From IMG/VR virus record IMGVR_UViG_3300033146_001643, positions 1 to 64,000 of that record: a stretch of 64,000 nucleotides of DNA. One strand, 5' to 3'. How positions within the stretch are numbered: the stretch's first letter is position 1; each line of letters opens with the position of its first letter. This DNA comes from a virus. Shown here one piece after another: positions 1 through 64,000 of this stretch. The notes under the pieces are model-generated. The model saw only the letters and a list, made by a program, of their open reading frames with translations, ran no database searches and was not told where the DNA came from. A program made the translations under genes and the position numbers.

Positions 1-1
1 A

Positions 2-76
2 ATATTACAAGCAGATGTACAAGTGTTATTGCAAATGCCAAAAGATATAACTGCTAATGATGAAGCTGATGCTTAA
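2..76 (+). CDS. 3' end of a truncated upstream gene, probably a crAss-like tail ring/structural protein
   Basis: Open frame from the window edge reads ILQADVQVLLQMPKDITANDEADA* (TAA 74-76) and overlaps the next ATG at 69. Position precedes the IHF-like/ring/muzzle genes as in crAss-like phages. Confidence 0.5.
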   Translation: MLQADVQVLLQMPKDITANDEADA

Positions 77-590
77 TAGATACGCAAGCGGCGAATTAAG
101 AAGTTACTTCTATAAAAAATACGGTAGGGTTGTAGAGCCAGCTATGTACATGAGAATATTAAAAGCTGTTAATAAAGCTATAGTGGAACATGTATTAGCT
201 GGCTATATTTATATGATGCCAGTTGGTTTAGGTAGACTTTACATATCGAAGAGAATCCCAAAAGTTACAACTAAGACTATTAATGGGAAGTTAGTACCAA
301 TAGGTAGATACGTAGACTTTGGCGAGACTAATAAGTTACGTAAAAAAATACAACCTACATGGACTAACAACGATTGGAAAAAACTAGCTAAAGAAGATAG
401 ACCTGTAGTTATGTATGATAATAGTCATTCTGATGGTTATAGGTATATAATAACCTGGTCTAAAAAAGTAATAGCTGTGCGTAATTCTAAATTTTATGCA
501 TTTAGACCGGTACGAGCATTTAAACGAGAACTGGCGTATAGAATAAAAACACAAGTAATTCCAAAATATTATGAAACAAAGTTCAATTGA
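69..590 (+). CDS. crAss-like IHF/HU-fold protein of the tail module
   Basis: Basic protein with HU-like YMMPVGLGRLYI and FYAFRPVRAFKRELA. Lies just upstream of the ring and muzzle genes. Likely start is ATG 69, coupled to the upstream stop; the ORF track gives 57. Confidence 0.65.
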   Translation: MLNRYASGELRSYFYKKYGRVVEPAMYMRILKAVNKAIVEHVLAGYIYMMPVGLGRLYISKRIPKVTTKTINGKLVPIGRYVDFGETNKLRKKIQPTWTNNDWKKLAKEDRPVVMYDNSHSDGYRYIITWSKKVIAVRNSKFYAFRPVRAFKRELAYRIKTQVIPKYYETKFN

Positions 591-1254
591 TTTTCTTATA
601 GAGAAAGTTAAAAAAAACCTACCTGACCAATTACAAATAAATAGAGATGATGTTGTAGAGTGGGTTTGGGAATCTATAAATTTAATAGGTATATCTTATG
701 GATTTGCTAATACTACTGAATATATAAATATAGCTAATTATGTAGGGATAATACCTGCTTGGGTATCTAAAATTGATAGTGTAGTATTATTAAGTACTAC
801 TGCTACATTGGTAGAAATCATAAAAAACAAAGAAGACTACACAAAAGGGGTTAAATTATCACTAGTTGATAATAATGGGAAGCCTGTTAGTATGACTACA
901 ACAGAGAATCAATATACTGTAACTGGTAGAATGATTAAAACTAATGTTAAGACAGGTGTAGTTAAAGCTGAATGTTTGTCTATACCGCTTAGTCCTGAAG
1001 GTGAGCCTACTATACCAGAAGAAATACATTATATTAATGCTGTAATGTGGTATATAACATATAAATACTTATGGCGAGCAACCTTAAATAACCCACAAAT
1101 GTACGCACAAATTGCTCAAAAAGCTGAACAAGAATGGTATTTTTATAACAAAGCTGCTAAATCAAATGCTTTAATACAAACTGAAGATGGGCTACGTAAA
1201 TTAGTAACTAACTACCTGCGTTTATTACCTAACTTAAATGATATAATAAAATGA
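571..1254 (+). CDS. Tail tubular/ring protein (P22 gp4-like, crAss type)
   Basis: 227 aa with DVVEWVWESINLIG, IPLSPEGEPTIP and AVMWYITYK. Position between the IHF-like and muzzle genes. Confidence 0.7.
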   Translation: MKQSSIDFLIEKVKKNLPDQLQINRDDVVEWVWESINLIGISYGFANTTEYINIANYVGIIPAWVSKIDSVVLLSTTATLVEIIKNKEDYTKGVKLSLVDNNGKPVSMTTTENQYTVTGRMIKTNVKTGVVKAECLSIPLSPEGEPTIPEEIHYINAVMWYITYKYLWRATLNNPQMYAQIAQKAEQEWYFYNKAAKSNALIQTEDGLRKLVTNYLRLLPNLNDIIK

Positions 1255-4200
1255 TAGAGCAAGCAACTAATGGATACATAGAGGGAATTGATAGAGATAA
1301 ATCCCCACAATTACCAAATAACTCAACTATGTGGAATAATGAAAATTTTAGAGTTATTACACAAGAGGGTGATAGTACCACAGCTTTATCTAATGTAAAA
1401 GGTAATGCTAGAATATTAGCTACAGACAATACTGTTTTAAAAGTAGAAGATGACGAACATATAATAGGACATGGTGTTATACAAAATGACATAGTTTTAT
1501 TTACTGTGTCTAATGAGTTAGCTTCTAATAAATTACCTAAAGAAGCTAATATCTATTTATACAAATGGCAAGATTCTACTGGAAAATTTGTTCCTAGAAT
1601 ATTACTTTATAATGATGCTGTTAATAGCACAGTAGCAGGATTTAATTTACAAAATGCAATTACTGTAATAACAAGACATGAAACTAATTTTGTGCGTAAA
1701 GTTTACTGGACTGATAATACAAATATAATTAGATATGTAAATATCGCTCCAGATATAGATGACGATGGTGAGGCTAAAGATGGATATTTAGTAACAGACT
1801 ACACTAAGGTACAAAACATGGATATAGAGGATTTTAACATATTACAAAATATGGATATGATAACCCCTGAATTTGATGGTTATGCTAGTGGAGAATTATA
1901 TTCTGGTATGATACAATTTAACTATAGATTTTATAATGTATTTGGTACTGAAAGTATGTTTAATAATGCCAGTGAGCTAATTCCTATCACAGCTGATAGT
2001 CTTATGAGTAATACTCAAAAGATTAAAGGTTCAATGCCAGATACAAATTGTAAAAAATCTGTTAAGGGTAAACTATTATTATCTGGTAATAATTTAAACT
2101 TTGATAGAGTAGAAATTGTATCGTTACATTATGGGGGTATAAATGGAAAACCTACAATAAATGTTATAGATATAATCAAAATAGATAATACTAATGGAGC
2201 ATACACCATACATTTTGAAGATATAGGATTAAATTATATAAATAGTTTAGATTTATCTGAATATAGGGAAATAAAGGCTGATTATGTATGTAAAACCTTA
2301 GAATCTAAAGATGATAGATTATTTATTGGTAATATAACAGAGCAATATTTTGACTTAGATTATGATGCTAGGGCTTATAGATATTCTGACGCAAATAATA
2401 CTAAAGCAGTTGTATATATGGAAAATGGCACAGCGGTAACAGATGATAGGTATGAAATAGATGATAGTGGTAATTGGTCTAAAATAGTTAGCGGAGTTGT
2501 AGTTGATACAGGAACTAATTGGGAATTACCAGAAGATGCTAACGCTATTAATAGGTATAATGACCTTAATAATGATACAGCCGGCTTATACGATTTTACT
2601 AATAGTGCTGGCTCTACTTCTCCTGGAGCTACTGGTGCAAATGTTACGTGTTGGATACAATCTACTGATGTACAAGTAATAGATGAAGCATCTGAGGACG
2701 GTACATTTTATATAGAAGATAATTACGGTTATAGAGATTGGTATTATGGTAAACAACGTGGGTATGCTAGAGGAGAAATATACAGATTTGGCGTTGTCTT
2801 TTATGATACTAAAGGTAGGCAAAGTTTTGTTAAATGGATAGCTGATTTACGTATGCCTAACTCGATAGAAGCTGTACCATTTAATTTATCCAGTAAGGTA
2901 AATGCATTTAATTTGATACCTAAATTCTTTATTTCAAACATACCGCTAGATAAGTACGGCAATGCTTGCTCATACCAAATAGTTAGGGTTAAGCGAGAGC
3001 TGTACGATAGAACTGTTATACTTACTGCTGGTGTACAAAATACTGGTAAATATTCGACTACTAATGATTATCTAAGTAGGAGAAATCAATATGATACAAG
3101 TATCCCTGCTGGTGCATCTCCGATGCTATATGAATTATTATCACCAGAATTAGAAATACAAAATATAGATTTACATGATACTTATTTAGAAGTATATTCT
3201 AAATATAAAGACCCAATAAAGACTACACTAACTAGTAGAAATGCTGGTACTTTCCCAGAATTATTAGTAAGTTGTAAGTATAAAGCACTATTAGCTGGGA
3301 GTTATAAAAAAACTAATATATTATCTAGTACTATTATTAATACTATTCCACATAAACATAATTCAACGCCAGCATCTTCTGGAGGGCTACCAAAAACTAC
3401 ATTAGCTATTAATACGTATTCAGCTACTACTGTGGGTAACACCGCAAGTAATTCTGGTAGGAGTGCGATGCTCCCATTTACATTAATAGAAGTAGAGGAC
3501 ACTCTTGGTATCATAACATTAAGTTATGCTAAAGTCAGAAGAGCTATATTTGGGTATGGCGGTAATTCATACACAGATAGAACTAATAATACTTATATTA
3601 TAGCTGGTGATATAAATGGACAAAAAGCTATTTATGGAGATACAGTAATAAACTACTTTGATAGAATTAGAAATACTGTAACAGCTAATTTTGATAGTAG
3701 TGGTGAACTTGGTCATGTAGCTAATATTGATAAAGCACCAGGTAACGAGAATGAAGGTACTACTAACGTATCATATTTTCCAATAGAGACTTCTATTATA
3801 TTACCATTACTAGCTGATGATGCTCCGCATAAAATGTATAATAATACGTGGACATATCTTTTACGTAATAAAGATAATAGAAAAGTATTTAGTTGTGGTG
3901 ATGATGGTGGAGTTATTACTTTAGATTACCCTGATTTATATAAGTATAATATGGTATATAGTATGGAACATATTGATAAGATATTTTTTCCAAAACCATT
4001 TGACTGGCAAAAAATAACTAAGTATGATGTACGTATACGCTGGAGTGATACTAAATTTAATGGCGAAGAACGAGATTCATGGCTTAAATTCAGAGCTAAT
4101 AATATGCAAGACGTAGATACAGCTTACGGAAGTTTAAATCAACTGGTTAATTTTAAAAATAATATATATGCGTTCCAAGAAAATGGTTTTTGTTTATTAC

Positions 4201-5129
4201 CGATTAATGAAAGAGCATTAACATCTGGTACATCTGGTAGTGTTACTACATTAGGCGAAGGAGCTGTGCTACCTAAACACATGAATTATGCTGTTGGCAG
4301 TACTAATGTTGGATTACAACATACTAATCATGTTGTTCAGTCTCTACAAGCTTTATATTGGTTAGATACAAATAAGCGTAAAGCTTATAGATTTTCAGGT
4401 AGATTGGATAGTTTAGGCGACATAAAAGGATTATCTGCTTATTTTAGAGACACATTAGAATATAATACTACTTTTACAGGGATTTATAACAATCAATATG
4501 CGGAAGTAATGTTTACTTTCAATAATACGACATTAGTGTTTAATGAGATATTAGATAAATTTCAGGGCTGGTTTACACTTAATGCAGCTAGATATATAAA
4601 AACTCCTATATTACTATTATCTACTAAGGATAGTATTGAGTTGTGGCAGCATGACGTTGGGGATAGAGTTGCTTGGTATGGTGATTTATATGTTAGTATA
4701 GTAGAATTAATAGTTAATCCTAATGGTAGTATAACTAAAGAATTTAATAACATATTATATATGTCAGAAGTGTTTGATAAAAATACTAGTATAGATAGAG
4801 CTGACAAAACATTAAATCATATACAAGCTAGCAATGATTATATAGTATCAGATAATATAACATTACTACCATATAAACCTAATGATATATTATATACAGG
4901 GGGGTTAGAAATACCAATTACAGCCCCTAGTACTGTTAAAAATATTAGGCGTAGAGAACGTATGTGGCACACTACTATACCTAGAGTCAATAGTAACAAT
5001 ATTAATTTAGATAATTATAGAATGCGTGATGCGTTTGTTAAATTAAAACTTACTTATGATAATATAAGCCAAGATAGGTTTCTATTATATAATATAAATA
5101 CACTATATAGAATAGCTGATAAAACATAA
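1251..5129 (+). CDS. Tail stabilization/muzzle protein (P22 gp10-like)
   Basis: 1292 aa, beta-rich. Motifs GIDRDKS, ALSNVKGN, VYWTDN, KDDRLFIGNI, GYARGEIYRFGVVFYD, WSDTKFNGE and RMRDAFVKLKL are typical of crAss-like muzzle proteins. Confidence 0.85.
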   Translation: MIEQATNGYIEGIDRDKSPQLPNNSTMWNNENFRVITQEGDSTTALSNVKGNARILATDNTVLKVEDDEHIIGHGVIQNDIVLFTVSNELASNKLPKEANIYLYKWQDSTGKFVPRILLYNDAVNSTVAGFNLQNAITVITRHETNFVRKVYWTDNTNIIRYVNIAPDIDDDGEAKDGYLVTDYTKVQNMDIEDFNILQNMDMITPEFDGYASGELYSGMIQFNYRFYNVFGTESMFNNASELIPITADSLMSNTQKIKGSMPDTNCKKSVKGKLLLSGNNLNFDRVEIVSLHYGGINGKPTINVIDIIKIDNTNGAYTIHFEDIGLNYINSLDLSEYREIKADYVCKTLESKDDRLFIGNITEQYFDLDYDARAYRYSDANNTKAVVYMENGTAVTDDRYEIDDSGNWSKIVSGVVVDTGTNWELPEDANAINRYNDLNNDTAGLYDFTNSAGSTSPGATGANVTCWIQSTDVQVIDEASEDGTFYIEDNYGYRDWYYGKQRGYARGEIYRFGVVFYDTKGRQSFVKWIADLRMPNSIEAVPFNLSSKVNAFNLIPKFFISNIPLDKYGNACSYQIVRVKRELYDRTVILTAGVQNTGKYSTTNDYLSRRNQYDTSIPAGASPMLYELLSPELEIQNIDLHDTYLEVYSKYKDPIKTTLTSRNAGTFPELLVSCKYKALLAGSYKKTNILSSTIINTIPHKHNSTPASSGGLPKTTLAINTYSATTVGNTASNSGRSAMLPFTLIEVEDTLGIITLSYAKVRRAIFGYGGNSYTDRTNNTYIIAGDINGQKAIYGDTVINYFDRIRNTVTANFDSSGELGHVANIDKAPGNENEGTTNVSYFPIETSIILPLLADDAPHKMYNNTWTYLLRNKDNRKVFSCGDDGGVITLDYPDLYKYNMVYSMEHIDKIFFPKPFDWQKITKYDVRIRWSDTKFNGEERDSWLKFRANNMQDVDTAYGSLNQLVNFKNNIYAFQENGFCLLPINERALTSGTSGSVTTLGEGAVLPKHMNYAVGSTNVGLQHTNHVVQSLQALYWLDTNKRKAYRFSGRLDSLGDIKGLSAYFRDTLEYNTTFTGIYNNQYAEVMFTFNNTTLVFNEILDKFQGWFTLNAARYIKTPILLLSTKDSIELWQHDVGDRVAWYGDLYVSIVELIVNPNGSITKEFNNILYMSEVFDKNTSIDRADKTLNHIQASNDYIVSDNITLLPYKPNDILYTGGLEIPITAPSTVKNIRRRERMWHTTIPRVNSNNINLDNYRMRDAFVKLKLTYDNISQDRFLLYNINTLYRIADKT

Positions 5130-5130
5130 T

Positions 5131-6417
5131 ATGAAAAAACGTAAAATAGGTATGGGGGGCACAATTGGTAGCATAGCTGGTGGTGTTCTAGGGCAGGCTT
5201 TAATCCCAATTCCTGGAGTAGGGGCAACAATAGGTAAAACTGTTGGTGGTATGGCTGGGAATGCTATAGATAGCGGTATAGAGCAGAAAAAGGCTAATGC
5301 TGAACAAGCACAACAAATTGCTTTGCAACAAGCTCAAATGCACTTACAACAACAACAAGTAAATAATACTACTAGTAATCAATATGCTGGTGGTGGTAAT
5401 ATAAATAACAATAATGATAATAACATGGCAATAAACAGATATGAAGGTGGAGGCACACTAGCCGATTATTACCAAAGTAATAACAAACCATTTGAATCAG
5501 TACAGCAACGTAGAGAAAATGCTGTTAATAATTTAGGATTTACACCAGAACAAGCACAACAAATAGGTTCACCAGAGGGAAACGCAGCTTATTTACAAGC
5601 ACTACAAGGAACAAATAATAATAGGAATGCAGCGCAGACAACAATAAGAAATACTACTAATGCCAATACAACTTTATCTAATCCTAATAATACAGCTGGG
5701 CAAACAGAATTTTCAGGGGATACAGAGGCACAAGCTAATAGTAATTATATGGGTAATGGACAACGAGGAGACGGTTCAGCTAGTGAGGGTAATTGGCAAT
5801 ATGGTAATACTAATATTGGTAGTAATGGAACAACTGGGTTAGACGCTATTAATAATTCTAATGCTGATAGAAATAATCCAAATTCACAAACTACCATGCG
5901 TAGAACTATAATTATGCCTAATGGCAGAGAGCGAGAAGCTTTTTATGATGCAAATACTAACGAATTGTTTACTAAAAATAGAAGAGGACAATTTACTCCA
6001 GTAGGTGCAAATAATGCTATATTTGCTAGCAGAGACGAAAATAATATTAATGGGTCTGTTTCATCGGCAGATGAAGTAAAAGCTAGAATAGAATTAGCAA
6101 CATTGCCAGAAGCTAATAGTGCTAATAGAATTACAAGTGCAGACAACAAGTATGAATTAATAAAAATGGCTGATGATAGAGGTGGAATAACATATCTAAC
6201 TAGAAAAGTTGGTAATACTGGTAGGTGGAGAAATGTTAGGGATAGTAACATATTAGATGAATATATATCTATAACAGGTAGAGAACCTGATATTGATACT
6301 AAAATGCAAGCTATATTTGATAACCCAGAAACATTCACAACTGGTGGTGGTACACAATCAAGTTATGCTGATGATAGAAGAAGAACTCCGGCAAATACAA
6401 CTAATTCACAACGATAA
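5131..6417 (+). CDS. Virion cargo/ejection protein with Gly-rich hydrophobic N-terminus
   Basis: N-terminus MKKRKIGMGGTIGSIAGGVLGQALIPIPGVGATIG, then Q/N-rich segments and several xxGG motifs. Follows the muzzle gene. Confidence 0.6.
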   Translation: MKKRKIGMGGTIGSIAGGVLGQALIPIPGVGATIGKTVGGMAGNAIDSGIEQKKANAEQAQQIALQQAQMHLQQQQVNNTTSNQYAGGGNINNNNDNNMAINRYEGGGTLADYYQSNNKPFESVQQRRENAVNNLGFTPEQAQQIGSPEGNAAYLQALQGTNNNRNAAQTTIRNTTNANTTLSNPNNTAGQTEFSGDTEAQANSNYMGNGQRGDGSASEGNWQYGNTNIGSNGTTGLDAINNSNADRNNPNSQTTMRRTIIMPNGREREAFYDANTNELFTKNRRGQFTPVGANNAIFASRDENNINGSVSSADEVKARIELATLPEANSANRITSADNKYELIKMADDRGGITYLTRKVGNTGRWRNVRDSNILDEYISITGREPDIDTKMQAIFDNPETFTTGGGTQSSYADDRRRTPANTTNSQR

Positions 6418-8027
6418 TGGCTGATATATTAGGAACAAAATTTACAGAGTACTCTGGAGCTACACACGAAAAAGGTGGTGTAACTTTAGGAGACACTAAT
6501 AATGAAGTAGAGGGTGGGGAGACTAGATACAATGATTTTGTATTTAGTGATAGAATACTCGTTCCAGAAACTAGAAAGACTTTTGCTGAAATAAGTAAAG
6601 CTATTAAAAAGAAATACTCTAACAGACCAAATGATACTATAGCATTAAGAAGTTTAGAGAAAGAATTAAAAGTTTTAGCTAAAACACAAGAGGCACTAAA
6701 ACAAGATATAGCTCCTAAACCGAGTCAAGATGAAATACGAGCACAACAAGCACAACAAGCTCAAATGCAGAGTAATCAACCACAACAACCACAACAACCA
6801 CAACAACAAGAGCAACAACCGTTTGTGCAGAAACAACAAATGCAACAACCCCAAGTAAGACAACCAATACAACAAGCTTTTGGTGGAGTCATTAATAAAC
6901 TAGGTGGCGGAACAACTAATCCTGATGGTATAGATGGTACTGAAGTTAGTAATAAAAATGCTAATGGTAATTATATAGTAATATTAAATGATGCTGGTAA
7001 ATATGAATTTACAGATGATAGTGGAATTGTTAGACAATTAACCCCTAATCAAGTTACAGCATATACATCTAATGGAGTTGATTTAACTGAAACTGGTCTA
7101 CCACCTATTGCGGATACTAGGTATAATACACAATGGCAACAATCATTTGGTGCTGATGGACAAACTGGGCAAGTAAATACAGCTATTGGTGGACAAGGAG
7201 TGGAGCGTGTTGACGCTAATACTGGGGAGATTACCACAGCTGAAACTTATGGTAATATACAACAACCTACAACTTCTACACGTGGAATAACTGATACTAA
7301 TTTATCTACTCCATCAACCCCTAATATTCAAAGACAGCCGCGGGTATTATTAGATACCCCGCAAGCTGACCCTGTATCTCCTGGTGGCAAAGAACAAGAA
7401 ACAGGTAAATTTGGTACTACTCTTGGTGGTTATATAACTAAAGGGCAGGTTGCTAATCTTGGTGGTTTATATGATATATACAGAGGGTTAAGAGGCGGTA
7501 GTCCTGAATATTATGATAGAATTAAAGCAGCTAAGTTAGAACAATTAGACCCGACTAGAAATATACAACAACAACAAGAAGTTGGCAATGCTACATATAA
7601 TAGGATTAGACAAGTCGGCGGACAAGGATTAGGGCAATTTTTAAATAATACAACACAGGCAGGTACAGCTACAGAAGCTAATATAGCTAATGTACAATCA
7701 CAGTATGATAATGCTAATGTTGGAATCCGCAATCAAGAAGCTATGAATAGACAACAAGTACAAGGACAAAATATAGGATTAGATATTCAACAAAATGATA
7801 TTAACGCTAGAGAAAGAGATGAAGCAAGTAATACATTACAAAGAGGATTAACGGCTACTGGGGAACAATTAGGGGTGTCAATGAAAGACGCTGCTACACG
7901 TAAACAAGAAGATTGGGTTTTAAATAATTTAATTAAGACGGGTGATTATGCCTATGTAAGAGATGCTAACGGTAATTTAGTATTAACTAAAACATCAGGT
8001 AATACTGCTACTACAACTACACCGTAA
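6417..8027 (+). CDS. crAss-like conserved cargo protein
   Basis: Motif GATHEKGGV...EVEGGE...FVFSDR...TFAE, which I recognise from crAss-like cargo proteins, then a Q/P-rich linker and a coiled-coil C-terminus. Translationally coupled to the upstream gene (TAATG). Confidence 0.7.
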   Translation: MADILGTKFTEYSGATHEKGGVTLGDTNNEVEGGETRYNDFVFSDRILVPETRKTFAEISKAIKKKYSNRPNDTIALRSLEKELKVLAKTQEALKQDIAPKPSQDEIRAQQAQQAQMQSNQPQQPQQPQQQEQQPFVQKQQMQQPQVRQPIQQAFGGVINKLGGGTTNPDGIDGTEVSNKNANGNYIVILNDAGKYEFTDDSGIVRQLTPNQVTAYTSNGVDLTETGLPPIADTRYNTQWQQSFGADGQTGQVNTAIGGQGVERVDANTGEITTAETYGNIQQPTTSTRGITDTNLSTPSTPNIQRQPRVLLDTPQADPVSPGGKEQETGKFGTTLGGYITKGQVANLGGLYDIYRGLRGGSPEYYDRIKAAKLEQLDPTRNIQQQQEVGNATYNRIRQVGGQGLGQFLNNTTQAGTATEANIANVQSQYDNANVGIRNQEAMNRQQVQGQNIGLDIQQNDINARERDEASNTLQRGLTATGEQLGVSMKDAATRKQEDWVLNNLIKTGDYAYVRDANGNLVLTKTSGNTATTTTP

Positions 8028-8052
8028 TAGCTTAGAATAACAAGTATGAATT

Positions 8053-8110
8053 AATAGTGCTTGTAGTAGATAGTTTCGTGGTTTGCTATCTTGCTACTTG
8101 CACTATTTTT
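8053..8110 (+). terminator. Long hairpin followed by a T-run, likely intrinsic terminator
   Basis: AATAGTGC (8053-8060) pairs with GCACTATT (8100-8107). Inner GTAGTAGATAG pairs with CTATCTTGCTAC. T-rich sequence follows. Confidence 0.5.
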
Positions 8111-8117
8111 ATTATAC

Positions 8118-8127
8118 TATATTTACA
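8118..8127 (+). promoter_or_regulatory. Bacteroidota-like -7 element variant TATATTTACA
   Basis: One mismatch to TAnnTTTG, about 30 nt upstream of ATG 8156, followed by an A-rich leader. Confidence 0.4.
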
Positions 8128-8155
8128 CCAATAATAACTAAAAAAATATAAGTAT

Positions 8156-10897
8156 ATGGCACGATATTATCAAAGTTGGCGTTCACAGCCACAATCACAA
8201 TTTGTAGAAAGACCTTTGGCACTCATGCAACAACGATTAGATGAGAGACAACAAGAGAGAGATTACCTAAATTCACAACTACAAGGAGATATGCAAGGTT
8301 CATTTATGCCTGGAGCTACAGCAGATGAACAAATGTTTAATGATATGCAAAATGGATTTAATACTGACATGGGGACAGCTAGGGAGATGTTACAAAATAC
8401 AGATGATTTAGATGCGGTTAGTAATTATATCAGTGGTGTTAGAAATAGATATGGCTTTAGTGGTGGAACAGGTGCAGGAATTACATCTAATAATACCAGT
8501 GGCTCTCCTGGAACTAGCCGAAGTTCCACGTCTACTTCTGGTGGAGATAATTTAGGTACAGGTAGATATGAATACGGTACTAGGCAAGATGCAGCAATAG
8601 CTAATAGAGCAGCTTATTGGGAGCAAAGTGAAGCTATAGACAAACTTATGGAGGACGGTGATATGAATGAGGCTGATAAATGGTATTTTTTAGATAAAAC
8701 TGTTAGTGATTACAATGAACGTATGCAAAATAATCAAAGTGGTAGAGGTGAATATGTAAACTTTGATAGGGAATTACGCGTTAATGAAGATGAATATATA
8801 GATGATTTATCTAAAGGGTGGAACTCTGACGGTGGGTTTAGTCAAAACAGTAATGGTGATTTTATTGATGTTGTTACTAATGAAGTAATCCCTGAATCTG
8901 ATGTACATGATTGGGGTGTTAGTCAAATAATGAATAATGATGCTATAATTAATGGTTGGAGGCGAGATTTTGCTTATGGGCAGCATAATGGAACTATTAA
9001 TAATACTGCATTAACAACTAATGCTTTAGCTAGAAGTTATAATTCTGATATAGCTGAAGCTAAAGCACAAGCAGCAGCCCATGGACAACAATATACAGCT
9101 CCAACATTTGAGGAATATAAAGCTCAGAAATTAGCTACTATGGACGAAAATTCATTATCTAATATACAATTTAATGAATATATTAATACACAAGCTGATA
9201 GAGCTGCTACTGATTTAGCTACTAAACTAGGATTCCATAAATCTAAGGTTGTTAAATATAGAGACCCTGCTGCGGAATTACGTTATACGAACGCTGCGGC
9301 TGAATTTGAGTATAATCTTCAAAATAAGACTACTGTGTCTTATGTACCAAGTGGTACTTCTAATGGTGCTACTGCCTTAGAAGTATTAGACGCAGCTTCT
9401 ACAGATGCTAATATTGCAACAACTAAAGCACCTGAATTACAACAGAATTATGATAATGCTTTTAATGCTTTTGCTGGGGCTGTTTTTACAAATACTGGCA
9501 AGTCGCAACAATTAGTATCTGCATTTAATACTGATACTGGCGGTAATGTTCTTAATTGGTTATCTAATGTTAATAGTGTTATGTATGGAGATAAATTAAC
9601 TGATGAATCCAGTAGATTGCTAGTATCTAATCCTATTACAGGTAATGTAGCTTTGGGGGATAATGCTAGAAATGAATATGAGAGGTTAAATAGTACTAAT
9701 TTATCTGATACAGAGTGGAATCAAGTACGTAGAACATTAAATGAGAGTATTGCTAGTATAAATGAAAGTCAATCAGCTGTTAGGACTAATAATGTACTAT
9801 TAGCTGCTGCTAATAATACACAAAATGTTATTCGGGGAAATGCTATTGATGAGCTTGGCGGCGATGAATTTTTACAAGCTGGGTATCACCAATATTTAGT
9901 TCAAACTGGAAATGAAGATGATTTATCATTTGAAGATTTTTCTAAAGCATACTATAGTAATAATGCTAGTAGTGGGTTATTAGCAGAAGTACAAACTGCG
10001 TTTGTTGCTGCTGGTACGGCTAATAGAGATAATAGGTATGCTACTGAATTAACTAATGTATTTACTGAAATGAATAAAATAGTTAATAACCAAATAACTA
10101 ATTCAAATTATGATGCTGGGGTGGTAAGCTTTAGTGTTGATTATGATAAAGCTGGCACAGCATATAACGCATACAGCGATAGATTAATACAAACTATGAA
10201 TAATGAGGGTGTACTTAGTTCATTAGTACTAACTGACGGCACATTTGCAGCACAAGCATTATTTGAAGGACGCGGTTCTTTTGATACTGACAAACCTTAT
10301 AGTATAGTAGATATGTCAGAGCAGCGAGATAATAGGGGCGGGGTCTCAACTGTATTAACATTTAAACAAGGCGATGAAACTAAAACAATTACATATTATA
10401 ATAATGTTAATTCTGAAATAATAGGTAATGGGCATACAAATTTACAGACTGATGCTGCTGATGCTTGTATTGAAACAATTAGTGTTAATAGAGGTAGTGC
10501 TAATGCTTCAATGCCTTATCAAAGTACAACTGGTTGGAGTCAGCAAGATAATGTTTTAGCTACACAACTCGGAAGTAATAATACGCAAACTGTTGAAAGT
10601 TCTGCTATGATAGATGGAGTATTACGTGGAAGTGATGGTGAATATACTGATGTTAATTCTCCAGTAAGCGGTAATAATTATAGAGTAACTAATACAGGTA
10701 ATAATACTGTTAGAATTGATTTAGTATTACCTAATGGAGATACTATGCCTGTAACTACTAACCCTATTGCTAATCAAACAGGAGTGTTTGAGACTATAGG
10801 GAAACAAGAATATGTAACAATCGCAACTGGTAATTTTGCTAAAAATAATGCTTATACTAATACTAATATAAACGAACAGTTAAATCCTGCTAATTAA
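8156..10897 (+). CDS. Large virion cargo/ejection protein
   Basis: 913 aa, N-terminus MARYYQ...SQFVERPL. Immediately upstream of the virion RNAP, the usual crAss cargo position. Confidence 0.6.
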   Translation: MARYYQSWRSQPQSQFVERPLALMQQRLDERQQERDYLNSQLQGDMQGSFMPGATADEQMFNDMQNGFNTDMGTAREMLQNTDDLDAVSNYISGVRNRYGFSGGTGAGITSNNTSGSPGTSRSSTSTSGGDNLGTGRYEYGTRQDAAIANRAAYWEQSEAIDKLMEDGDMNEADKWYFLDKTVSDYNERMQNNQSGRGEYVNFDRELRVNEDEYIDDLSKGWNSDGGFSQNSNGDFIDVVTNEVIPESDVHDWGVSQIMNNDAIINGWRRDFAYGQHNGTINNTALTTNALARSYNSDIAEAKAQAAAHGQQYTAPTFEEYKAQKLATMDENSLSNIQFNEYINTQADRAATDLATKLGFHKSKVVKYRDPAAELRYTNAAAEFEYNLQNKTTVSYVPSGTSNGATALEVLDAASTDANIATTKAPELQQNYDNAFNAFAGAVFTNTGKSQQLVSAFNTDTGGNVLNWLSNVNSVMYGDKLTDESSRLLVSNPITGNVALGDNARNEYERLNSTNLSDTEWNQVRRTLNESIASINESQSAVRTNNVLLAAANNTQNVIRGNAIDELGGDEFLQAGYHQYLVQTGNEDDLSFEDFSKAYYSNNASSGLLAEVQTAFVAAGTANRDNRYATELTNVFTEMNKIVNNQITNSNYDAGVVSFSVDYDKAGTAYNAYSDRLIQTMNNEGVLSSLVLTDGTFAAQALFEGRGSFDTDKPYSIVDMSEQRDNRGGVSTVLTFKQGDETKTITYYNNVNSEIIGNGHTNLQTDAADACIETISVNRGSANASMPYQSTTGWSQQDNVLATQLGSNNTQTVESSAMIDGVLRGSDGEYTDVNSPVSGNNYRVTNTGNNTVRIDLVLPNGDTMPVTTNPIANQTGVFETIGKQEYVTIATGNFAKNNAYTNTNINEQLNPAN

Positions 10898-10903
10898 TAT
10901 ATT

Positions 10904-13900
10904 ATGCCTGAAGATAAAATTAAATTAACCCCAATAACTATTAACGAGAACAGTGTTGCTAATACAAATAGTAATACTATTCCACCAATAGTGCCTAATA
11001 ATAATTTAGGCTTAAATAGTGATGACCCAATGGTTACTGCTAATCAAGCGTTACAAGAGCAAAATACGCAAATAGTTGATTTTAACGCACCAGCTGTATT
11101 GCGAGGTGTTAACACTAGATTAAATTATAATATAGAAGATTATGCTAAATATACTAATGGACATTTAGATGTTCCATGGACTAATGATATTGAAAGTTTG
11201 AACACAATGCGAGCCACTAATCAATCATTATTAGAAAAAGGGTGGAGAACTGTTAACCCATTAGCTAGGATAGCTAGTGTTGGTTTGGGGTTAATTAAAG
11301 ATATTGGTTATATAGCAGAATTACCTGAAGTAGTTATAGGGAAATCTGATTTTAACAATGGTTTAATAGAATGGGCTACTAAAACTAAAAATGATATTAT
11401 TCCTAGAGCATATAGAACTAATCCAGGTAAGACATTTGATTTTGGAGACCCTACGTGGTACTTAAATAATGGAGCTGATTTATGGGATAGTATAAGTGAA
11501 TTTCTCTTACTTGGTTATGGTATTGGTAAAGTAGCATCTTGGACAAGTAAAGGTTTAATTTCTATAGCTAAAACAGGTAAAGCATTAGAGACTGGGATTA
11601 ATTTAACTACTAAAACATTATCTGCGGCTAGTTTAACCTATTTTGAATCTGCTTATGGAGCTACAGATGCGTATCAACGTATCAACACCAGTTTATTATC
11701 ACAAATTAATCCATCTACTGGAAAAATGTTTACTCCAAAAGAAGCACATGAATACGCTAGTGGCGGAGCTTATACTGCATTTGGTACTAATATGGTCGTA
11801 GGCACAATATTAAATATGCCTACAATGGAATTAATTATGCCTGCTAAACGTACTGTAGTTAAAGGAGCTAGTACATTAGCAGGGTTAGAGGGCGAGACTA
11901 TTGCAGAACAACTTACTAGACTACAATCATTGGATTTATCTAATGATATTATTAAAAAGGCTATGACCGAGTATAGTGCAGGAAAAATATTATTAGAAGG
12001 AAATAATGAGGGAATTGAAGAAATATTAAATAATTGGGCAGTACAAGTTGGAGTTGATATGGGGGAAGCTAATGCACAGGGGGATAATCAACATTGGTAT
12101 GAAGCATTTGCTAGAATTGATACTTTAATGAGTCAAGCTATGAGCCCAGAAGGAGTATTAGCTTATACATTAGGGGCTATAGGTGGTATAGGACAAACTA
12201 TGGGAATGAAAGTATTACCTAGTTCTTTAGGGTATGAAAGAGATAAGGGTGGGAATATACAATATACTGAAAGTGGGCAACCAATAAATAAAACTGCTAC
12301 AATACTTGGGCAAGAACGTAATTGGGGATTTAATTTAGCTAATCAAAAAATTGAAGAAAACTTTGATGTGTATAATGTTCAACGAATGAATATTATAAAA
12401 GATTTAGAATTTATAACTGACACTAATAAAAGAATTACTAAACTAGAGAATAGTAATAATTCAGAAGATATTGCTGAAGCCGAAAGATTACGAAATGATT
12501 TATTTGCATTAAGTTCTTATCATTCTGTATTTAATCAACAAGGTGAAAATCTGATTAACACAATGAATACAGTGGCAGCTGCCGATAATACCGTTGTAGA
12601 TAAAGACGGTAAAACTGAAGCTATGCGATTAGGTATTACAAATAAACCAGACTCCGCTGTATATAAAAGCGACCATAAAGAAAAGGCTTTAGAATTAATA
12701 CCTGTAATACAAAAAGTAAATGCTGTGAATAAACGGATAATGCAAAAATATAATACAGAACAAGATATGTATTATGGTATTCCTGGATTAGTTGCAGATG
12801 TAGCTATACAAGCAACAATGGCTGAAGAAGCTTTAAATAATAAACTTACAGATAATGCTGTTAAATATGCAAATTTAACTGCATTTGGTAAATTACAATT
12901 GCAACAACAAGTGTTATCTACTATACTAGCGGATAAAAAGTCTTTTGCTTCATATATAGAGAATATAAAAAAAGAAGTGCTTAGGAACAGACCCGCATTT
13001 ATAACTGATAATAAAGTAGAACAAATAACTAGGTATAAAAAAGTACTTAAAAATAAATTAAAAGCAATAGAATCGCAATTAAAGACATTTGAAAATGCAG
13101 ATAATAAAATAGTTTTAAATAATACTACTACTGAAAACGCATTAACCGATATAGATAATATTACTGATTTATTAGTAGAAGAGGAGTTACTTAAAATGAA
13201 TAGTTTTGTTAATAACGCTTCTTATAAATATATAATTAAACGAAGTACTTTATCTAAGGTAAAAGAACAAAAAAATAAATTATATGAAGCTACAAAATTA
13301 GCACAAAAAAAAGCTAGGGATAAAAAAGTAAAAGCTGTTAAGACTAGAATGGCTAAAGATATTAAGAATACTATAACAAGAAATAAGAAAAAAGATATTA
13401 AGAAAGCACAAGAGGTTAATACTACAGATAACACAACTATTAAAAATACTAAAGACGTTGAAATTAAAAATACTACATCTAAAGATAATAATACAATCAT
13501 TTCTGGTGAAGTGATAGTAAAACAAGTACGAGCACAAGAAGTGGTAGACGCCCTAAAAGCTATATTAGTATTATTAGATGATACAGAAGCTGTGCAAAAA
13601 ATAGTACAACAATTAGACGATTTTAACGCTAAAAATCAATACAAGGAACAATTATCTACACTAATTGCTATAACTAAACAATTAGTAATTGAATATAATG
13701 GTGATAGTTTAATAACTGATATTATCAATAAACAATTAGCTGAAGTTATTGTTTTAGAAAATATCAGGAACGCGAATAATACGCAAACAAAAGTTAGCAA
13801 TAAAATAGATAATTTAACTAATGAGCAGTTATCTACAGAGAAAGAAATTGATATAATAAAGTCTAGTAAAGTGGCTAAACCAATTCTTATTACGCCACAA

Positions 13901-16900
13901 AATACCGAAGAATTGGTGGGTATAATAGATATTCTAAAAACTATAATATTATTATTACCTGAAAATAAAGATACAAAAATAGTATCTAATAAATTAGATA
14001 CTTTAAATACAGAAACCTTAGATAGTACTGATATAGATAACTTATTAGCTCTAACAAATAATATAATAAATAGTTCAAAAATAGATGTAGATATAAAATT
14101 AACAATACAAAATTTATATAGTAACGCTATTATAAATAATAAAACTAGGTTAGCTAATAATGAAATAACTAATGCTGCTAATGATTTATTAAACACTTTT
14201 GAAGCTATAACTTCAGATACTACAGCTAGTGATGCAATTAAAGCTTCTAAACGTGGAGCTGCCTTTTTAAATTTAATTGCTCTAGCTGCTAAAGATGTTA
14301 AATCAATAGGGTTAGATATGTATAGAGATACATATAAAAGAGTACTAGTTGCTAATAATTGGAAAGAAAATGATATTAAACGTATTCACGAAATGTTTAG
14401 TACGCTTATACCATTTGCTGAGACATCTGTTGGACATGCCCCAAGTACTTATGATATAGCGTGGCAATTTAAAAATACCGTTAATTATAAAGGCGATATT
14501 ATTGATATGGCAGTACAGACAGGTAATACTGGTAAACCTTATGGATTTAGTGAAAATTCAAGTATAGAGCAACAAACTGAACAAGTAGCTATCACAGCTA
14601 AAAATTATAAAAAAGTAAATAATCCTTCAGAAAGTATTGCCAATAAAGAACAGGAAGGTGTATTGGATAAATCTACTGGTAAATATATTAATGTAGATAA
14701 TGTTACTACGTTCAGTGTAGCAGATAATATAAATATTGGTGATGAAATAATATTTAAGGTTGATACTCATTATGACGGATATATAATTACAGATATAGGG
14801 GAACGTGTCATTTGGGAAGATTATAGTAAAAATCTGGGTAAAACTTCTTCTGAATATATTAACAATGTACCAATAAAAATAACTACTAAAGATGGTAAAC
14901 TATTAGGGTATCTACATACTATTAATTGGTTATCCGAAAGTAATAATAATGTACAAGATAATATTGATATAGCAGCACACAGTACGAATCTGAATCAAAT
15001 ACGTAGAACTATTATAAATAGTGATACTCCCATTATAAGTACTGTAACTGTTAAAAAAGCTGGTTCTATTAATACAACTTATGATAATAGTAAAAATTTA
15101 GTATCAGTACAAATGCCTAATTTAAAAAATGGGGCTATAGTAGTATTTAGAAATGGTAAGTTTGAACAAGTTAAGAACAAATCTGTAGCTGTTGATAATT
15201 TACATTGGTTTAATGATTTTATATTTAGTGGCATGCCAGCTGTACTCACCACAATGAGTAATGGTGAAACTTATGCTGTACCAGTAACTAGTACTAAATT
15301 AGGAGATAAAGTAAATAGTGAGTTATTAAATGGTATAATTAATTTAATACAACTATACGCTTCTCCAAAAACAGAAGAAAATAAAATAAGTAGGAACAAT
15401 ATTGCAAAAGAATTTGGTTTTGATTCTTTATCAGCTACTACTTTATATACTATAATTTCTAAATTAGTTTATTTAGAGGGATTTACAGATGAAACTATAA
15501 TGGATTTAGCTGCTAATCAAGATAGTAAAGTACGAGACTTATTTAATATTAATAAAAAGACTGGAACTATAAGATTTGCTACTACAGCTACTAATGATAA
15601 GATTACACCTTATACTATATATGAGTTACATCAAAATGGGAATATTTTTATTAAAAAGCCTAATAAGGATAAACAAATTTTAGATAAGCAACAACTTACG
15701 AATAGTTTAGATGATATACTTGTTAAATTATCAAGTATTCTAAAAAATAAAGTAGTTAATACTGACTTGGAGATGTTAAATAACTCTGAAGTATTTATGA
15801 TACCATATACTGATGATGACGGTATAAAAGTTGTTAAATTTGAATCGTATGAAGAGTTTATTAAAACTAAACTCCTTACCAATATAGTAGAAAAAAGACA
15901 ATCTATTGGTGGTAAAATTAAAATAATTCATTCAGTACAATCTACCGTAGAATTTGACTCTACATTCGCTAATACTACTAGGCAAGAAGATTCAGATATA
16001 GCTACTAATATTAAAGATAGTATTATAGAAAAAGAAACTTCTCCCTTAGATGATTTATTTGGTAAGCAAGAATCAATGGAAGAATACACAGCTAAACAAC
16101 TAAGTAAGCCTAAATTGACAATAACTTCTGAACAGCAAGAACAGCTTAAAAATCTTGGCTATACACAAGAAGAAATTAATAAAATTAACCCTGCTGTTGT
16201 TACTTCAATATTAACTTATAAAATTAAACCAGCAGTAGAAGTTACTATATCTACTGAAGAAAAAAATATTAAATTAAAAGCTGCAAGGGAAGCTAGATTA
16301 CTTAAAAGAAAGTCTAAGAAAAAAACTACTAAAAAGATTATCAATAGTTTTGAAGCCATAACATCTAATAATAATACATTTTCTGCACTAAGCAGCACTG
16401 ATAATATTACTAATATATTAGATGCTGCATTAAAAGAATCATTAATACCTGGATTATCTAGTTATGAACAACATACTGTATTAATGAATACAATTAATAT
16501 TATTAAAGACCATATTGACGGAGACTGGACTAAGGAATCTATATCTCAAACTATAGAAGCGATATTTAATCATTATGTTGATATAAGTATAGCTTTAGAT
16601 ATAGTTAAAGATGAACAAGAATTAGACGTAATTGAAGATATAAGTGAGGAGTCTGAAGCTATACAAAATTTAATTGATACATTTAGAAAATTATCTTTAC
16701 CAAGAATACTTAGTATGAAATCAATATATGATGTTATTTCTGATGATGCTAATTATAATAAATTAGTTGATATAGTATTAAAAGATTTACAAACACATGG
16801 AATACAACTAACACAACAAGTAGATGCAATTGATGAAACAACTGATTCTGAAATGGAAAATGATAACGAAACTAGTGATATTACTATTAGAAATAAATGG

Positions 16901-19900
16901 AATATAGAAAATGCTAGCGTAAATACATTTGATAGAACGTCAAGTGAATTTAAAGCTATAATTAGAACTATTCCGCAAATGGATTTTGTGCATAATACTG
17001 ATGGCACAATCAAATTTGAAAATGGTGAACCTGTTATGCAAAAAATACTTAATGTAATGGGGACAACTGAATTTGTAGAACCAGAAAGAATACAACAAGA
17101 ACTATTTTTATTATTACAAAAATTTAGTCATTTATCAACTGGTGAAAAATATAATGCTTATATTAAAACACTATTATCAACTGACCATAACACAGCTCAT
17201 CTAGTCGTACTTGGAAAAATGTTTCAAGAAGCATCTGACAAGATAAAAGCTGAATTAATAAATACAATTAGTACCCAAAAAACTAATGCTGCTATAGTAA
17301 TATGGAAAAAGAATTTAGGTGTTGATAATAATGTGCATTATGGTATGTATGTTAAAAATAGTTCTAAACCACATGAGCTGGATAAACTTAGGAGTATTTG
17401 GAATAGTCATCAGACACAGCAAATAACTAATAAACTTATTGAGAACAACGCTAAGGGTTTACCAATAGTAAAAGCAACGAGAGTCGCTTATTGGCAAAAG
17501 TATTATATGTCGATGCTTACTGATATAAAAGTTAAGAATTTACTAATACACGCTGAAAATAAAAATAATAAAAATAATAAAACAAAGCGTAAATTACTAG
17601 AATTACCAAATATGCCTGATAATTTAGTACTTAAACTATTTAATGAGATAGGGATAAATTTAACTCAAGAACAATTAAATGAATTAAAACATATAGAGAC
17701 TAATGAATTATTAAAATCATTTTTCAACCATAAAAATATGCCTAGCGTATTTAGAATAACTAGATATCCTGATTTATTTATACCCAATGGACTTATTGAT
17801 ACTATGATTAAAGACATGGGAAATCCATTAATAGATGAGTTATTATTTGAAAATAACCCATTAACTAGTATTAACTCAAAAGTGCTAGATGCTATAGCTA
17901 ATGTACAATTAAGTATAGAAGGTGGGTATGGTACAACTACATTCACTAGAGGTAACGGAACTATGCAGCAAACATATAGCCAAAATACAGCTTTATCGCA
18001 TAAAATGAATAGACTATTGGATATAAAAGAATTACCTAATGGTGGACAAGAGATGTCAAGTGAATTTAATATGCACGCAAATAGTAATATACAATATAGT
18101 GGTAGAGATAATAATGGGGAACATAAATCTAAATGGTTAGATGATATTGAAAATGGTAAGGCAGGGCAATTCCAAGTTGGGGTTGTAGATAGCTTAAAAC
18201 AGGGGGGTGTTGATAAATCTGCTGTTTTACGAACAAAAGCTACTAGAAATGAATTATTAGTTGATGAATTAGCTAGATTTACTAATTCTGGTAATAAAAC
18301 AGCACAATTTTTAATATTAGCTTTTTCTGATAAAAGTACAGCAGCAACAATAACTGCACCTAAAATAGTTACAGATATAAGTTTTTCTAATAATAAACCT
18401 AAATTTAGACAACTACAACGTAATCAAATTTGGCAATATATATTATTACCTGAAGTAGATAGAATAAATAATCATGCAAAACGAATTATTGATGGCACTA
18501 TTACTAGGAATACTTCTGGAAATCAATATTATGAAGGTGGTCTTTTATTTCAATTAACTCCATACTTGAATACACATGAATTGATGCTAGGTGATAAGGC
18601 TATGAGAAACGAAGATGGTACAATTGATGTTACTCCAGAAACTAAGCAGTTATTAATAGATGTTGTAGAAAAAGAAATATTAGCTAGTGCAGAAGAAACT
18701 AAGGCTGACATGTTATCAGCAGGTATGTTTAGAACTAGAACAGTAAAAAATAAAAATGATAATTCAGAGACTACTATTGATGAATTACATTTTGTAGATA
18801 AACAATATTTAAGAACACTAGATAATACATTAACTACTAAACAAAAATTACAATATATAGCAATAGATTTTGCTTTTAATAAAGCTATTGCTACGACGGA
18901 GTTTACTAAATTATTTGGTGGAGATATGGCTAATGTATATAAGAATAAAGGAATATCTAAAAATAAACAATTAAATACATTTATCAAAAATAATAAATTT
19001 AATTATGTACAATATTTAAACGCTAATAAAAATATACTGCAACAACAAATAGCTAAACAATGGGGAGAATATATTAAGAGAATGGCTAAAGATATAGCTC
19101 CTGGTATAGATGGGTATTGGGTTGATAGTGAGGGGAGAAATCATAATATATTTAATCAAGCATATATTAATGACTTATCCCTAGATTTAAGTGGGTATAC
19201 TGGTGTGGAAGGAGGCGATGCTCAACAATATTCTACATTAAAAGAATTTGTTATTGTACAACATGGGTATGGAAAAATATCTGATGACACTTATTCAGAA
19301 CTAATGGCTCAAATTGAAGAAGTCGAACTTATAAATAAAGAAATTATTGATAAAAATAAAGATAAGCCATTGAGTGAAATACTACCATTATTAGAACATG
19401 TGGATTTAACTAATGATTATTTAACAGAATTAGAAGAAGCTGTTAGAATATCACCATTAAAACCTGTATACGTAGGAGATGTAATTAACGAAGAACAAGG
19501 TAGAATTGATAAAAAATATATTAAAGTAGCAGTATTCCCACTTATAGGGAACGCCACTACTGGTACAGAGATTGATTATTTAAGAAGAAGAATGGAGTAT
19601 GAAGAAATAATTACTGGTAAGCCAGTTAATATAACATATACATCAGGTGTTAAAATTGGATTAAATAATGTAAGTACTGTATGGAAACCTAATACTACTA
19701 CTAATGCTACACATGCTGTAGCTAATAAACACGGCATAGAAAATATGCAATTTGAACAATTGCATAGAGACGGGTATAGAATACAACAAGAAGAACCAAC
19801 ACATGTTCATACAGAAACTGTAACAGTTACACAAGCTAACAAATTGTTATGGAGTGGTATTATGCGTATATTAGATAATACTGGTGTACTTTCTGGGTTT

Positions 19901-22900
19901 AAACATAATGGTAGTGATATGAACGTTGAGGAGTTAAAAGAGCAATTTCACACAATTAAAAAACAATTATCAAATAATGGCGTAGACCAGTTAAACAGGC
20001 GATTAGGATTGAACACTGACGGTACGTTTAAAGATTTAACTAAATTAGTAGCATTAATTAAAGATGAGATGTATACAAGAAATTACCCAGAATCTGATAT
20101 AGCTAGTATGGAAATGACGTCTATTGATGGACAACAACAAATTAAATTACCAATAGCTTTTCAAGGTAATGGACAACGCATAGAAGCATTAATTAATTCA
20201 ATAATAACTAAAGAGACTATTAAAACTAAAATGCCTGGCAGGTCTTATGTTCAAGTATCTGGACATGGTATTGGGTCAGTCAAATCATTAAGCAATACAC
20301 AAAAATCTGATATAGTTTTTACTGAATTATATACAGATAACCATTTAAAATTTGTAACTAATGAAAATGGTGTTGTTACCTATGCTCAATGTTTAGTGCC
20401 GTTTAATATAACAGCTCCAAATGGAGAATTATACAAAATAGAAGATTTTTTAATTACTAAAGATGGTAAACAATTATTAGATACAACTAGACTACCTAAA
20501 GATATATTAAAACTAATAGGGTTACGTATTCCTAATCAAGGGCATAGTTCAATGTTATTACTTGAAATAGCTGGATTTTTACCAAGTTATATGCATGATA
20601 ATATAATAGTACCCCCAGAAATAACTGCTCAAATGGGGGCTGACTTTGATTTTGACCATTTATATACATATAGTTTTAATACAGAACAAAGATTAACTGC
20701 TGAAGCATTTAATACTTATAAAGAACAATTTGATAATTTAATTGATACTAGGGGTATAATAAAATATATGAATCAACAAGTAGCTGAAAAATATGTAGGC
20801 TTACAAAATAAATTACAAACAGCTACAGAAGATGATAAGAAAATTATCAGTAAAGAAATTAAAAAGTTACAATTAAAAGCTAAAAAGAAATTATATATAG
20901 AGTTTTTAAATAATGGAAATAATGTTGTTATTGCTAAAATTAATAGTGCTGTAACAGATTATTCTATAGCTTCTAAAGAGGAGTTACAGAATGCTTATGT
21001 AGAAACATTCCATACTGTACTTAGTCATACTGCTGTGGCTAAAAAAATGACTACCCCATTAGATTTGCCTTATTTAGCTAGTGAGGCTGATAAAATAGAT
21101 AAAATTATAAATAGTATAGGGGAAAATAATTTCAACCCATTATCAACACGATTCTCTACTGATATGTATTTAGCTAATCAAGCTGGTAAATTAGGTGTAG
21201 CTATACAAAGTATAGCGTCAACATTTTTAGCTTTAATAGAAGATAAGTCTTTAAAATTAACTAACTCGGTAAATAGAAATAAAATTGACCTTAACATAAA
21301 AATTAGTACTGATAATGGAGTAATTAAATTAAATAAACTTGGTCTAGGTAATTATACCAACACTAAAGGTGATAATATATCAAATGCTGACATATTGTTA
21401 ATGTTACAAAACGAAGCTGTAGATAATGCAAAAAATCTTAACCTAGCATCTTTGTTTTATAATAAAGATACAGCTAGTATTTATAATGTATTAGCTATGT
21501 TGATTAGTAACAATAAAGAAACTTTACCATTAGAATTTCTAGTTAGATTTATAAACCAGGAAGCTATTAAAAGTTATATTAATAAATTACAGGAAACTAG
21601 TAGCACTATAGCAGAATTTACACCTAATGCTAAACAAAAAATATTTGATGATTTACTAAAAGAATATATTAATAAAGGGGCTAATAAAACAGAAATTAAT
21701 AATTATGTGGGAACAATATCTAATGGAAATTATACTTATACATATACAGAGTCAGACTTATTAAAAGCATTAAAAAGTAAAAAGCGGGATTCTAATTATT
21801 ATCAATTACAAGCAGAAACATTAATATTTGTAAAAACATTAATGGATAACGTTATACAACCAGTTCAAAATGTAATATCAGCTACTAATGGCATAGACAC
21901 AGTTGGATTAGGAAAAGATATATTTACTACTATAGCTAAACAACAAGCAGTACAAACATATTTATTAGAAAATAGTGTAGTACTTGGAGCTGGGTCTATA
22001 ATATATGATACTGATAACAATTATACGGAAATTGGTACTATGTACAATAATAGTGTAAACTTATCATTAAAAATATTAAGTACTACAACTAATAATGACG
22101 GAACTTCTATTTTACCTTACACGTCTAAGTACGCAGAAAAAATATTTATGAATTATGCTGATATATTAGGTAAAGACATACTATCTGTACAAGATTATAA
22201 AGATATATGGCGTGCTACTAAACAGCTTATAGTTAGTAAAATTATATATAATACTACTAATGCAGATAGTTTAGCAAACTTACGTAAAAGTTTATTTTTT
22301 GGAGATACTTCATTAGGAGTACAGCTTAAAAACGTAGAAAATGAGCCGTGGTTTAAAGAAAATAGATTCTTACTAAATGGTATAAATAGATTAATTGTTA
22401 AAGATGATAATGTTATAAAATATAATAAAGAAACGTCTAAATATGAAGCATTAAACAATACAACTCCTATATTAGTTAAATATGAAATGGGGGTTAAGAA
22501 AGATACAGATGACTATAGAAATATAGAAGCTATATTAGAGTTATTATATACATCTATTAGTGAATATGAAACTATAAAAGATAATATATTAGATACAGAT
22601 ATACATAAAGCTATTATTACTAAATATGAATTTGCTCAAAGTTTAGTTAACTATACTATATTAGAAGGAGGTATACAAAATGCTCAAAACTGGGTTAAGT
22701 ATTTACCAATATCATATTTAGAAGCTATAGGATTTAATAAATCAATTAGAGATATAAACTTTAATTCTATTGATGTATATGATACAATTAGTAGCCCAGA
22801 AGTAATTATACGACAATATCTACAACATAACCCTAAAAAGGCTAAAACTTTTAATCCACAATATGTTAAAAGCACTACTAAAAATAATAATATAATCACA

Positions 22901-24562
22901 TTACCATCTGCGTATGAAAAAAATTCTCCATATAGCGATATTATAAAAATAGAGATTATAGCTGGTGAAGAATATAAATCTTATCCACAATATATTAAAT
23001 ATTATGATGTAGCAACACATAAATATTATTTGTATGAAAACACAGATAAAAATAAAAATGAAACTGATATAATATTTAGAAGATTGCCACTACTAGGAAC
23101 TGATAAGTTAGGATTTAATGAATATGATGGAACAATACAGTATGCTCAAAGTAATTTAACAGATAAACAAATCTATACAGAACAAGAATTAATTGAATTA
23201 AACAAAGTTACCGAGATAGCAACTATTCCTAATATGTTATCTAATATATATGATGATACAATATTAACAACTCCTACTAGTGAAAGTATTTGGAATAGAG
23301 TAGAGGAGTTAGCTAATAACAATACTATGTTTAGTGTAGCAGCTAAAATATTGTTGGCGAATAAAGATTTAGCTAAAGAATTTGAAGTAACTATTAATAA
23401 TTCAGGTGCACGTGGTATGACTAGAGTACATAATAATACAAAAGATTTAAAAACAATAGATATATCACCTAGACTATTTGAAACTACTAAAACTAGTGGT
23501 AATGTAGAAGCACAACAAACTGAATTAAATGAGATAGTTTTACATGAAATGTTACATGGAGTATTATCTAAAATTATAAATAATGCTATGAATGGTGTTG
23601 GCAATAATAATACCATTAAAGCAGTACAAGAATTAGATAACTTACGAAAAAGTATAATAAAAAATAACCAAGTTGAATTTAATGCTTATATGGATACTAG
23701 GGGTGTATCAAGTACAGCTGAAAATATAGCTAAATTTGAAGGATTAACTAATATACATGAATTTTTTAGTTATGCTTTTACTAATAGCAGTTTTCAAAAC
23801 TTTTTAAATACACAGGCTAGAACAGATAATGGTAAGGGTACTTTATTAAATCAATTATTAGAGTTATTAAGCGTTATTTTAGATACTACTATATTAGAGA
23901 ATATTGCAGAAGATAAAGCTTTATATCAAGTATTAAGTATGGGAGTAACTGCTTTTACTAAAATCATACCGCCTAATACTCTGATAAATAATAATTCAAA
24001 TAATAATTATTCAGCTATAACATCAAAATCTTTAAATCAAGCTTATATAGATAATAAGTTAATTAATAAAGATAATACGTATAAACGTTATAGTATAACA
24101 GATAATAACTATAAAAAAATATTAAAACAAGTAGCTAATATAAATAAACAAAAATTACCATATAAAGCTAAAATAATAAAAATAGTTGGAGAACGTGGAG
24201 ATAATAGACCTATGGCGGCAATTGATAAATATTATAAATATTCTGTAGAACAACAATTATATAATAACTCTTTTGTAGAACCTATAAAACCGTTATCTTT
24301 GCAGGATATACAAAATAAATATGAATTAACTACTAAAACTGGTATTATGAAAGCAGTAATACCAACAAATAGTAATTATGAAAGATTACTACAAACAACA
24401 ATAAAAATAAATAATGATATAGCAGTTAATCATATAGCAAATGTTATTAAAACCAAAATTAACAATAAAACAATGTATACAATAGAGTTATTAAATACAT
24501 CAACTCCTGTTGATATATTATATGCTAAAGCTACTAATAACACTAATAAAATAGACTGTTAA
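10904..24562 (+). CDS. Giant virion-packaged RNA polymerase polyprotein (crAss/phi14:2 gp66-like) with C-terminal zincin domain
   Basis: 4552 aa. LRIPNQG precedes the catalytic GADFDFD (nt 20642-20656, ~aa 3247). Zincin EIVLHEMLH (nt 23543-23557) is followed by HEFFSYAFTN. Hydrophobic Gly/Ala-rich segments occur in the N-terminal part. Confidence 0.9.
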   Translation: MPEDKIKLTPITINENSVANTNSNTIPPIVPNNNLGLNSDDPMVTANQALQEQNTQIVDFNAPAVLRGVNTRLNYNIEDYAKYTNGHLDVPWTNDIESLNTMRATNQSLLEKGWRTVNPLARIASVGLGLIKDIGYIAELPEVVIGKSDFNNGLIEWATKTKNDIIPRAYRTNPGKTFDFGDPTWYLNNGADLWDSISEFLLLGYGIGKVASWTSKGLISIAKTGKALETGINLTTKTLSAASLTYFESAYGATDAYQRINTSLLSQINPSTGKMFTPKEAHEYASGGAYTAFGTNMVVGTILNMPTMELIMPAKRTVVKGASTLAGLEGETIAEQLTRLQSLDLSNDIIKKAMTEYSAGKILLEGNNEGIEEILNNWAVQVGVDMGEANAQGDNQHWYEAFARIDTLMSQAMSPEGVLAYTLGAIGGIGQTMGMKVLPSSLGYERDKGGNIQYTESGQPINKTATILGQERNWGFNLANQKIEENFDVYNVQRMNIIKDLEFITDTNKRITKLENSNNSEDIAEAERLRNDLFALSSYHSVFNQQGENLINTMNTVAAADNTVVDKDGKTEAMRLGITNKPDSAVYKSDHKEKALELIPVIQKVNAVNKRIMQKYNTEQDMYYGIPGLVADVAIQATMAEEALNNKLTDNAVKYANLTAFGKLQLQQQVLSTILADKKSFASYIENIKKEVLRNRPAFITDNKVEQITRYKKVLKNKLKAIESQLKTFENADNKIVLNNTTTENALTDIDNITDLLVEEELLKMNSFVNNASYKYIIKRSTLSKVKEQKNKLYEATKLAQKKARDKKVKAVKTRMAKDIKNTITRNKKKDIKKAQEVNTTDNTTIKNTKDVEIKNTTSKDNNTIISGEVIVKQVRAQEVVDALKAILVLLDDTEAVQKIVQQLDDFNAKNQYKEQLSTLIAITKQLVIEYNGDSLITDIINKQLAEVIVLENIRNANNTQTKVSNKIDNLTNEQLSTEKEIDIIKSSKVAKPILITPQNTEELVGIIDILKTIILLLPENKDTKIVSNKLDTLNTETLDSTDIDNLLALTNNIINSSKIDVDIKLTIQNLYSNAIINNKTRLANNEITNAANDLLNTFEAITSDTTASDAIKASKRGAAFLNLIALAAKDVKSIGLDMYRDTYKRVLVANNWKENDIKRIHEMFSTLIPFAETSVGHAPSTYDIAWQFKNTVNYKGDIIDMAVQTGNTGKPYGFSENSSIEQQTEQVAITAKNYKKVNNPSESIANKEQEGVLDKSTGKYINVDNVTTFSVADNINIGDEIIFKVDTHYDGYIITDIGERVIWEDYSKNLGKTSSEYINNVPIKITTKDGKLLGYLHTINWLSESNNNVQDNIDIAAHSTNLNQIRRTIINSDTPIISTVTVKKAGSINTTYDNSKNLVSVQMPNLKNGAIVVFRNGKFEQVKNKSVAVDNLHWFNDFIFSGMPAVLTTMSNGETYAVPVTSTKLGDKVNSELLNGIINLIQLYASPKTEENKISRNNIAKEFGFDSLSATTLYTIISKLVYLEGFTDETIMDLAANQDSKVRDLFNINKKTGTIRFATTATNDKITPYTIYELHQNGNIFIKKPNKDKQILDKQQLTNSLDDILVKLSSILKNKVVNTDLEMLNNSEVFMIPYTDDDGIKVVKFESYEEFIKTKLLTNIVEKRQSIGGKIKIIHSVQSTVEFDSTFANTTRQEDSDIATNIKDSIIEKETSPLDDLFGKQESMEEYTAKQLSKPKLTITSEQQEQLKNLGYTQEEINKINPAVVTSILTYKIKPAVEVTISTEEKNIKLKAAREARLLKRKSKKKTTKKIINSFEAITSNNNTFSALSSTDNITNILDAALKESLIPGLSSYEQHTVLMNTINIIKDHIDGDWTKESISQTIEAIFNHYVDISIALDIVKDEQELDVIEDISEESEAIQNLIDTFRKLSLPRILSMKSIYDVISDDANYNKLVDIVLKDLQTHGIQLTQQVDAIDETTDSEMENDNETSDITIRNKWNIENASVNTFDRTSSEFKAIIRTIPQMDFVHNTDGTIKFENGEPVMQKILNVMGTTEFVEPERIQQELFLLLQKFSHLSTGEKYNAYIKTLLSTDHNTAHLVVLGKMFQEASDKIKAELINTISTQKTNAAIVIWKKNLGVDNNVHYGMYVKNSSKPHELDKLRSIWNSHQTQQITNKLIENNAKGLPIVKATRVAYWQKYYMSMLTDIKVKNLLIHAENKNNKNNKTKRKLLELPNMPDNLVLKLFNEIGINLTQEQLNELKHIETNELLKSFFNHKNMPSVFRITRYPDLFIPNGLIDTMIKDMGNPLIDELLFENNPLTSINSKVLDAIANVQLSIEGGYGTTTFTRGNGTMQQTYSQNTALSHKMNRLLDIKELPNGGQEMSSEFNMHANSNIQYSGRDNNGEHKSKWLDDIENGKAGQFQVGVVDSLKQGGVDKSAVLRTKATRNELLVDELARFTNSGNKTAQFLILAFSDKSTAATITAPKIVTDISFSNNKPKFRQLQRNQIWQYILLPEVDRINNHAKRIIDGTITRNTSGNQYYEGGLLFQLTPYLNTHELMLGDKAMRNEDGTIDVTPETKQLLIDVVEKEILASAEETKADMLSAGMFRTRTVKNKNDNSETTIDELHFVDKQYLRTLDNTLTTKQKLQYIAIDFAFNKAIATTEFTKLFGGDMANVYKNKGISKNKQLNTFIKNNKFNYVQYLNANKNILQQQIAKQWGEYIKRMAKDIAPGIDGYWVDSEGRNHNIFNQAYINDLSLDLSGYTGVEGGDAQQYSTLKEFVIVQHGYGKISDDTYSELMAQIEEVELINKEIIDKNKDKPLSEILPLLEHVDLTNDYLTELEEAVRISPLKPVYVGDVINEEQGRIDKKYIKVAVFPLIGNATTGTEIDYLRRRMEYEEIITGKPVNITYTSGVKIGLNNVSTVWKPNTTTNATHAVANKHGIENMQFEQLHRDGYRIQQEEPTHVHTETVTVTQANKLLWSGIMRILDNTGVLSGFKHNGSDMNVEELKEQFHTIKKQLSNNGVDQLNRRLGLNTDGTFKDLTKLVALIKDEMYTRNYPESDIASMEMTSIDGQQQIKLPIAFQGNGQRIEALINSIITKETIKTKMPGRSYVQVSGHGIGSVKSLSNTQKSDIVFTELYTDNHLKFVTNENGVVTYAQCLVPFNITAPNGELYKIEDFLITKDGKQLLDTTRLPKDILKLIGLRIPNQGHSSMLLLEIAGFLPSYMHDNIIVPPEITAQMGADFDFDHLYTYSFNTEQRLTAEAFNTYKEQFDNLIDTRGIIKYMNQQVAEKYVGLQNKLQTATEDDKKIISKEIKKLQLKAKKKLYIEFLNNGNNVVIAKINSAVTDYSIASKEELQNAYVETFHTVLSHTAVAKKMTTPLDLPYLASEADKIDKIINSIGENNFNPLSTRFSTDMYLANQAGKLGVAIQSIASTFLALIEDKSLKLTNSVNRNKIDLNIKISTDNGVIKLNKLGLGNYTNTKGDNISNADILLMLQNEAVDNAKNLNLASLFYNKDTASIYNVLAMLISNNKETLPLEFLVRFINQEAIKSYINKLQETSSTIAEFTPNAKQKIFDDLLKEYINKGANKTEINNYVGTISNGNYTYTYTESDLLKALKSKKRDSNYYQLQAETLIFVKTLMDNVIQPVQNVISATNGIDTVGLGKDIFTTIAKQQAVQTYLLENSVVLGAGSIIYDTDNNYTEIGTMYNNSVNLSLKILSTTTNNDGTSILPYTSKYAEKIFMNYADILGKDILSVQDYKDIWRATKQLIVSKIIYNTTNADSLANLRKSLFFGDTSLGVQLKNVENEPWFKENRFLLNGINRLIVKDDNVIKYNKETSKYEALNNTTPILVKYEMGVKKDTDDYRNIEAILELLYTSISEYETIKDNILDTDIHKAIITKYEFAQSLVNYTILEGGIQNAQNWVKYLPISYLEAIGFNKSIRDINFNSIDVYDTISSPEVIIRQYLQHNPKKAKTFNPQYVKSTTKNNNIITLPSAYEKNSPYSDIIKIEIIAGEEYKSYPQYIKYYDVATHKYYLYENTDKNKNETDIIFRRLPLLGTDKLGFNEYDGTIQYAQSNLTDKQIYTEQELIELNKVTEIATIPNMLSNIYDDTILTTPTSESIWNRVEELANNNTMFSVAAKILLANKDLAKEFEVTINNSGARGMTRVHNNTKDLKTIDISPRLFETTKTSGNVEAQQTELNEIVLHEMLHGVLSKIINNAMNGVGNNNTIKAVQELDNLRKSIIKNNQVEFNAYMDTRGVSSTAENIAKFEGLTNIHEFFSYAFTNSSFQNFLNTQARTDNGKGTLLNQLLELLSVILDTTILENIAEDKALYQVLSMGVTAFTKIIPPNTLINNNSNNNYSAITSKSLNQAYIDNKLINKDNTYKRYSITDNNYKKILKQVANINKQKLPYKAKIIKIVGERGDNRPMAAIDKYYKYSVEQQLYNNSFVEPIKPLSLQDIQNKYELTTKTGIMKAVIPTNSNYERLLQTTIKINNDIAVNHIANVIKTKINNKTMYTIELLNTSTPVDILYAKATNNTNKIDC

Positions 24563-24586
24563 TATAAACATATAAATAATAAATAA

Positions 24587-27500
24587 ATGAGTTGCCCTAA
24601 TAAAAATAATCCAGCCTGGAAGCTTCTAGTTATGAAACTAGGAGCTGACAATGCTATGCGAATATTTAAAGAGAATAATGATAATATACCACCAACAGAG
24701 ATAATTAATCAGTTGTCAATTATGTATAATAATACACAAACTAAAGTATCTATATCCAATCAAAAGATACCACAGGTATTATTAGATGAAATAAATACTA
24801 AGTATAACCTTGCTGATAGTAAAGGGAGATTACGTAAATTTAATAATGTTGAGGCTATGTTAGATAACCTCAATAGATTGCCAGGTTTTACTTTTATAGA
24901 AGTTAATAATAATGATGGAACTTCATCTATACAAGCATTTCAACAAGTTGTTAGTAATACAGATAATGATGCGGAATTTGCAGCTATAAGCAGTGAAAAG
25001 CAAAAAGATAAGCTTAAAACAAGGTATATTACATTACGTAATATAGAAGAGCTAGTTTTACCAGAAGATATTAAATTGGGGGTATTAAAATTGATTGAAC
25101 AACGAGACTTGATTAGGTCAACAATGAATAGAGACAAGTCAAAAACCGCCGCTATACAACTTGAAATTGACGATATTAATCATGTAATTACAGAAATAAT
25201 TATAAGTAAGAAATCATTAGAGCTTGTAGATATAATGGAACATAGGATTAATAGTGCTACTGCTAGGTTGAAAACTTCGGGGAATTTAACCCCAACTGGG
25301 TTAAGAATACTGTATTCTGAAATATTAGTTTGGACTGATTTAATTAATAAATGGCAAGACCCAGCTAATTCTCATTTAGAGGCTCATAATAACCCAATTG
25401 TACAACAAAGAATAGCTGGGCTATATGGTTCTTTATCAATAATACAAGCGGATTTTTTACATCTACAACAACAGCTTTATAAAAACGAAATGAATAAGTT
25501 ATTGCCACGTGAGCTTAAAGATGAAGACTTAACAAGAAGTAGGGAAATAACTAAAGCCAGGAGAATGACTACTGATTTATCTGAAGTACGAGATAGACTA
25601 GTACAATCTATAGATAAACTATTAAAAGGAGCGGATAGAAGTAGTATGAATGATTACAATAAACAAGCTAAGACTTTAGAAAATAAACTAGCGTATTTTA
25701 GAAAAAATGGACTACAATTAGATAGTAAAGAATTTAGAGATGTATTATTGCAAAAAGATAAAGATGGTGAATTAACTGGTGAGTTGGTAGATGAGCGTAG
25801 TGCTTTGTTTGAAGATATGGAGAAGAAAAATATAGCTGACAAAATATCACTTAGGTATATGGAGTCTATAAAAGGAATGTTTAGAAAAGTAAAAAGTATA
25901 AAATCATGGGAGTCTTCTGTATATATAACAGTTGATTTAGCGATGTTGCAAAATAATAAAAAGGTTGAGTTAAATAGATTAGTCGACTTAGTTGGCGAAG
26001 TTAGAGCTAAAACACTAATAGTCGATGCTGAACTTAAATATGAAGAATATAAAGCTGCTTTAGCCCACATGAAAATTATATTGGAAGAGCGTATAAAATA
26101 TGATAATGATTATAATGAGGCAGATGCTACAATAGAAAAATTTATAGGTGAACAGTCAGAAAAAAATGCTCTTATAGATGAAAAAGTTTCAAATGCGATT
26201 AGAAAATGGGAAGATAGGAATAACCCATTAAATTATACTAAATATATAACTGATACAACGCCTACCACTTATGCTATGGAGACTAATTATGTAGCTAAAA
26301 CATTAAATAGGTCTGCGTATAATGGTAAAGTGTTCAATGAGCAATTTAAAGTTATTGAGGATAATGATTTAATGTATGAATTTTATATATGGTATGTAGA
26401 ACAATTGCAAATACAAAAAGCTAAATTACCGCAAGATGTACTAGATAATATGAGCTATACATTTTTACCTGAAGTGTACAAAGAAATGACTGAAAAATTA
26501 TCTTCTGGGAAAAATGGATTAGCCAGTGTGCCTGGAAGAATATTCGAGATGTTAAAGTCTGGGGAAATAGCTGACTCATTTTTACAGAGTATAGCTGTTG
26601 ACAATAAGGTAGATAATGATAATTTATACGATAGTGCAGGAAATAAAAAGCGTGCTATACTAGTTAAATACACTAATAATAGTATAGAAATACATAAAAA
26701 AACATTAGATAACTTAGTTGTTAATAAAAGTGTATTGGAGGCTAAGCAAGCTAGTGCTTTAAAAATAATAGCTAATAATCCATCAGGCACAAAGACATAT
26801 ATAGATGCATATACTTATTTAAAAAAATCTAAAAAAGAATTAGTTAAAATTGAGAAACAAGTTGAGATAACAACTAAAAAATTAGCTACTATTAGGCGTG
26901 ATAGAAGTACTGATTTAGTGGGTGTATTAAAAGCTTTTACATTAATGGCTACGTATCATCAGCATAAAGCTATAGTAGAAGACCATGTATTAGCGGGGAG
27001 GCGGATATTAGAAAATATAGCTATGGTAGAAACCAAAGATGGCTCATTTGTAAATAAGTCAGAAGGGGCTGTGCAATTAAAAGCTGCAACTGATTATGCT
27101 ATAAATGCTGTATTATACGAAGAACAGCGTATAGATAGGCAACCAAGTGATAATGCTATATATATTAATAAAGATACTAGACAACAAAAGAAAAAAATAG
27201 ATAATGAAATGAAAGCTTTGGATAAAGAGTTTGCTAATGGCGATATAACAACCGAGGAATATAATATTGCTATAAAACATAAAGAACAAGAATTGGGGGA
27301 ATTAACTGGTAAAGCTGTAAGTTGGAGTAAAGTATTTGATAAATTCTTAACATATACACAATTAAAAGGACTTGGTTACAATGTACAATCAGCAGCTATC
27401 AATTTAATATATGGGTTGATTTCTAATCAAATGTATGCAGCGTCCTCGGAAGATATAGATAATAAATCATTAGTAGAAGCTTTTAAGATTATGAAGGGTA

Positions 27501-28609
27501 GTATGATACAAAAAACATCTGGGATAGCTGTGGGTGAAGCTCGTAAAGTAGAAGCATTAATAGATAAATTTAATGTACTATTTGAAGTAAGTGAAGCTGC
27601 TTATGGAACTAAGAACACTTTATCCGACAAAATAAAGAAATTGGGAATATTATTGCCGTATGAGGGGCAAAAACGTGGGGAATATATTATACAAGGAATG
27701 TTATTAGTAGCTATGTTAAAGAGCAAAACGATACAAATTAATGGTAAAAATATAGCATTATACGAAGTATTTAAAGAGAATGGTGAATGGGATACTGAGA
27801 AATACGGAGAAGAACAAGAAGAATGGAGTACAGATGTTACTGGTTTAAGTAATAATAGTTATACTAAATTTAGGGATAGGATTATACAAACTATAAAACG
27901 TGTTCATGGTAATTATGACCCTACATCAATGGTAGAGGGAAAAGCTACTAGTATAGGTAGAATGTTATTCCAGTTTAAATCTTGGATTCCAGCAGGTATA
28001 ACTACTAGATTTGAGCGTAAACGGTATGACCAGTATTTAGACAGAGATGTTAAAGGCAGATATAGAAGTATTAAAGATATAGGCTATGGCACAGGTTTAA
28101 AGATAATGGCTAATCCATCTTATATACTCGGATTAAAGAAAATACAACTTGATTCTTTAGGGAGATTAGCAACTGCCGAGGATTTAACTAATATGAAGTA
28201 TAATCTACAAGAGATGCGTTGGGTATTATTATCTGTAATAACTAGTCTTACCTTAGCTATGTTAGGAGCTTTTGCGAGTAATGATGACGAGGAAGAAAAA
28301 TTGATTACCTTATTAATTAATAATGCAACTAGGTTACAGGGAGATATGACATTTTATTTAAACCCTATGACTCCAATAGATTTAGTTAAGAGCCCAGTAG
28401 CAGTATTAAAATCATTTACAGATATAGTTAAATTAGTAGATGCTTCTACTAAAATTATATATAAAGATGACCCTTATTACAATACAGAATATTACTTACG
28501 TAAAGTAGCTAAGATAATACCATTTTTTAGTAACGTTGACCAACTATATGGTGCTACACAACGTACTTATGATAAGCACCCAATAATTGATGCGTTGATT
28601 AAGAAGTAG
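24587..28609 (+). CDS. Large virion cargo protein downstream of the vRNAP
   Basis: 1340 aa. Starts MSCPNKNNPAWKLLV. C-terminal HGNYD...GRMLFQFKSW...GRYRS followed by a hydrophobic helix, typical of crAss-like ejection proteins. Confidence 0.75.
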   Translation: MSCPNKNNPAWKLLVMKLGADNAMRIFKENNDNIPPTEIINQLSIMYNNTQTKVSISNQKIPQVLLDEINTKYNLADSKGRLRKFNNVEAMLDNLNRLPGFTFIEVNNNDGTSSIQAFQQVVSNTDNDAEFAAISSEKQKDKLKTRYITLRNIEELVLPEDIKLGVLKLIEQRDLIRSTMNRDKSKTAAIQLEIDDINHVITEIIISKKSLELVDIMEHRINSATARLKTSGNLTPTGLRILYSEILVWTDLINKWQDPANSHLEAHNNPIVQQRIAGLYGSLSIIQADFLHLQQQLYKNEMNKLLPRELKDEDLTRSREITKARRMTTDLSEVRDRLVQSIDKLLKGADRSSMNDYNKQAKTLENKLAYFRKNGLQLDSKEFRDVLLQKDKDGELTGELVDERSALFEDMEKKNIADKISLRYMESIKGMFRKVKSIKSWESSVYITVDLAMLQNNKKVELNRLVDLVGEVRAKTLIVDAELKYEEYKAALAHMKIILEERIKYDNDYNEADATIEKFIGEQSEKNALIDEKVSNAIRKWEDRNNPLNYTKYITDTTPTTYAMETNYVAKTLNRSAYNGKVFNEQFKVIEDNDLMYEFYIWYVEQLQIQKAKLPQDVLDNMSYTFLPEVYKEMTEKLSSGKNGLASVPGRIFEMLKSGEIADSFLQSIAVDNKVDNDNLYDSAGNKKRAILVKYTNNSIEIHKKTLDNLVVNKSVLEAKQASALKIIANNPSGTKTYIDAYTYLKKSKKELVKIEKQVEITTKKLATIRRDRSTDLVGVLKAFTLMATYHQHKAIVEDHVLAGRRILENIAMVETKDGSFVNKSEGAVQLKAATDYAINAVLYEEQRIDRQPSDNAIYINKDTRQQKKKIDNEMKALDKEFANGDITTEEYNIAIKHKEQELGELTGKAVSWSKVFDKFLTYTQLKGLGYNVQSAAINLIYGLISNQMYAASSEDIDNKSLVEAFKIMKGSMIQKTSGIAVGEARKVEALIDKFNVLFEVSEAAYGTKNTLSDKIKKLGILLPYEGQKRGEYIIQGMLLVAMLKSKTIQINGKNIALYEVFKENGEWDTEKYGEEQEEWSTDVTGLSNNSYTKFRDRIIQTIKRVHGNYDPTSMVEGKATSIGRMLFQFKSWIPAGITTRFERKRYDQYLDRDVKGRYRSIKDIGYGTGLKIMANPSYILGLKKIQLDSLGRLATAEDLTNMKYNLQEMRWVLLSVITSLTLAMLGAFASNDDEEEKLITLLINNATRLQGDMTFYLNPMTPIDLVKSPVAVLKSFTDIVKLVDASTKIIYKDDPYYNTEYYLRKVAKIIPFFSNVDQLYGATQRTYDKHPIIDALIKK

Positions 28610-28629
28610 CCAATTATAAATTTTTTAAA

Positions 28630-28659
28630 AAGAGCATACCATTTGAATGATATGCTCTT
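28630..28659. terminator. Bidirectional intrinsic terminator between the convergent virion and replication modules
   Basis: AAGAGCATA-C-CATT / AATG-A-TATGCTCTT hairpin flanked by A/T runs, between convergent stops at 28609 and 28666. Confidence 0.8.
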
Positions 28660-28665
28660 ATTTAT

Positions 28666-29124
28666 TTAAAGTTCAATAAAATCAGTCTCTTTGGATTCTA
28701 ATTGTCCTAATCTATGTAAAGTTCTTAATATCTTGTTTAAGTCTGTATTATTATTATTACTTAATTTATTAGCTAATTTATCCAGTAAACTGGTTGTAGG
28801 ATTTAATGCCTGTTGTATTGAAATATTTTTCGGGTAATACTTGATAATAGCAGTTTTAGCTCTATTACTAAATTTTGAATAAAGCCCTAATGTAAATAAC
28901 GTGTAATCTACTATATATTTATCTGCGATTTGTATTTTTATATACTCTATCCCTGATTTATCTATAACAATACTAATATTTGGTAAATCTAATAATGTTG
29001 GTTGTATGTTTTTTATATATACGTATGCTTTTGTATCCTCTTTTCGTATTTTTCCTACATGTGGAAATTTATTTTCTGATATAGGCAACAATAATGGTAT
29101 TAAGTATTTAGTAGTTCTATTCAT
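28666..29124 (-). CDS. Hypothetical protein (crAss-like conserved)
   Basis: 152 aa with MNRTTKYLIPLL and DYTLFTLGLYSKFS. Last gene of the replication operon. Confidence 0.6.
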   Translation of the reverse strand: MNRTTKYLIPLLLPISENKFPHVGKIRKEDTKAYVYIKNIQPTLLDLPNISIVIDKSGIEYIKIQIADKYIVDYTLFTLGLYSKFSNRAKTAIIKYYPKNISIQQALNPTTSLLDKLANKLSNNNNTDLNKILRTLHRLGQLESKETDFIEL

Positions 29125-29126
29125 TT

Positions 29127-29864
29127 TTACATTCTATATTTAATCGCTGCTGCATTTATATAATCAGTATGCAATTTAATAGATAAATATCTTTTATAAA
29201 ATCTTTGTAGTCCTTCTACTTCACCATAAGAGATTACATATTCAGTTAACACATTTAATACACTGTCAGTAAAGTTAGTATATTTAATGCTTATGTTACT
29301 AGTTATTTTACTATAACCAGTTACTTTGTTTTTGTCTAGTAGTAAAGCTGTTAAATTATTTTCAGCTTGCTGTTTATCAATATATTTAATATCTAATAGG
29401 TTTACAAATGATGTAGGTGTACAATGTACACCATTAAGTTGTTTGAGCTTATTATTATTGTGCAATAATAATGGACAGTTTTTATGTAAAGCCATTGTAC
29501 TAGTTATACCTAAGGATACAAAATGTTTATCTATATTAGTAGTATAGAAACGTTTATATAGTGTATACATAGCATTTTCCACGTCATTTACTTCTACCGC
29601 TCCCCAATGTACCTTTGTATTATTTTTTAAATACCCACCTTTTAATAATATAGATTTTATAAATTCTAAATGTGGCAATGTTATTTGGCTGTATATAACT
29701 GCTGGTTTATTAGATAATAGTATATAGTAACTATTTGTTTTTATATACTGTAATATTTTATGCACATACTTATTACACATTGTAGTAATATGTGATTTTT
29801 CCATAGTATTTGCTTTAACAGCTAGCATTGTAAGTAGTAAATCACCGTCTATTATTGCTAACAT
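29127..29864 (-). CDS. 5'-3' exonuclease/flap-endonuclease fold protein, probably inactive
   Basis: N-terminal AIIDGDLL, HWGAV and LKQLNGVH match the fold. The acidic EADD, DKD and GDxxD motifs appear replaced. Confidence 0.55.
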   Translation of the reverse strand: MLAIIDGDLLLTMLAVKANTMEKSHITTMCNKYVHKILQYIKTNSYYILLSNKPAVIYSQITLPHLEFIKSILLKGGYLKNNTKVHWGAVEVNDVENAMYTLYKRFYTTNIDKHFVSLGITSTMALHKNCPLLLHNNNKLKQLNGVHCTPTSFVNLLDIKYIDKQQAENNLTALLLDKNKVTGYSKITSNISIKYTNFTDSVLNVLTEYVISYGEVEGLQRFYKRYLSIKLHTDYINAAAIKYRM

Positions 29865-30211
29865 CTGATATAATGTATTGCTTCTTTATCTTCTAATCTT
29901 ACAATATTATTTAATGTAACTATATTAATGTTAATATAGTTATTGTCTAGTGGTTTTTCTAAATCTATTGCCCCTATATGACTAGTAACACTTAAATCTA
30001 ATAATCTAACAATTCTTGTTGTAAAATGCCCATTAGCTTTAATAAAAGTAACTCGTACTATTTCATTACTCTTTAATACTTTTCTTAGTACAGTAGTAAA
30101 CACTCGTTTATTTACATATTTCGGGGTACATTTATTGAATTTTTTTAAAATTGTAGCTATTGGTAAATTCTTTAATCTTTTATATAATTGACCATCAATA
30201 TATCTATACAT
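29858..30211 (-). CDS. WYL_2/SH3-Sm-like fold protein
   Basis: IVRVTFIKANGHFTTR...AIDLEK...ININIVTL resembles the phage VxFxKxxGxxR family. Confidence 0.45.
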   Translation of the reverse strand: MYRYIDGQLYKRLKNLPIATILKKFNKCTPKYVNKRVFTTVLRKVLKSNEIVRVTFIKANGHFTTRIVRLLDLSVTSHIGAIDLEKPLDNNYININIVTLNNIVRLEDKEAIHYIRC

Positions 30212-30226
30212 AATTAATCTGGTTAA

Positions 30227-32509
30227 TTATCCACATTTATCGTAATCACAGGTATCACACTTAGTACAACCATTTTGATAAACTAACGTGCCTGTTTTAC
30301 ATTGCGGACAAGTTGATATTTTTATTTTTTTTGCATATTTACTTAGTATTCTAACTATTACAGCGGTAAATGTTGTAATAGGCAGCCTTACTTTCCGTAA
30401 ATCTGCTATAATATCTTCGATGTTAGTACGTTGTCGTAATAACCTACTTATTAATCTAGTTAATGATTCTTCTTCTCCAACCGTGTATTGTGCAGCTAAA
30501 TCTTTTATTGTTATATCTTTAGATTTAAACATATACGTTGGTTTATCTTTATTTTTAATCTTTATAATTTCCCCTGACTTAACATGTATTGTAGTATATG
30601 TATCTTTATAAGCAAATATTTCATAAGGTTGTGCATCGTATAATCCTATAAATACAGTCCAATAAGCTCCACCTATTTTAACATTATGTACATCACATGG
30701 AAGTTTATTCGGGCGTTCTATAATAATATCGTTATTACTTTTACTTACATCATATATACCATCTCTTGAGCCATCTACATATATAGTAACGCCTTTCAAT
30801 CCTTTTTTATAAGCAGTTATATAGATATTTTCTACAACTTTTGTTGTTGTTCCTCTCGGCAAATTAATTGTGCTACTAATAGCTGAATCTACATATTTTT
30901 GAGCAATTGCTTGGGTAGCTATTCGTTTTTCCCAAGGTATTTCTAAAGCAGTTTTTCCCGCAAATGGGCTAACAGCTATTATTTCAGGTGTTATACTATC
31001 CATTATATTACAGGTATCTGCCCATAATAAAAATGTTGGGTGCACGTTATTAACTATCCGCCATTTATCCCCTACAGCATCTATATAATCACACGACTTA
31101 TTATCTAATACTTTTATTCGTCTTTTTCCTATTATATTATATACAGGCTCAATAGCAGGGCTTACTCCTAAGACTAAAGCACTAGTCCCTGTAGGAGCAA
31201 TTGTGCTATTTGCTATATTACGTAATTTAATTTTACTTTCACTTGTTGCCTGACAATGCCCTCTAGTATTAACTAATTGTACGTTCATTTTTGCTTCTGC
31301 GGTATTTTTTGTTGCCATGATGTTTTCAATAAATACCATATCGTCTAATGGCTCACCTAGCATTATAATTGCATCTTGTACCCCCAATACACCAATCCCC
31401 ATTCTACGAGATTTAACTAATTCATTACGTATTTTACTCCATAACGTAAATTCGGTAACTATTGTATGTTCTTCTGTTTTTTGTATTAGATTTATTATAT
31501 TATCAATTTTATCAAGTTCTATGTTTACTAATGTATCTCCTATATTGTAAATATTTTTACATACCTGTATAAAACGTTGGTGATTAAATTTAGCTTTTGA
31601 TGTGAATGGGTCATTTACAAAAGCTGCTATGTTTATATGCAATAATCCACAACTAGCGTATCCAGGTAATGGTTGTTCTCCACAAGGATTTGTACTAATT
31701 TCTTTGTACTCAAGACCATATTTTTGTGTACCATTTTCTAAAATAGTATCCCAAAACAAAACACCTGGCTCTGCACTAGCAGTTGCATTTTTAATAATTT
31801 TATCCCAAAGTTCTTTAGCTTTTATAATTTTAGTTATTTTTGGTTTAGCGGCATCTATTGGAAATTGTTGTTTAAATGAGTCGTTAGTAATAACAGCTTG
31901 CATAAACTCATTTGTTAGCTTTATAGATATATTAGCACCAGTTATTTTAGTTGTATCTAATTTTGCATTAATAAAGTCTATAGCATCAGGGTGTCGTACA
32001 TCTAATGTAAGCATTAAAGCTCCCCGCCTCCCATCTTGAGCAACTTCTCTAGTTGCATTTGAATATCTTTCCATAAACGGAACAATCCCTGTAGACTTTA
32101 ACGCACTATTATTAACTGGGCTTCCTTTTGGTCTAATATATGATAAATCATGTCCTACCCCACCACCACGTTTCATTAATTGCGTTTGTTCTTGTTCTAT
32201 CATATATATCCCACCGTAAGAATCTGGTGTCATATAATCCCCTATCACGTAACAATTTCTAGTACTTATAGGTTTATTAGTACCAACTCCTACCATAGCT
32301 CTCCCCCCTAATATTATCTCTTTTTCCATAAACATTTTAAGTATTTCTAACGTAGGGACACCATCATCTATCCCATATTTCTTATTTGCTTTTTTAATAG
32401 CATAAGCTATCCTATTAAATGTCCCCTCAATGTTTTTATCCCCTGGTTGTAACCATTTTTGTTCAAAAATGTCTTTGCCTAGTGGATTATTCTTAAAGTA
32501 ATCGTGCAT
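30227..32509 (-). CDS. nrdJ: Class II (adenosylcobalamin-dependent) ribonucleotide reductase
   Basis: NCYV, RGGGVGHDLS, GRRGALM, AEPGVLFWD, TNPCGEQPL, TIAPTGT and AISSTINLP, plus a C-terminal CxxC...CxxC Zn ribbon. No beta-subunit gene nearby. Confidence 0.93.
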   Translation of the reverse strand: MHDYFKNNPLGKDIFEQKWLQPGDKNIEGTFNRIAYAIKKANKKYGIDDGVPTLEILKMFMEKEIILGGRAMVGVGTNKPISTRNCYVIGDYMTPDSYGGIYMIEQEQTQLMKRGGGVGHDLSYIRPKGSPVNNSALKSTGIVPFMERYSNATREVAQDGRRGALMLTLDVRHPDAIDFINAKLDTTKITGANISIKLTNEFMQAVITNDSFKQQFPIDAAKPKITKIIKAKELWDKIIKNATASAEPGVLFWDTILENGTQKYGLEYKEISTNPCGEQPLPGYASCGLLHINIAAFVNDPFTSKAKFNHQRFIQVCKNIYNIGDTLVNIELDKIDNIINLIQKTEEHTIVTEFTLWSKIRNELVKSRRMGIGVLGVQDAIIMLGEPLDDMVFIENIMATKNTAEAKMNVQLVNTRGHCQATSESKIKLRNIANSTIAPTGTSALVLGVSPAIEPVYNIIGKRRIKVLDNKSCDYIDAVGDKWRIVNNVHPTFLLWADTCNIMDSITPEIIAVSPFAGKTALEIPWEKRIATQAIAQKYVDSAISSTINLPRGTTTKVVENIYITAYKKGLKGVTIYVDGSRDGIYDVSKSNNDIIIERPNKLPCDVHNVKIGGAYWTVFIGLYDAQPYEIFAYKDTYTTIHVKSGEIIKIKNKDKPTYMFKSKDITIKDLAAQYTVGEEESLTRLISRLLRQRTNIEDIIADLRKVRLPITTFTAVIVRILSKYAKKIKISTCPQCKTGTLVYQNGCTKCDTCDYDKCG

Positions 32510-32517
32510 TTATTTAT

Positions 32518-33096
32518 TTATAAATTTAATATAGTGTTTATAATTGTCAATTCCGCTCGTGTTTTATCTCTAGTGTGTAATATTATTGGTTTATATGTAT
32601 AGTCTATTGCAGTATGCTCAAATAATGTATTACTGACGCATTTTATATCTAAAATTATATAATTATTAATATCTTTAATAGAATTAATAAATTTTTTAAC
32701 TATACTATAGTTAGCATGATTTTGTAGCGTCCCTAATTTATAATCTGTTATTCCTTTTATCCTATCACTATACACAAATAATTCTATATTATTTGATATA
32801 GTTTTTAAACGAGGTAATAATGTTTTATTTATTACTTGTTTTAAATATCTACCATGTAATTTTATCATATCTATACTATCATCTACAAATACCATTATTT
32901 TTATTGGTGCATTATCTTTTATGAGTTTATTATTTTTATACTTATAGCCATTAGCTAAAATAGTACGAATAAATCTATTTATTGTAATAGCGTTCTCTAG
33001 CCCATTTCTACGCAATACTTCATTTAAAGCTGCTTTTTTATATTTAGCTCTGTTGTATAATTCTACAGCAGTGCTAATATCTACTTTCCCAAACAT
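32518..33096 (-). CDS. Hypothetical protein, possible degenerate vWA domain
   Basis: IKIMVFVDDSIDM resembles a vWA beta1/MIDAS segment. The N-terminus is helical and HTH-like. Confidence 0.4.
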   Translation of the reverse strand: MFGKVDISTAVELYNRAKYKKAALNEVLRRNGLENAITINRFIRTILANGYKYKNNKLIKDNAPIKIMVFVDDSIDMIKLHGRYLKQVINKTLLPRLKTISNNIELFVYSDRIKGITDYKLGTLQNHANYSIVKKFINSIKDINNYIILDIKCVSNTLFEHTAIDYTYKPIILHTRDKTRAELTIINTILNL

Positions 33097-33377
33097 TATT
33101 CGGGAGTTATAGCTAAAATTATATCTTCTGGTATAATAATAAATTCTTCCCCATCTATATCTATCGGAATATAGCCAGCCCCAAATACTGTATATACAAA
33201 AGAGCCCTCTGTTAATAATAGGTTCTCTACGTCTAAACTAGTGGCTAATACTTTAAATTTAAGTAATTCTGGTTTAGTTGGAGTGGTATTTTTTTGTAAA
33301 ATAATTCCGCTCTTAGTTTTCTTTTCAGCTTTTACTTCTTGAACAATTAAGTTCTTATTTATTGGTATTAAATTCAT
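33096..33377 (-). CDS. groES: Co-chaperonin GroES (Cpn10)
   Basis: LIPINKNLIV...EKKTKSGIIL mobile loop and IDIDGEEFIIIPEDIILA; 93 aa. Confidence 0.85.
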   Translation of the reverse strand: MNLIPINKNLIVQEVKAEKKTKSGIILQKNTTPTKPELLKFKVLATSLDVENLLLTEGSFVYTVFGAGYIPIDIDGEEFIIIPEDIILAITPE

Positions 33378-33877
33378 TATATAGTATATTTTTTATTAAA
33401 TGTATATTCTATAATATTATTTAAGTTTACTGGTCGAACATCTTTTGTACCAAATTCAAGTATTTGCAAATTCCCATGTTTTCTTACATAGCCATTAGCA
33501 TTAGTTATAAATACCCCTGTCATAGTTCTTATCTCTCCGTGTTCACATGCTTCTTTAAATGCTGCGTTTGAATATTCTCCTTTTTGTGCTTTCTTGTACA
33601 CTTCTATATAATTAGGTTTTTTATAAAATGTAATTGATATTGTTCTTCCACGCATTCCAGCTAATTCTTCGTTAAATTTTTTTAATAAGGCTGTTCTCGT
33701 TCCTAGTGCTTCACTATTGTTTACTCCGACTATTACTCTACTAGCTTCAGCTATAACTTTTGAAATTACTATTTCATCATTGTTATGTGCTACTGCTGTG
33801 TATGCCTCTATACCGTTAACAGTAGTCTTCCCAGTTATTTTTAATGTTCTGGTTAACTCTATAATTTTATCTTTCAT
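33377..33877 (-). CDS. Hypothetical protein with WYL_2/SH3-Sm-like C-terminal domain
   Basis: ISITFYKKP...GEIRTMTG...VRPVNLNNIIEYTFNKKY pattern. Confidence 0.45.
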   Translation of the reverse strand: MKDKIIELTRTLKITGKTTVNGIEAYTAVAHNNDEIVISKVIAEASRVIVGVNNSEALGTRTALLKKFNEELAGMRGRTISITFYKKPNYIEVYKKAQKGEYSNAAFKEACEHGEIRTMTGVFITNANGYVRKHGNLQILEFGTKDVRPVNLNNIIEYTFNKKYTI

Positions 33878-33895
33878 TTTGTTACTATTTATTAT

Positions 33896-34810
33896 TTATA
33901 TTATAAAAAATTCTGTGTTTAATTGTTCTCCTTTAATTAACTGCTCATCTCTATATTTTATATTAGCTGTTATTTTATTTACCCAATTGGTAATATCTGT
34001 CTTTGTAAACGTACTAGAGTGTGTATTGTTAGGCATTATTCCTATAGTTGCTGCATAGTTTACACTCGTAAATGAATCGTCTTTATGGTGCAATAATACT
34101 ATAGTAATATCTGAGTTAGCTTTAACAAATTCGGCTACTTTTAATTTATTTTGTTGACTACTATTTTCTCTGCCGTCTGTTATAACTATTAAAGTGGCGT
34201 TTTTAATAGCGTTTAGTTTATTATACCCTAAAATAATAGCATCATTTAAAGCCGTTGTTCCCGATGCTTTGTGTGTATATACTGTTTCATCAATAGGGCT
34301 TACATCTCTAACACAGTAAGCATTGTAATCAAAATTTATAATCCCTAAATTGATATTAGGGTAGCTAGCTAATTGTTGTAACAAATTATTTACGGCTGTT
34401 GTTACATGTGAACTTATAGTACACATAGAAGTACTAGTATCAATTGCTAGCATATATGTATGTTCGGTTACTGACTTCCTGAAAGTTTTTTGTAATTTAG
34501 TTGGTGTTATTGTATGATAAAACATATTATTATCAAGAACGGATTTAAAAGTAACAACCTCATCTGTTATACTAATTATTGTGTATTTTATGTTTTTCTG
34601 CGTTCCGTTTTTTCTAATTATTTTATCACCAATTTCAAATTCTTGGTGTTCCTCTTTAGTATCTGTATTTTTGAGATTTGTCAAGTATTTACGTAATTGA
34701 TAAACACTGGGATTACCAGTACTTGTTTTAAAACCATATTTCTCTGCCGCCCCAATTAACGTCATTGTATGTACGTCTCTTAAAAGTTCTACTTTATTTA
34801 TATTTCTCAT
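33896..34810 (-). CDS. von Willebrand factor A domain protein
   Basis: MIDAS LAIDTSTSM, GTTALNDAI and LIVITDGRENSS. The N-terminus has HTH-like and SH3-like (FEIGDKII) segments. Confidence 0.85.
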   Translation of the reverse strand: MRNINKVELLRDVHTMTLIGAAEKYGFKTSTGNPSVYQLRKYLTNLKNTDTKEEHQEFEIGDKIIRKNGTQKNIKYTIISITDEVVTFKSVLDNNMFYHTITPTKLQKTFRKSVTEHTYMLAIDTSTSMCTISSHVTTAVNNLLQQLASYPNINLGIINFDYNAYCVRDVSPIDETVYTHKASGTTALNDAIILGYNKLNAIKNATLIVITDGRENSSQQNKLKVAEFVKANSDITIVLLHHKDDSFTSVNYAATIGIMPNNTHSSTFTKTDITNWVNKITANIKYRDEQLIKGEQLNTEFFII

Positions 34811-34820
34811 TTGTTTAATT

Positions 34821-35558
34821 TTAATGTATTTTTATTAATATGTTTAAATTATTATTATTTTTACAATAGTTACATACCCTACAATTTCCTCTGCATATAA
34901 CTGTATTTTTATTAGTTTTTACTGGATATTCTATAACAGGTATGAAATTATTATCCAACATAAAGTTACTACCATTAATAACTAAATTTTGCATTTTACG
35001 TACAGTGCCGAAATATAAATCTTTTCTAGCTGTATAAGTGTAAAATATAATTCTTCGAGAAGAGTATTTATTTACTCTTTTAACTATATTAATTAATTTA
35101 GTAATATCAGCCTGGTGTTTAAAATCACCAGATTCATTGAATCTAATGAATTTTACTTTTCTATTATTATGTAATAACTCTAATAAATCATCAGCAAACT
35201 TATTAGCACTGACATTGTCCCAATATTTACGCTGATTTCTACGATATAACCCAGTTCTAAACCAATATTGCGTTTCAGCTTTTTTAGCATAGCACTTATC
35301 AGATAATGCACATAATCCTAATTTATCAGCTACACATTCAAATGCAGGTGTGATATTAAATATAAAAGTATCTTTGCCTATTTTTAAATTACCATTTGCT
35401 ATTAATTGTGATAATGGTTTAATATCATCTGTTAATATAGCTTTTACATCATCTAGTACTCCTTTTATTGTACTAGTGTTAGTTTTGTTTTGGGGTTGCC
35501 TCTTGACTAAAAGCTCCAATCCACTTTTTATTATTGTAAATTTTGATTGCGGTTTCAT
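34821..35558 (-). CDS. Phage Gp88-like Cys-rich (radical-SAM-related) protein
   Basis: GNLKIG, C-x6-C-x5-CYA, IRFNESGDF, FYTYT and C-terminal CRGNCRVCNYC...IKIH. Confidence 0.75.
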   Translation of the reverse strand: MKPQSKFTIIKSGLELLVKRQPQNKTNTSTIKGVLDDVKAILTDDIKPLSQLIANGNLKIGKDTFIFNITPAFECVADKLGLCALSDKCYAKKAETQYWFRTGLYRRNQRKYWDNVSANKFADDLLELLHNNRKVKFIRFNESGDFKHQADITKLINIVKRVNKYSSRRIIFYTYTARKDLYFGTVRKMQNLVINGSNFMLDNNFIPVIEYPVKTNKNTVICRGNCRVCNYCKNNNNLNILIKIH

Positions 35559-36357
35559 TTAGAGTTGTTAATAAATTTATTCTTTGTAAAGGGTGAGCTT
35601 TTTTAAATGCCTCTGTAAAGAAATTATACATGTTCCATAAATTAGTTGTATTGTTTTCACTATTATACGGATATAAATTTTGTTTACTCCTAGCATACTT
35701 AAAAGCTGAATATACTAACTGTACTGGATATAAACGTAAAGCCTCACCAAATATTTGGTCTACTTGGTCACTGGATAAATTAATATCTTTATAATTATTA
35801 ATTAATTCTAGTAAATCATTGCCACTTGTATTAATAAACTTTATAGCATCGGCTATAGCATTTTCTATATAATACTCAATTCCATCTACATGTTTTTTTC
35901 TAAAGTTATCTAACGTATTAAATAGCATACCGTTAGCACATGCTTTTAGATTATAACCAAAACCTATATTTAAAGCAACTGATTTATTAATTGAATTTAT
36001 AATAAATATTTGTTTATCAGCTATATCAGAATCATTTATTGTAATTTCTGTTAATATATATTGTATTTTACTTAGGTCTTCTACACTAATATGATAATCA
36101 TTAACTATATATTGTAAAATTTTAAATTCTACTTCCTTAGCATATTTTTTTTCTATGCCAATTGTGATATTGCATTTTTTTATTGATAAGTTATTTTCTG
36201 CTAACTCCTCCAGTAGTAATCTAGTTGGCTTATATAGTTGCACAGGTTTCCAGCTTTTAGTGTGTGTTGGTGTTGGTATTCGTTTTAATAAATTATCTAT
36301 TTTAGCACTTACTAAAGATAAATCAGTTAATTCCGTTGATATTAATTTTAATTTCAT
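35479..36357 (-). CDS. DUF932-family protein
   Basis: PTPTHTKSWKPV, INSINKSVAL, ACANGM, RKKH and NLWNMYNFFTE. Confidence 0.7.
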   Translation of the reverse strand: MKLKLISTELTDLSLVSAKIDNLLKRIPTPTHTKSWKPVQLYKPTRLLLEELAENNLSIKKCNITIGIEKKYAKEVEFKILQYIVNDYHISVEDLSKIQYILTEITINDSDIADKQIFIINSINKSVALNIGFGYNLKACANGMLFNTLDNFRKKHVDGIEYYIENAIADAIKFINTSGNDLLELINNYKDINLSSDQVDQIFGEALRLYPVQLVYSAFKYARSKQNLYPYNSENNTTNLWNMYNFFTEAFKKAHPLQRINLLTTLNETAIKIYNNKKWIGAFSQEATPKQN

Positions 36358-37279
36358 TTTGTAATATATTTTTTAATTGTTTATAGTCTCTAGTCTTTTT
36401 AATTATATCTGAACAATCAGAACAATTACTTATATTTGGTAACCTTATATTAGTTATTATAGGATATTGTTCTATAATCTTACTAGCGTAATTTTGTCCA
36501 GCATTTGTTTCCTTTTCAAAATCATTATCTAGTAACAGATAAATATTGTTATACTTTGTATATAGGTATTCAATAACTTTGTTTGGCAAATATTGCCCTT
36601 CCGATTGCATACCAATTACATTTGAATAACCACATTTTTTAATCACCATAACATCTTTAACACTCTTAGTTATTATTACATAACCAATATTTTGTAAATT
36701 ATGTATGTTATGATATATCAAATTAGATACCCCAGATAAATCAGAAATAAACCTATATTCTATATTTAATGGTTGGTATATTTTAGTGTACTTAATCCCC
36801 TTACGCCACCATGTATAAGCAAAAGTAATTGAATTAGTACAGTTAATAGTATAACCATTAATAGTAAAATACGCTACTGCCTCTATATTGTTTTCAGCAG
36901 TAATATCAGCAGTAGTAAGTAAATAATCCGCCCAGTATAACCTGTGTCTTTTTTGTAATTGTTTATACGCTGCGTAAATAATATTATTACGACTTATTGG
37001 TTTTTTTGCACCTATTAATACCATAGGCTGTTTACAATCCCTAACAATATTATTAGTAGTTAATTCTAAAGTTTCTTTATACGAAATATGGTAGAGCTGT
37101 TTTAGTAAATCTATGCCATCACCATATTCTCCAGTAGCTTTATCCTTATATACAGCTTTTCTAGTTTTATTGTAGTATACACTAAATGAAGCTTTGTTTT
37201 CCTTCCTAAAAGGTGATTTTATGGTACACGGTATAGTTGATATATTCAAGTACTTTTTTAGTATTTCTTCACTAGTCAT
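36323..37279 (-). CDS. dnaG: DNA primase (crAss-type DnaG/TOPRIM)
   Basis: SPFRKENKASF...YKDKATGEYGD N-domain, KIYQP, TOPRIM ITKSVKDVM, LLDND and DCSD. Likely start is 37279 because the ORF-track start 37294 lies inside a terminator. Confidence 0.85.
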   Translation of the reverse strand: MTSEEILKKYLNISTIPCTIKSPFRKENKASFSVYYNKTRKAVYKDKATGEYGDGIDLLKQLYHISYKETLELTTNNIVRDCKQPMVLIGAKKPISRNNIIYAAYKQLQKRHRLYWADYLLTTADITAENNIEAVAYFTINGYTINCTNSITFAYTWWRKGIKYTKIYQPLNIEYRFISDLSGVSNLIYHNIHNLQNIGYVIITKSVKDVMVIKKCGYSNVIGMQSEGQYLPNKVIEYLYTKYNNIYLLLDNDFEKETNAGQNYASKIIEQYPIITNIRLPNISNCSDCSDIIKKTRDYKQLKNILQNEIKININGIN

Positions 37280-37282
37280 AAT

Positions 37283-37315
37283 AAAAAAGCTCAACTAAAT
37301 TAATAGTTAAGCTTT
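37283..37315 (-). terminator. Intrinsic terminator after the ssb-like gene
   Basis: Minus strand reads AAAGCTTAACTA-ttaatt-TAGTTGAGCTTT then TTT. The G-U pair forms on the minus strand. Confidence 0.7.
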
Positions 37316-37341
37316 GTTTTATTTAAAATAATTATTATTTA

Positions 37342-38229
37342 TTAAAAAGGTAAATCATCGACAGGTACGGCGTTTTTTGTTGTACTCCCACCAAGAAAAT
37401 CAGATACTTCTACTAATTCTAAGTTTCTACTTTTATATAAGTAAGATTCTTGTATATTAGCTTTTTCAAAATAATCAAGAGAGTTATTTATTTTATAGCT
37501 ACTTACTTTATTTAAAATAGTTTGTATAAGATATGGAGTACCATTACTTGAATCTTTTAATTTAACTCTACCAAATATAGTAACTCTTTTATTTCTTTGT
37601 GTTTCTAACACCGTTGGGTGAGCTTCTAGTTCTGTAATTAATTCCTGTAATTGTGATATATCACCAATTATTAATTTATTAATATCAACAGGATAATTTC
37701 CCCTAATGCCATAAATACCATCAATCAACGCAAATAAATCAGATTCTCCTTCTTTAGTTATTCTAATTTTAAGTTTTTTACCGTCTCTGGTTTCTTTCTT
37801 GAAGTTATCGCTAAATTCAACAGCGTCTTTTGATAATGCCCATCTAGTTTGAGCTATTCCATTTGTATATTCATATTTATCACTAGTTTTACCAGCCACT
37901 CTGTCATTACTAGTTAAATATAAACTAATAGTATATATATTATTTTTAAGTTTGTTAATTATATCTTTATTTTTTGTTGTATTCGACTCTTCTGTAACTT
38001 TAAAATAAAATTGTAATTGGAGTTGTTTATACCCTAATTTAGTTTTTGTCATATAATCTACTGCATCTTTATAATATTGTGTTTCTTCTTCTTCACCGTC
38101 TTTGTTTTTAAAAACTCTTACCCCATATTCTTTTTTCTGTTCATTTGTCATATTTATTATTGGGATAAATTCTGTGTTTATTTTTCCTGTAAAATTTAGT
38201 ATTTCTTTATTTACGCTTATATCTAACAT
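37342..38229 (-). CDS. Probable single-stranded DNA-binding protein (crAss type)
   Basis: Ends VDDLPF, a Bacteroidota-type SSB tail. Lies between the helicase and primase genes. Confidence 0.65.
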   Translation of the reverse strand: MLDISVNKEILNFTGKINTEFIPIINMTNEQKKEYGVRVFKNKDGEEEETQYYKDAVDYMTKTKLGYKQLQLQFYFKVTEESNTTKNKDIINKLKNNIYTISLYLTSNDRVAGKTSDKYEYTNGIAQTRWALSKDAVEFSDNFKKETRDGKKLKIRITKEGESDLFALIDGIYGIRGNYPVDINKLIIGDISQLQELITELEAHPTVLETQRNKRVTIFGRVKLKDSSNGTPYLIQTILNKVSSYKINNSLDYFEKANIQESYLYKSRNLELVEVSDFLGGSTTKNAVPVDDLPF

Positions 38230-38264
38230 ATAGTTATTATTTATTATTTATATATTGGTAGTAT

Positions 38265-38984
38265 TTATGCAAATATATCTGCGGTTGATGCAGAATTTGT
38301 ATCTGTTTCTACATTGTTTTCTGTTGCACTAGTATCTGTTGTAGTATTTTCAGCTAATTTTTCTTTTAAATAATCTGGGTATTCACCATTTAGATTTTTG
38401 TATTCTTCGTTATAATCTCTAGTTCTAGTTAATTTGTACCCACGTTCAATAGATACTTCATCATCATTTATTTGATATGTAAAATCTTCTAATTCTGTAG
38501 AAACAGCATACTCGTATTTATTAGTTATACTAAAGTCTATTAATTGTTCTCCTCTATTTATATATGCAGCTGAACTTCTATATGTTCTAATTTGCCCTTT
38601 GGTGTAAGTAGCTGTTAAAACTCTCCCATTATCTTGCGGAGATAAAAATAAATCACCATTGTTATCTTGTAAAATTATAACTTTAGTTGATTTTGTTTTT
38701 AATTCCGCTCCAGGTTCATTAGAGATAACTTCTATTAATCCTAAAGCATAAGCATTATGTATATGTAATTCTACTATTTCTGTGTCATTAACTCTAGTTG
38801 TTACTAATAATACAAGTGTATTGGTTTGTTTGTCTCCTGGATTAATTTTTACATTAGCCCCACTTCTAAAAGTCTTAGTGAATCTTTTTACTTTTTTTAA
38901 CCTTGTTCCTGTTGTTGTATCTTTTGTTAAATCCACATCAGTAAGAGATGTCGTTCCTTGAATACGTCTTAATTTTAAACTCAT
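38265..38984 (-). CDS. Hypothetical protein with acidic C-terminal tail
   Basis: Likely start MSLKLRR at 38984, just downstream of a consensus promoter. Ends ...ASTADIFA. Confidence 0.65.
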   Translation of the reverse strand: MSLKLRRIQGTTSLTDVDLTKDTTTGTRLKKVKRFTKTFRSGANVKINPGDKQTNTLVLLVTTRVNDTEIVELHIHNAYALGLIEVISNEPGAELKTKSTKVIILQDNNGDLFLSPQDNGRVLTATYTKGQIRTYRSSAAYINRGEQLIDFSITNKYEYAVSTELEDFTYQINDDEVSIERGYKLTRTRDYNEEYKNLNGEYPDYLKEKLAENTTTDTSATENNVETDTNSASTADIFA

Positions 38985-39013
38985 GTCATGGTTTATTAAA
39001 TTTATATATAGTG

Positions 39014-39045
39014 CAAATATAATACTTATGTTTTTAATGCACAAA
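39014..39045 (-). promoter_or_regulatory. Bacteroidota sigma-A-type promoter
   Basis: Minus strand TTTG (39045-39042), N20, TATATTTG (39021-39014), CA: an exact consensus match. Confidence 0.8.
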
Positions 39046-40084
39046 TATTATTGATTTTATTATAGTTAGTTTCATTAGGTAATTTTATATCAGCATATAC
39101 ACCAACTTCACCTATAAACAGGACTGGGATTAATTTATTTATATCACCATCTCTGTTTTTAGCTATCCTAAGTACCCTAAATCTATTTTTTAACGCAACG
39201 GTTGCTGTTCTACTAGGAATAATTTTATAACCTAGATAGCTACCTAAATCATGTTTATACGGATTACCAATGCTAATATAAATATCAGCATCTTGGTATG
39301 GATTTTTAGAATCTCTTAAATCTTGATGGCTTGGTAAAACACTTTGTTCTGCCGTATATGCTTTTTCTGGGTTAATTTGTTGTAATACTACAGCTATTAA
39401 TTTAGTTGGTATTCTTGATGCATATAAAAATTTACTAACCTCATCTATTGCTGATTTTAGTGTTTGCCTACCAGTAGTTGTAATAGAACCAATATGGTCT
39501 ATTATAATTTGATAAATTTTAGCCTTGTTTGTAGGAGTGTATTTAATAATATTGCCGTCAATAATAGTTACTTCCCCATTATTACGTAAGTATTTAAAAG
39601 TATTAGTTTTAATATTAGTAGTTGTTAAATACGGATAGAATGTTATTTTTTCCGCTAATAACTCTATAAAAGCGTTGCATTCTTTTGAAAATACTAAATC
39701 TTTTATTCTTAATGGTAATTTTAACCCATGTTTACTGAATAATAGATTAGTAGTTATTAATATACCCTTAGTCTTATATAACCAATAACATCTACCTTTT
39801 CCTAATATAGTTGCTGGACTTATTTCTGGTGTGTATATATCTATATGTATATCAAAATCTTTCTTCTTCAAGTACATATCTAACATATTATATATATGCT
39901 GGTCATAAACAAAACTACTTTTACCAACATTACTTAAAGCTGCATATAAGTAATAAGTACTCGGCACTATATTAAGATATTTATTTAATACAGATAGTCT
40001 GTATTCATATCCTTTATTTAACCCAAGTAATCCATCTTCTACCATTTTGTTACTTTCAGCTACCCAATTTCGTTGTTGCTCCAT
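39026..40084 (-). CDS. dnaB: Replicative DnaB-like (SF4) helicase
   Basis: Walker A ALSNVGKS, Walker B IIIDH, LQQIN, DLRDS...QDAD and IAKNRDG. Confidence 0.85.
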   Translation of the reverse strand: MEQQRNWVAESNKMVEDGLLGLNKGYEYRLSVLNKYLNIVPSTYYLYAALSNVGKSSFVYDQHIYNMLDMYLKKKDFDIHIDIYTPEISPATILGKGRCYWLYKTKGILITTNLLFSKHGLKLPLRIKDLVFSKECNAFIELLAEKITFYPYLTTTNIKTNTFKYLRNNGEVTIIDGNIIKYTPTNKAKIYQIIIDHIGSITTTGRQTLKSAIDEVSKFLYASRIPTKLIAVVLQQINPEKAYTAEQSVLPSHQDLRDSKNPYQDADIYISIGNPYKHDLGSYLGYKIIPSRTATVALKNRFRVLRIAKNRDGDINKLIPVLFIGEVGVYADIKLPNETNYNKINNICALKT

Positions 40085-40656
40085 AAAACTGTATCTGCTT
40101 TTATATTGCTTTCTTCTAATAATGTTAATAAAGTATTACTAGTAATTAATTCATTTGTATCTTTATCTTTTCTACTTTTATGTATAAAATTATCAGCATT
40201 CATAGCATATTTATAGTTATCTTTAGCTGCATTGGCTAAATAATTTTCAGTTACTTCTATTATTTGTTTTTTATTATAACCAGCAGCTATTACTTTGTTC
40301 ATGTGTTTTATACATGTAGCTTTACTACCCATACCTCCAGAACGTACTACTAAAAATAATCTCCTAAAGTCGTTTATCCAATCTATATCTTTTGTCAATT
40401 TTAATTGTGGCGACCTGTTTTTAGGCTTACTTTTTTGTCTAAAAGCATCAATAGTTTTTTTAGTATATTCTATATAATCATCATGTACAATATACCCTAA
40501 AGATATTAATTTGTTTATTACATCAGTTTTATTATAATCCGAGTATCCCTCTAATATAGAATCAACGTAGTCATGCTTACCTTTATACAATAAATATAAG
40601 CAGATACTCTCCCTATAAGATAAATCTGATTGTAATATATTAGTTAGTATATTCAT
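40060..40656 (-). CDS. Putative replication initiator/helicase loader
   Basis: wHTH-like N-terminus (LISLGYI) and helical C-domain WINDFRRLF...YKYAMNADNFIHK. Directly upstream of dnaB. Confidence 0.5.
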   Translation of the reverse strand: MNILTNILQSDLSYRESICLYLLYKGKHDYVDSILEGYSDYNKTDVINKLISLGYIVHDDYIEYTKKTIDAFRQKSKPKNRSPQLKLTKDIDWINDFRRLFLVVRSGGMGSKATCIKHMNKVIAAGYNKKQIIEVTENYLANAAKDNYKYAMNADNFIHKSRKDKDTNELITSNTLLTLLEESNIKADTVLWSNNEIG

Positions 40657-41303
40657 TTATGTATTGCTCCATCAAAATCAATATCTATTCTCCATATTCC
40701 TGTTATTGTACTAACAACTGCCTCGTGATGATATTCTCCTGCACTATCATCACTTTCGCCAACTATACCTATATTAAGTAATTCTACTGGTATCATTAGA
40801 CCTTTTTGATAAGTAATTCCTAGAAATGTTGTATCTCTAAGTAATTCTAACGTGTAATTTTGAGTTTTAAATGTATATTTATTAATATTAAATATTTTTT
40901 TACTAATATATGGGGTTACTTCTTTTTTATTAATTAATACAAATTTACCTGTTTTTAGTTTTAGTAATATAGTATTTTCAGGTAAGTCATTGAGGTATTC
41001 AACTTCAACTCCTATTTGTTTAAATACGGTAACATCATCTACTATGAGGTTTTTTAATCTTGTATCAGATAAAGTTACCTTTTGGTATTTAGCACTTTCT
41101 TTATGTATGTACCATTCTTGTTCTAGGACTACATATTTTGTTTGGTCTAATAATCCCCAAATATCTGGCATATTATCAATATTTGTAATATTTAATAGTA
41201 TACCCCTACAAATAAATGTAGTTGTTGTTAATCTTGTTATTACGTCCCCAACTTGAATGGTTGGTGGAGTATTTGAATATATTTTTAATAGTTTATATTG
41301 CAT
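40653..41303 (-). CDS. Hypothetical protein
   Basis: 216-aa ORF coupled (ATGA overlap) to the next gene. Confidence 0.6.
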   Translation of the reverse strand: MQYKLLKIYSNTPPTIQVGDVITRLTTTTFICRGILLNITNIDNMPDIWGLLDQTKYVVLEQEWYIHKESAKYQKVTLSDTRLKNLIVDDVTVFKQIGVEVEYLNDLPENTILLKLKTGKFVLINKKEVTPYISKKIFNINKYTFKTQNYTLELLRDTTFLGITYQKGLMIPVELLNIGIVGESDDSAGEYHHEAVVSTITGIWRIDIDFDGAIHK

Positions 41304-41447
41304 TATAATTATTTTTATATATATATTTATTTTTAATTACCTTTTACGTATTAGTTTATAGTGCAGAGTTAATTGATTTGAGTGAGGTTATTATGTGCAA
41401 CGAAACTAACCGATATATATAATAGAATTAAAATTAAACAATTACAA

Positions 41448-41504
41448 ATGAAACGAGAAATAAAACTCGTAACATTTGCTATTATTTACATGCTTGTTTA
41501 TTAA
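41448..41504 (+). CDS. Candidate small hydrophobic peptide (18 aa)
   Basis: MKREIKLVTFAIIYMLVY*, preceded by the A-rich leader AATTAAAATTAAACAATTACAA. Opposite in orientation to the flanking genes. Confidence 0.35.
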   Translation: MKREIKLVTFAIIYMLVY

Positions 41505-41555
41505 TTTATTTTGTTATAATTTTAAATATTTAAAAAAATTAATAATTGTAAAAAT

Positions 41556-42053
41556 CTAATATGTATTTACATACCCAATTAAATTTCTATGGTTATTTAT
41601 TTCCCATATAAACTTAATTCCTAATCCAAACGTAGCATTGAATTTGTTATACACACTATATTTAATATAAGGTAACATAGTGTATGTCGCTCCAATAATA
41701 ACACTCGTATAGGTTAATTTATTTGTAACATTATAGCCTACTAAAGTTCTGGCGTAAAATAATTTTGTACTTATGCCTAACTCTGTGCCAATTACTATCC
41801 TATTAACATAATCAAAATTAATAATAGCTGCTACAGTATTAGTGTATGGGATAGCAGTTAATTTAATATAAGCTATACCTGTACTTAAATATAAATTATT
41901 TACTTTACTACCAATTACTGCATTATACGTTATATGAGTATTTATGTTATGTATGCCTATATTATAAGAGTTATCGCCACTTAAAAATATATTTTGTGTA
42001 TATGCTTGTGTTAATATCATAAGCATAATAATTACTATTATTCCTTTTTTCAT
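41556..42053 (-). CDS. Exported, probably outer-membrane beta-barrel protein
   Basis: Signal peptide MKKGIIVIIMLMILTQAYT-Q, alternating amphipathic strands, and a barrel-like last strand ATFGLGIKF. Confidence 0.55.
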   Translation of the reverse strand: MKKGIIVIIMLMILTQAYTQNIFLSGDNSYNIGIHNINTHITYNAVIGSKVNNLYLSTGIAYIKLTAIPYTNTVAAIINFDYVNRIVIGTELGISTKLFYARTLVGYNVTNKLTYTSVIIGATYTMLPYIKYSVYNKFNATFGLGIKFIWEINNHRNLIGYVNTY

Positions 42054-42063
42054 ATTATTCAGT

Positions 42064-42357
42064 TTAGTTATTAATTAATGTTAATTCTCCGTCCCATTCT
42101 TTATCATTTAGATAAAGAATTTTATTTTTATGGTATACATGCACTCCATGTATACCATTTAAGCGTCTTTTAGTTACTGATGAATCCCACCCACATGTTT
42201 GTATTAAAGTATCCTTAGCGCAAAATTTACGTGCAATTAAGTTGTCATGTAAATACATATCTACACAACAATTTGACACTACTACACGTGTATTAGCTTT
42301 ATGATAATTTTCCGTATCGCGAAAAGCAATTGCTGCTTCAGTTGTTATTTTATTCAT
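42064..42357 (-). CDS. Conserved phage hypothetical protein
   Basis: NTRV...YLHDNLIA...GWDSSVTKRRLN pattern seen in a widespread small phage protein family. Confidence 0.65.
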   Translation of the reverse strand: MNKITTEAAIAFRDTENYHKANTRVVVSNCCVDMYLHDNLIARKFCAKDTLIQTCGWDSSVTKRRLNGIHGVHVYHKNKILYLNDKEWDGELTLINN

Positions 42358-43603
42358 TATACGTTTGTTTAGCTATATCTTTAAATATAGCATTTCTATC
42401 TTCAATAAGCATATATACAGCCCTAGCTAGTTCCCAATAATTATTTTTATTAAAAGTCTTACTTACAAATAATGTATTTTTATACTTGTCAGCAACTATT
42501 GCTACATTACTTATTTCCGCTAGTTTTACTTCAAATGTAATGTTTAAATTTAACTTAGATACAAGTTCTATTATATGATCCTCTATTGATATTTTATTAG
42601 TATCAATTATTGATTCTTTAATAATAGGGATTACTGATACAGTTTGATAATTTGTTTTTTGAGCAACTTCTAATATAAACTCGCCAATTTTAGCCCTACT
42701 ATCCCTACTTATTAATTCTTTTAAATCCTTTGATATATTTAATTTATTTTGACTATATAATTCATTAATAACAGACATTACTGTATAACTACATGAACCA
42801 TAATACCAGAAAGAGTCTTCAAATGTACCGATTGTATTATTACTAAAAAATTTAGTACTAAAGGTAATATTATTGTTATTTAAAATTCTGTTTACAATTA
42901 TATCTTTATAATCGGAATAATTTAATAATTGTCTCATCTCGTCTAATTTAGCTTCTTTCCAGTCATATAAATATAGTGCTTTAATATTATTATCTGATTT
43001 TATTAATATACCTTGTTTATATAATTTTAATGTACCAGTTATGTTTTCATAAATAGTTAAATCATTTGTTTCCAAAATTTTAGGTGTATCATAATTTAAA
43101 AAATAATTATCCCAGTTATTTATTGCAGTATTTGAATCATTATTACTATTATTTATGATAATAGTAGTAGTATTAGGTAAGTAATAATTATTTAGTGGCG
43201 GTGTAAATAAAAACTTTACATCACCACCTTCATCTAAACAATTGCTATATATTTCTCTAAAAGCATGCCATACCTCCCAATTGTGTCCTAATTGAACAGC
43301 AAAAGCAGTTTGATGTGCACTTATAAATTTATCATTTAGATACACATTTAACATTAAAATATGTTTATGCTTACTTGTTGTTGTATCTTTAATTGTTTTA
43401 GCTGTATAACAATATTTATATTGCCCCGACCATATAGTAAAATCTATATTGTGTCTGTATAATATAGCTATTGCATATTTTAATCCAGAGTCGAATTTAC
43501 CAATTTTAGTATCATCATCTCTTTTACTGCTATCCCCCATTGTAAGTAAATCCAGAGTAGTTAATAACCCTGGATTACTGAAATTTAATGCTTGAACTTT
43601 CAT
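42350..43603 (-). CDS. GHKL (Hsp90/histidine-kinase-like) ATPase with permuted motif order
   Basis: SNPG and MGDSSKRDDDTKIGKFDSGLKYA (G boxes) precede WHAFREIYSNCLDE (N box). Confidence 0.7.
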   Translation of the reverse strand: MKVQALNFSNPGLLTTLDLLTMGDSSKRDDDTKIGKFDSGLKYAIAILYRHNIDFTIWSGQYKYCYTAKTIKDTTTSKHKHILMLNVYLNDKFISAHQTAFAVQLGHNWEVWHAFREIYSNCLDEGGDVKFLFTPPLNNYYLPNTTTIIINNSNNDSNTAINNWDNYFLNYDTPKILETNDLTIYENITGTLKLYKQGILIKSDNNIKALYLYDWKEAKLDEMRQLLNYSDYKDIIVNRILNNNNITFSTKFFSNNTIGTFEDSFWYYGSCSYTVMSVINELYSQNKLNISKDLKELISRDSRAKIGEFILEVAQKTNYQTVSVIPIIKESIIDTNKISIEDHIIELVSKLNLNITFEVKLAEISNVAIVADKYKNTLFVSKTFNKNNYWELARAVYMLIEDRNAIFKDIAKQTYNE

Positions 43604-43867
43604 CTATAAATATCGTTTAATTAAATTTTTGATACTTTTATGTTCTAGTTCATAATGAGCTAAATTTTGTTCTTGTATCAATATATCACGCCCAAGTACA
43701 ATGGCAGGGTCTAATAAAATATCTTCTATAACCCTTTTAATTTTATTTATTTCTTTTTGATTATTAAGTAATAATAAATTAAGGCTAATTCTGTCATCTT
43801 CTGCTAATCTTTGTATATTAACGTCTTTGTTGTTTTTTGATTCTGTAATTAATTCACTTCGTGTCAT
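43604..43867 (-). CDS. Hypothetical coiled-coil protein
   Basis: 87-aa ORF within the operon. Confidence 0.6.
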   Translation of the reverse strand: MTRSELITESKNNKDVNIQRLAEDDRISLNLLLLNNQKEINKIKRVIEDILLDPAIVLGRDILIQEQNLAHYELEHKSIKNLIKRYL

Positions 43868-43886
43868 AATATTAATTTTTAATTAT

Positions 43887-44198
43887 TTATAATTCTATAT
43901 TAGTTGATTCTTTATTATTTAGATATAATTTTAAAGTATTTCTCATTATACTGTATTTTGAATACTCTGTTAATAGTTCTTGTAGGGTTTCACTTATATA
44001 TCTAGGTAATTCATCTCCCCAATCACCACTATTTGGTAAAATATCTTTATTAGGCATAGCTATTATCATACCTAATTTTAATTCAATTGTGTGTATGTAG
44101 TTAGTAATATCAGAGAGTAGTTCTAATATATCTTCTAGTGCTGGTGTTATGGAATCCGCCTCTATTGATAACTCGGTGGTAAAATATATTTTATTCAT
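43887..44198 (-). CDS. Hypothetical protein
   Basis: 103-aa ORF within the operon. Confidence 0.6.
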   Translation of the reverse strand: MNKIYFTTELSIEADSITPALEDILELLSDITNYIHTIELKLGMIIAMPNKDILPNSGDWGDELPRYISETLQELLTEYSKYSIMRNTLKLYLNNKESTNIEL

Positions 44199-44349
44199 CG
44201 CGTAAAGATTTTAATATTTCTAATAGTACGTACCAATTAAGTATTGGTATAAATGCTAATATTAAAACGTCAAATCTATCTGCTGCCATAGTAACTATTA
44301 CTGGTATTATATATAATACAATTAGTATTAATGTTGTTTGTGTGTACAT
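44191..44349 (-). CDS. Small two-helix membrane protein (52 aa; not in ORF track)
   Basis: MYTQTTLILIVLYIIPVIVTMAADRFDVLILAFIPILNWYVLLEILKSLRDE*. Its stop overlaps the start region of the next gene. Confidence 0.6.
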   Translation of the reverse strand: MYTQTTLILIVLYIIPVIVTMAADRFDVLILAFIPILNWYVLLEILKSLRDE

Positions 44350-44350
44350 A

Positions 44351-44464
44351 TTAATTAGTTAAATAAAATTTGAATGTATAATCATCTTTTCTAAACCCTA
44401 ATTGGTCTAGTATAGATATTTGACTTATTGTGTACTTATTTAGATTACCTATATAAATAATCAT
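44351..44464 (-). CDS. Small hypothetical protein (37 aa; not in ORF track)
   Basis: MIIYIGNLNKYTISQISILDQLGFRKDDYTFKFYLTN*. The stop lies 1 nt before the next ATG. Confidence 0.45.
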   Translation of the reverse strand: MIIYIGNLNKYTISQISILDQLGFRKDDYTFKFYLTN

Positions 44465-44522
44465 TTTGTACAGCAAAACTGATTTCGTTTTCTTGCCCCT
44501 TTAATTAATCTAGTTAATTTAA

Positions 44523-45566
44523 TCATACCTTATCCAATCTAAAGCCTATCATTATTGGAAATCTTGGTATATCATCATTAGTATACTCAAAAAATCGTAA
44601 TTCTGCTATTTTATTTATATATTTATTTTTATTAGTTAGTAAATCTGTTTTTTCAGCAGTAGTCATTTTTACCCCCGCTTTGAATTTTTTACCAGCAGCA
44701 GTTTCAAATACAGGTATCCCTATATTATGATTTTTATCACTAGCTATTACATCTTTTAATGGTAAAGCCTCATCTATAAACTCTTTATACTTTAATAAAG
44801 AATCACTGCGTTTATTCACCTCATAACGCTTATTACCATGTCTAATAATAATTCCCTCGTACCCAGCTTCTACAAACTCTATAAATTTAAGCATTATCTC
44901 TTCTTCACTAAATACAGTTGTCGTAGGCACTATTTCTATATTATTTTTAGTCGCTATTAACTCGAATAAGTCGTTAAATCTGTCTACAAATGGTTTATCA
45001 CTAATCATATCATATACATGATATTTAACAGTTACACTATCATTCCTGTGTTTTTTAATTAATCGCATATTCTCCTGGAACGATAGCCCATGAGCATATA
45101 ATTCCCCATCAATATATGGCAAAATTCCAGTTAATTCTGTTGCTATATGCGGTAATGTGGTTATAGGTGTATTTTTCCTAGATAACATTACTTTATTATT
45201 AGCAATACACCGCATACCATCTAATTTTGGTTGTACAAAACATGGATAATTAATTTTATGCTTATGGTCTTTAAATTGTTTAGCTAACATAGGTAAAATA
45301 ATACTTGAATCACTAGCTTCTTCTTCAGTTAAGAAATATCCCTCTTTTAGCTTTTTCGCTTTTATGCTAGCTAATTCTAATAAAGCTTGTTCACTACCAG
45401 TAGTTTCATTATTTTTCCCGATATTTTTAGGTGTACAAGTTCTAATTGTCTCCGTTAATTTACCGTGTAATATACCACTAGTCATTAATAAGTTATTAGC
45501 GTTTGTAGTTAAGATTAATGTTCTAATTTTACCTTTAGTATCTTTTTTATATAATTGTGTTCTCAT
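44523..45566 (-). CDS. ATP-dependent DNA ligase
   Basis: Motif I QPKLDGMRC, DGELY, YHVYD, EGIIIR, LLKYK and a C-terminal OB-fold PRFP. Confidence 0.93.
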   Translation of the reverse strand: MRTQLYKKDTKGKIRTLILTTNANNLLMTSGILHGKLTETIRTCTPKNIGKNNETTGSEQALLELASIKAKKLKEGYFLTEEEASDSSIILPMLAKQFKDHKHKINYPCFVQPKLDGMRCIANNKVMLSRKNTPITTLPHIATELTGILPYIDGELYAHGLSFQENMRLIKKHRNDSVTVKYHVYDMISDKPFVDRFNDLFELIATKNNIEIVPTTTVFSEEEIMLKFIEFVEAGYEGIIIRHGNKRYEVNKRSDSLLKYKEFIDEALPLKDVIASDKNHNIGIPVFETAAGKKFKAGVKMTTAEKTDLLTNKNKYINKIAELRFFEYTNDDIPRFPIMIGFRLDKV

Positions 45567-45593
45567 AATGATTATTTGATTTACACACCGCTA

Positions 45594-46409
45594 TTACCCG
45601 AAATCCGCACCTTCTTGTAATAATACAGGTGGCTGACCAATAGCTTTAGTTTCATTTTTATAAATTTTGTCCCAGAAAAAAGAAAATCCAAGTTCTCTCG
45701 CATAAGTTGTTATTAATACCTTTTTGTTCCGTAAATGTGGTGAAGATGACCCTACTAGATGGTCTCCTCCACCTTCAAAACTTATGTATGTATTATTTTT
45801 TTCCCTATAAAGAAACCCTACTGCTTCAGCATTAGCTAGGATAATTCTACCTAGTTTACCAGATAAGTCTAATTGATGTTTATTCATTACATCATCTTCA
45901 TCTAGCGTTTTGTCTTTGGTATGTCCTATAAGTATTAGGTATTTAAAATATTTTTTAAGTTCATTTATAATATTTTTATATACCATTCTAATATAAAAAT
46001 ATCCTCCACCATTAGGTAATTCTCGAATATCGGCGTCTAAATATTCACCAGTTTGTTTATTCTTTTTATAATTTTTACCCATAGATGTAGACCTGTATTT
46101 AGTTAAAGCCAAGCTTAAACATAAATGTTCCAAATCTGTTGCTGTATCTATAATTCCAAAAGTATAAGCATAAGGTTTTTTATCCGATATAGCTTCTCTA
46201 AGTAATAATATTAATTCTTTTAAATCTTTTGGTGTATTAATTGTTACAGCTTTAGTTGCTACATATTGTTTAGAGTTATCTAAGTCAATATGTAAAGCGT
46301 CTTCTAATCCTTGTATAGCTGTAGTTTTACCTGATTTCGGCTTTCCAGTTATAACAAGAAATTTAGGATTAGCTTCTTTAATCATGTTTCGTTTTTTTGG
46401 TAATTTCAT
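45594..46409 (-). CDS. AAA_24-family (Sak4-like) ATPase
   Basis: Walker A GKPKSGKTT, IIDTAT, LPNGGGY, LILIGH and DLSGK. Confidence 0.8.
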   Translation of the reverse strand: MKLPKKRNMIKEANPKFLVITGKPKSGKTTAIQGLEDALHIDLDNSKQYVATKAVTINTPKDLKELILLLREAISDKKPYAYTFGIIDTATDLEHLCLSLALTKYRSTSMGKNYKKNKQTGEYLDADIRELPNGGGYFYIRMVYKNIINELKKYFKYLILIGHTKDKTLDEDDVMNKHQLDLSGKLGRIILANAEAVGFLYREKNNTYISFEGGGDHLVGSSSPHLRNKKVLITTYARELGFSFFWDKIYKNETKAIGQPPVLLQEGADFG

Positions 46410-46669
46410 ATTATAACAATATGTTCGTTTATGTTGTTTATTTTATTAATCCCCTTTACATGAATATCAGTAAAAGCTTTATTATTTGAAATAAAGGCAT
46501 CAAATAATTTATACCTAGTGTGTAATTTTTTAATGTTCGCTATTTTAATATTTATATTATCTATAACAGCTATTCTAGGTGTGGTCATATTTAGTTTATA
46601 CACAGCTAAATTACCATGCTCTTTATGTATTTGTATTAGATTGGTTATTAAATCTTCTAATGTTCCCAT
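46406..46669 (-). CDS. Hypothetical protein
   Basis: 87-aa ORF overlapping both neighbours. Confidence 0.55.
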   Translation of the reverse strand: MGTLEDLITNLIQIHKEHGNLAVYKLNMTTPRIAVIDNINIKIANIKKLHTRYKLFDAFISNNKAFTDIHVKGINKINNINEHIVII

Positions 46670-48750
46670 ATAGTTGATATTACTGGTTCTGCTGTCATAG
46701 GTATTATATCACAAAATACTTTTCCAGCTTTTTCCATTGAATATTTTATTATATCATTTACTAACTCACTATACTCTGGACTTGTTTCTATTAAAATTTC
46801 ATCATGTATTTGAGCTATTAACATCGCTTCTGTAAATAAGTTATTTTTTATTAGCTCTTTTCTTGCTATATATAAAGCTGCTTTAGTCATATCTCCAGCT
46901 GTACCCTGTGTAGGAGTATTCATTGCTAGTCGTTTATACAGCGAAAATAACTTAATAAACGCATACAGGGTATTCTTATTTACTTTATATTTAAAGGTAT
47001 TTATTTTGTTCCCTTCTAGTAAGTTATTTTTTAAATCTTTTACTAATATAGTACCTATTTTTGTCGTTAGTGTTTGTTCATATACTTTATATTTGCTGTA
47101 ATTTGGTAATTTTCTTTTTCTGTGCGTGATATTATTAATCATAATATAACCTCGCTCTATAGATATTTCAGCTATATCTCTAAAATATTTTTTTTTAACA
47201 GGGAAAGAATTAATGGCAGCATTGTATAATTTTTCAGCTTCAACTAATTTAATATCAAACGATGTAGCTATAGTTTTTGTACTACCACCATAGTCTAATT
47301 TAAAATTTAATGTTTTTGCCATACTTCGTTTTTTTTGTTTAAATTGTTCAGAGTACCCTGGATCATTTTTAGAAATAGTTTGTGGTACACCTTCTATCAA
47401 TTCAAACATAATATTAGCTAATAAAGAGTGTAAATCACCGTCCCCATGTAAAAAGAAATCTATTAATTTTGGGTCTTTACATTTATTAGCTGTGATACGT
47501 AATTCTTGTCCTGAATAATCACAATTAATTATTTTATTATTATTTGCTGGTGTAAAACATTGCCTAACTTCTTTATCTGATGGTATATTTTGAATATTTG
47601 GTTTAAAACTACTAGTTCTACCAGTGGAGACTATTTGATTAAATGACGTATATAATCTACCATTATACACATGTTTATTTATAAAAGCCTTACCGTAAGT
47701 ACCCACAGCTTTAGTATATTTTCTAAACTCTAGTAATATTTTTATTATTGGGTGTAAGTCAATATTAGCCATTAAAACGTTTTTTCCAACACTTTCTTTT
47801 TTTGTAGCTTTATCTATCAAATCTATATTTTTAATACGTCTTAAAAGAGCTAATACTTGCTTATTACTATTATAATTTATAGTTATTCCAAATAATCCTA
47901 ACTCATCATTTTTATACAATTTAGTTTTTTCAACTATTATATTTAATTTATTAAATGCTTCTAATTGTTTATTTTTAAAAACAGTCTCTAAGTTTAACCA
48001 TTTTTGTACATCTATTGGCATACCATTATACTCCATATCCCCTAATGCTAGAGATACTTGTGCTTCAAATGTGGCTAAATTAAAAATGTTATTTGTAATT
48101 GTAAACTTATTACGAAATCCATTTTTTTGTAAATCTATATCTTGTTTAATTAAAACTTCTAATGGAGCTATTATATCTTGTACACCATATAAGATATGTT
48201 GTAATTTATAAGGAGCACTTCCTATAGATAAAAACATTTTAGTAGTTTCTTTATCTAAAGCTATATTAAAATAATCATAATATACCCCAGCCATAGAAAA
48301 TTTACTAAAGCCATGTTTCTTTCTATAAATAGAATTTTTAGCCGTATCAGTTTCTCCACTATCTAGTATTTTACTATTTAGCAAAATATCCTCTGCTATA
48401 TCTAATGTAATATTATATTGTTTTAACATGTTATAATCAAATTTTAAATTAGCCCCATAAAATTTATAATTTGAAAGTAACGTTTTTAATCTTGTTATAT
48501 TATAAAGTCTAGTATCTATTACTATTTGATTATTAATGTTACCTAATTGTAACATTATTACTTTATCCTTGTGTGGAGATAAACCTGTAGTTTCTGTGTC
48601 TAATATTACTGGTGTATTTTCTAATAGTATATTTTTTATAATATCAAACACGTAAAAATTATTTACATATTTTATTGTGTATTCTTTGTTTAAAATAGTT
48701 ACTTGTTTATCAGGATATATATTCATATCCCCTACATAACAATATATCAT
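46657..48750 (-). CDS. polA: Family A DNA polymerase with 3'-5' exonuclease
   Basis: ExoI DTETTG, NLKFD, TGRTSS...NIQNIP, motif A DYSGQELR, motif B RSMAKTLNF...YG and motif C QIHDE. Likely start is ATG 48750; the ORF extends to 48810. Confidence 0.95.
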   Translation of the reverse strand: MIYCYVGDMNIYPDKQVTILNKEYTIKYVNNFYVFDIIKNILLENTPVILDTETTGLSPHKDKVIMLQLGNINNQIVIDTRLYNITRLKTLLSNYKFYGANLKFDYNMLKQYNITLDIAEDILLNSKILDSGETDTAKNSIYRKKHGFSKFSMAGVYYDYFNIALDKETTKMFLSIGSAPYKLQHILYGVQDIIAPLEVLIKQDIDLQKNGFRNKFTITNNIFNLATFEAQVSLALGDMEYNGMPIDVQKWLNLETVFKNKQLEAFNKLNIIVEKTKLYKNDELGLFGITINYNSNKQVLALLRRIKNIDLIDKATKKESVGKNVLMANIDLHPIIKILLEFRKYTKAVGTYGKAFINKHVYNGRLYTSFNQIVSTGRTSSFKPNIQNIPSDKEVRQCFTPANNNKIINCDYSGQELRITANKCKDPKLIDFFLHGDGDLHSLLANIMFELIEGVPQTISKNDPGYSEQFKQKKRSMAKTLNFKLDYGGSTKTIATSFDIKLVEAEKLYNAAINSFPVKKKYFRDIAEISIERGYIMINNITHRKRKLPNYSKYKVYEQTLTTKIGTILVKDLKNNLLEGNKINTFKYKVNKNTLYAFIKLFSLYKRLAMNTPTQGTAGDMTKAALYIARKELIKNNLFTEAMLIAQIHDEILIETSPEYSELVNDIIKYSMEKAGKVFCDIIPMTAEPVISTIWEH

Positions 48751-48834
48751 ACCTAATTGAATAAAAAACCAAAGAGTATCATTAGAAGTACATAATCTAT
48801 TTACGCACAAATAATAACACTCTTTGGTTATTAA

Positions 48835-49302
48835 TTATCTTACTTTAGTAAGTACTAATCCTGTGGTATCTTTACCAGTAAGGATTATTTTTATTAATTT
48901 TGCTTTATCCGCTGTGTCTGTTATAACTTCATCATTTAAAGTTATTTTGTACTCCTGTCCCTCGCTACTATTAATTGCAGCTAATAATAATAACAAAGCT
49001 TTATATAAATCTATTATTATAGTATCGTCAGTTATTCCTTTAAGGAGTATATTTGATACTAACGTAATTGTTTGCTCAATATTATTATTTATAAAAGCCA
49101 TTGCTGCTTCTAACAGTGAATTTTGTAGAATTATATGTTTAATTCTCGCAAAATTGTTTACACCAAATTTAAAATTTTTAGCTCTGCATGAACTTGTTGT
49201 TTCTATCAAAGCTCTAATCGTTTCTATTTGGGTACTTATAGCAACATCTGTTAATTCAGTTACTAGCGTAATAATAGTTTCATTAACTTTATTATTTTCC
49301 AT
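48835..49302 (-). CDS. Hypothetical helical protein
   Basis: 155-aa ORF coupled to the upstream gene. Confidence 0.6.
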   Translation of the reverse strand: MENNKVNETIITLVTELTDVAISTQIETIRALIETTSSCRAKNFKFGVNNFARIKHIILQNSLLEAAMAFINNNIEQTITLVSNILLKGITDDTIIIDLYKALLLLLAAINSSEGQEYKITLNDEVITDTADKAKLIKIILTGKDTTGLVLTKVR

Positions 49303-49805
49303 TATTGTACATTTAATTTTTTATATTCTTTATCTAATTCTACTATTTCTTCCCAATAAGGTTTGGAAGAATTTTTTACTATATCATAGTATTTATCCCC
49401 TTTTTTAATATTAGAACGATTTAATTTAGCATATCGTTGTGCCAAATACATTCCAGAAGTATTTGGCTTTAGTGCTGGTCGTACTTTTATAACTGGTTTA
49501 TTTAATATAGACACAGTTGGTTGTTTTATACTAGTTTCTGTTGTATCTACTGGAATTAAAAATCTAGGGGCATTACCTGATAAATTAGTACTAATTATTT
49601 GTATAGTACTTTCTATAATTTCTTTGCTAATTTTGATTTTATCTTTGCATAATTTAATATTATGTAGAATACTTCTGTATTTACTAGTATTAGTTTCATT
49701 TTTACGTTCTAGTTTTACTTTTCTACGTTGTTCTAAACGTAATTGATTAGTATAATAAACTAATTCACTAGCGTTATTTTTTATGAATACTTTTTTTAAA
49801 TCCAT
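49302..49805 (-). CDS. Hypothetical basic protein
   Basis: 167-aa ORF with an A-rich leader. Confidence 0.6.
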   Translation of the reverse strand: MDLKKVFIKNNASELVYYTNQLRLEQRRKVKLERKNETNTSKYRSILHNIKLCKDKIKISKEIIESTIQIISTNLSGNAPRFLIPVDTTETSIKQPTVSILNKPVIKVRPALKPNTSGMYLAQRYAKLNRSNIKKGDKYYDIVKNSSKPYWEEIVELDKEYKKLNVQ

Positions 49806-49841
49806 AATTTTTACTTTAATTATTTAATTACTCAAAAAATT

Positions 49842-49905
49842 ACACACCATAGCCTTCTTCTACATAATGTAACCAGAGAGTGCCCTTTCTTCTGCTACAG
49901 TGTGC
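49842..49905 (-). ncRNA. Candidate cis-regulatory three-way-junction RNA in a 5' leader
   Basis: 12-bp P1 GCACACUGUAGC/GCUAUGGUGUGU with G-U pairs on the minus strand. It encloses a hairpin with a GGCA tetraloop and UACA-UUA-UGUA. Confidence 0.45.
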
Positions 49906-49911
49906 TTAATA

Positions 49912-50061
49912 TTATTTAGCAGCGTTCATTTTCTCTAAAACAATATTAACCTTTACTTTATTACTAAGGCTGATTTTAGCTCTAGTAATAATATTAATGT
50001 CGTCAGATAATGCTTTAGCATAAAGTTTTGCTACTAATTGTTTTTTACTTTTTATTTTCAC
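49912..50061 (-). CDS. Small basic protein (49 aa; GTG start; not in ORF track)
   Basis: MKIKSKKQLVAKLYAKALSDDINIITRAKISLSNKVKVNIVLEKMNAAK*. Confidence 0.4.
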   Translation of the reverse strand: MKIKSKKQLVAKLYAKALSDDINIITRAKISLSNKVKVNIVLEKMNAAK

Positions 50062-50311
50062 AGCTTATTAAAAATTTCTTTTATTAAGTATTTTGTTAAT
50101 TTTTTATAAAATGATACTATATTGCCGTCCTTATAAAAACAGTTATATACTGCCTCTAATTCTATTTACAGCATTAATTATATGCTATATGTTATATTAA
50201 ATACTAATCACTCAAGACGTTGTCTCCTGGGTGTAGTACTTCAATAAAAAGCTTTTATAATTTCTACTATTTTTTCTGTTTTTGCAATAGTTACATTATA
50301 TAGTGTTATAA

Positions 50312-50647
50312 TTATTTCCATACTTTTATTTTTTCTTGCGGGTATAGTGTACAAATAGTTAAATAATCAGTTGCTGCTTGTAATAAATTAGCATATTCTC
50401 CCCACTTATTAGCAGGATTAAATTGTTTATAGTATTCTGGATTATTTTGTAATTTTAAAATACCTTTAGTTAAATAAGGTATTAATTCTTTGCATTTAGT
50501 AATGCCCAATTCTTCTGGTCTCCACATACACTTATACAACCCGACTTCCATAGCCATTTTATTTAAGTTATGTGTTATATTGACTTCAAATAGAGTTTCT
50601 TCTACTAATTGAAGCTTTTTTCTTGTTATTCTTATATCTAAACTCAT
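50312..50647 (-). CDS. Conserved phage hypothetical protein
   Basis: MSLDI...NITHNLNKMA...WRPE...FNPANKWGEY, a widespread phage family pattern. Confidence 0.7.
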   Translation of the reverse strand: MSLDIRITRKKLQLVEETLFEVNITHNLNKMAMEVGLYKCMWRPEELGITKCKELIPYLTKGILKLQNNPEYYKQFNPANKWGEYANLLQAATDYLTICTLYPQEKIKVWK

Positions 50648-50649
50648 AT

Positions 50650-51297
50650 TTAATAATTTAAGTCTCCAAATATATTAGTATTGCCACTAGTTTTACAAAA
50701 ATCACATATAATTATTCTTTGATTTTTAGTTATTATAACTTGTCCACAATTAGGACATGTAACTATATTATATCCTAAAGCTTGTAACTCTTTTTGTAAC
50801 AATAGTTGCTTACTTTTAGATTTATGCCTATACATAGCTTTTAAACTTGCATTAGTTGTAGTGAGAATGAAGTCTAATATAGCCCCTAGTATGTGTGAAT
50901 CATTAAGTATATTCTCTATATCCCAATCACTTGAATTTGGGGCATTTGAATAATTAGATATAAATCCGTCGCAACTAGTATAATTATTTTTTAAATAGAT
51001 ACTCCATTTATCTTTAAATTTATTCACTATATTTTTAATAGAAGTAATATTAGTATTTGTTAATATTATTTCTACGTCTATAATATCATTTCTAAAGTTA
51101 TACTCTCTAGGTGAGCTAACTTGCTCAAATATTATTTCATGTACAAATTTTCTTAATCTATTAGCTACATAATCTGTTATATGATATGCTGCTATTTCGT
51201 TATCTTCAATGAAGTTCTCTTTAATCTTTTTTTCAAAAATTGTTCCGTAGAATCCTGGAAACATTGGTAACCACGTTTGTATTTTATATGTCTTCAT
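50650..51297 (-). CDS. Hypothetical protein with C-terminal Zn ribbon
   Basis: FPGFY, SPREYNF and YTSCDGFIS, then CPNCG...CDFC. Confidence 0.65.
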   Translation of the reverse strand: MKTYKIQTWLPMFPGFYGTIFEKKIKENFIEDNEIAAYHITDYVANRLRKFVHEIIFEQVSSPREYNFRNDIIDVEIILTNTNITSIKNIVNKFKDKWSIYLKNNYTSCDGFISNYSNAPNSSDWDIENILNDSHILGAILDFILTTTNASLKAMYRHKSKSKQLLLQKELQALGYNIVTCPNCGQVIITKNQRIIICDFCKTSGNTNIFGDLNY

Positions 51298-51646
51298 TTA
51301 TTGTGTTATTATGTAAATATATACTAGAGTAGATTCTAAATTTACCGTCTATAAATATAATTGTTATTAGACAGTTATTAGTTGCTATATATTCTGCTGC
51401 TGTGCAGTTAGTCCCATAATAATTATCTGTATGCCATGGTGTATATAAAGTGAATTTAGTTGTATCCCGCCATTCATTAATAATCATTACAGTTGTATAA
51501 CTTTCATTAAAAACAAAAGTAGTTGTATTACATAATATTCCTAAATTACTATTTAATTTAGGGATATTCAATCCTAAATTATATTGGGCAATAACAGCCC
51601 CATGTAATAACATTATAATTATTATTATTTGTATTAACTTTTTCAT
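51284..51646 (-). CDS. Exported protein (signal peptide plus Gln)
   Basis: MKKLIQIIIIIMLLHGAVIA-Q. Confidence 0.6.
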   Translation of the reverse strand: MKKLIQIIIIIMLLHGAVIAQYNLGLNIPKLNSNLGILCNTTTFVFNESYTTVMIINEWRDTTKFTLYTPWHTDNYYGTNCTAAEYIATNNCLITIIFIDGKFRIYSSIYLHNNTINEDI

Positions 51647-51726
51647 AGTAGTTCTATTAAAAATTTATATTTGAAATTTGTACCAGTATAACATACGATA
51701 GTTATTAATATTAATAATATTATCAC
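51643..51726 (-). CDS. Candidate small membrane peptide (27 aa; GTG start)
   Basis: MIILLILITIVCYTGTNFKYKFLIELL*. The TGA overlaps the ATG of the next gene (ATGA). Confidence 0.35.
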   Translation of the reverse strand: MIILLILITIVCYTGTNFKYKFLIELL

Positions 51727-51787
51727 CTCCAACTACTTCTTTCTCAACTAGTTATGTTGATATTCTAATAGCGGTGAACTGGTTTAG

Positions 51788-51831
51788 TAATTGACATTTT
51801 GAAAATGTCAATTATTTTGTATACCTTTGCA
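51788..51831 (+). promoter_or_regulatory. Antisense Bacteroidota promoter overlapped by a perfect 27-bp palindrome (operator-like)
   Basis: TTTG (51798-51801), N20, TACCTTTG (51822-51829), CA. The palindrome TAATTGACATTTT-G-AAAATGTCAATTA spans 51788-51814. Confidence 0.7.
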
Positions 51832-51917
51832 GAATCATTGTTAATAGGAAAAGGCTTTAGTGAGCAGAGCGAGCAGTTTTAGATGTGATCACTAAGCTAC
51901 CAATTAATAATACTTGC
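51829..51917 (+). ncRNA. Candidate ~85-nt rod-shaped small RNA
   Basis: Nested stems ATTGTTAAT/ATTAATAAT, GGCTT/AAGCT, AGTGA/TCACT and AGAGC/GTTTT. All wobble pairs are G-U on the + strand. Lies directly downstream of the promoter. Confidence 0.5.
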
Positions 51918-51918
51918 C

Positions 51919-52764
51919 CTAATCTTTATTATCAATAATATATGTTTCTAATTTTGATATAATTTCTCCACCATATTGATTTTTAGTAGCTGATATAAAT
52001 TCTGCTATGGTAAACTTATCATTTTTTAAATCAATATTGTTTTCTGCTATAAATGCATTTCTACCAATCTCACAAGAATTTGTTAATATGTGATGCCATG
52101 TATAAAGTATTTCAGCTTTATATTTATCCGTATTATTAAATTTATCCACAAATTCAATAATACGCTCTCTAACTGATAATCTATCAAAAATTTTGATATT
52201 TAAAGCTTCTATAGCTTTTTGTATAGACTCCCCATGAGCAAATAGATTATCTTGTTTAGCTATATAACATTTCGTTATTGTTAAATCATTATTTACTATA
52301 GCTCCATAAGCAATATTTTTCTTAATATTGTATATAATAGTTTTGATTTTATCTATTAAATATATTCTATTACCATCTAAATTTATAATTTTATTGCTAT
52401 TATCATAACCATAACCATTACCATAACCATAACCATCACCAGTACCATAACCAATACCATAACCATCACCAGTACCAGAACCATCACCAGTACCAGCACC
52501 ATAACCAATACCAGCACTATAACCAATACCATCACCAGTACCATAACCAATACCATCACCATCACCATCACCATAACCATCACCAGTACCATAACCATAA
52601 CCAATATCATCACCATCACCATAATCATCACCATCACCATAACCATAATCATCACCATAACCATAACCAATATTATCACCATCACCATAACCATAACCAA
52701 TATTATCATAACTATAATTATAAGTAATATTCGCTGCCCACTTATTGTAATCTATATTGTCCAT
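51919..52764 (-). CDS. Gly-Tyr-Asp low-complexity repeat protein with conserved C-terminal domain
   Basis: (GYG/GDG)n tract, then FAHGE...WHHILTNSCEIGR...YGGEII. A common phage partner of the adjacent small gene. Confidence 0.75.
   Translation of the reverse strand: MDNIDYNKWAANITYNYSYDNIGYGYGDGDNIGYGYGDDYGYGDGDDYGDGDDIGYGYGTGDGYGDGDGDGIGYGTGDGIGYSAGIGYGAGTGDGSGTGDGYGIGYGTGDGYGYGNGYGYDNSNKIINLDGNRIYLIDKIKTIIYNIKKNIAYGAIVNNDLTITKCYIAKQDNLFAHGESIQKAIEALNIKIFDRLSVRERIIEFVDKFNNTDKYKAEILYTWHHILTNSCEIGRNAFIAENNIDLKNDKFTIAEFISATKNQYGGEIISKLETYIIDNKD
52403..52705. repeat. Imperfect hexamer repeat array (ACCATA/ACCATC/ACCAGT) encoding Gly-X dipeptides
   Basis: Directly visible; boundaries are approximate. 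Confidence 0.85.
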
Positions 52765-53063
52765 ACGGGTACATTTTTTAAATTAATTATTGCTTTTTTA
52801 TTACAAGGAATTATCTGAATCAATTGTGTTATTACTATAGTTTCATGTGGTTTTGTAAATTTACATTCCTCTGGTCGAGAGACTCCAGCATTTGCTAAAT
52901 TTTCTACTGTGTATGCTCCAGCCCAATAATACAATTTTCTAGCATCTGTTAAGTTTATAGTAGTGCCAGATATTGTTTCTTCTACATTTAATAATTTACC
53001 GAAAAATACGCCAGCGTTGTTACATCTAGCGATTACATATTTATTTAATAATTTATCATACAT
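52752..53063 (-). CDS. DUF6948-like phage protein
   Basis: YVIARCNNAGVFFG...LTDARKLYYWAGA...LANAGV...IIPC...VPVW. Confidence 0.7.
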   Translation of the reverse strand: MYDKLLNKYVIARCNNAGVFFGKLLNVEETISGTTINLTDARKLYYWAGAYTVENLANAGVSRPEECKFTKPHETIVITQLIQIIPCNKKAIINLKNVPVWTI

Positions 53064-53073
53064 AATTTTACTT

Positions 53074-53129
53074 TTTATTAGTTTTTATTTATTAGTTTCT
53101 ATTTATTAGTTTCTATTTATTAGTTTTTA
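53074..53129. repeat. 4 x 14-bp tandem repeat TTTATTAGTTT(C/T)TA in a gene leader
   Basis: Units start at 53074, 53088, 53102 and 53116. Confidence 0.85.
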
Positions 53130-53360
53130 AATTAAATAATAAAAGCGAAAAGCTAATTATAGTAGAGTTACCTAAATAATTCCAGATTATTCGGACAATC
53201 ACTTGTCTATTTCATAATGCTTAACTCGTAGTGTCTAAAGTAGGAATAATTTACTTATCTCAACTACAAGACTACATACATTACCATAGGGTTTACTACT
53301 AAGCACCATATTCATAATATACTTGTTTAATAATTAACTTTTAACACGTCTGTTATTTTA

Positions 53361-53468
53361 TCACTTTATTTCAGCACCTTTATTACTAAAGATTAAAGTA
53401 TGTAATGTATTGTCTACAGTAACGGGAATTGCCTCATTTATATACACTTCTTGGATTGTTGCTTTCAT
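53361..53468 (-). CDS. Possible small protein (35 aa)
   Basis: MKATIQEVYINEAIPVTVDNTLHTLIFSNKGAEIK*. Confidence 0.3.
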   Translation of the reverse strand: MKATIQEVYINEAIPVTVDNTLHTLIFSNKGAEIK

Positions 53469-53895
53469 AAGCTATCATGTTAATTCATGCTTCCTATATT
53501 ACCTAACAGGATTTTACATACTCCAAGCTACACCATTAAGGTGATAACTTATACCGAGAACTTATTACCATAATATAGTAGGTTTACTGATTTTCTCCCG
53601 CTGTGATTTGAAACATATATTCAACAACATTAACATTATATTCAATATATTTATAATTTACTATAGCTACTACTTTTAGTGGCTCAATGTATTCTTTGTC
53701 GTCTCCCTTAAATCTATTTTCAGTAATAATTATTACTGCAACTAATTTTATTTGGTCTTTTATTTTACTTATACTTATTGCTATAGCAAAGTAATTGCCA
53801 TTTACCCCTATTTGATAAATTTTGTTAATAACCTCATAGTGTCAAGATTCATTATAAAGGATAATAGCATGATTCTATTGCCCTTTAGGTTATGA

Positions 53896-54534
53896 CTAAT
53901 TTATAATAGTTAAATATATTTGATAAAATACTTTATAGTATTCTTTATTTGTATAATAACCTACATTATATAATTCTTTAAAGAATGTGAGTGGGGAAGC
54001 TGTTGTATGTATTGTTAGATAACGGTCAGATTCCCATAACTGTAGTAAGGTTGAAATAGCATTATCCACTGTAGTATAACTTTGAAAACTACATACTACT
54101 TCATAACGTTGTCCTCCGTAATACTCCACTGTAGGTGTTCTAATACCCATTCCTTTAATACCAAATGGATTATTTCGCTGCCACAAATTATTAGCAAAAG
54201 GTGCTCCATGTGAAGTACTTGATTCTGATACGGCAATTGTAGTTATTACTGAAGCTAATTGCCTATAGTTTAAACTATAGGTGTTAGCTAAGGTTTTAAA
54301 TTCTTTATTTGCTAGCACTAATTTCCTAAATAACATACCTACTTGTTTGCGGTCTTTATATGTCCAAGTAGATGTTTTTAATATAATCGTTGTTTTAGTT
54401 GTTACTATATTATCTGTCTTTAGTATAGATAATATAGTTGACGTGTTATACTTTATAGGTGTTTTTTTAGTACTATTATTACTATGTTGGTGTAGTAATA
54501 AGGCTAACGATAACATTAGTAATGTTTTTTTCAT
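53896..54534 (-). CDS. Secreted GH73-like (FlgJ/glucosaminidase) peptidoglycan hydrolase
   Basis: Signal-like N-terminus, IAVSESS (catalytic Glu), NNPFGIKG, TVEY, FQSY and GYYT...Y. Confidence 0.75.
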   Translation of the reverse strand: MKKTLLMLSLALLLHQHSNNSTKKTPIKYNTSTILSILKTDNIVTTKTTIILKTSTWTYKDRKQVGMLFRKLVLANKEFKTLANTYSLNYRQLASVITTIAVSESSTSHGAPFANNLWQRNNPFGIKGMGIRTPTVEYYGGQRYEVVCSFQSYTTVDNAISTLLQLWESDRYLTIHTTASPLTFFKELYNVGYYTNKEYYKVFYQIYLTIIN

Positions 54535-54559
54535 ATAGAAAGTTTAGTTAATATTGGTG

Positions 54560-54567
54560 CAAATATA
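54560..54567 (-). promoter_or_regulatory. Bacteroidota -7 promoter element TATATTTG(CA)
   Basis: Exact -7 consensus 26 nt upstream of the hydrolase ATG. No clear -33 element. Confidence 0.6.
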
Positions 54568-54572
54568 AGTTG

Positions 54573-54940
54573 TTTCGGTGGTTGTTAGTTATTGGTTGGA
54601 AAAGCTATTGTTGGTTGGTGTTTTTAAGTGGGTAATAGTTGATGGTTATGTTGCGGTAGGGGTATAGCCTCCGAATTAAGTTCCCGCCCATCACATAATA
54701 CCTATTTTAATCACCCACTTCTTACTAAGATACATTTCAAAACTAAATTTATTTATAATATATAGCTGTATTGTGTTTTTATTTTTGCGGTCTTTACAGC
54801 TTACGCTCCTCGAAGGCTAATCGGTATCACCTCGAAGGCTAATCGGTTACAAATCAGTGCTCCTCTGATAATACTGGTTTATACCTTGTATGGTATAACT
54901 ATTGTCTGAAAACACCTATAAACCATGGTGCAGCCAGAAA
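54573..54940 (+). ncRNA. Candidate large structured non-coding element
   Basis: Nested stems GGTGTTTT (54617-24)/AAAACACC (54909-16), AAGTGGGT (54626-33)/ACCCACTT (54713-20), TGATGG/CCATCA, GCGG/CCGC, AGCTGTA/TACAGCT and TTATACC/GGTATAA. No ORF. Confidence 0.5.
54808..54847. repeat. Two exact 18-bp direct repeats CCTCGAAGGCTAATCGGT with 22-bp period
   Basis: Copies at 54808-54825 and 54830-54847. Confidence 0.9.
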
Positions 54941-54943
54941 TTT

Positions 54944-54982
54944 TTATAAAAGACACTAGCTAGTAGTTAGTGTCTTTTATAA
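54944..54982. terminator. Strong bidirectional terminator hairpin
   Basis: TTATAAAAGACACTAGCT-AGT-AGTTAGTGTCTTTTATAA. The single wobble is G-U on the + strand. Confidence 0.75.
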
Positions 54983-54993
54983 TTCCCTATATA

Positions 54994-55350
54994 TTACAAG
55001 AATAATAATGCATAGGAGTATTTCCCTCTTCGTGCTGTGCTACTAACTTTTAGGACTAATGTCCTCGAAGTAGTAGTTTCAATTGTCAGTCCATCTAAAT
55101 TGCCTGACAATATTATACCGTCCACGCTCATTGTAGTGTTTTCATCACCGCTAAATTGTATACGGTATTCCTTGTTAGCATTAAGTTGCAATGTTATCGT
55201 AGTAACATCGTTTCTTTTAACAATTCCAGAGAACCCTGTTAGCCAGATTCCTCTCCCTAAACTGCTAGCAACTGCATACTCGTCTAATTGTGCTGATGCA
55301 CTTAGAGTAGTAATAATTGCCACTGCTAATAAAAATATATATTTATTCAT
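54994..55350 (-). CDS. Exported beta-sandwich-like protein (signal peptide plus Gln)
   Basis: MNKYIFLLAVAIITTLSASA-Q, with a beta-rich mature part. Confidence 0.65.
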   Translation of the reverse strand: MNKYIFLLAVAIITTLSASAQLDEYAVASSLGRGIWLTGFSGIVKRNDVTTITLQLNANKEYRIQFSGDENTTMSVDGIILSGNLDGLTIETTTSRTLVLKVSSTARRGKYSYALLFL

Positions 55351-55638
55351 TTGCTACATCGCTAGTAATGAACTAGTTTAATCCTACGATTACGATGTAG
55401 TTGATACTTATACCTGTATATTATAGACTTGTTCGTATGTTTCAGGTTGTACACGTATAAGTATTATTATAATTATACCGTCAATCTCCAGTACAGGGAT
55501 AAACAAGTTCGGCATATTTAAACTTCTGCTCTATTAATACATAGTTAATAGTAATACGCAGTTTAATATAGCGAGTGTAAAATACACCCCCACTCACGTT
55601 ATTTATACTCCTGTGAGTTGGGGGGGGGGTAGAAAAAC

Positions 55639-56421
55639 TTAACGGATAACTTCTAAGTCTTTTCCTTTTATTAATTTACCAGCAAATTTGCTGACTAATT
55701 CTTCTTGTTTAGCCCATATAGAGCTAAGTCTTTTTTCGCTGCCTCCCATAGATGACAACATTTCTTCCACGTCTTGTAGAGTTTTAAGTGCTGTAGCAGC
55801 ACTTTTCGGTAGTCTTGCAGCTGAGAAACTGCTTTCGTTATAATTCATATTTATTTGAGTGAACTCGTATACTCCAGTTTTTTCACTGGAATTATACTCT
55901 TCGCCTGCGATTCTAGCCTCAACAACTAGAGATATAGCACGTCCTTTTTCAAGTTTTATACCTCTATGTGAGATATATGATTTATTCAAAATTACAGAAA
56001 ATCCATTAGGGTAATCTGTACTTGTTTGAAGCGAGTCTCCCCAACCAAAATATTCTCTTCCATTAACTTCAATCGAGGAAATGGATTTACTATTCCCTGT
56101 AATGTTAGCTGCCCCGATAAAGTCATCTAGCATTTTATAAACATTGCCTTTGCAGGTAACGTTTATTTTTATACCAGATGTATCTCTTCCTGTTTCAGGG
56201 TCGATATATTCTGGGAGTGGGAATACGTTGGAGATAACTCCGAGTAAAACTATTGATGACGATAATTTGTCATTATTTTTTATAGAAGTTAATTCTTCTA
56301 CATATTTTGAATACTCTTCAGTATTCAAGATAGCTTTCATTGACTCTAGGTGAGTCGCTTTGTTTTCAACGCTTAAAGTATTAAAAACTTCTACTGTTAT
56401 TTTTTCTGCTAGTTCTGGCAT
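55639..56421 (-). CDS. First gene of the leftward (early) arm, unknown function, possibly OB-fold
   Basis: 260 aa, less AT-skewed than neighbours, with a beta-rich core (ISLVVEARIAGEEY...TGVYEFT). Confidence 0.65.
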   Translation of the reverse strand: MPELAEKITVEVFNTLSVENKATHLESMKAILNTEEYSKYVEELTSIKNNDKLSSSIVLLGVISNVFPLPEYIDPETGRDTSGIKINVTCKGNVYKMLDDFIGAANITGNSKSISSIEVNGREYFGWGDSLQTSTDYPNGFSVILNKSYISHRGIKLEKGRAISLVVEARIAGEEYNSSEKTGVYEFTQINMNYNESSFSAARLPKSAATALKTLQDVEEMLSSMGGSEKRLSSIWAKQEELVSKFAGKLIKGKDLEVIR

Positions 56422-56809
56422 CTTTATTGGATTTTATGGTGAGTAATAACTCACCTGATTAAAAAATAGAATCGACTCTTTTTGCTACGACAAATGTAGC
56501 CCAGGTAGCCCTTTGCCTGTTATTTTACAATACCCAAAAGAAATATATGTAGACAACATATATTTAACATTAAACATGTAACTATTAAGTACAACTATAA
56601 ACTAACAACAAAATTGTTGTATGATTTATACTGCACCGTTTTCTCAGACAAATTAACTTGGCTAAGTAATTACACAATTTAATGGCGAGGGTACTGTATC
56701 GCAAAATTTAGTAACGGTATACCACTAGGGTACTCACACTATACACACACGCATAAAAAATAAATACTTGCTAAAATTAAAAAAAATTTTTTTATACAGT
56801 GAAAACTAT

Positions 56810-56819
56810 TATCTTTACA
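56810..56819 (+). promoter_or_regulatory. -7 element variant TATCTTTACA heading the packaging operon
   Basis: Same TAnnTTTACA variant as at 8118; ends 23 nt before ATG 56843. Confidence 0.4.
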
Positions 56820-56842
56820 ACAATATAAATGAACAATTAATT

Positions 56843-57598
56843 ATGCAAACACTTAAACAAGCAACTAAGACTACAACAGGCTTAGAATACAATGATAAAC
56901 TCCATAAGTACTACTATAAAGGAAAGGAGTTAATATCAGTTACTACGTTACTAAAAGAATACGTAAAAGACTTTAATCCATTGTACCCAAGTATAAATGT
57001 TGCTAAAAAGAATAAAAAATTAAATATGCCTAATATAGATGCAGCTACTATACGGAAGATGTGGAGACTGCATGCTACTAGACAACGTTGTATAGGAACA
57101 GCTACCCACACCTTTTTAGAACATTATGTATTAGATAATACTATAACACCAATTACTCCCTATGAAATAGCAGGAGTTAAAGCTATACAAGCTATAAGTA
57201 AGAATTGGGACATTCTCTCTACAGAGAAACGTGTTTATTCATTAGAATATGGTATAGCTGGGACATTAGACGTAGAAATAAGACATAAAATAACCAGGCA
57301 ACTAGGTATTGTTGATTGGAAAGTATCAACTAACTTAGATAAGGCTTATGGGAAGTTACTAAGAGAATTTAAACATTATAAAGCTAGTAAACATAACCAA
57401 TATGTGATACAACTTAATATGTATGCTGTATTAGAAAATAAAGATATACCCAGTAATAATTTATTTATAGTACAACTGAGACCCGATAGTACATTTGAGG
57501 CAAGAAAAGCATTAATAGATAATAAGTGTATACGTACTGAAGTAACTAATGTATTAAAAAACCATAAATATCAAACTTCTAAACTTTTAGATATATGA
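56843..57598 (+). CDS. PD-(D/E)xK (RecB/Cas4-like) nuclease
   Basis: HKYY...SVTTLL, GTATH, EKRVY, AGTLD, IVDWK and QLNMY. Likely start is ATG 56843. Confidence 0.85.
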   Translation: MQTLKQATKTTTGLEYNDKLHKYYYKGKELISVTTLLKEYVKDFNPLYPSINVAKKNKKLNMPNIDAATIRKMWRLHATRQRCIGTATHTFLEHYVLDNTITPITPYEIAGVKAIQAISKNWDILSTEKRVYSLEYGIAGTLDVEIRHKITRQLGIVDWKVSTNLDKAYGKLLREFKHYKASKHNQYVIQLNMYAVLENKDIPSNNLFIVQLRPDSTFEARKALIDNKCIRTEVTNVLKNHKYQTSKLLDI

Positions 57599-57768
57599 TA
57601 CCAATAATGGATATAGCTACTATATTAGATGATGCTGAATATATACATAGAATATATAATAAACAACTAGCAGTTATGCAAGAACCTACAGGATATTCTA
57701 TAGTAGGAATTATATATGCATCATCTATGTTACCTAGAGGTGCAAGAATTATAAAATTATTCTTATAA
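57595..57768 (+). CDS. Small hypothetical protein (57 aa; not in ORF track)
   Basis: MIPIMDIATILDDAEYIHRIYNKQLAVMQEPTGYSIVGIIYASSMLPRGARIIKLFL*. ATGA and TAATG coupling on both sides. Confidence 0.6.
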   Translation: MIPIMDIATILDDAEYIHRIYNKQLAVMQEPTGYSIVGIIYASSMLPRGARIIKLFL

Positions 57769-58007
57769 TGGACTCGCAACTAATAAAAACAGTATTAGAG
57801 AAGATAGCTGTTGAAGAAGGTATAGATTATAGTATAGTCAGGAATATAATGCTAGCCGAGTTTTCAGCTGTTAGACATGAACTTACGAAAGATATTGATA
57901 TATTGGAGGATAAACAAATTCGTCTAGCTATGTTAGGAACATTTAAAATACATAAACTAGGTATAAAAAGATATTATAAACAATTAGAAAGGGAGAAAAA
58001 TGGATAA
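57768..58007 (+). CDS. HU/IHF-like DNA-binding protein
   Basis: LEKIAVEEGI...VRNI...IRLAMLGTFKI, an HU-fold pattern. Confidence 0.7.
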   Translation: MDSQLIKTVLEKIAVEEGIDYSIVRNIMLAEFSAVRHELTKDIDILEDKQIRLAMLGTFKIHKLGIKRYYKQLEREKNG

Positions 58008-58590
58008 TTTATTTGAAATAAACACAAAAAATATGATGGTAACAATAGCACCACAAGCATTACTAATGAAACCATTTGAGCTTATTTGGGATAGAGATAA
58101 AACTAAAACTAAGAAAACTGCACTAAAGGAATTAACTTTTGTGTGGGGTATGGCATCTAAATCAAATAATAATATATGGAAGGAGTATAGAGATGAACAT
58201 ACTAGAGCTATATTAATAAAAGGGGATTTATTTGGCAAAACCTCTAACTGGAAGCCATCAACAGATATATTAAAAGCAATAGATTTTTATAAAAGTCGTG
58301 AACCTATGACCCCTATGGATTTTTTATTAGAAGGAGCAGAAACTGCTATGATTAATTTAGGAAAACATTTGACTAATATTGATTACGATGAACGTAATGA
58401 AAATACAGGGGCTTTATTGCAAGACCCTAAAAAAATACACTCTATAATACAAGGTATGGGGAAAACAGTTGAAGATTATGAACGACTAAAAGAAATGATA
58501 GCTAAGGGAAAAACTAAACAAACTACAGTACGTGGGGGCGGCGAAATTGGTAGCTTTGAGGGTGCTGATAGTTTAAATGAATTTATATAG
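58000..58590 (+). CDS. crAss-like conserved protein upstream of TerL (terminase small subunit candidate)
   Basis: PFELIWDRDKTKTK...ELTFVW and C-terminal VRGG. Overlaps terL. Confidence 0.55.
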   Translation: MDNLFEINTKNMMVTIAPQALLMKPFELIWDRDKTKTKKTALKELTFVWGMASKSNNNIWKEYRDEHTRAILIKGDLFGKTSNWKPSTDILKAIDFYKSREPMTPMDFLLEGAETAMINLGKHLTNIDYDERNENTGALLQDPKKIHSIIQGMGKTVEDYERLKEMIAKGKTKQTTVRGGGEIGSFEGADSLNEFI

Positions 58591-60784
58591 TATGAACAAG
58601 AAATTAAAACAACGTTATAGTCGAATATATGGAATAGAATTAGAGTTGGTAGAAAAAGTGTATACAATAGCAAGAAAATACGATATTCACATATATGATG
58701 CCCTTACACTAATAAATCGCCACTCATACGCTATAGAAGCTAACGTAAATAAGTATACTTATGTAGAAAAGCTATCAAATTGGTATAGGGGCAAAAGATT
58801 ATTAGTTAATACTAGTGCATATATACAAGCGGCTACTAACTACTCGAAAACAGGGAAATACACAAACGCTATAAAAAATAATCACCCAAGTAGCGAATAT
58901 ATGAAATTCTGGACAGAGGAAGCTAGAAGATGCATATATGGTTATCATATAGGCACAGATTGGATACCTGGGTATTTTTACTTTTATCTCAATTATTCTC
59001 CAATAGAACTTGTAGTAGTAACTGATGATAGTGCTAAAGGTAATAAAGTAAGAGCAGAGAGGCAAACTGCTCTACCCGCGTTTTGGGACGGTGATTATTA
59101 TTATTTTCATTACTTAGAGGAATGTGAAAGAACTGGTATGTCAGCCTCGGTACTCAAAGCTAGGGGGAGAGGGTATAGCTGGAAGGGAGCTTCCATGTTA
59201 GATAGAAATTTTTATCTAATACCTAAAAGTAAATCAATAGTGTATGCTAGTAGCAAAGAATATTTATCTGGTAATGATGGGATACTCACTAAAGCTTGGT
59301 CTATAATGCACCACATAGATACTAATACTGCATGGTCTAAACGTAGGCAAGTAAAAAATACTGATACACACAAAAGAGCTAGTTTACAGAAAACTGTAAA
59401 CAATGTGAAAGTTGAGTATGGTTTTATGTCAGAAATATCTGGTGTTACTTTAGGAGACAATGTACATAAATTACGTGGTAAGAGGAGTAAATTAATACTA
59501 TTTGAAGAAGCTGGGTCATTTAAAAATCTTATAACAGCATGGATAGTATCTAAGCCGTCTATAGAACAAGATGGTGCAGTATTTGGGTTGAGAATACCAT
59601 TTGGTACTGGTGGTGAAGAAGGTAATGTATTTACTGGGTTGAAGGAACTATTTTATAAACCATTAGTACACGGCATTTGTGGAATACCAAATTTGTGGAG
59701 TAAAAATTCGACACATATTAGAGTTGGCTGGTTTGTTCCTACATATATCAATATGTACGGATATTATGACAAAGATGGTAATAGCGATATAATTAAAGCT
59801 AAAGCATTTGTAGAACAGCAAAGGCAAGAAGCTATAGAAGCTAAAATGACCCCAAGCGATTATCAAAAGATGAAAGCTGAAAACCCAATAATACCAGAAG
59901 ATGCTGTATTACGAGCAATAGCTAGCCCATTTCCAGTAGAGCTTTTAACAGACCATTTAGGTAAATTAGAAACTGACACAGCTTATAGAGGAACAACTAG
60001 TGTGGGACAATTGTTAGAAACACCAGCAGGTGATATTTATTGGAAAGAGGATTTAAAGAATACAATTTCAATAATAGGTACTGACGATATTAATGAATAT
60101 AACCGAGTAGGTGGAATAGAAATATTTAATCACCCACCAAATAAGAAACCGCCTAATTATGCTTATATAATTGGAGTAGACCCAATTGACTTTGATATGA
60201 ATGAAGTTGGTAAAAAATATTCCTTAGGGAGTACATTTGTGTTAAACACGTTTACTGAACAAATAGTAGCTGAATATACAGGTAGACCAGATAGTGCAGA
60301 TACTTATTATGAGAATGTACGTAGGCTTGGTATTTATTATAATGCTAAAATAATGTATGAAAATAATATTAAAGGTATGTTTACTTATTTTAAGAATAAA
60401 TATTGTGAGCACATGTTAGCTTCTAAACCAACTATCTTACAAGATAGTGTAACTAATATGAGTATGGGGAATAGAAAATTCGGATTTACTGCTACAAGTA
60501 ATCAACACAGCTCTATTCTTAAATATGGTAGACAAGAAATTAAAAAGTGGTTAGAAAAATATATTGATGATGAGAATAGTATTAGAATATTGCACTCTAT
60601 TAAAAGTACTGGTTTACTTAAAGAACTAATAGAATGGCACTATGATGGGAATTTTGATAGGGTAAGTGCATTAATAGCATTAATGATATATTTGCAAGAT
60701 ACAACTAGATTACGTAAAAGTATAAAAGATAGTGTTATAGATATTAAAAAACAATCATTTTGGACTAAACCTTTTGCACAATAG
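58577..60784 (+). CDS. terL: Terminase large subunit
   Basis: FWTEEARRC, YFYLNY, Walker A LKARGRGYS, Walker B FEEAG, GTGG, nuclease IGVDP, YENN and NFDRVSA. Confidence 0.93.
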   Translation: MNLYSMNKKLKQRYSRIYGIELELVEKVYTIARKYDIHIYDALTLINRHSYAIEANVNKYTYVEKLSNWYRGKRLLVNTSAYIQAATNYSKTGKYTNAIKNNHPSSEYMKFWTEEARRCIYGYHIGTDWIPGYFYFYLNYSPIELVVVTDDSAKGNKVRAERQTALPAFWDGDYYYFHYLEECERTGMSASVLKARGRGYSWKGASMLDRNFYLIPKSKSIVYASSKEYLSGNDGILTKAWSIMHHIDTNTAWSKRRQVKNTDTHKRASLQKTVNNVKVEYGFMSEISGVTLGDNVHKLRGKRSKLILFEEAGSFKNLITAWIVSKPSIEQDGAVFGLRIPFGTGGEEGNVFTGLKELFYKPLVHGICGIPNLWSKNSTHIRVGWFVPTYINMYGYYDKDGNSDIIKAKAFVEQQRQEAIEAKMTPSDYQKMKAENPIIPEDAVLRAIASPFPVELLTDHLGKLETDTAYRGTTSVGQLLETPAGDIYWKEDLKNTISIIGTDDINEYNRVGGIEIFNHPPNKKPPNYAYIIGVDPIDFDMNEVGKKYSLGSTFVLNTFTEQIVAEYTGRPDSADTYYENVRRLGIYYNAKIMYENNIKGMFTYFKNKYCEHMLASKPTILQDSVTNMSMGNRKFGFTATSNQHSSILKYGRQEIKKWLEKYIDDENSIRILHSIKSTGLLKELIEWHYDGNFDRVSALIALMIYLQDTTRLRKSIKDSVIDIKKQSFWTKPFAQ

Positions 60785-60834
60785 CTAATTTATGCACACC
60801 TTATATATATAGTAAGATATAATATATTTGTAAT

Positions 60835-63141
60835 ATGAATAAATTTAAACATGTAGGCAGTACTAAGCTTAAAACTAAAAAAACCATAATAGATTATGTT
60901 ACTACATTAGAAACAGCAAGTACTACTGATATTTATACCAAGCGAAAAACAATTAAACAACGTAATGAAAATTACAATTTGGTTGTTGGAATCTTAGACA
61001 ATGAGGCTTTAAAGAAAGCATTTAACCCTATGAATTTAGAAGGTGAGAATATTACTATACCTACTGGAGATGAGGTTATTCCTGTTATACACCCGAGTAT
61101 TAATGCTTTGATTGGCGAAGCTTATGACAGACCTTTTGAATTTAGAGCTTATTTGACTAACCCTAGTGATATATCAACTAAAGAGGAAGAATTAAAATTA
61201 CAACTTGATAATAAATTAAAAATATTAGTTAAAAACTCCGCTGTACAGGGAGAAGCATTAAAATTAGCATTAAATAAATTAAAATATTGGGCAACGTACA
61301 CATTCCAAGATGTGAGAGAACGTACAGCTAATCATAAATTAAAAGATTTAGTATTAGACCAAGATTTAATTAAAGTATTTAAAGATGGATTTAAAGATGT
61401 TATTGCTGTTAATGAGGAGCAATACCATATTGGTTTATATAATGGTAATGTTACTATTGAGAAAATAGAACCTAATGAGTTAGATGTTTATCAATTAGGG
61501 CAGTCTAATAAAATTGAAGATGCAGGTATTCTAGTTTGGACTAGATATAGGTCTGCTAATAAAATTTTAGAGATGTATTATGATAAATTAACTAAATCTG
61601 ATATAGAGTACTTAATGGGGGATAAAACATCTTCTGATAATATTTTAGATAATTCATCTATAAAATCAGCTCCGATGGCAGCTGTTGACGAGCAAGAAAT
61701 TGCTTACTTATCTGTTGATATAGAAAATAATACTATTAATAGTGATGATAATGTTTCACACAGAGCTGATGGAACATTTAGAGTACGAACAGTTTATTTT
61801 AGAACAACTAGGTTAGTTAAAGAAGTAACTGGATTAAATGAAAAAACTGGTATAGAAGAAACAAGATTAGAAGATGAGGCATATACAATTACAACAAAAG
61901 AAAAAAGTGTTAATAGGTATATTAATGAATGGTATGAAGCTACTAGTATATCTAAAGATATATGGATTAACGTTCAACCTTGTCCAGTACAAGCAACTGA
62001 TTTGAATAATTTAAGTATGAATAAGCCTCCTATTGTCGGTACTATATATTCTTATGGTAGTAGGATAGGAAAATCTATAGTAGATATATTAAAACCAATC
62101 CAATATGAATGGACTATTTTTAGTAAAAAATTATCTTTGCTGTGGGCTAGGAACTGGGGGAAATTAGTAAAAATTGACGTTAGTAGAATACCTAAAGAGT
62201 TTTCATTGGACTTATTTATGAACTGGATTACCTCGTACGGCATTATAGTAGAAAACCCTTTTGAAGAGGGTAATAGAGGTGTAGCTGCTGGGTCTATGCG
62301 TGAAAGTGTAGGGGCAGTTGATGTAGGGTTAGGCAATGAAATTCAAGCAGCATTAGGGCATTTAATGTATCTAAAAGAACTAGCTGATGAGACTGTTGGT
62401 ATTACTAGACAGCGTAGAGGTGAATTGATGGCTTCTGATGGATTAGGTACAACACAAGAAGCTATTACTAGGAGTAATAAAATGACGGAAGAGCTATTTC
62501 AAGAGCATGATGCTGTTAGGCGTAGAGTATTAGAATTAGCGTTAGAGTATATAAAATTAGCCCTTAGAAATAAGACAGATAAAAAAGCTCAATATATATT
62601 AGATGATATGGCTACAGTTATATATGATACAGAAGGAGCAGGATTTACTGAAACTTCATTTGGTATTAGATTAACTAACAGTACTAAAAGGTTACAACTA
62701 GAAGCTATATTCCAACAATTATCACATGCAGCTATGCAAAATGGTACTATTACTATTAGTCAAATAATGGAATTATATACTACAGATAGTATGCGTGAAA
62801 AGATTAATTTGTTAAAAACAAAAGAAGAAGAAATTAGGATTCAGAAGCAAGAGGCGGAAAAAAGACAACAAGAGATGCAACAAAAAATGCAAGAAGCACA
62901 ATTAAAGGATAATGAAGCAGCTAGACAAATTAAATTAGAAGAAGCTAAGATTAAAGCTGAAGCTACTATAGAGGTGGCACGTATAAATGCAGAAGCTAGA
63001 ATAACAGATGCTAGCATAGGAGCTAATATTTCAGAAAATAAAGAAGTAAATAATAGTATGCAACAAGCACAAGTTAATATGCAAAGACAACAAGAACATG
63101 CAGATAACTTGGCTATTAAGCAACAAAAATTAGCTAAATAA
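60835..63141 (+). CDS. Portal protein
   Basis: 768 aa after terL. NYNLVVG, INALIGE...RPF, SIVDILKPIQY and VGITRQRRG, with a coiled-coil C-terminal barrel. Confidence 0.88.
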   Translation: MNKFKHVGSTKLKTKKTIIDYVTTLETASTTDIYTKRKTIKQRNENYNLVVGILDNEALKKAFNPMNLEGENITIPTGDEVIPVIHPSINALIGEAYDRPFEFRAYLTNPSDISTKEEELKLQLDNKLKILVKNSAVQGEALKLALNKLKYWATYTFQDVRERTANHKLKDLVLDQDLIKVFKDGFKDVIAVNEEQYHIGLYNGNVTIEKIEPNELDVYQLGQSNKIEDAGILVWTRYRSANKILEMYYDKLTKSDIEYLMGDKTSSDNILDNSSIKSAPMAAVDEQEIAYLSVDIENNTINSDDNVSHRADGTFRVRTVYFRTTRLVKEVTGLNEKTGIEETRLEDEAYTITTKEKSVNRYINEWYEATSISKDIWINVQPCPVQATDLNNLSMNKPPIVGTIYSYGSRIGKSIVDILKPIQYEWTIFSKKLSLLWARNWGKLVKIDVSRIPKEFSLDLFMNWITSYGIIVENPFEEGNRGVAAGSMRESVGAVDVGLGNEIQAALGHLMYLKELADETVGITRQRRGELMASDGLGTTQEAITRSNKMTEELFQEHDAVRRRVLELALEYIKLALRNKTDKKAQYILDDMATVIYDTEGAGFTETSFGIRLTNSTKRLQLEAIFQQLSHAAMQNGTITISQIMELYTTDSMREKINLLKTKEEEIRIQKQEAEKRQQEMQQKMQEAQLKDNEAARQIKLEEAKIKAEATIEVARINAEARITDASIGANISENKEVNNSMQQAQVNMQRQQEHADNLAIKQQKLAK

Positions 63142-63163
63142 TAATAATAAATAACCACAAATT

Positions 63164-64000
63164 ATGGCAGGAGAAATTTCAGTATCTATTAATGATGATA
63201 CAGGAAGTATAACTACAGAAAATGTTACTACTTCAACAACACCGCAGACAGGAGAGAATTTAGAATTAGCTAATGATAAAACTGGGGAAACAAAATCCGC
63301 CCCAGAGAAACTTGAAGTAAGTTTACCAGATAAAGAAAATGCATCTAATAATACCGGAGGCGATAACGAAATTAGTAAAAATAATTCTAATGATAATGTA
63401 GAAAAAAAAACAGACCAAGATTATGATGCAGCCGAGATATATAAGTATTTAGCAGATACTAATGTATTACCTATGATTGCTGTGGATAAAAATTTTGATT
63501 TTGAGGATTTAAGTACAGCTATTGAAACTAGAATTAATGACACAATAATTAGTAGAGAAAAACAATTTTTAGAAACTATGCCTAAAAAAGCAGCTGATTT
63601 ATTTAGTCATTTACGTGCTGGTGGTGAGGTAAGTGATTTTCAAGCTGTACATAGTAATAGTTATAGCAATATACCAAAACAATCATTAAAAGATGATACA
63701 GATTTACAAAATAGTATTATAACTGACTATTATAAAAAAACTACTAGTTGGGACGAAAAAAGTATTAAAACTGCTATAGATAGAATGAATACAGCAGGGA
63801 GTACCGAAAAGGAGTCAACTGCTATGTTAAAATTTTTACAGGATATAGAATTAGAAAATCAACGTGATTTAGCATATAATACTAAACAACAACAATTACA
63901 AATAGAGCAGCAACATAAAGAATTAATTAATAATGTTACTAATACTGTATTAAATACTAGAGACTTTTTAAATATCCCTTTAAATATGGGGACTAAAAAT
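63164..64000 (+). CDS. crAss-like post-portal structural/scaffold protein, truncated by the window end (not in ORF track)
   Basis: Open to the window end. Acidic N-terminus MAGEISVSINDD, then LFSHLRAGGEVSDF...LQNSIITDYY. Occupies the position between portal and major capsid gene in crAss-like phages. Confidence 0.7.
   Translation, partial: MAGEISVSINDDTGSITTENVTTSTTPQTGENLELANDKTGETKSAPEKLEVSLPDKENASNNTGGDNEISKNNSNDNVEKKTDQDYDAAEIYKYLADTNVLPMIAVDKNFDFEDLSTAIETRINDTIISREKQFLETMPKKAADLFSHLRAGGEVSDFQAVHSNSYSNIPKQSLKDDTDLQNSIITDYYKKTTSWDEKSIKTAIDRMNTAGSTEKESTAMLKFLQDIELENQRDLAYNTKQQQLQIEQQHKELINNVTNTVLNTRDFLNIPLNMGTKN

Follow-up and report, generated by a model that had tools for sequence, protein, structure and literature searches.

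A lineage-specific motif at the module seams of the giant cargo proteins of an uncultured crAss-like phage

Among the phages of the human gut, the Crassvirales rank first in abundance, and they begin infection by injecting a giant RNA polymerase in protein form. In some crAss-like phages, the polymerase and its companion proteins are fused into one polyprotein that has been described as “likely cleaved.” Cleavage of the fused crAss polyproteins and autoprocessing of polyvalent proteins by their zincin domains have both been proposed, in neither case with a known site, and the activation of the polymerase and the cutting of the fused polyproteins have been a standing question since 2018–2020. 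The locus described here raises the question of whether a short motif, [FY]-x-A-[IL]-[TS]-S, that recurs along two adjacent cargo genes is a concrete candidate for such a site.

The window analyzed is a stretch of 64,000 nucleotides (positions 1 to 64,000 of IMG/VR record IMGVR_UViG_3300033146_001643), and its source is an uncultured crAss-like phage with a genome of 76,983 bp. Two cargo proteins, P0001 and P0002, are encoded in tandem (Table 1) near the genes for the terminase, the portal, and the major head protein, in the crAss-type gene order. Matches of tblastn fall in crAss-like phages of Flavobacterium, Cellulophaga, and Bacteroides, and FpV4, whose fused protein gp32 is 4287 aa long, has the same layout of a giant protein and its neighbor. 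P0001 is composed of module A, module B, a predicted two-barrel virion RNA polymerase (RNAP), a zincin, and a C-terminal tail, and its conserved blocks span approximately residues 10–620, 1197–1720, and 1976–4360. P0002 aligns along its entire length with the neighbor protein of the relative L003, at 34% identity, and the C-terminal domain of P0002 is part of the giant protein, as a fusion, in many relatives. Scans of three cargo proteins against Pfam and PHROGs gave almost no matches. The idea of the first-pass annotation that a module of 55–65 aa is repeated in the tail of P0001 and the head of P0002 found no support in BLAST, the best E value being 0.04 in a tiny database.

Table 1. Coordinates of the cargo proteins, their domains, and the motif copies
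Feature	Residues	Nucleotides	Strand	Basis or context
P0001, giant cargo protein	4552 aa	10904..24562	+	ORF; homology to crAss-like giant virion proteins
Copy 1, FEAITS, seam module A/module B	1099-1104	14198..14215	+	Sequence; AF2 context
Module B folded core	~1270-1690	14711..15973	+	AF2 pLDDT 70-92; conserved in relatives
Copies 2 and 3, FEAITS-NNNT-FSALSS, seam module B/RNAP	1816-1831	16349..16396	+	Sequence; AF2 pLDDT <50
RNAP catalytic DFDFD	3247-3251	20642..20656	+	D3247, D3249, D3251 invariant in alignment A1
Zincin-like domain (predicted), HEMLH 4214-4218 and E4286	~4126-4354	23279..23965	+	AF2 pLDDT 80-96
Copy 4, YSAITS, 15 aa past last zincin helix	4369-4374	24008..24025	+	Coil, pLDDT 32-43 (AF2)
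P0001 C-terminal tail, last residue Cys4552	4375-4552	24026..24559	+	AF2 low-confidence
P0002, next cargo protein	1340 aa	24587..28609	+	ORF
Copy 5, FAAISS, in P0002	131-136	24977..24994	+	After N-terminal head and run NTDNDAE

The motif DFDxD (as defined in bioRxiv 10.1101/2020.03.07.982082), homology, and gene order together assign P0001 as a predicted Crassvirales virion RNAP of the phi14:2 gp66 kind; 200 relatives were retrieved with the patterns QMG[SA]D[FN]D and NQGH[SN]SM. Among 32 homologs, H4214, E4215, and H4218 of the zincin are nearly invariant (at least 90%) and E4286 is invariant, so that the HExxH motif and a downstream Glu are both present and the predicted domain is intact and conserved. 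Its profile matches the PDB ejection proteins 9sfn_G (5e-18) and 8vb2_A (2e-9). Foldseek matches to zincins are weak (lethal factor, E 0.03; Spartan, probability 0.95 over 89 columns; 4l7a), and the score for the Pfam SprT-like family is under the cut-off. No other peptidase family was found among 22 virion-module proteins scanned against PHROGs.

Five copies of the motif, four in P0001 and one in P0002, were found exactly where the first-pass annotation had placed them, and when all 76,983 bp of the genome were scanned in six frames, a relaxed form of the motif occurred, among real genes, only in those of these two proteins. The Ala-[Ile/Leu] pair is invariant across the five copies. As had been proposed, the copies bracket the block of RNAP and zincin, with the catalytic DFDFD, the HEMLH, and E4286 falling between them. 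It had also been claimed that most copies follow a low-complexity run; this holds for KRKSKKKTTKK, before copies 2 and 3 (copy 3, FSALSS, begins at residue 1826, nt 16379), and for NTDNDAE before copy 5, but copy 1 instead forms the C-terminal end of a long AF2 helix (residues 1062–1103, pLDDT ~54), after which comes a low-confidence stretch of ~120 aa.

By itself, the recurrence of the motif is of borderline significance. The number of copies expected from composition is 0.04, and when all reduced-alphabet hexamers allowing no more than one wildcard are scanned without bias, the motif ranks top in P0001 and P0002 together (p 4e-7). Global shuffles reach this strength in 4.7% of cases and local shuffles in 2% (family-wise p 0.02–0.05). 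In P0001 alone (p 6e-6), its strength does not exceed that of the top motifs in 22 homologous giants. Among 9-mers allowing up to three wildcards, recurrence is no more frequent than in shuffles, the distribution being the same in both. These two results were counted against a cleavage code. Neighbor counts of hexamers under BLOSUM were discarded because they are dominated by composition bias. The results for P0001 alone and for the 9-mers would suit a coincidence, namely a degenerate hexamer that was defined post hoc in 5900 aa of compositionally biased protein, a size at which approximately one exact repeated hexamer is expected by estimate; the family-wise p for the two proteins together speaks against it, and a coincidence is judged unlikely in light of the placement and the sister-clade data given below. 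No signal was found at the DNA level, and a DNA element as the meaning of the repeat was ruled out (8 matches against 3.8 ± 2.0 expected).

The placement of the motif in the two proteins is non-random. Its four independent clusters all lie in junction zones between modules, for which the chance is ~0.0006 with local composition considered, a figure that is optimistic because the zones were drawn after the sites had been seen. With windows defined by homology alone, the comparison of seam 1 and seam 2 gives p = 0.007, and the motif proposed in the first-pass annotation outranks every other 8-mer in each of the three seam pairs. Both results run against coincidence. Every copy lies outside the confidently folded or conserved blocks, and none is inside a confident AF2 fold, which would have spoken against linker sites, although the AF2 alignments are shallow (16 and 32 rows) and a low pLDDT is no proof of disorder. 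Past the zincin, conservation among 32 homologs stops at approximately residue 4353, before copy 4. In split relatives, a gene end and the next gene start fall at the equivalent of P0001 residues ~1771–1815, coinciding with the pair of copies at 1816 and 1826; at the 1099 site, no gene boundary was found in any relative. It is probable that the motif is a functional seam element of some kind.

Searches of protein, IMG/VR, metagenome, and genome data with P0001, P0004, and residues 1050–1950 as queries found no relative above ~35% identity to P0001, and none of the relatives at or below 35% identity (22 homologs) carries the motif in its exact form. In the orthologous linkers, by which the first-pass annotation was to be judged, the sister clade (P0004, P0032, and P0033) has a different motif, [DE]-x-A-[ILVM]-x-[FYW], which is present at three orthologous linker sites in each of the three proteins (9/9), and the triple of 15-mers in P0004 is better than 175 of 175 local shuffles. 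In L003, an Ala-aliphatic core is found at or beside all three aligned sites, with FAAISS of P0002 aligned to EYALVTE, and the rest of the motif is not kept. The Ala-aliphatic pair is common to every site in both clades. A three-way MAFFT alignment of the linkers is unreliable, as it paired YDNAL of P0004 with YSNAI of P0001 (residue 1072) and not with FEAITS. Since the sister-clade motif has been kept at 35–43% identity while the linkers diverged, selection would have acted on the motif itself, and the same core at the same seams is difficult to ascribe to coincidence. On the other side, the absence of the exact form from the relatives and of any seam motif from 12 more distant giants is what coincidence would predict, and both were also counted against cleavage. 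A general seam code across crAss giants was rejected on the basis of these 12 relatives and of the 9-mer counts. We read the five copies as a real, lineage-specific seam motif in the flexible linkers between the modules of the injected cargo chain.

Such a motif could be real and still have no reader, as the relic of a duplicated linker or as a structural preference at domain borders, where a helix ends or a linker starts. The two FEAITS copies are similar across 11 residues, copy 1 caps a predicted helix, and a short helix follows copy 4, where the L003 alignment runs on into the next small domain. However, the FEAITS copies differ synonymously at three of six codons (the first-pass annotation had counted four), which excludes a recent duplication, their flanks are unrelated, and diverging linkers in the sister clade have retained the motif of that clade. 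A motif without a reader is accordingly thought improbable.

The distribution of cysteines bears on when any cutting could occur. P0001 contains Cys only at residues 3163 and 4552 and P0002 only at residue 3, and copies 4 and 5 lie on either side of this Cys4552/Cys3 junction. A C-terminal Cys is paired with an N-terminal Cys at 54 of 58 junctions in relatives, and in fused giants the number of Cys ranges from zero to two (there are none in six of the giants), with no Cys at the fused seams. The conserved terminal Cys at gene junctions suggests that the chain stays joined in the virion, in which case any cutting would take place after injection and would not be a maturation step. In cyanopodophage A4, a disulfide links gp27 Cys1715 to gp26 Cys5, and gp27 docks into gp26 through its C-terminal helix (PMC12002296). 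The A4 pre-ejectosome resembles the present junction in that a C-terminal Cys, preceded in A4 by the docking helix, faces the N-terminal Cys of the next protein. The crAss-like junction is read from sequence, and A4 has no counterpart of the seam motif.

The preferred explanation, which is held tentatively, is that the motif copies are release sites that are cut after injection. The chain would consist of module A, module B, the RNAP-zincin, a Cys-tipped connector in which the tail of P0001 meets the head of P0002, and the P0002 core; it would remain uncut during packaging and threading through the tail and would be cut after delivery at the Ala-[Ile/Leu] pair, with the built-in gluzincin as the most likely enzyme, into fragments that correspond to the products of separate genes in split relatives. 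A small residue at P1 followed by an aliphatic one at P1′ is in keeping with zincins of the thermolysin type. The sequences show the motif, its location at the seams, an intact zincin, and a comparable seam motif retained in the sister clade, all of which count in favor of this explanation. We infer that a single partner reads all copies, that this partner is the zincin, that a bond is cut, and when it is cut. Several observations weigh against such release. The N4 virion RNAP, which has an HExxH domain, is packaged unprocessed, and neither proteomic nor biochemical evidence of cleavage has been reported for crAss-like phages, including the cultured crassviruses. Phages with already split genes retain the zincin as well, and it must therefore have another role.

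An uncut docking element or tether fits the data almost as well, although as an explanation in its own right it is somewhat doubtful. A copy at the end of a module would fit into a groove of the following module or bind a virion partner shared by all copies, for example the portal or the tail barrel, and would thereby keep the cargo chain ordered during packaging and ejection. In crAss001, segments of the cargo protein gp45 attach to the portal and to the tail barrel, copy 1 of the present motif terminates a long predicted helix, and the rule of terminal Cys indicates that continuity of the chain is selected for. The third copy of the sister clade is located in a helix, 13–20 aa before the terminal Cys; its position recalls the A4 helix that docks near the Cys1715-Cys5 disulfide and favors docking over cleavage. 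By contrast, four of the five copies of the present motif lie in predicted coil or low-confidence segments, its approximately four apolar positions are few for a docking helix, and the C-terminal helix of P0001 (VDILYAK) is unlike the FEAITS family. Cleavage by a host protease or an unrecognized phage protease in place of the built-in zincin would suit the seam placement equally, and others have proposed digestion of the cell wall or activation of the RNAP as the role of the zincin. This alternative is nevertheless very improbable, given the scan of the virion-module proteins described above and the lack of the motif in the capsid, the portal, and all other genes, unlike the motifs of prohead proteases.

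If the motif copies are release sites, it is also tempting to speculate, doubtful as the idea is, that crAss-like cargo chains employ two interchangeable and releasable couplings at the same seams: a Cys-Cys link in split chains, which would open in the reducing cytoplasm, and in fused chains a lineage-specific peptide code, centered on Ala-[Ile/Leu/Val], that would be cut by the zincin after injection. Processing of the crAss virion RNAP polyprotein, long proposed, would in that case gain its first recognition code, and the code would co-evolve with its protease between sister clades. As a candidate site, the motif narrows the question to one kind of bond and one protease domain, and the variant in the sister clade offers a control of specificity; as a docking element, it would reveal how the cargo is assembled into an ordered train. 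Cleavage and docking both bear on how protein cargo on the megadalton scale passes through a phage tail.

Among known systems, the closest is the RNAP block of the Crassvirales (phi14:2 gp65-gp66-gp67; crAss001 gp47, gp49, and gp50), which likewise combines a DFDxD two-barrel RNAP with a zincin-like domain in giant virion-packaged proteins encoded beside the terminase, portal, and capsid genes, an arrangement that is read here from the genes. The present lineage differs in that a single protein of 4552 aa comprises modules A and B together with the RNAP and the zincin, and in that no sequence found exceeds 35% identity to it; neither a recognition motif nor cleavage has been described for members of the block. 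Polyvalent proteins, which include the P1 DdrB precursor and the N4 virion RNAP, contain an embedded zincin-like domain with predicted autoprocessing (Iyer et al., 2017, PMC5512222). They share with P0001 an HExxH-plus-Glu domain within a giant injected multidomain protein, and their processing was predicted without a named site, whereas a candidate site motif, recognized from sequence alone, is available here. A third comparison is with the codes of prohead proteases. T4 gp21 cuts at [LI]-x-E and phiKZ-like gp175 at [SAG]-x-E, and these motifs occur in many head proteins, where a dedicated serine protease cleaves them within the prohead. As in the present case, a short degenerate motif is repeated in packaged proteins, where in the prohead systems it marks trimming. 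However, the motif described here is limited to two cargo proteins, such a protease family is absent among the scanned proteins, and the Cys junctions argue against cutting before ejection.

The seam motif [FY]-x-A-[IL]-[TS]-S occurs four times in P0001, the giant cargo protein composed of module A, module B, a two-barrel virion RNAP, a zincin and a C-terminal tail, and once in the next cargo protein, P0002. All five copies reported in the first-pass annotation stand at the positions given there, with small corrections: the two FEAITS copies differ in three of six codons, not four, and no low-complexity run precedes the first of them. The source record, from IMG/VR, is 76,983 bp long with direct terminal repeats at its ends, the window covers its first 64 kb, and the terminase, portal and major head protein genes lie near the two cargo genes. 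Giant virion proteins of crAss-like phages from Flavobacterium, Cellulophaga and Bacteroides match P0001 over its middle portion, and the giant-plus-neighbor layout is also present in FpV4. Minus-strand ORFs of 145-186 aa are nested in the coding region of the giant gene and were taken as spurious.

Coordinates of the cargo genes, seam-motif copies and related features
Feature	Protein	Residues (aa)	Window positions
Giant cargo ORF	P0001	4552 in length	10904-24562
Next cargo ORF	P0002	1340 in length	24587-28609
Copy 1, FEAITS	P0001	1099	
Copy 2, FEAITS	P0001	1816	
Copy 3, FSALSS	P0001	1826	
Copy 4, YSAITS	P0001	4369	
Copy 5, FAAISS	P0002	131	
RNAP motif DFDFD	P0001	3247-3251	
Zincin signature HEMLH + Glu	P0001	4214-4218; 4286	
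Last predicted helix, VDILYAKATN	P0001	4536-4545	24440-24559
C-terminal Cys	P0001	4552	24557-24559
Single Cys	P0002	3	24593-24595
15-residue triple	P0004	1091; 1728; 4500	
Sister-clade motif sites	P0004	1098; 1735; 4507	
Sister-clade motif sites	P0032	1027; 1664; 4286	
Sister-clade motif sites	P0033	323; 993; 4044	
Fourth sister-clade copy	P0032	3440	
Fourth sister-clade copy	P0033	2456	
Minus-strand ORFs (spurious)			13636-14196; 18550-18987; 23173-23616

The seams, the flexible linkers between modules, are real. BLAST against distant homologs sets the conserved blocks of P0001 at ~aa 10-620, 1197-1720 and 1976-4360, and conservation among 32 homologs ends around copy 4. In AlphaFold2 models, copy 1 sits where a long helix reaches its C terminus (pLDDT ~54), and ~120 aa of low confidence follow directly. 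Copies 2 and 3 fall in a segment of pLDDT <50 downstream of folded module B (aa 1270-1690), and copy 4 is in a coil (pLDDT 32-43), 15 residues past the last zincin helix. Copies 2 and 3 also fall on a natural gene boundary, because in split relatives, which encode the modules as separate genes, the N-terminal protein (modules A and B) ends at P0001-equivalent positions ~1771-1804 (21 loci) and the RNAP protein of locus L061 starts at ~1814. Allowing for local composition, four independent clusters would all fall in junction zones by chance with a probability of ~0.0006, an optimistic figure because the zones were drawn after the sites had been seen. When windows were set from homology only, the comparison of seam 1 (A/B) with seam 2 (B/RNAP) gave p = 0.007, and the seam motif ranked first among 8-mer pairs in each of the three comparisons between seams.

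Among real genes, a six-frame scan of the whole genome found a relaxed form of the motif only in P0001 and P0002, and a DNA pattern derived from the copies showed no enrichment. Composition predicts 0.04 copies of the motif, which was defined after being seen. When all reduced-alphabet hexamers with no more than one wildcard were scanned without bias, the motif ranked top in P0001 plus P0002. Recurrence by itself is nevertheless borderline evidence, because 4.7% of global and 2% of local shuffles attain equal strength, the motif in P0001 alone does not surpass the top motifs found in 22 homologous giants, and 9-mers scanned with up to three wildcards are distributed alike in real and shuffled giants. 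We regard coincidence as improbable.

The collections searched hold no relative of P0001 at >35% identity. The first-pass reading of the copies as a cleavage code is partly supported, by their placement in linkers at module borders. The exact motif is present in 0 of 22 homologs. In L003, a related locus with both genes and 35% identity to P0001, the BLAST-aligned sites (AMAVAS for FSALSS, RALSTK for SAITSK and EYALVTE for EFAAISS) retain an Ala-aliphatic core. This is weak evidence; the sister clade offers stronger evidence. The giant protein P0004 (~30% identity to P0001) has a 15-residue triple of its own, the score of which (43) exceeds 175 of 175 local shuffles (mean 34.3, sd 1.6) and that of every other giant tested. 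In P0004 and its relatives P0032 (43% identity) and P0033 (35%), which were identified after the triple, [DE]-x-A-[ILVM]-x-[FYW], flanked by acidic residues, stands at the same three linker sites (9/9), and the surrounding linkers have diverged with large indels. This conservation amid diverged linkers shows that recurrent, selected seam motifs occur in this family neighborhood. The Ala-aliphatic pair is common to both motifs, and two of the sites match the P0001 seams of copy 1 and of copies 2 and 3. P0032 and P0033 carry a fourth copy within the RNAP region. Nothing comparable to the seam motif was found in 12 more distant giants; thus, it is not a general crAss feature.

The seam motif is probably functional. 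Cleavage of fused crAss polyproteins has been proposed, as has autoprocessing of polyvalent proteins by zincins (Iyer et al., 2017; PMC5512222), in neither case with a site. The HExxH residues of the P0001 zincin are nearly invariant across 32 homologs and the downstream Glu is invariant; the domain folds confidently in AlphaFold2 (pLDDT 80-96), its profile matches two solved phage ejection proteins, and its fold matches lethal factor and Spartan weakly. Our preferred but tentative reading is that the copies may be release sites in the cargo chain, which the built-in zincin would cut at Ala-[Ile/Leu] after delivery. Nearly as likely is a docking motif that is not cleaved, a reading favored by the third sister-clade site, which lies 13-20 residues upstream of a C-terminal cysteine. 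Cutting by another protease is very unlikely; a scan of 22 virion-module proteins against PHROGs found no other peptidase family. The N4 vRNAP is uncut when packaged, and proteolysis goes unmentioned in the crAss001 atlas. That the motif is a feature with no reader is as improbable as coincidence. If read as proposed, the motif would serve a viral polyprotein as its junction code, and it offers a concrete entry to an outstanding question in crassvirus infection.

P0001 has just two cysteines, the second of which ends the protein, and the single cysteine of P0002 is its third residue. Copies 4 and 5 flank this Cys-Cys junction on either side. Such facing pairs, in which the upstream protein ends and the downstream protein starts with Cys, occur in 54 of 58 distinct cargo-block junctions of related loci (L003-L081). 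Fused giants contain zero to two cysteines, none at any fused seam, and six are Cys-free. This pattern implies selection for chain continuity in the virion, so that cutting at the seams, if any, should come after injection. Variants of the layout include a split of the RNAP itself at P0001-equivalent ~3050-3100, where a pair of Cys again marks the break (L066, L077 and L080), and fusion of the C-terminal domain (~560 aa) of the P0002 homolog onto the C terminus of the giant, which produces ORFs as long as 7317 aa (L015, L016, L004, L042, L032, L055, L048 and L010); L003 alone conserves the first 250 aa of P0002. In one clade (L019, L028, L030, L034, L036, L051, L057 and L062), the module B/RNAP junction has conserved flanks, with an upstream tail NPF-x-[KR]-C and a downstream head M-x-C followed ~five residues on by a conserved NG. 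The last predicted helix of P0001 immediately precedes the terminal Cys, and its aligned segment in L003 is ADILLNTAML. The facing terminal cysteines of P0001 and P0002 resemble those of phage A4, the precedent, in which a disulfide joins gp27 Cys1715 and gp26 Cys5 adjacent to a docking helix (PMC12002296), and the last helix of P0001 may be the counterpart of that docking helix.
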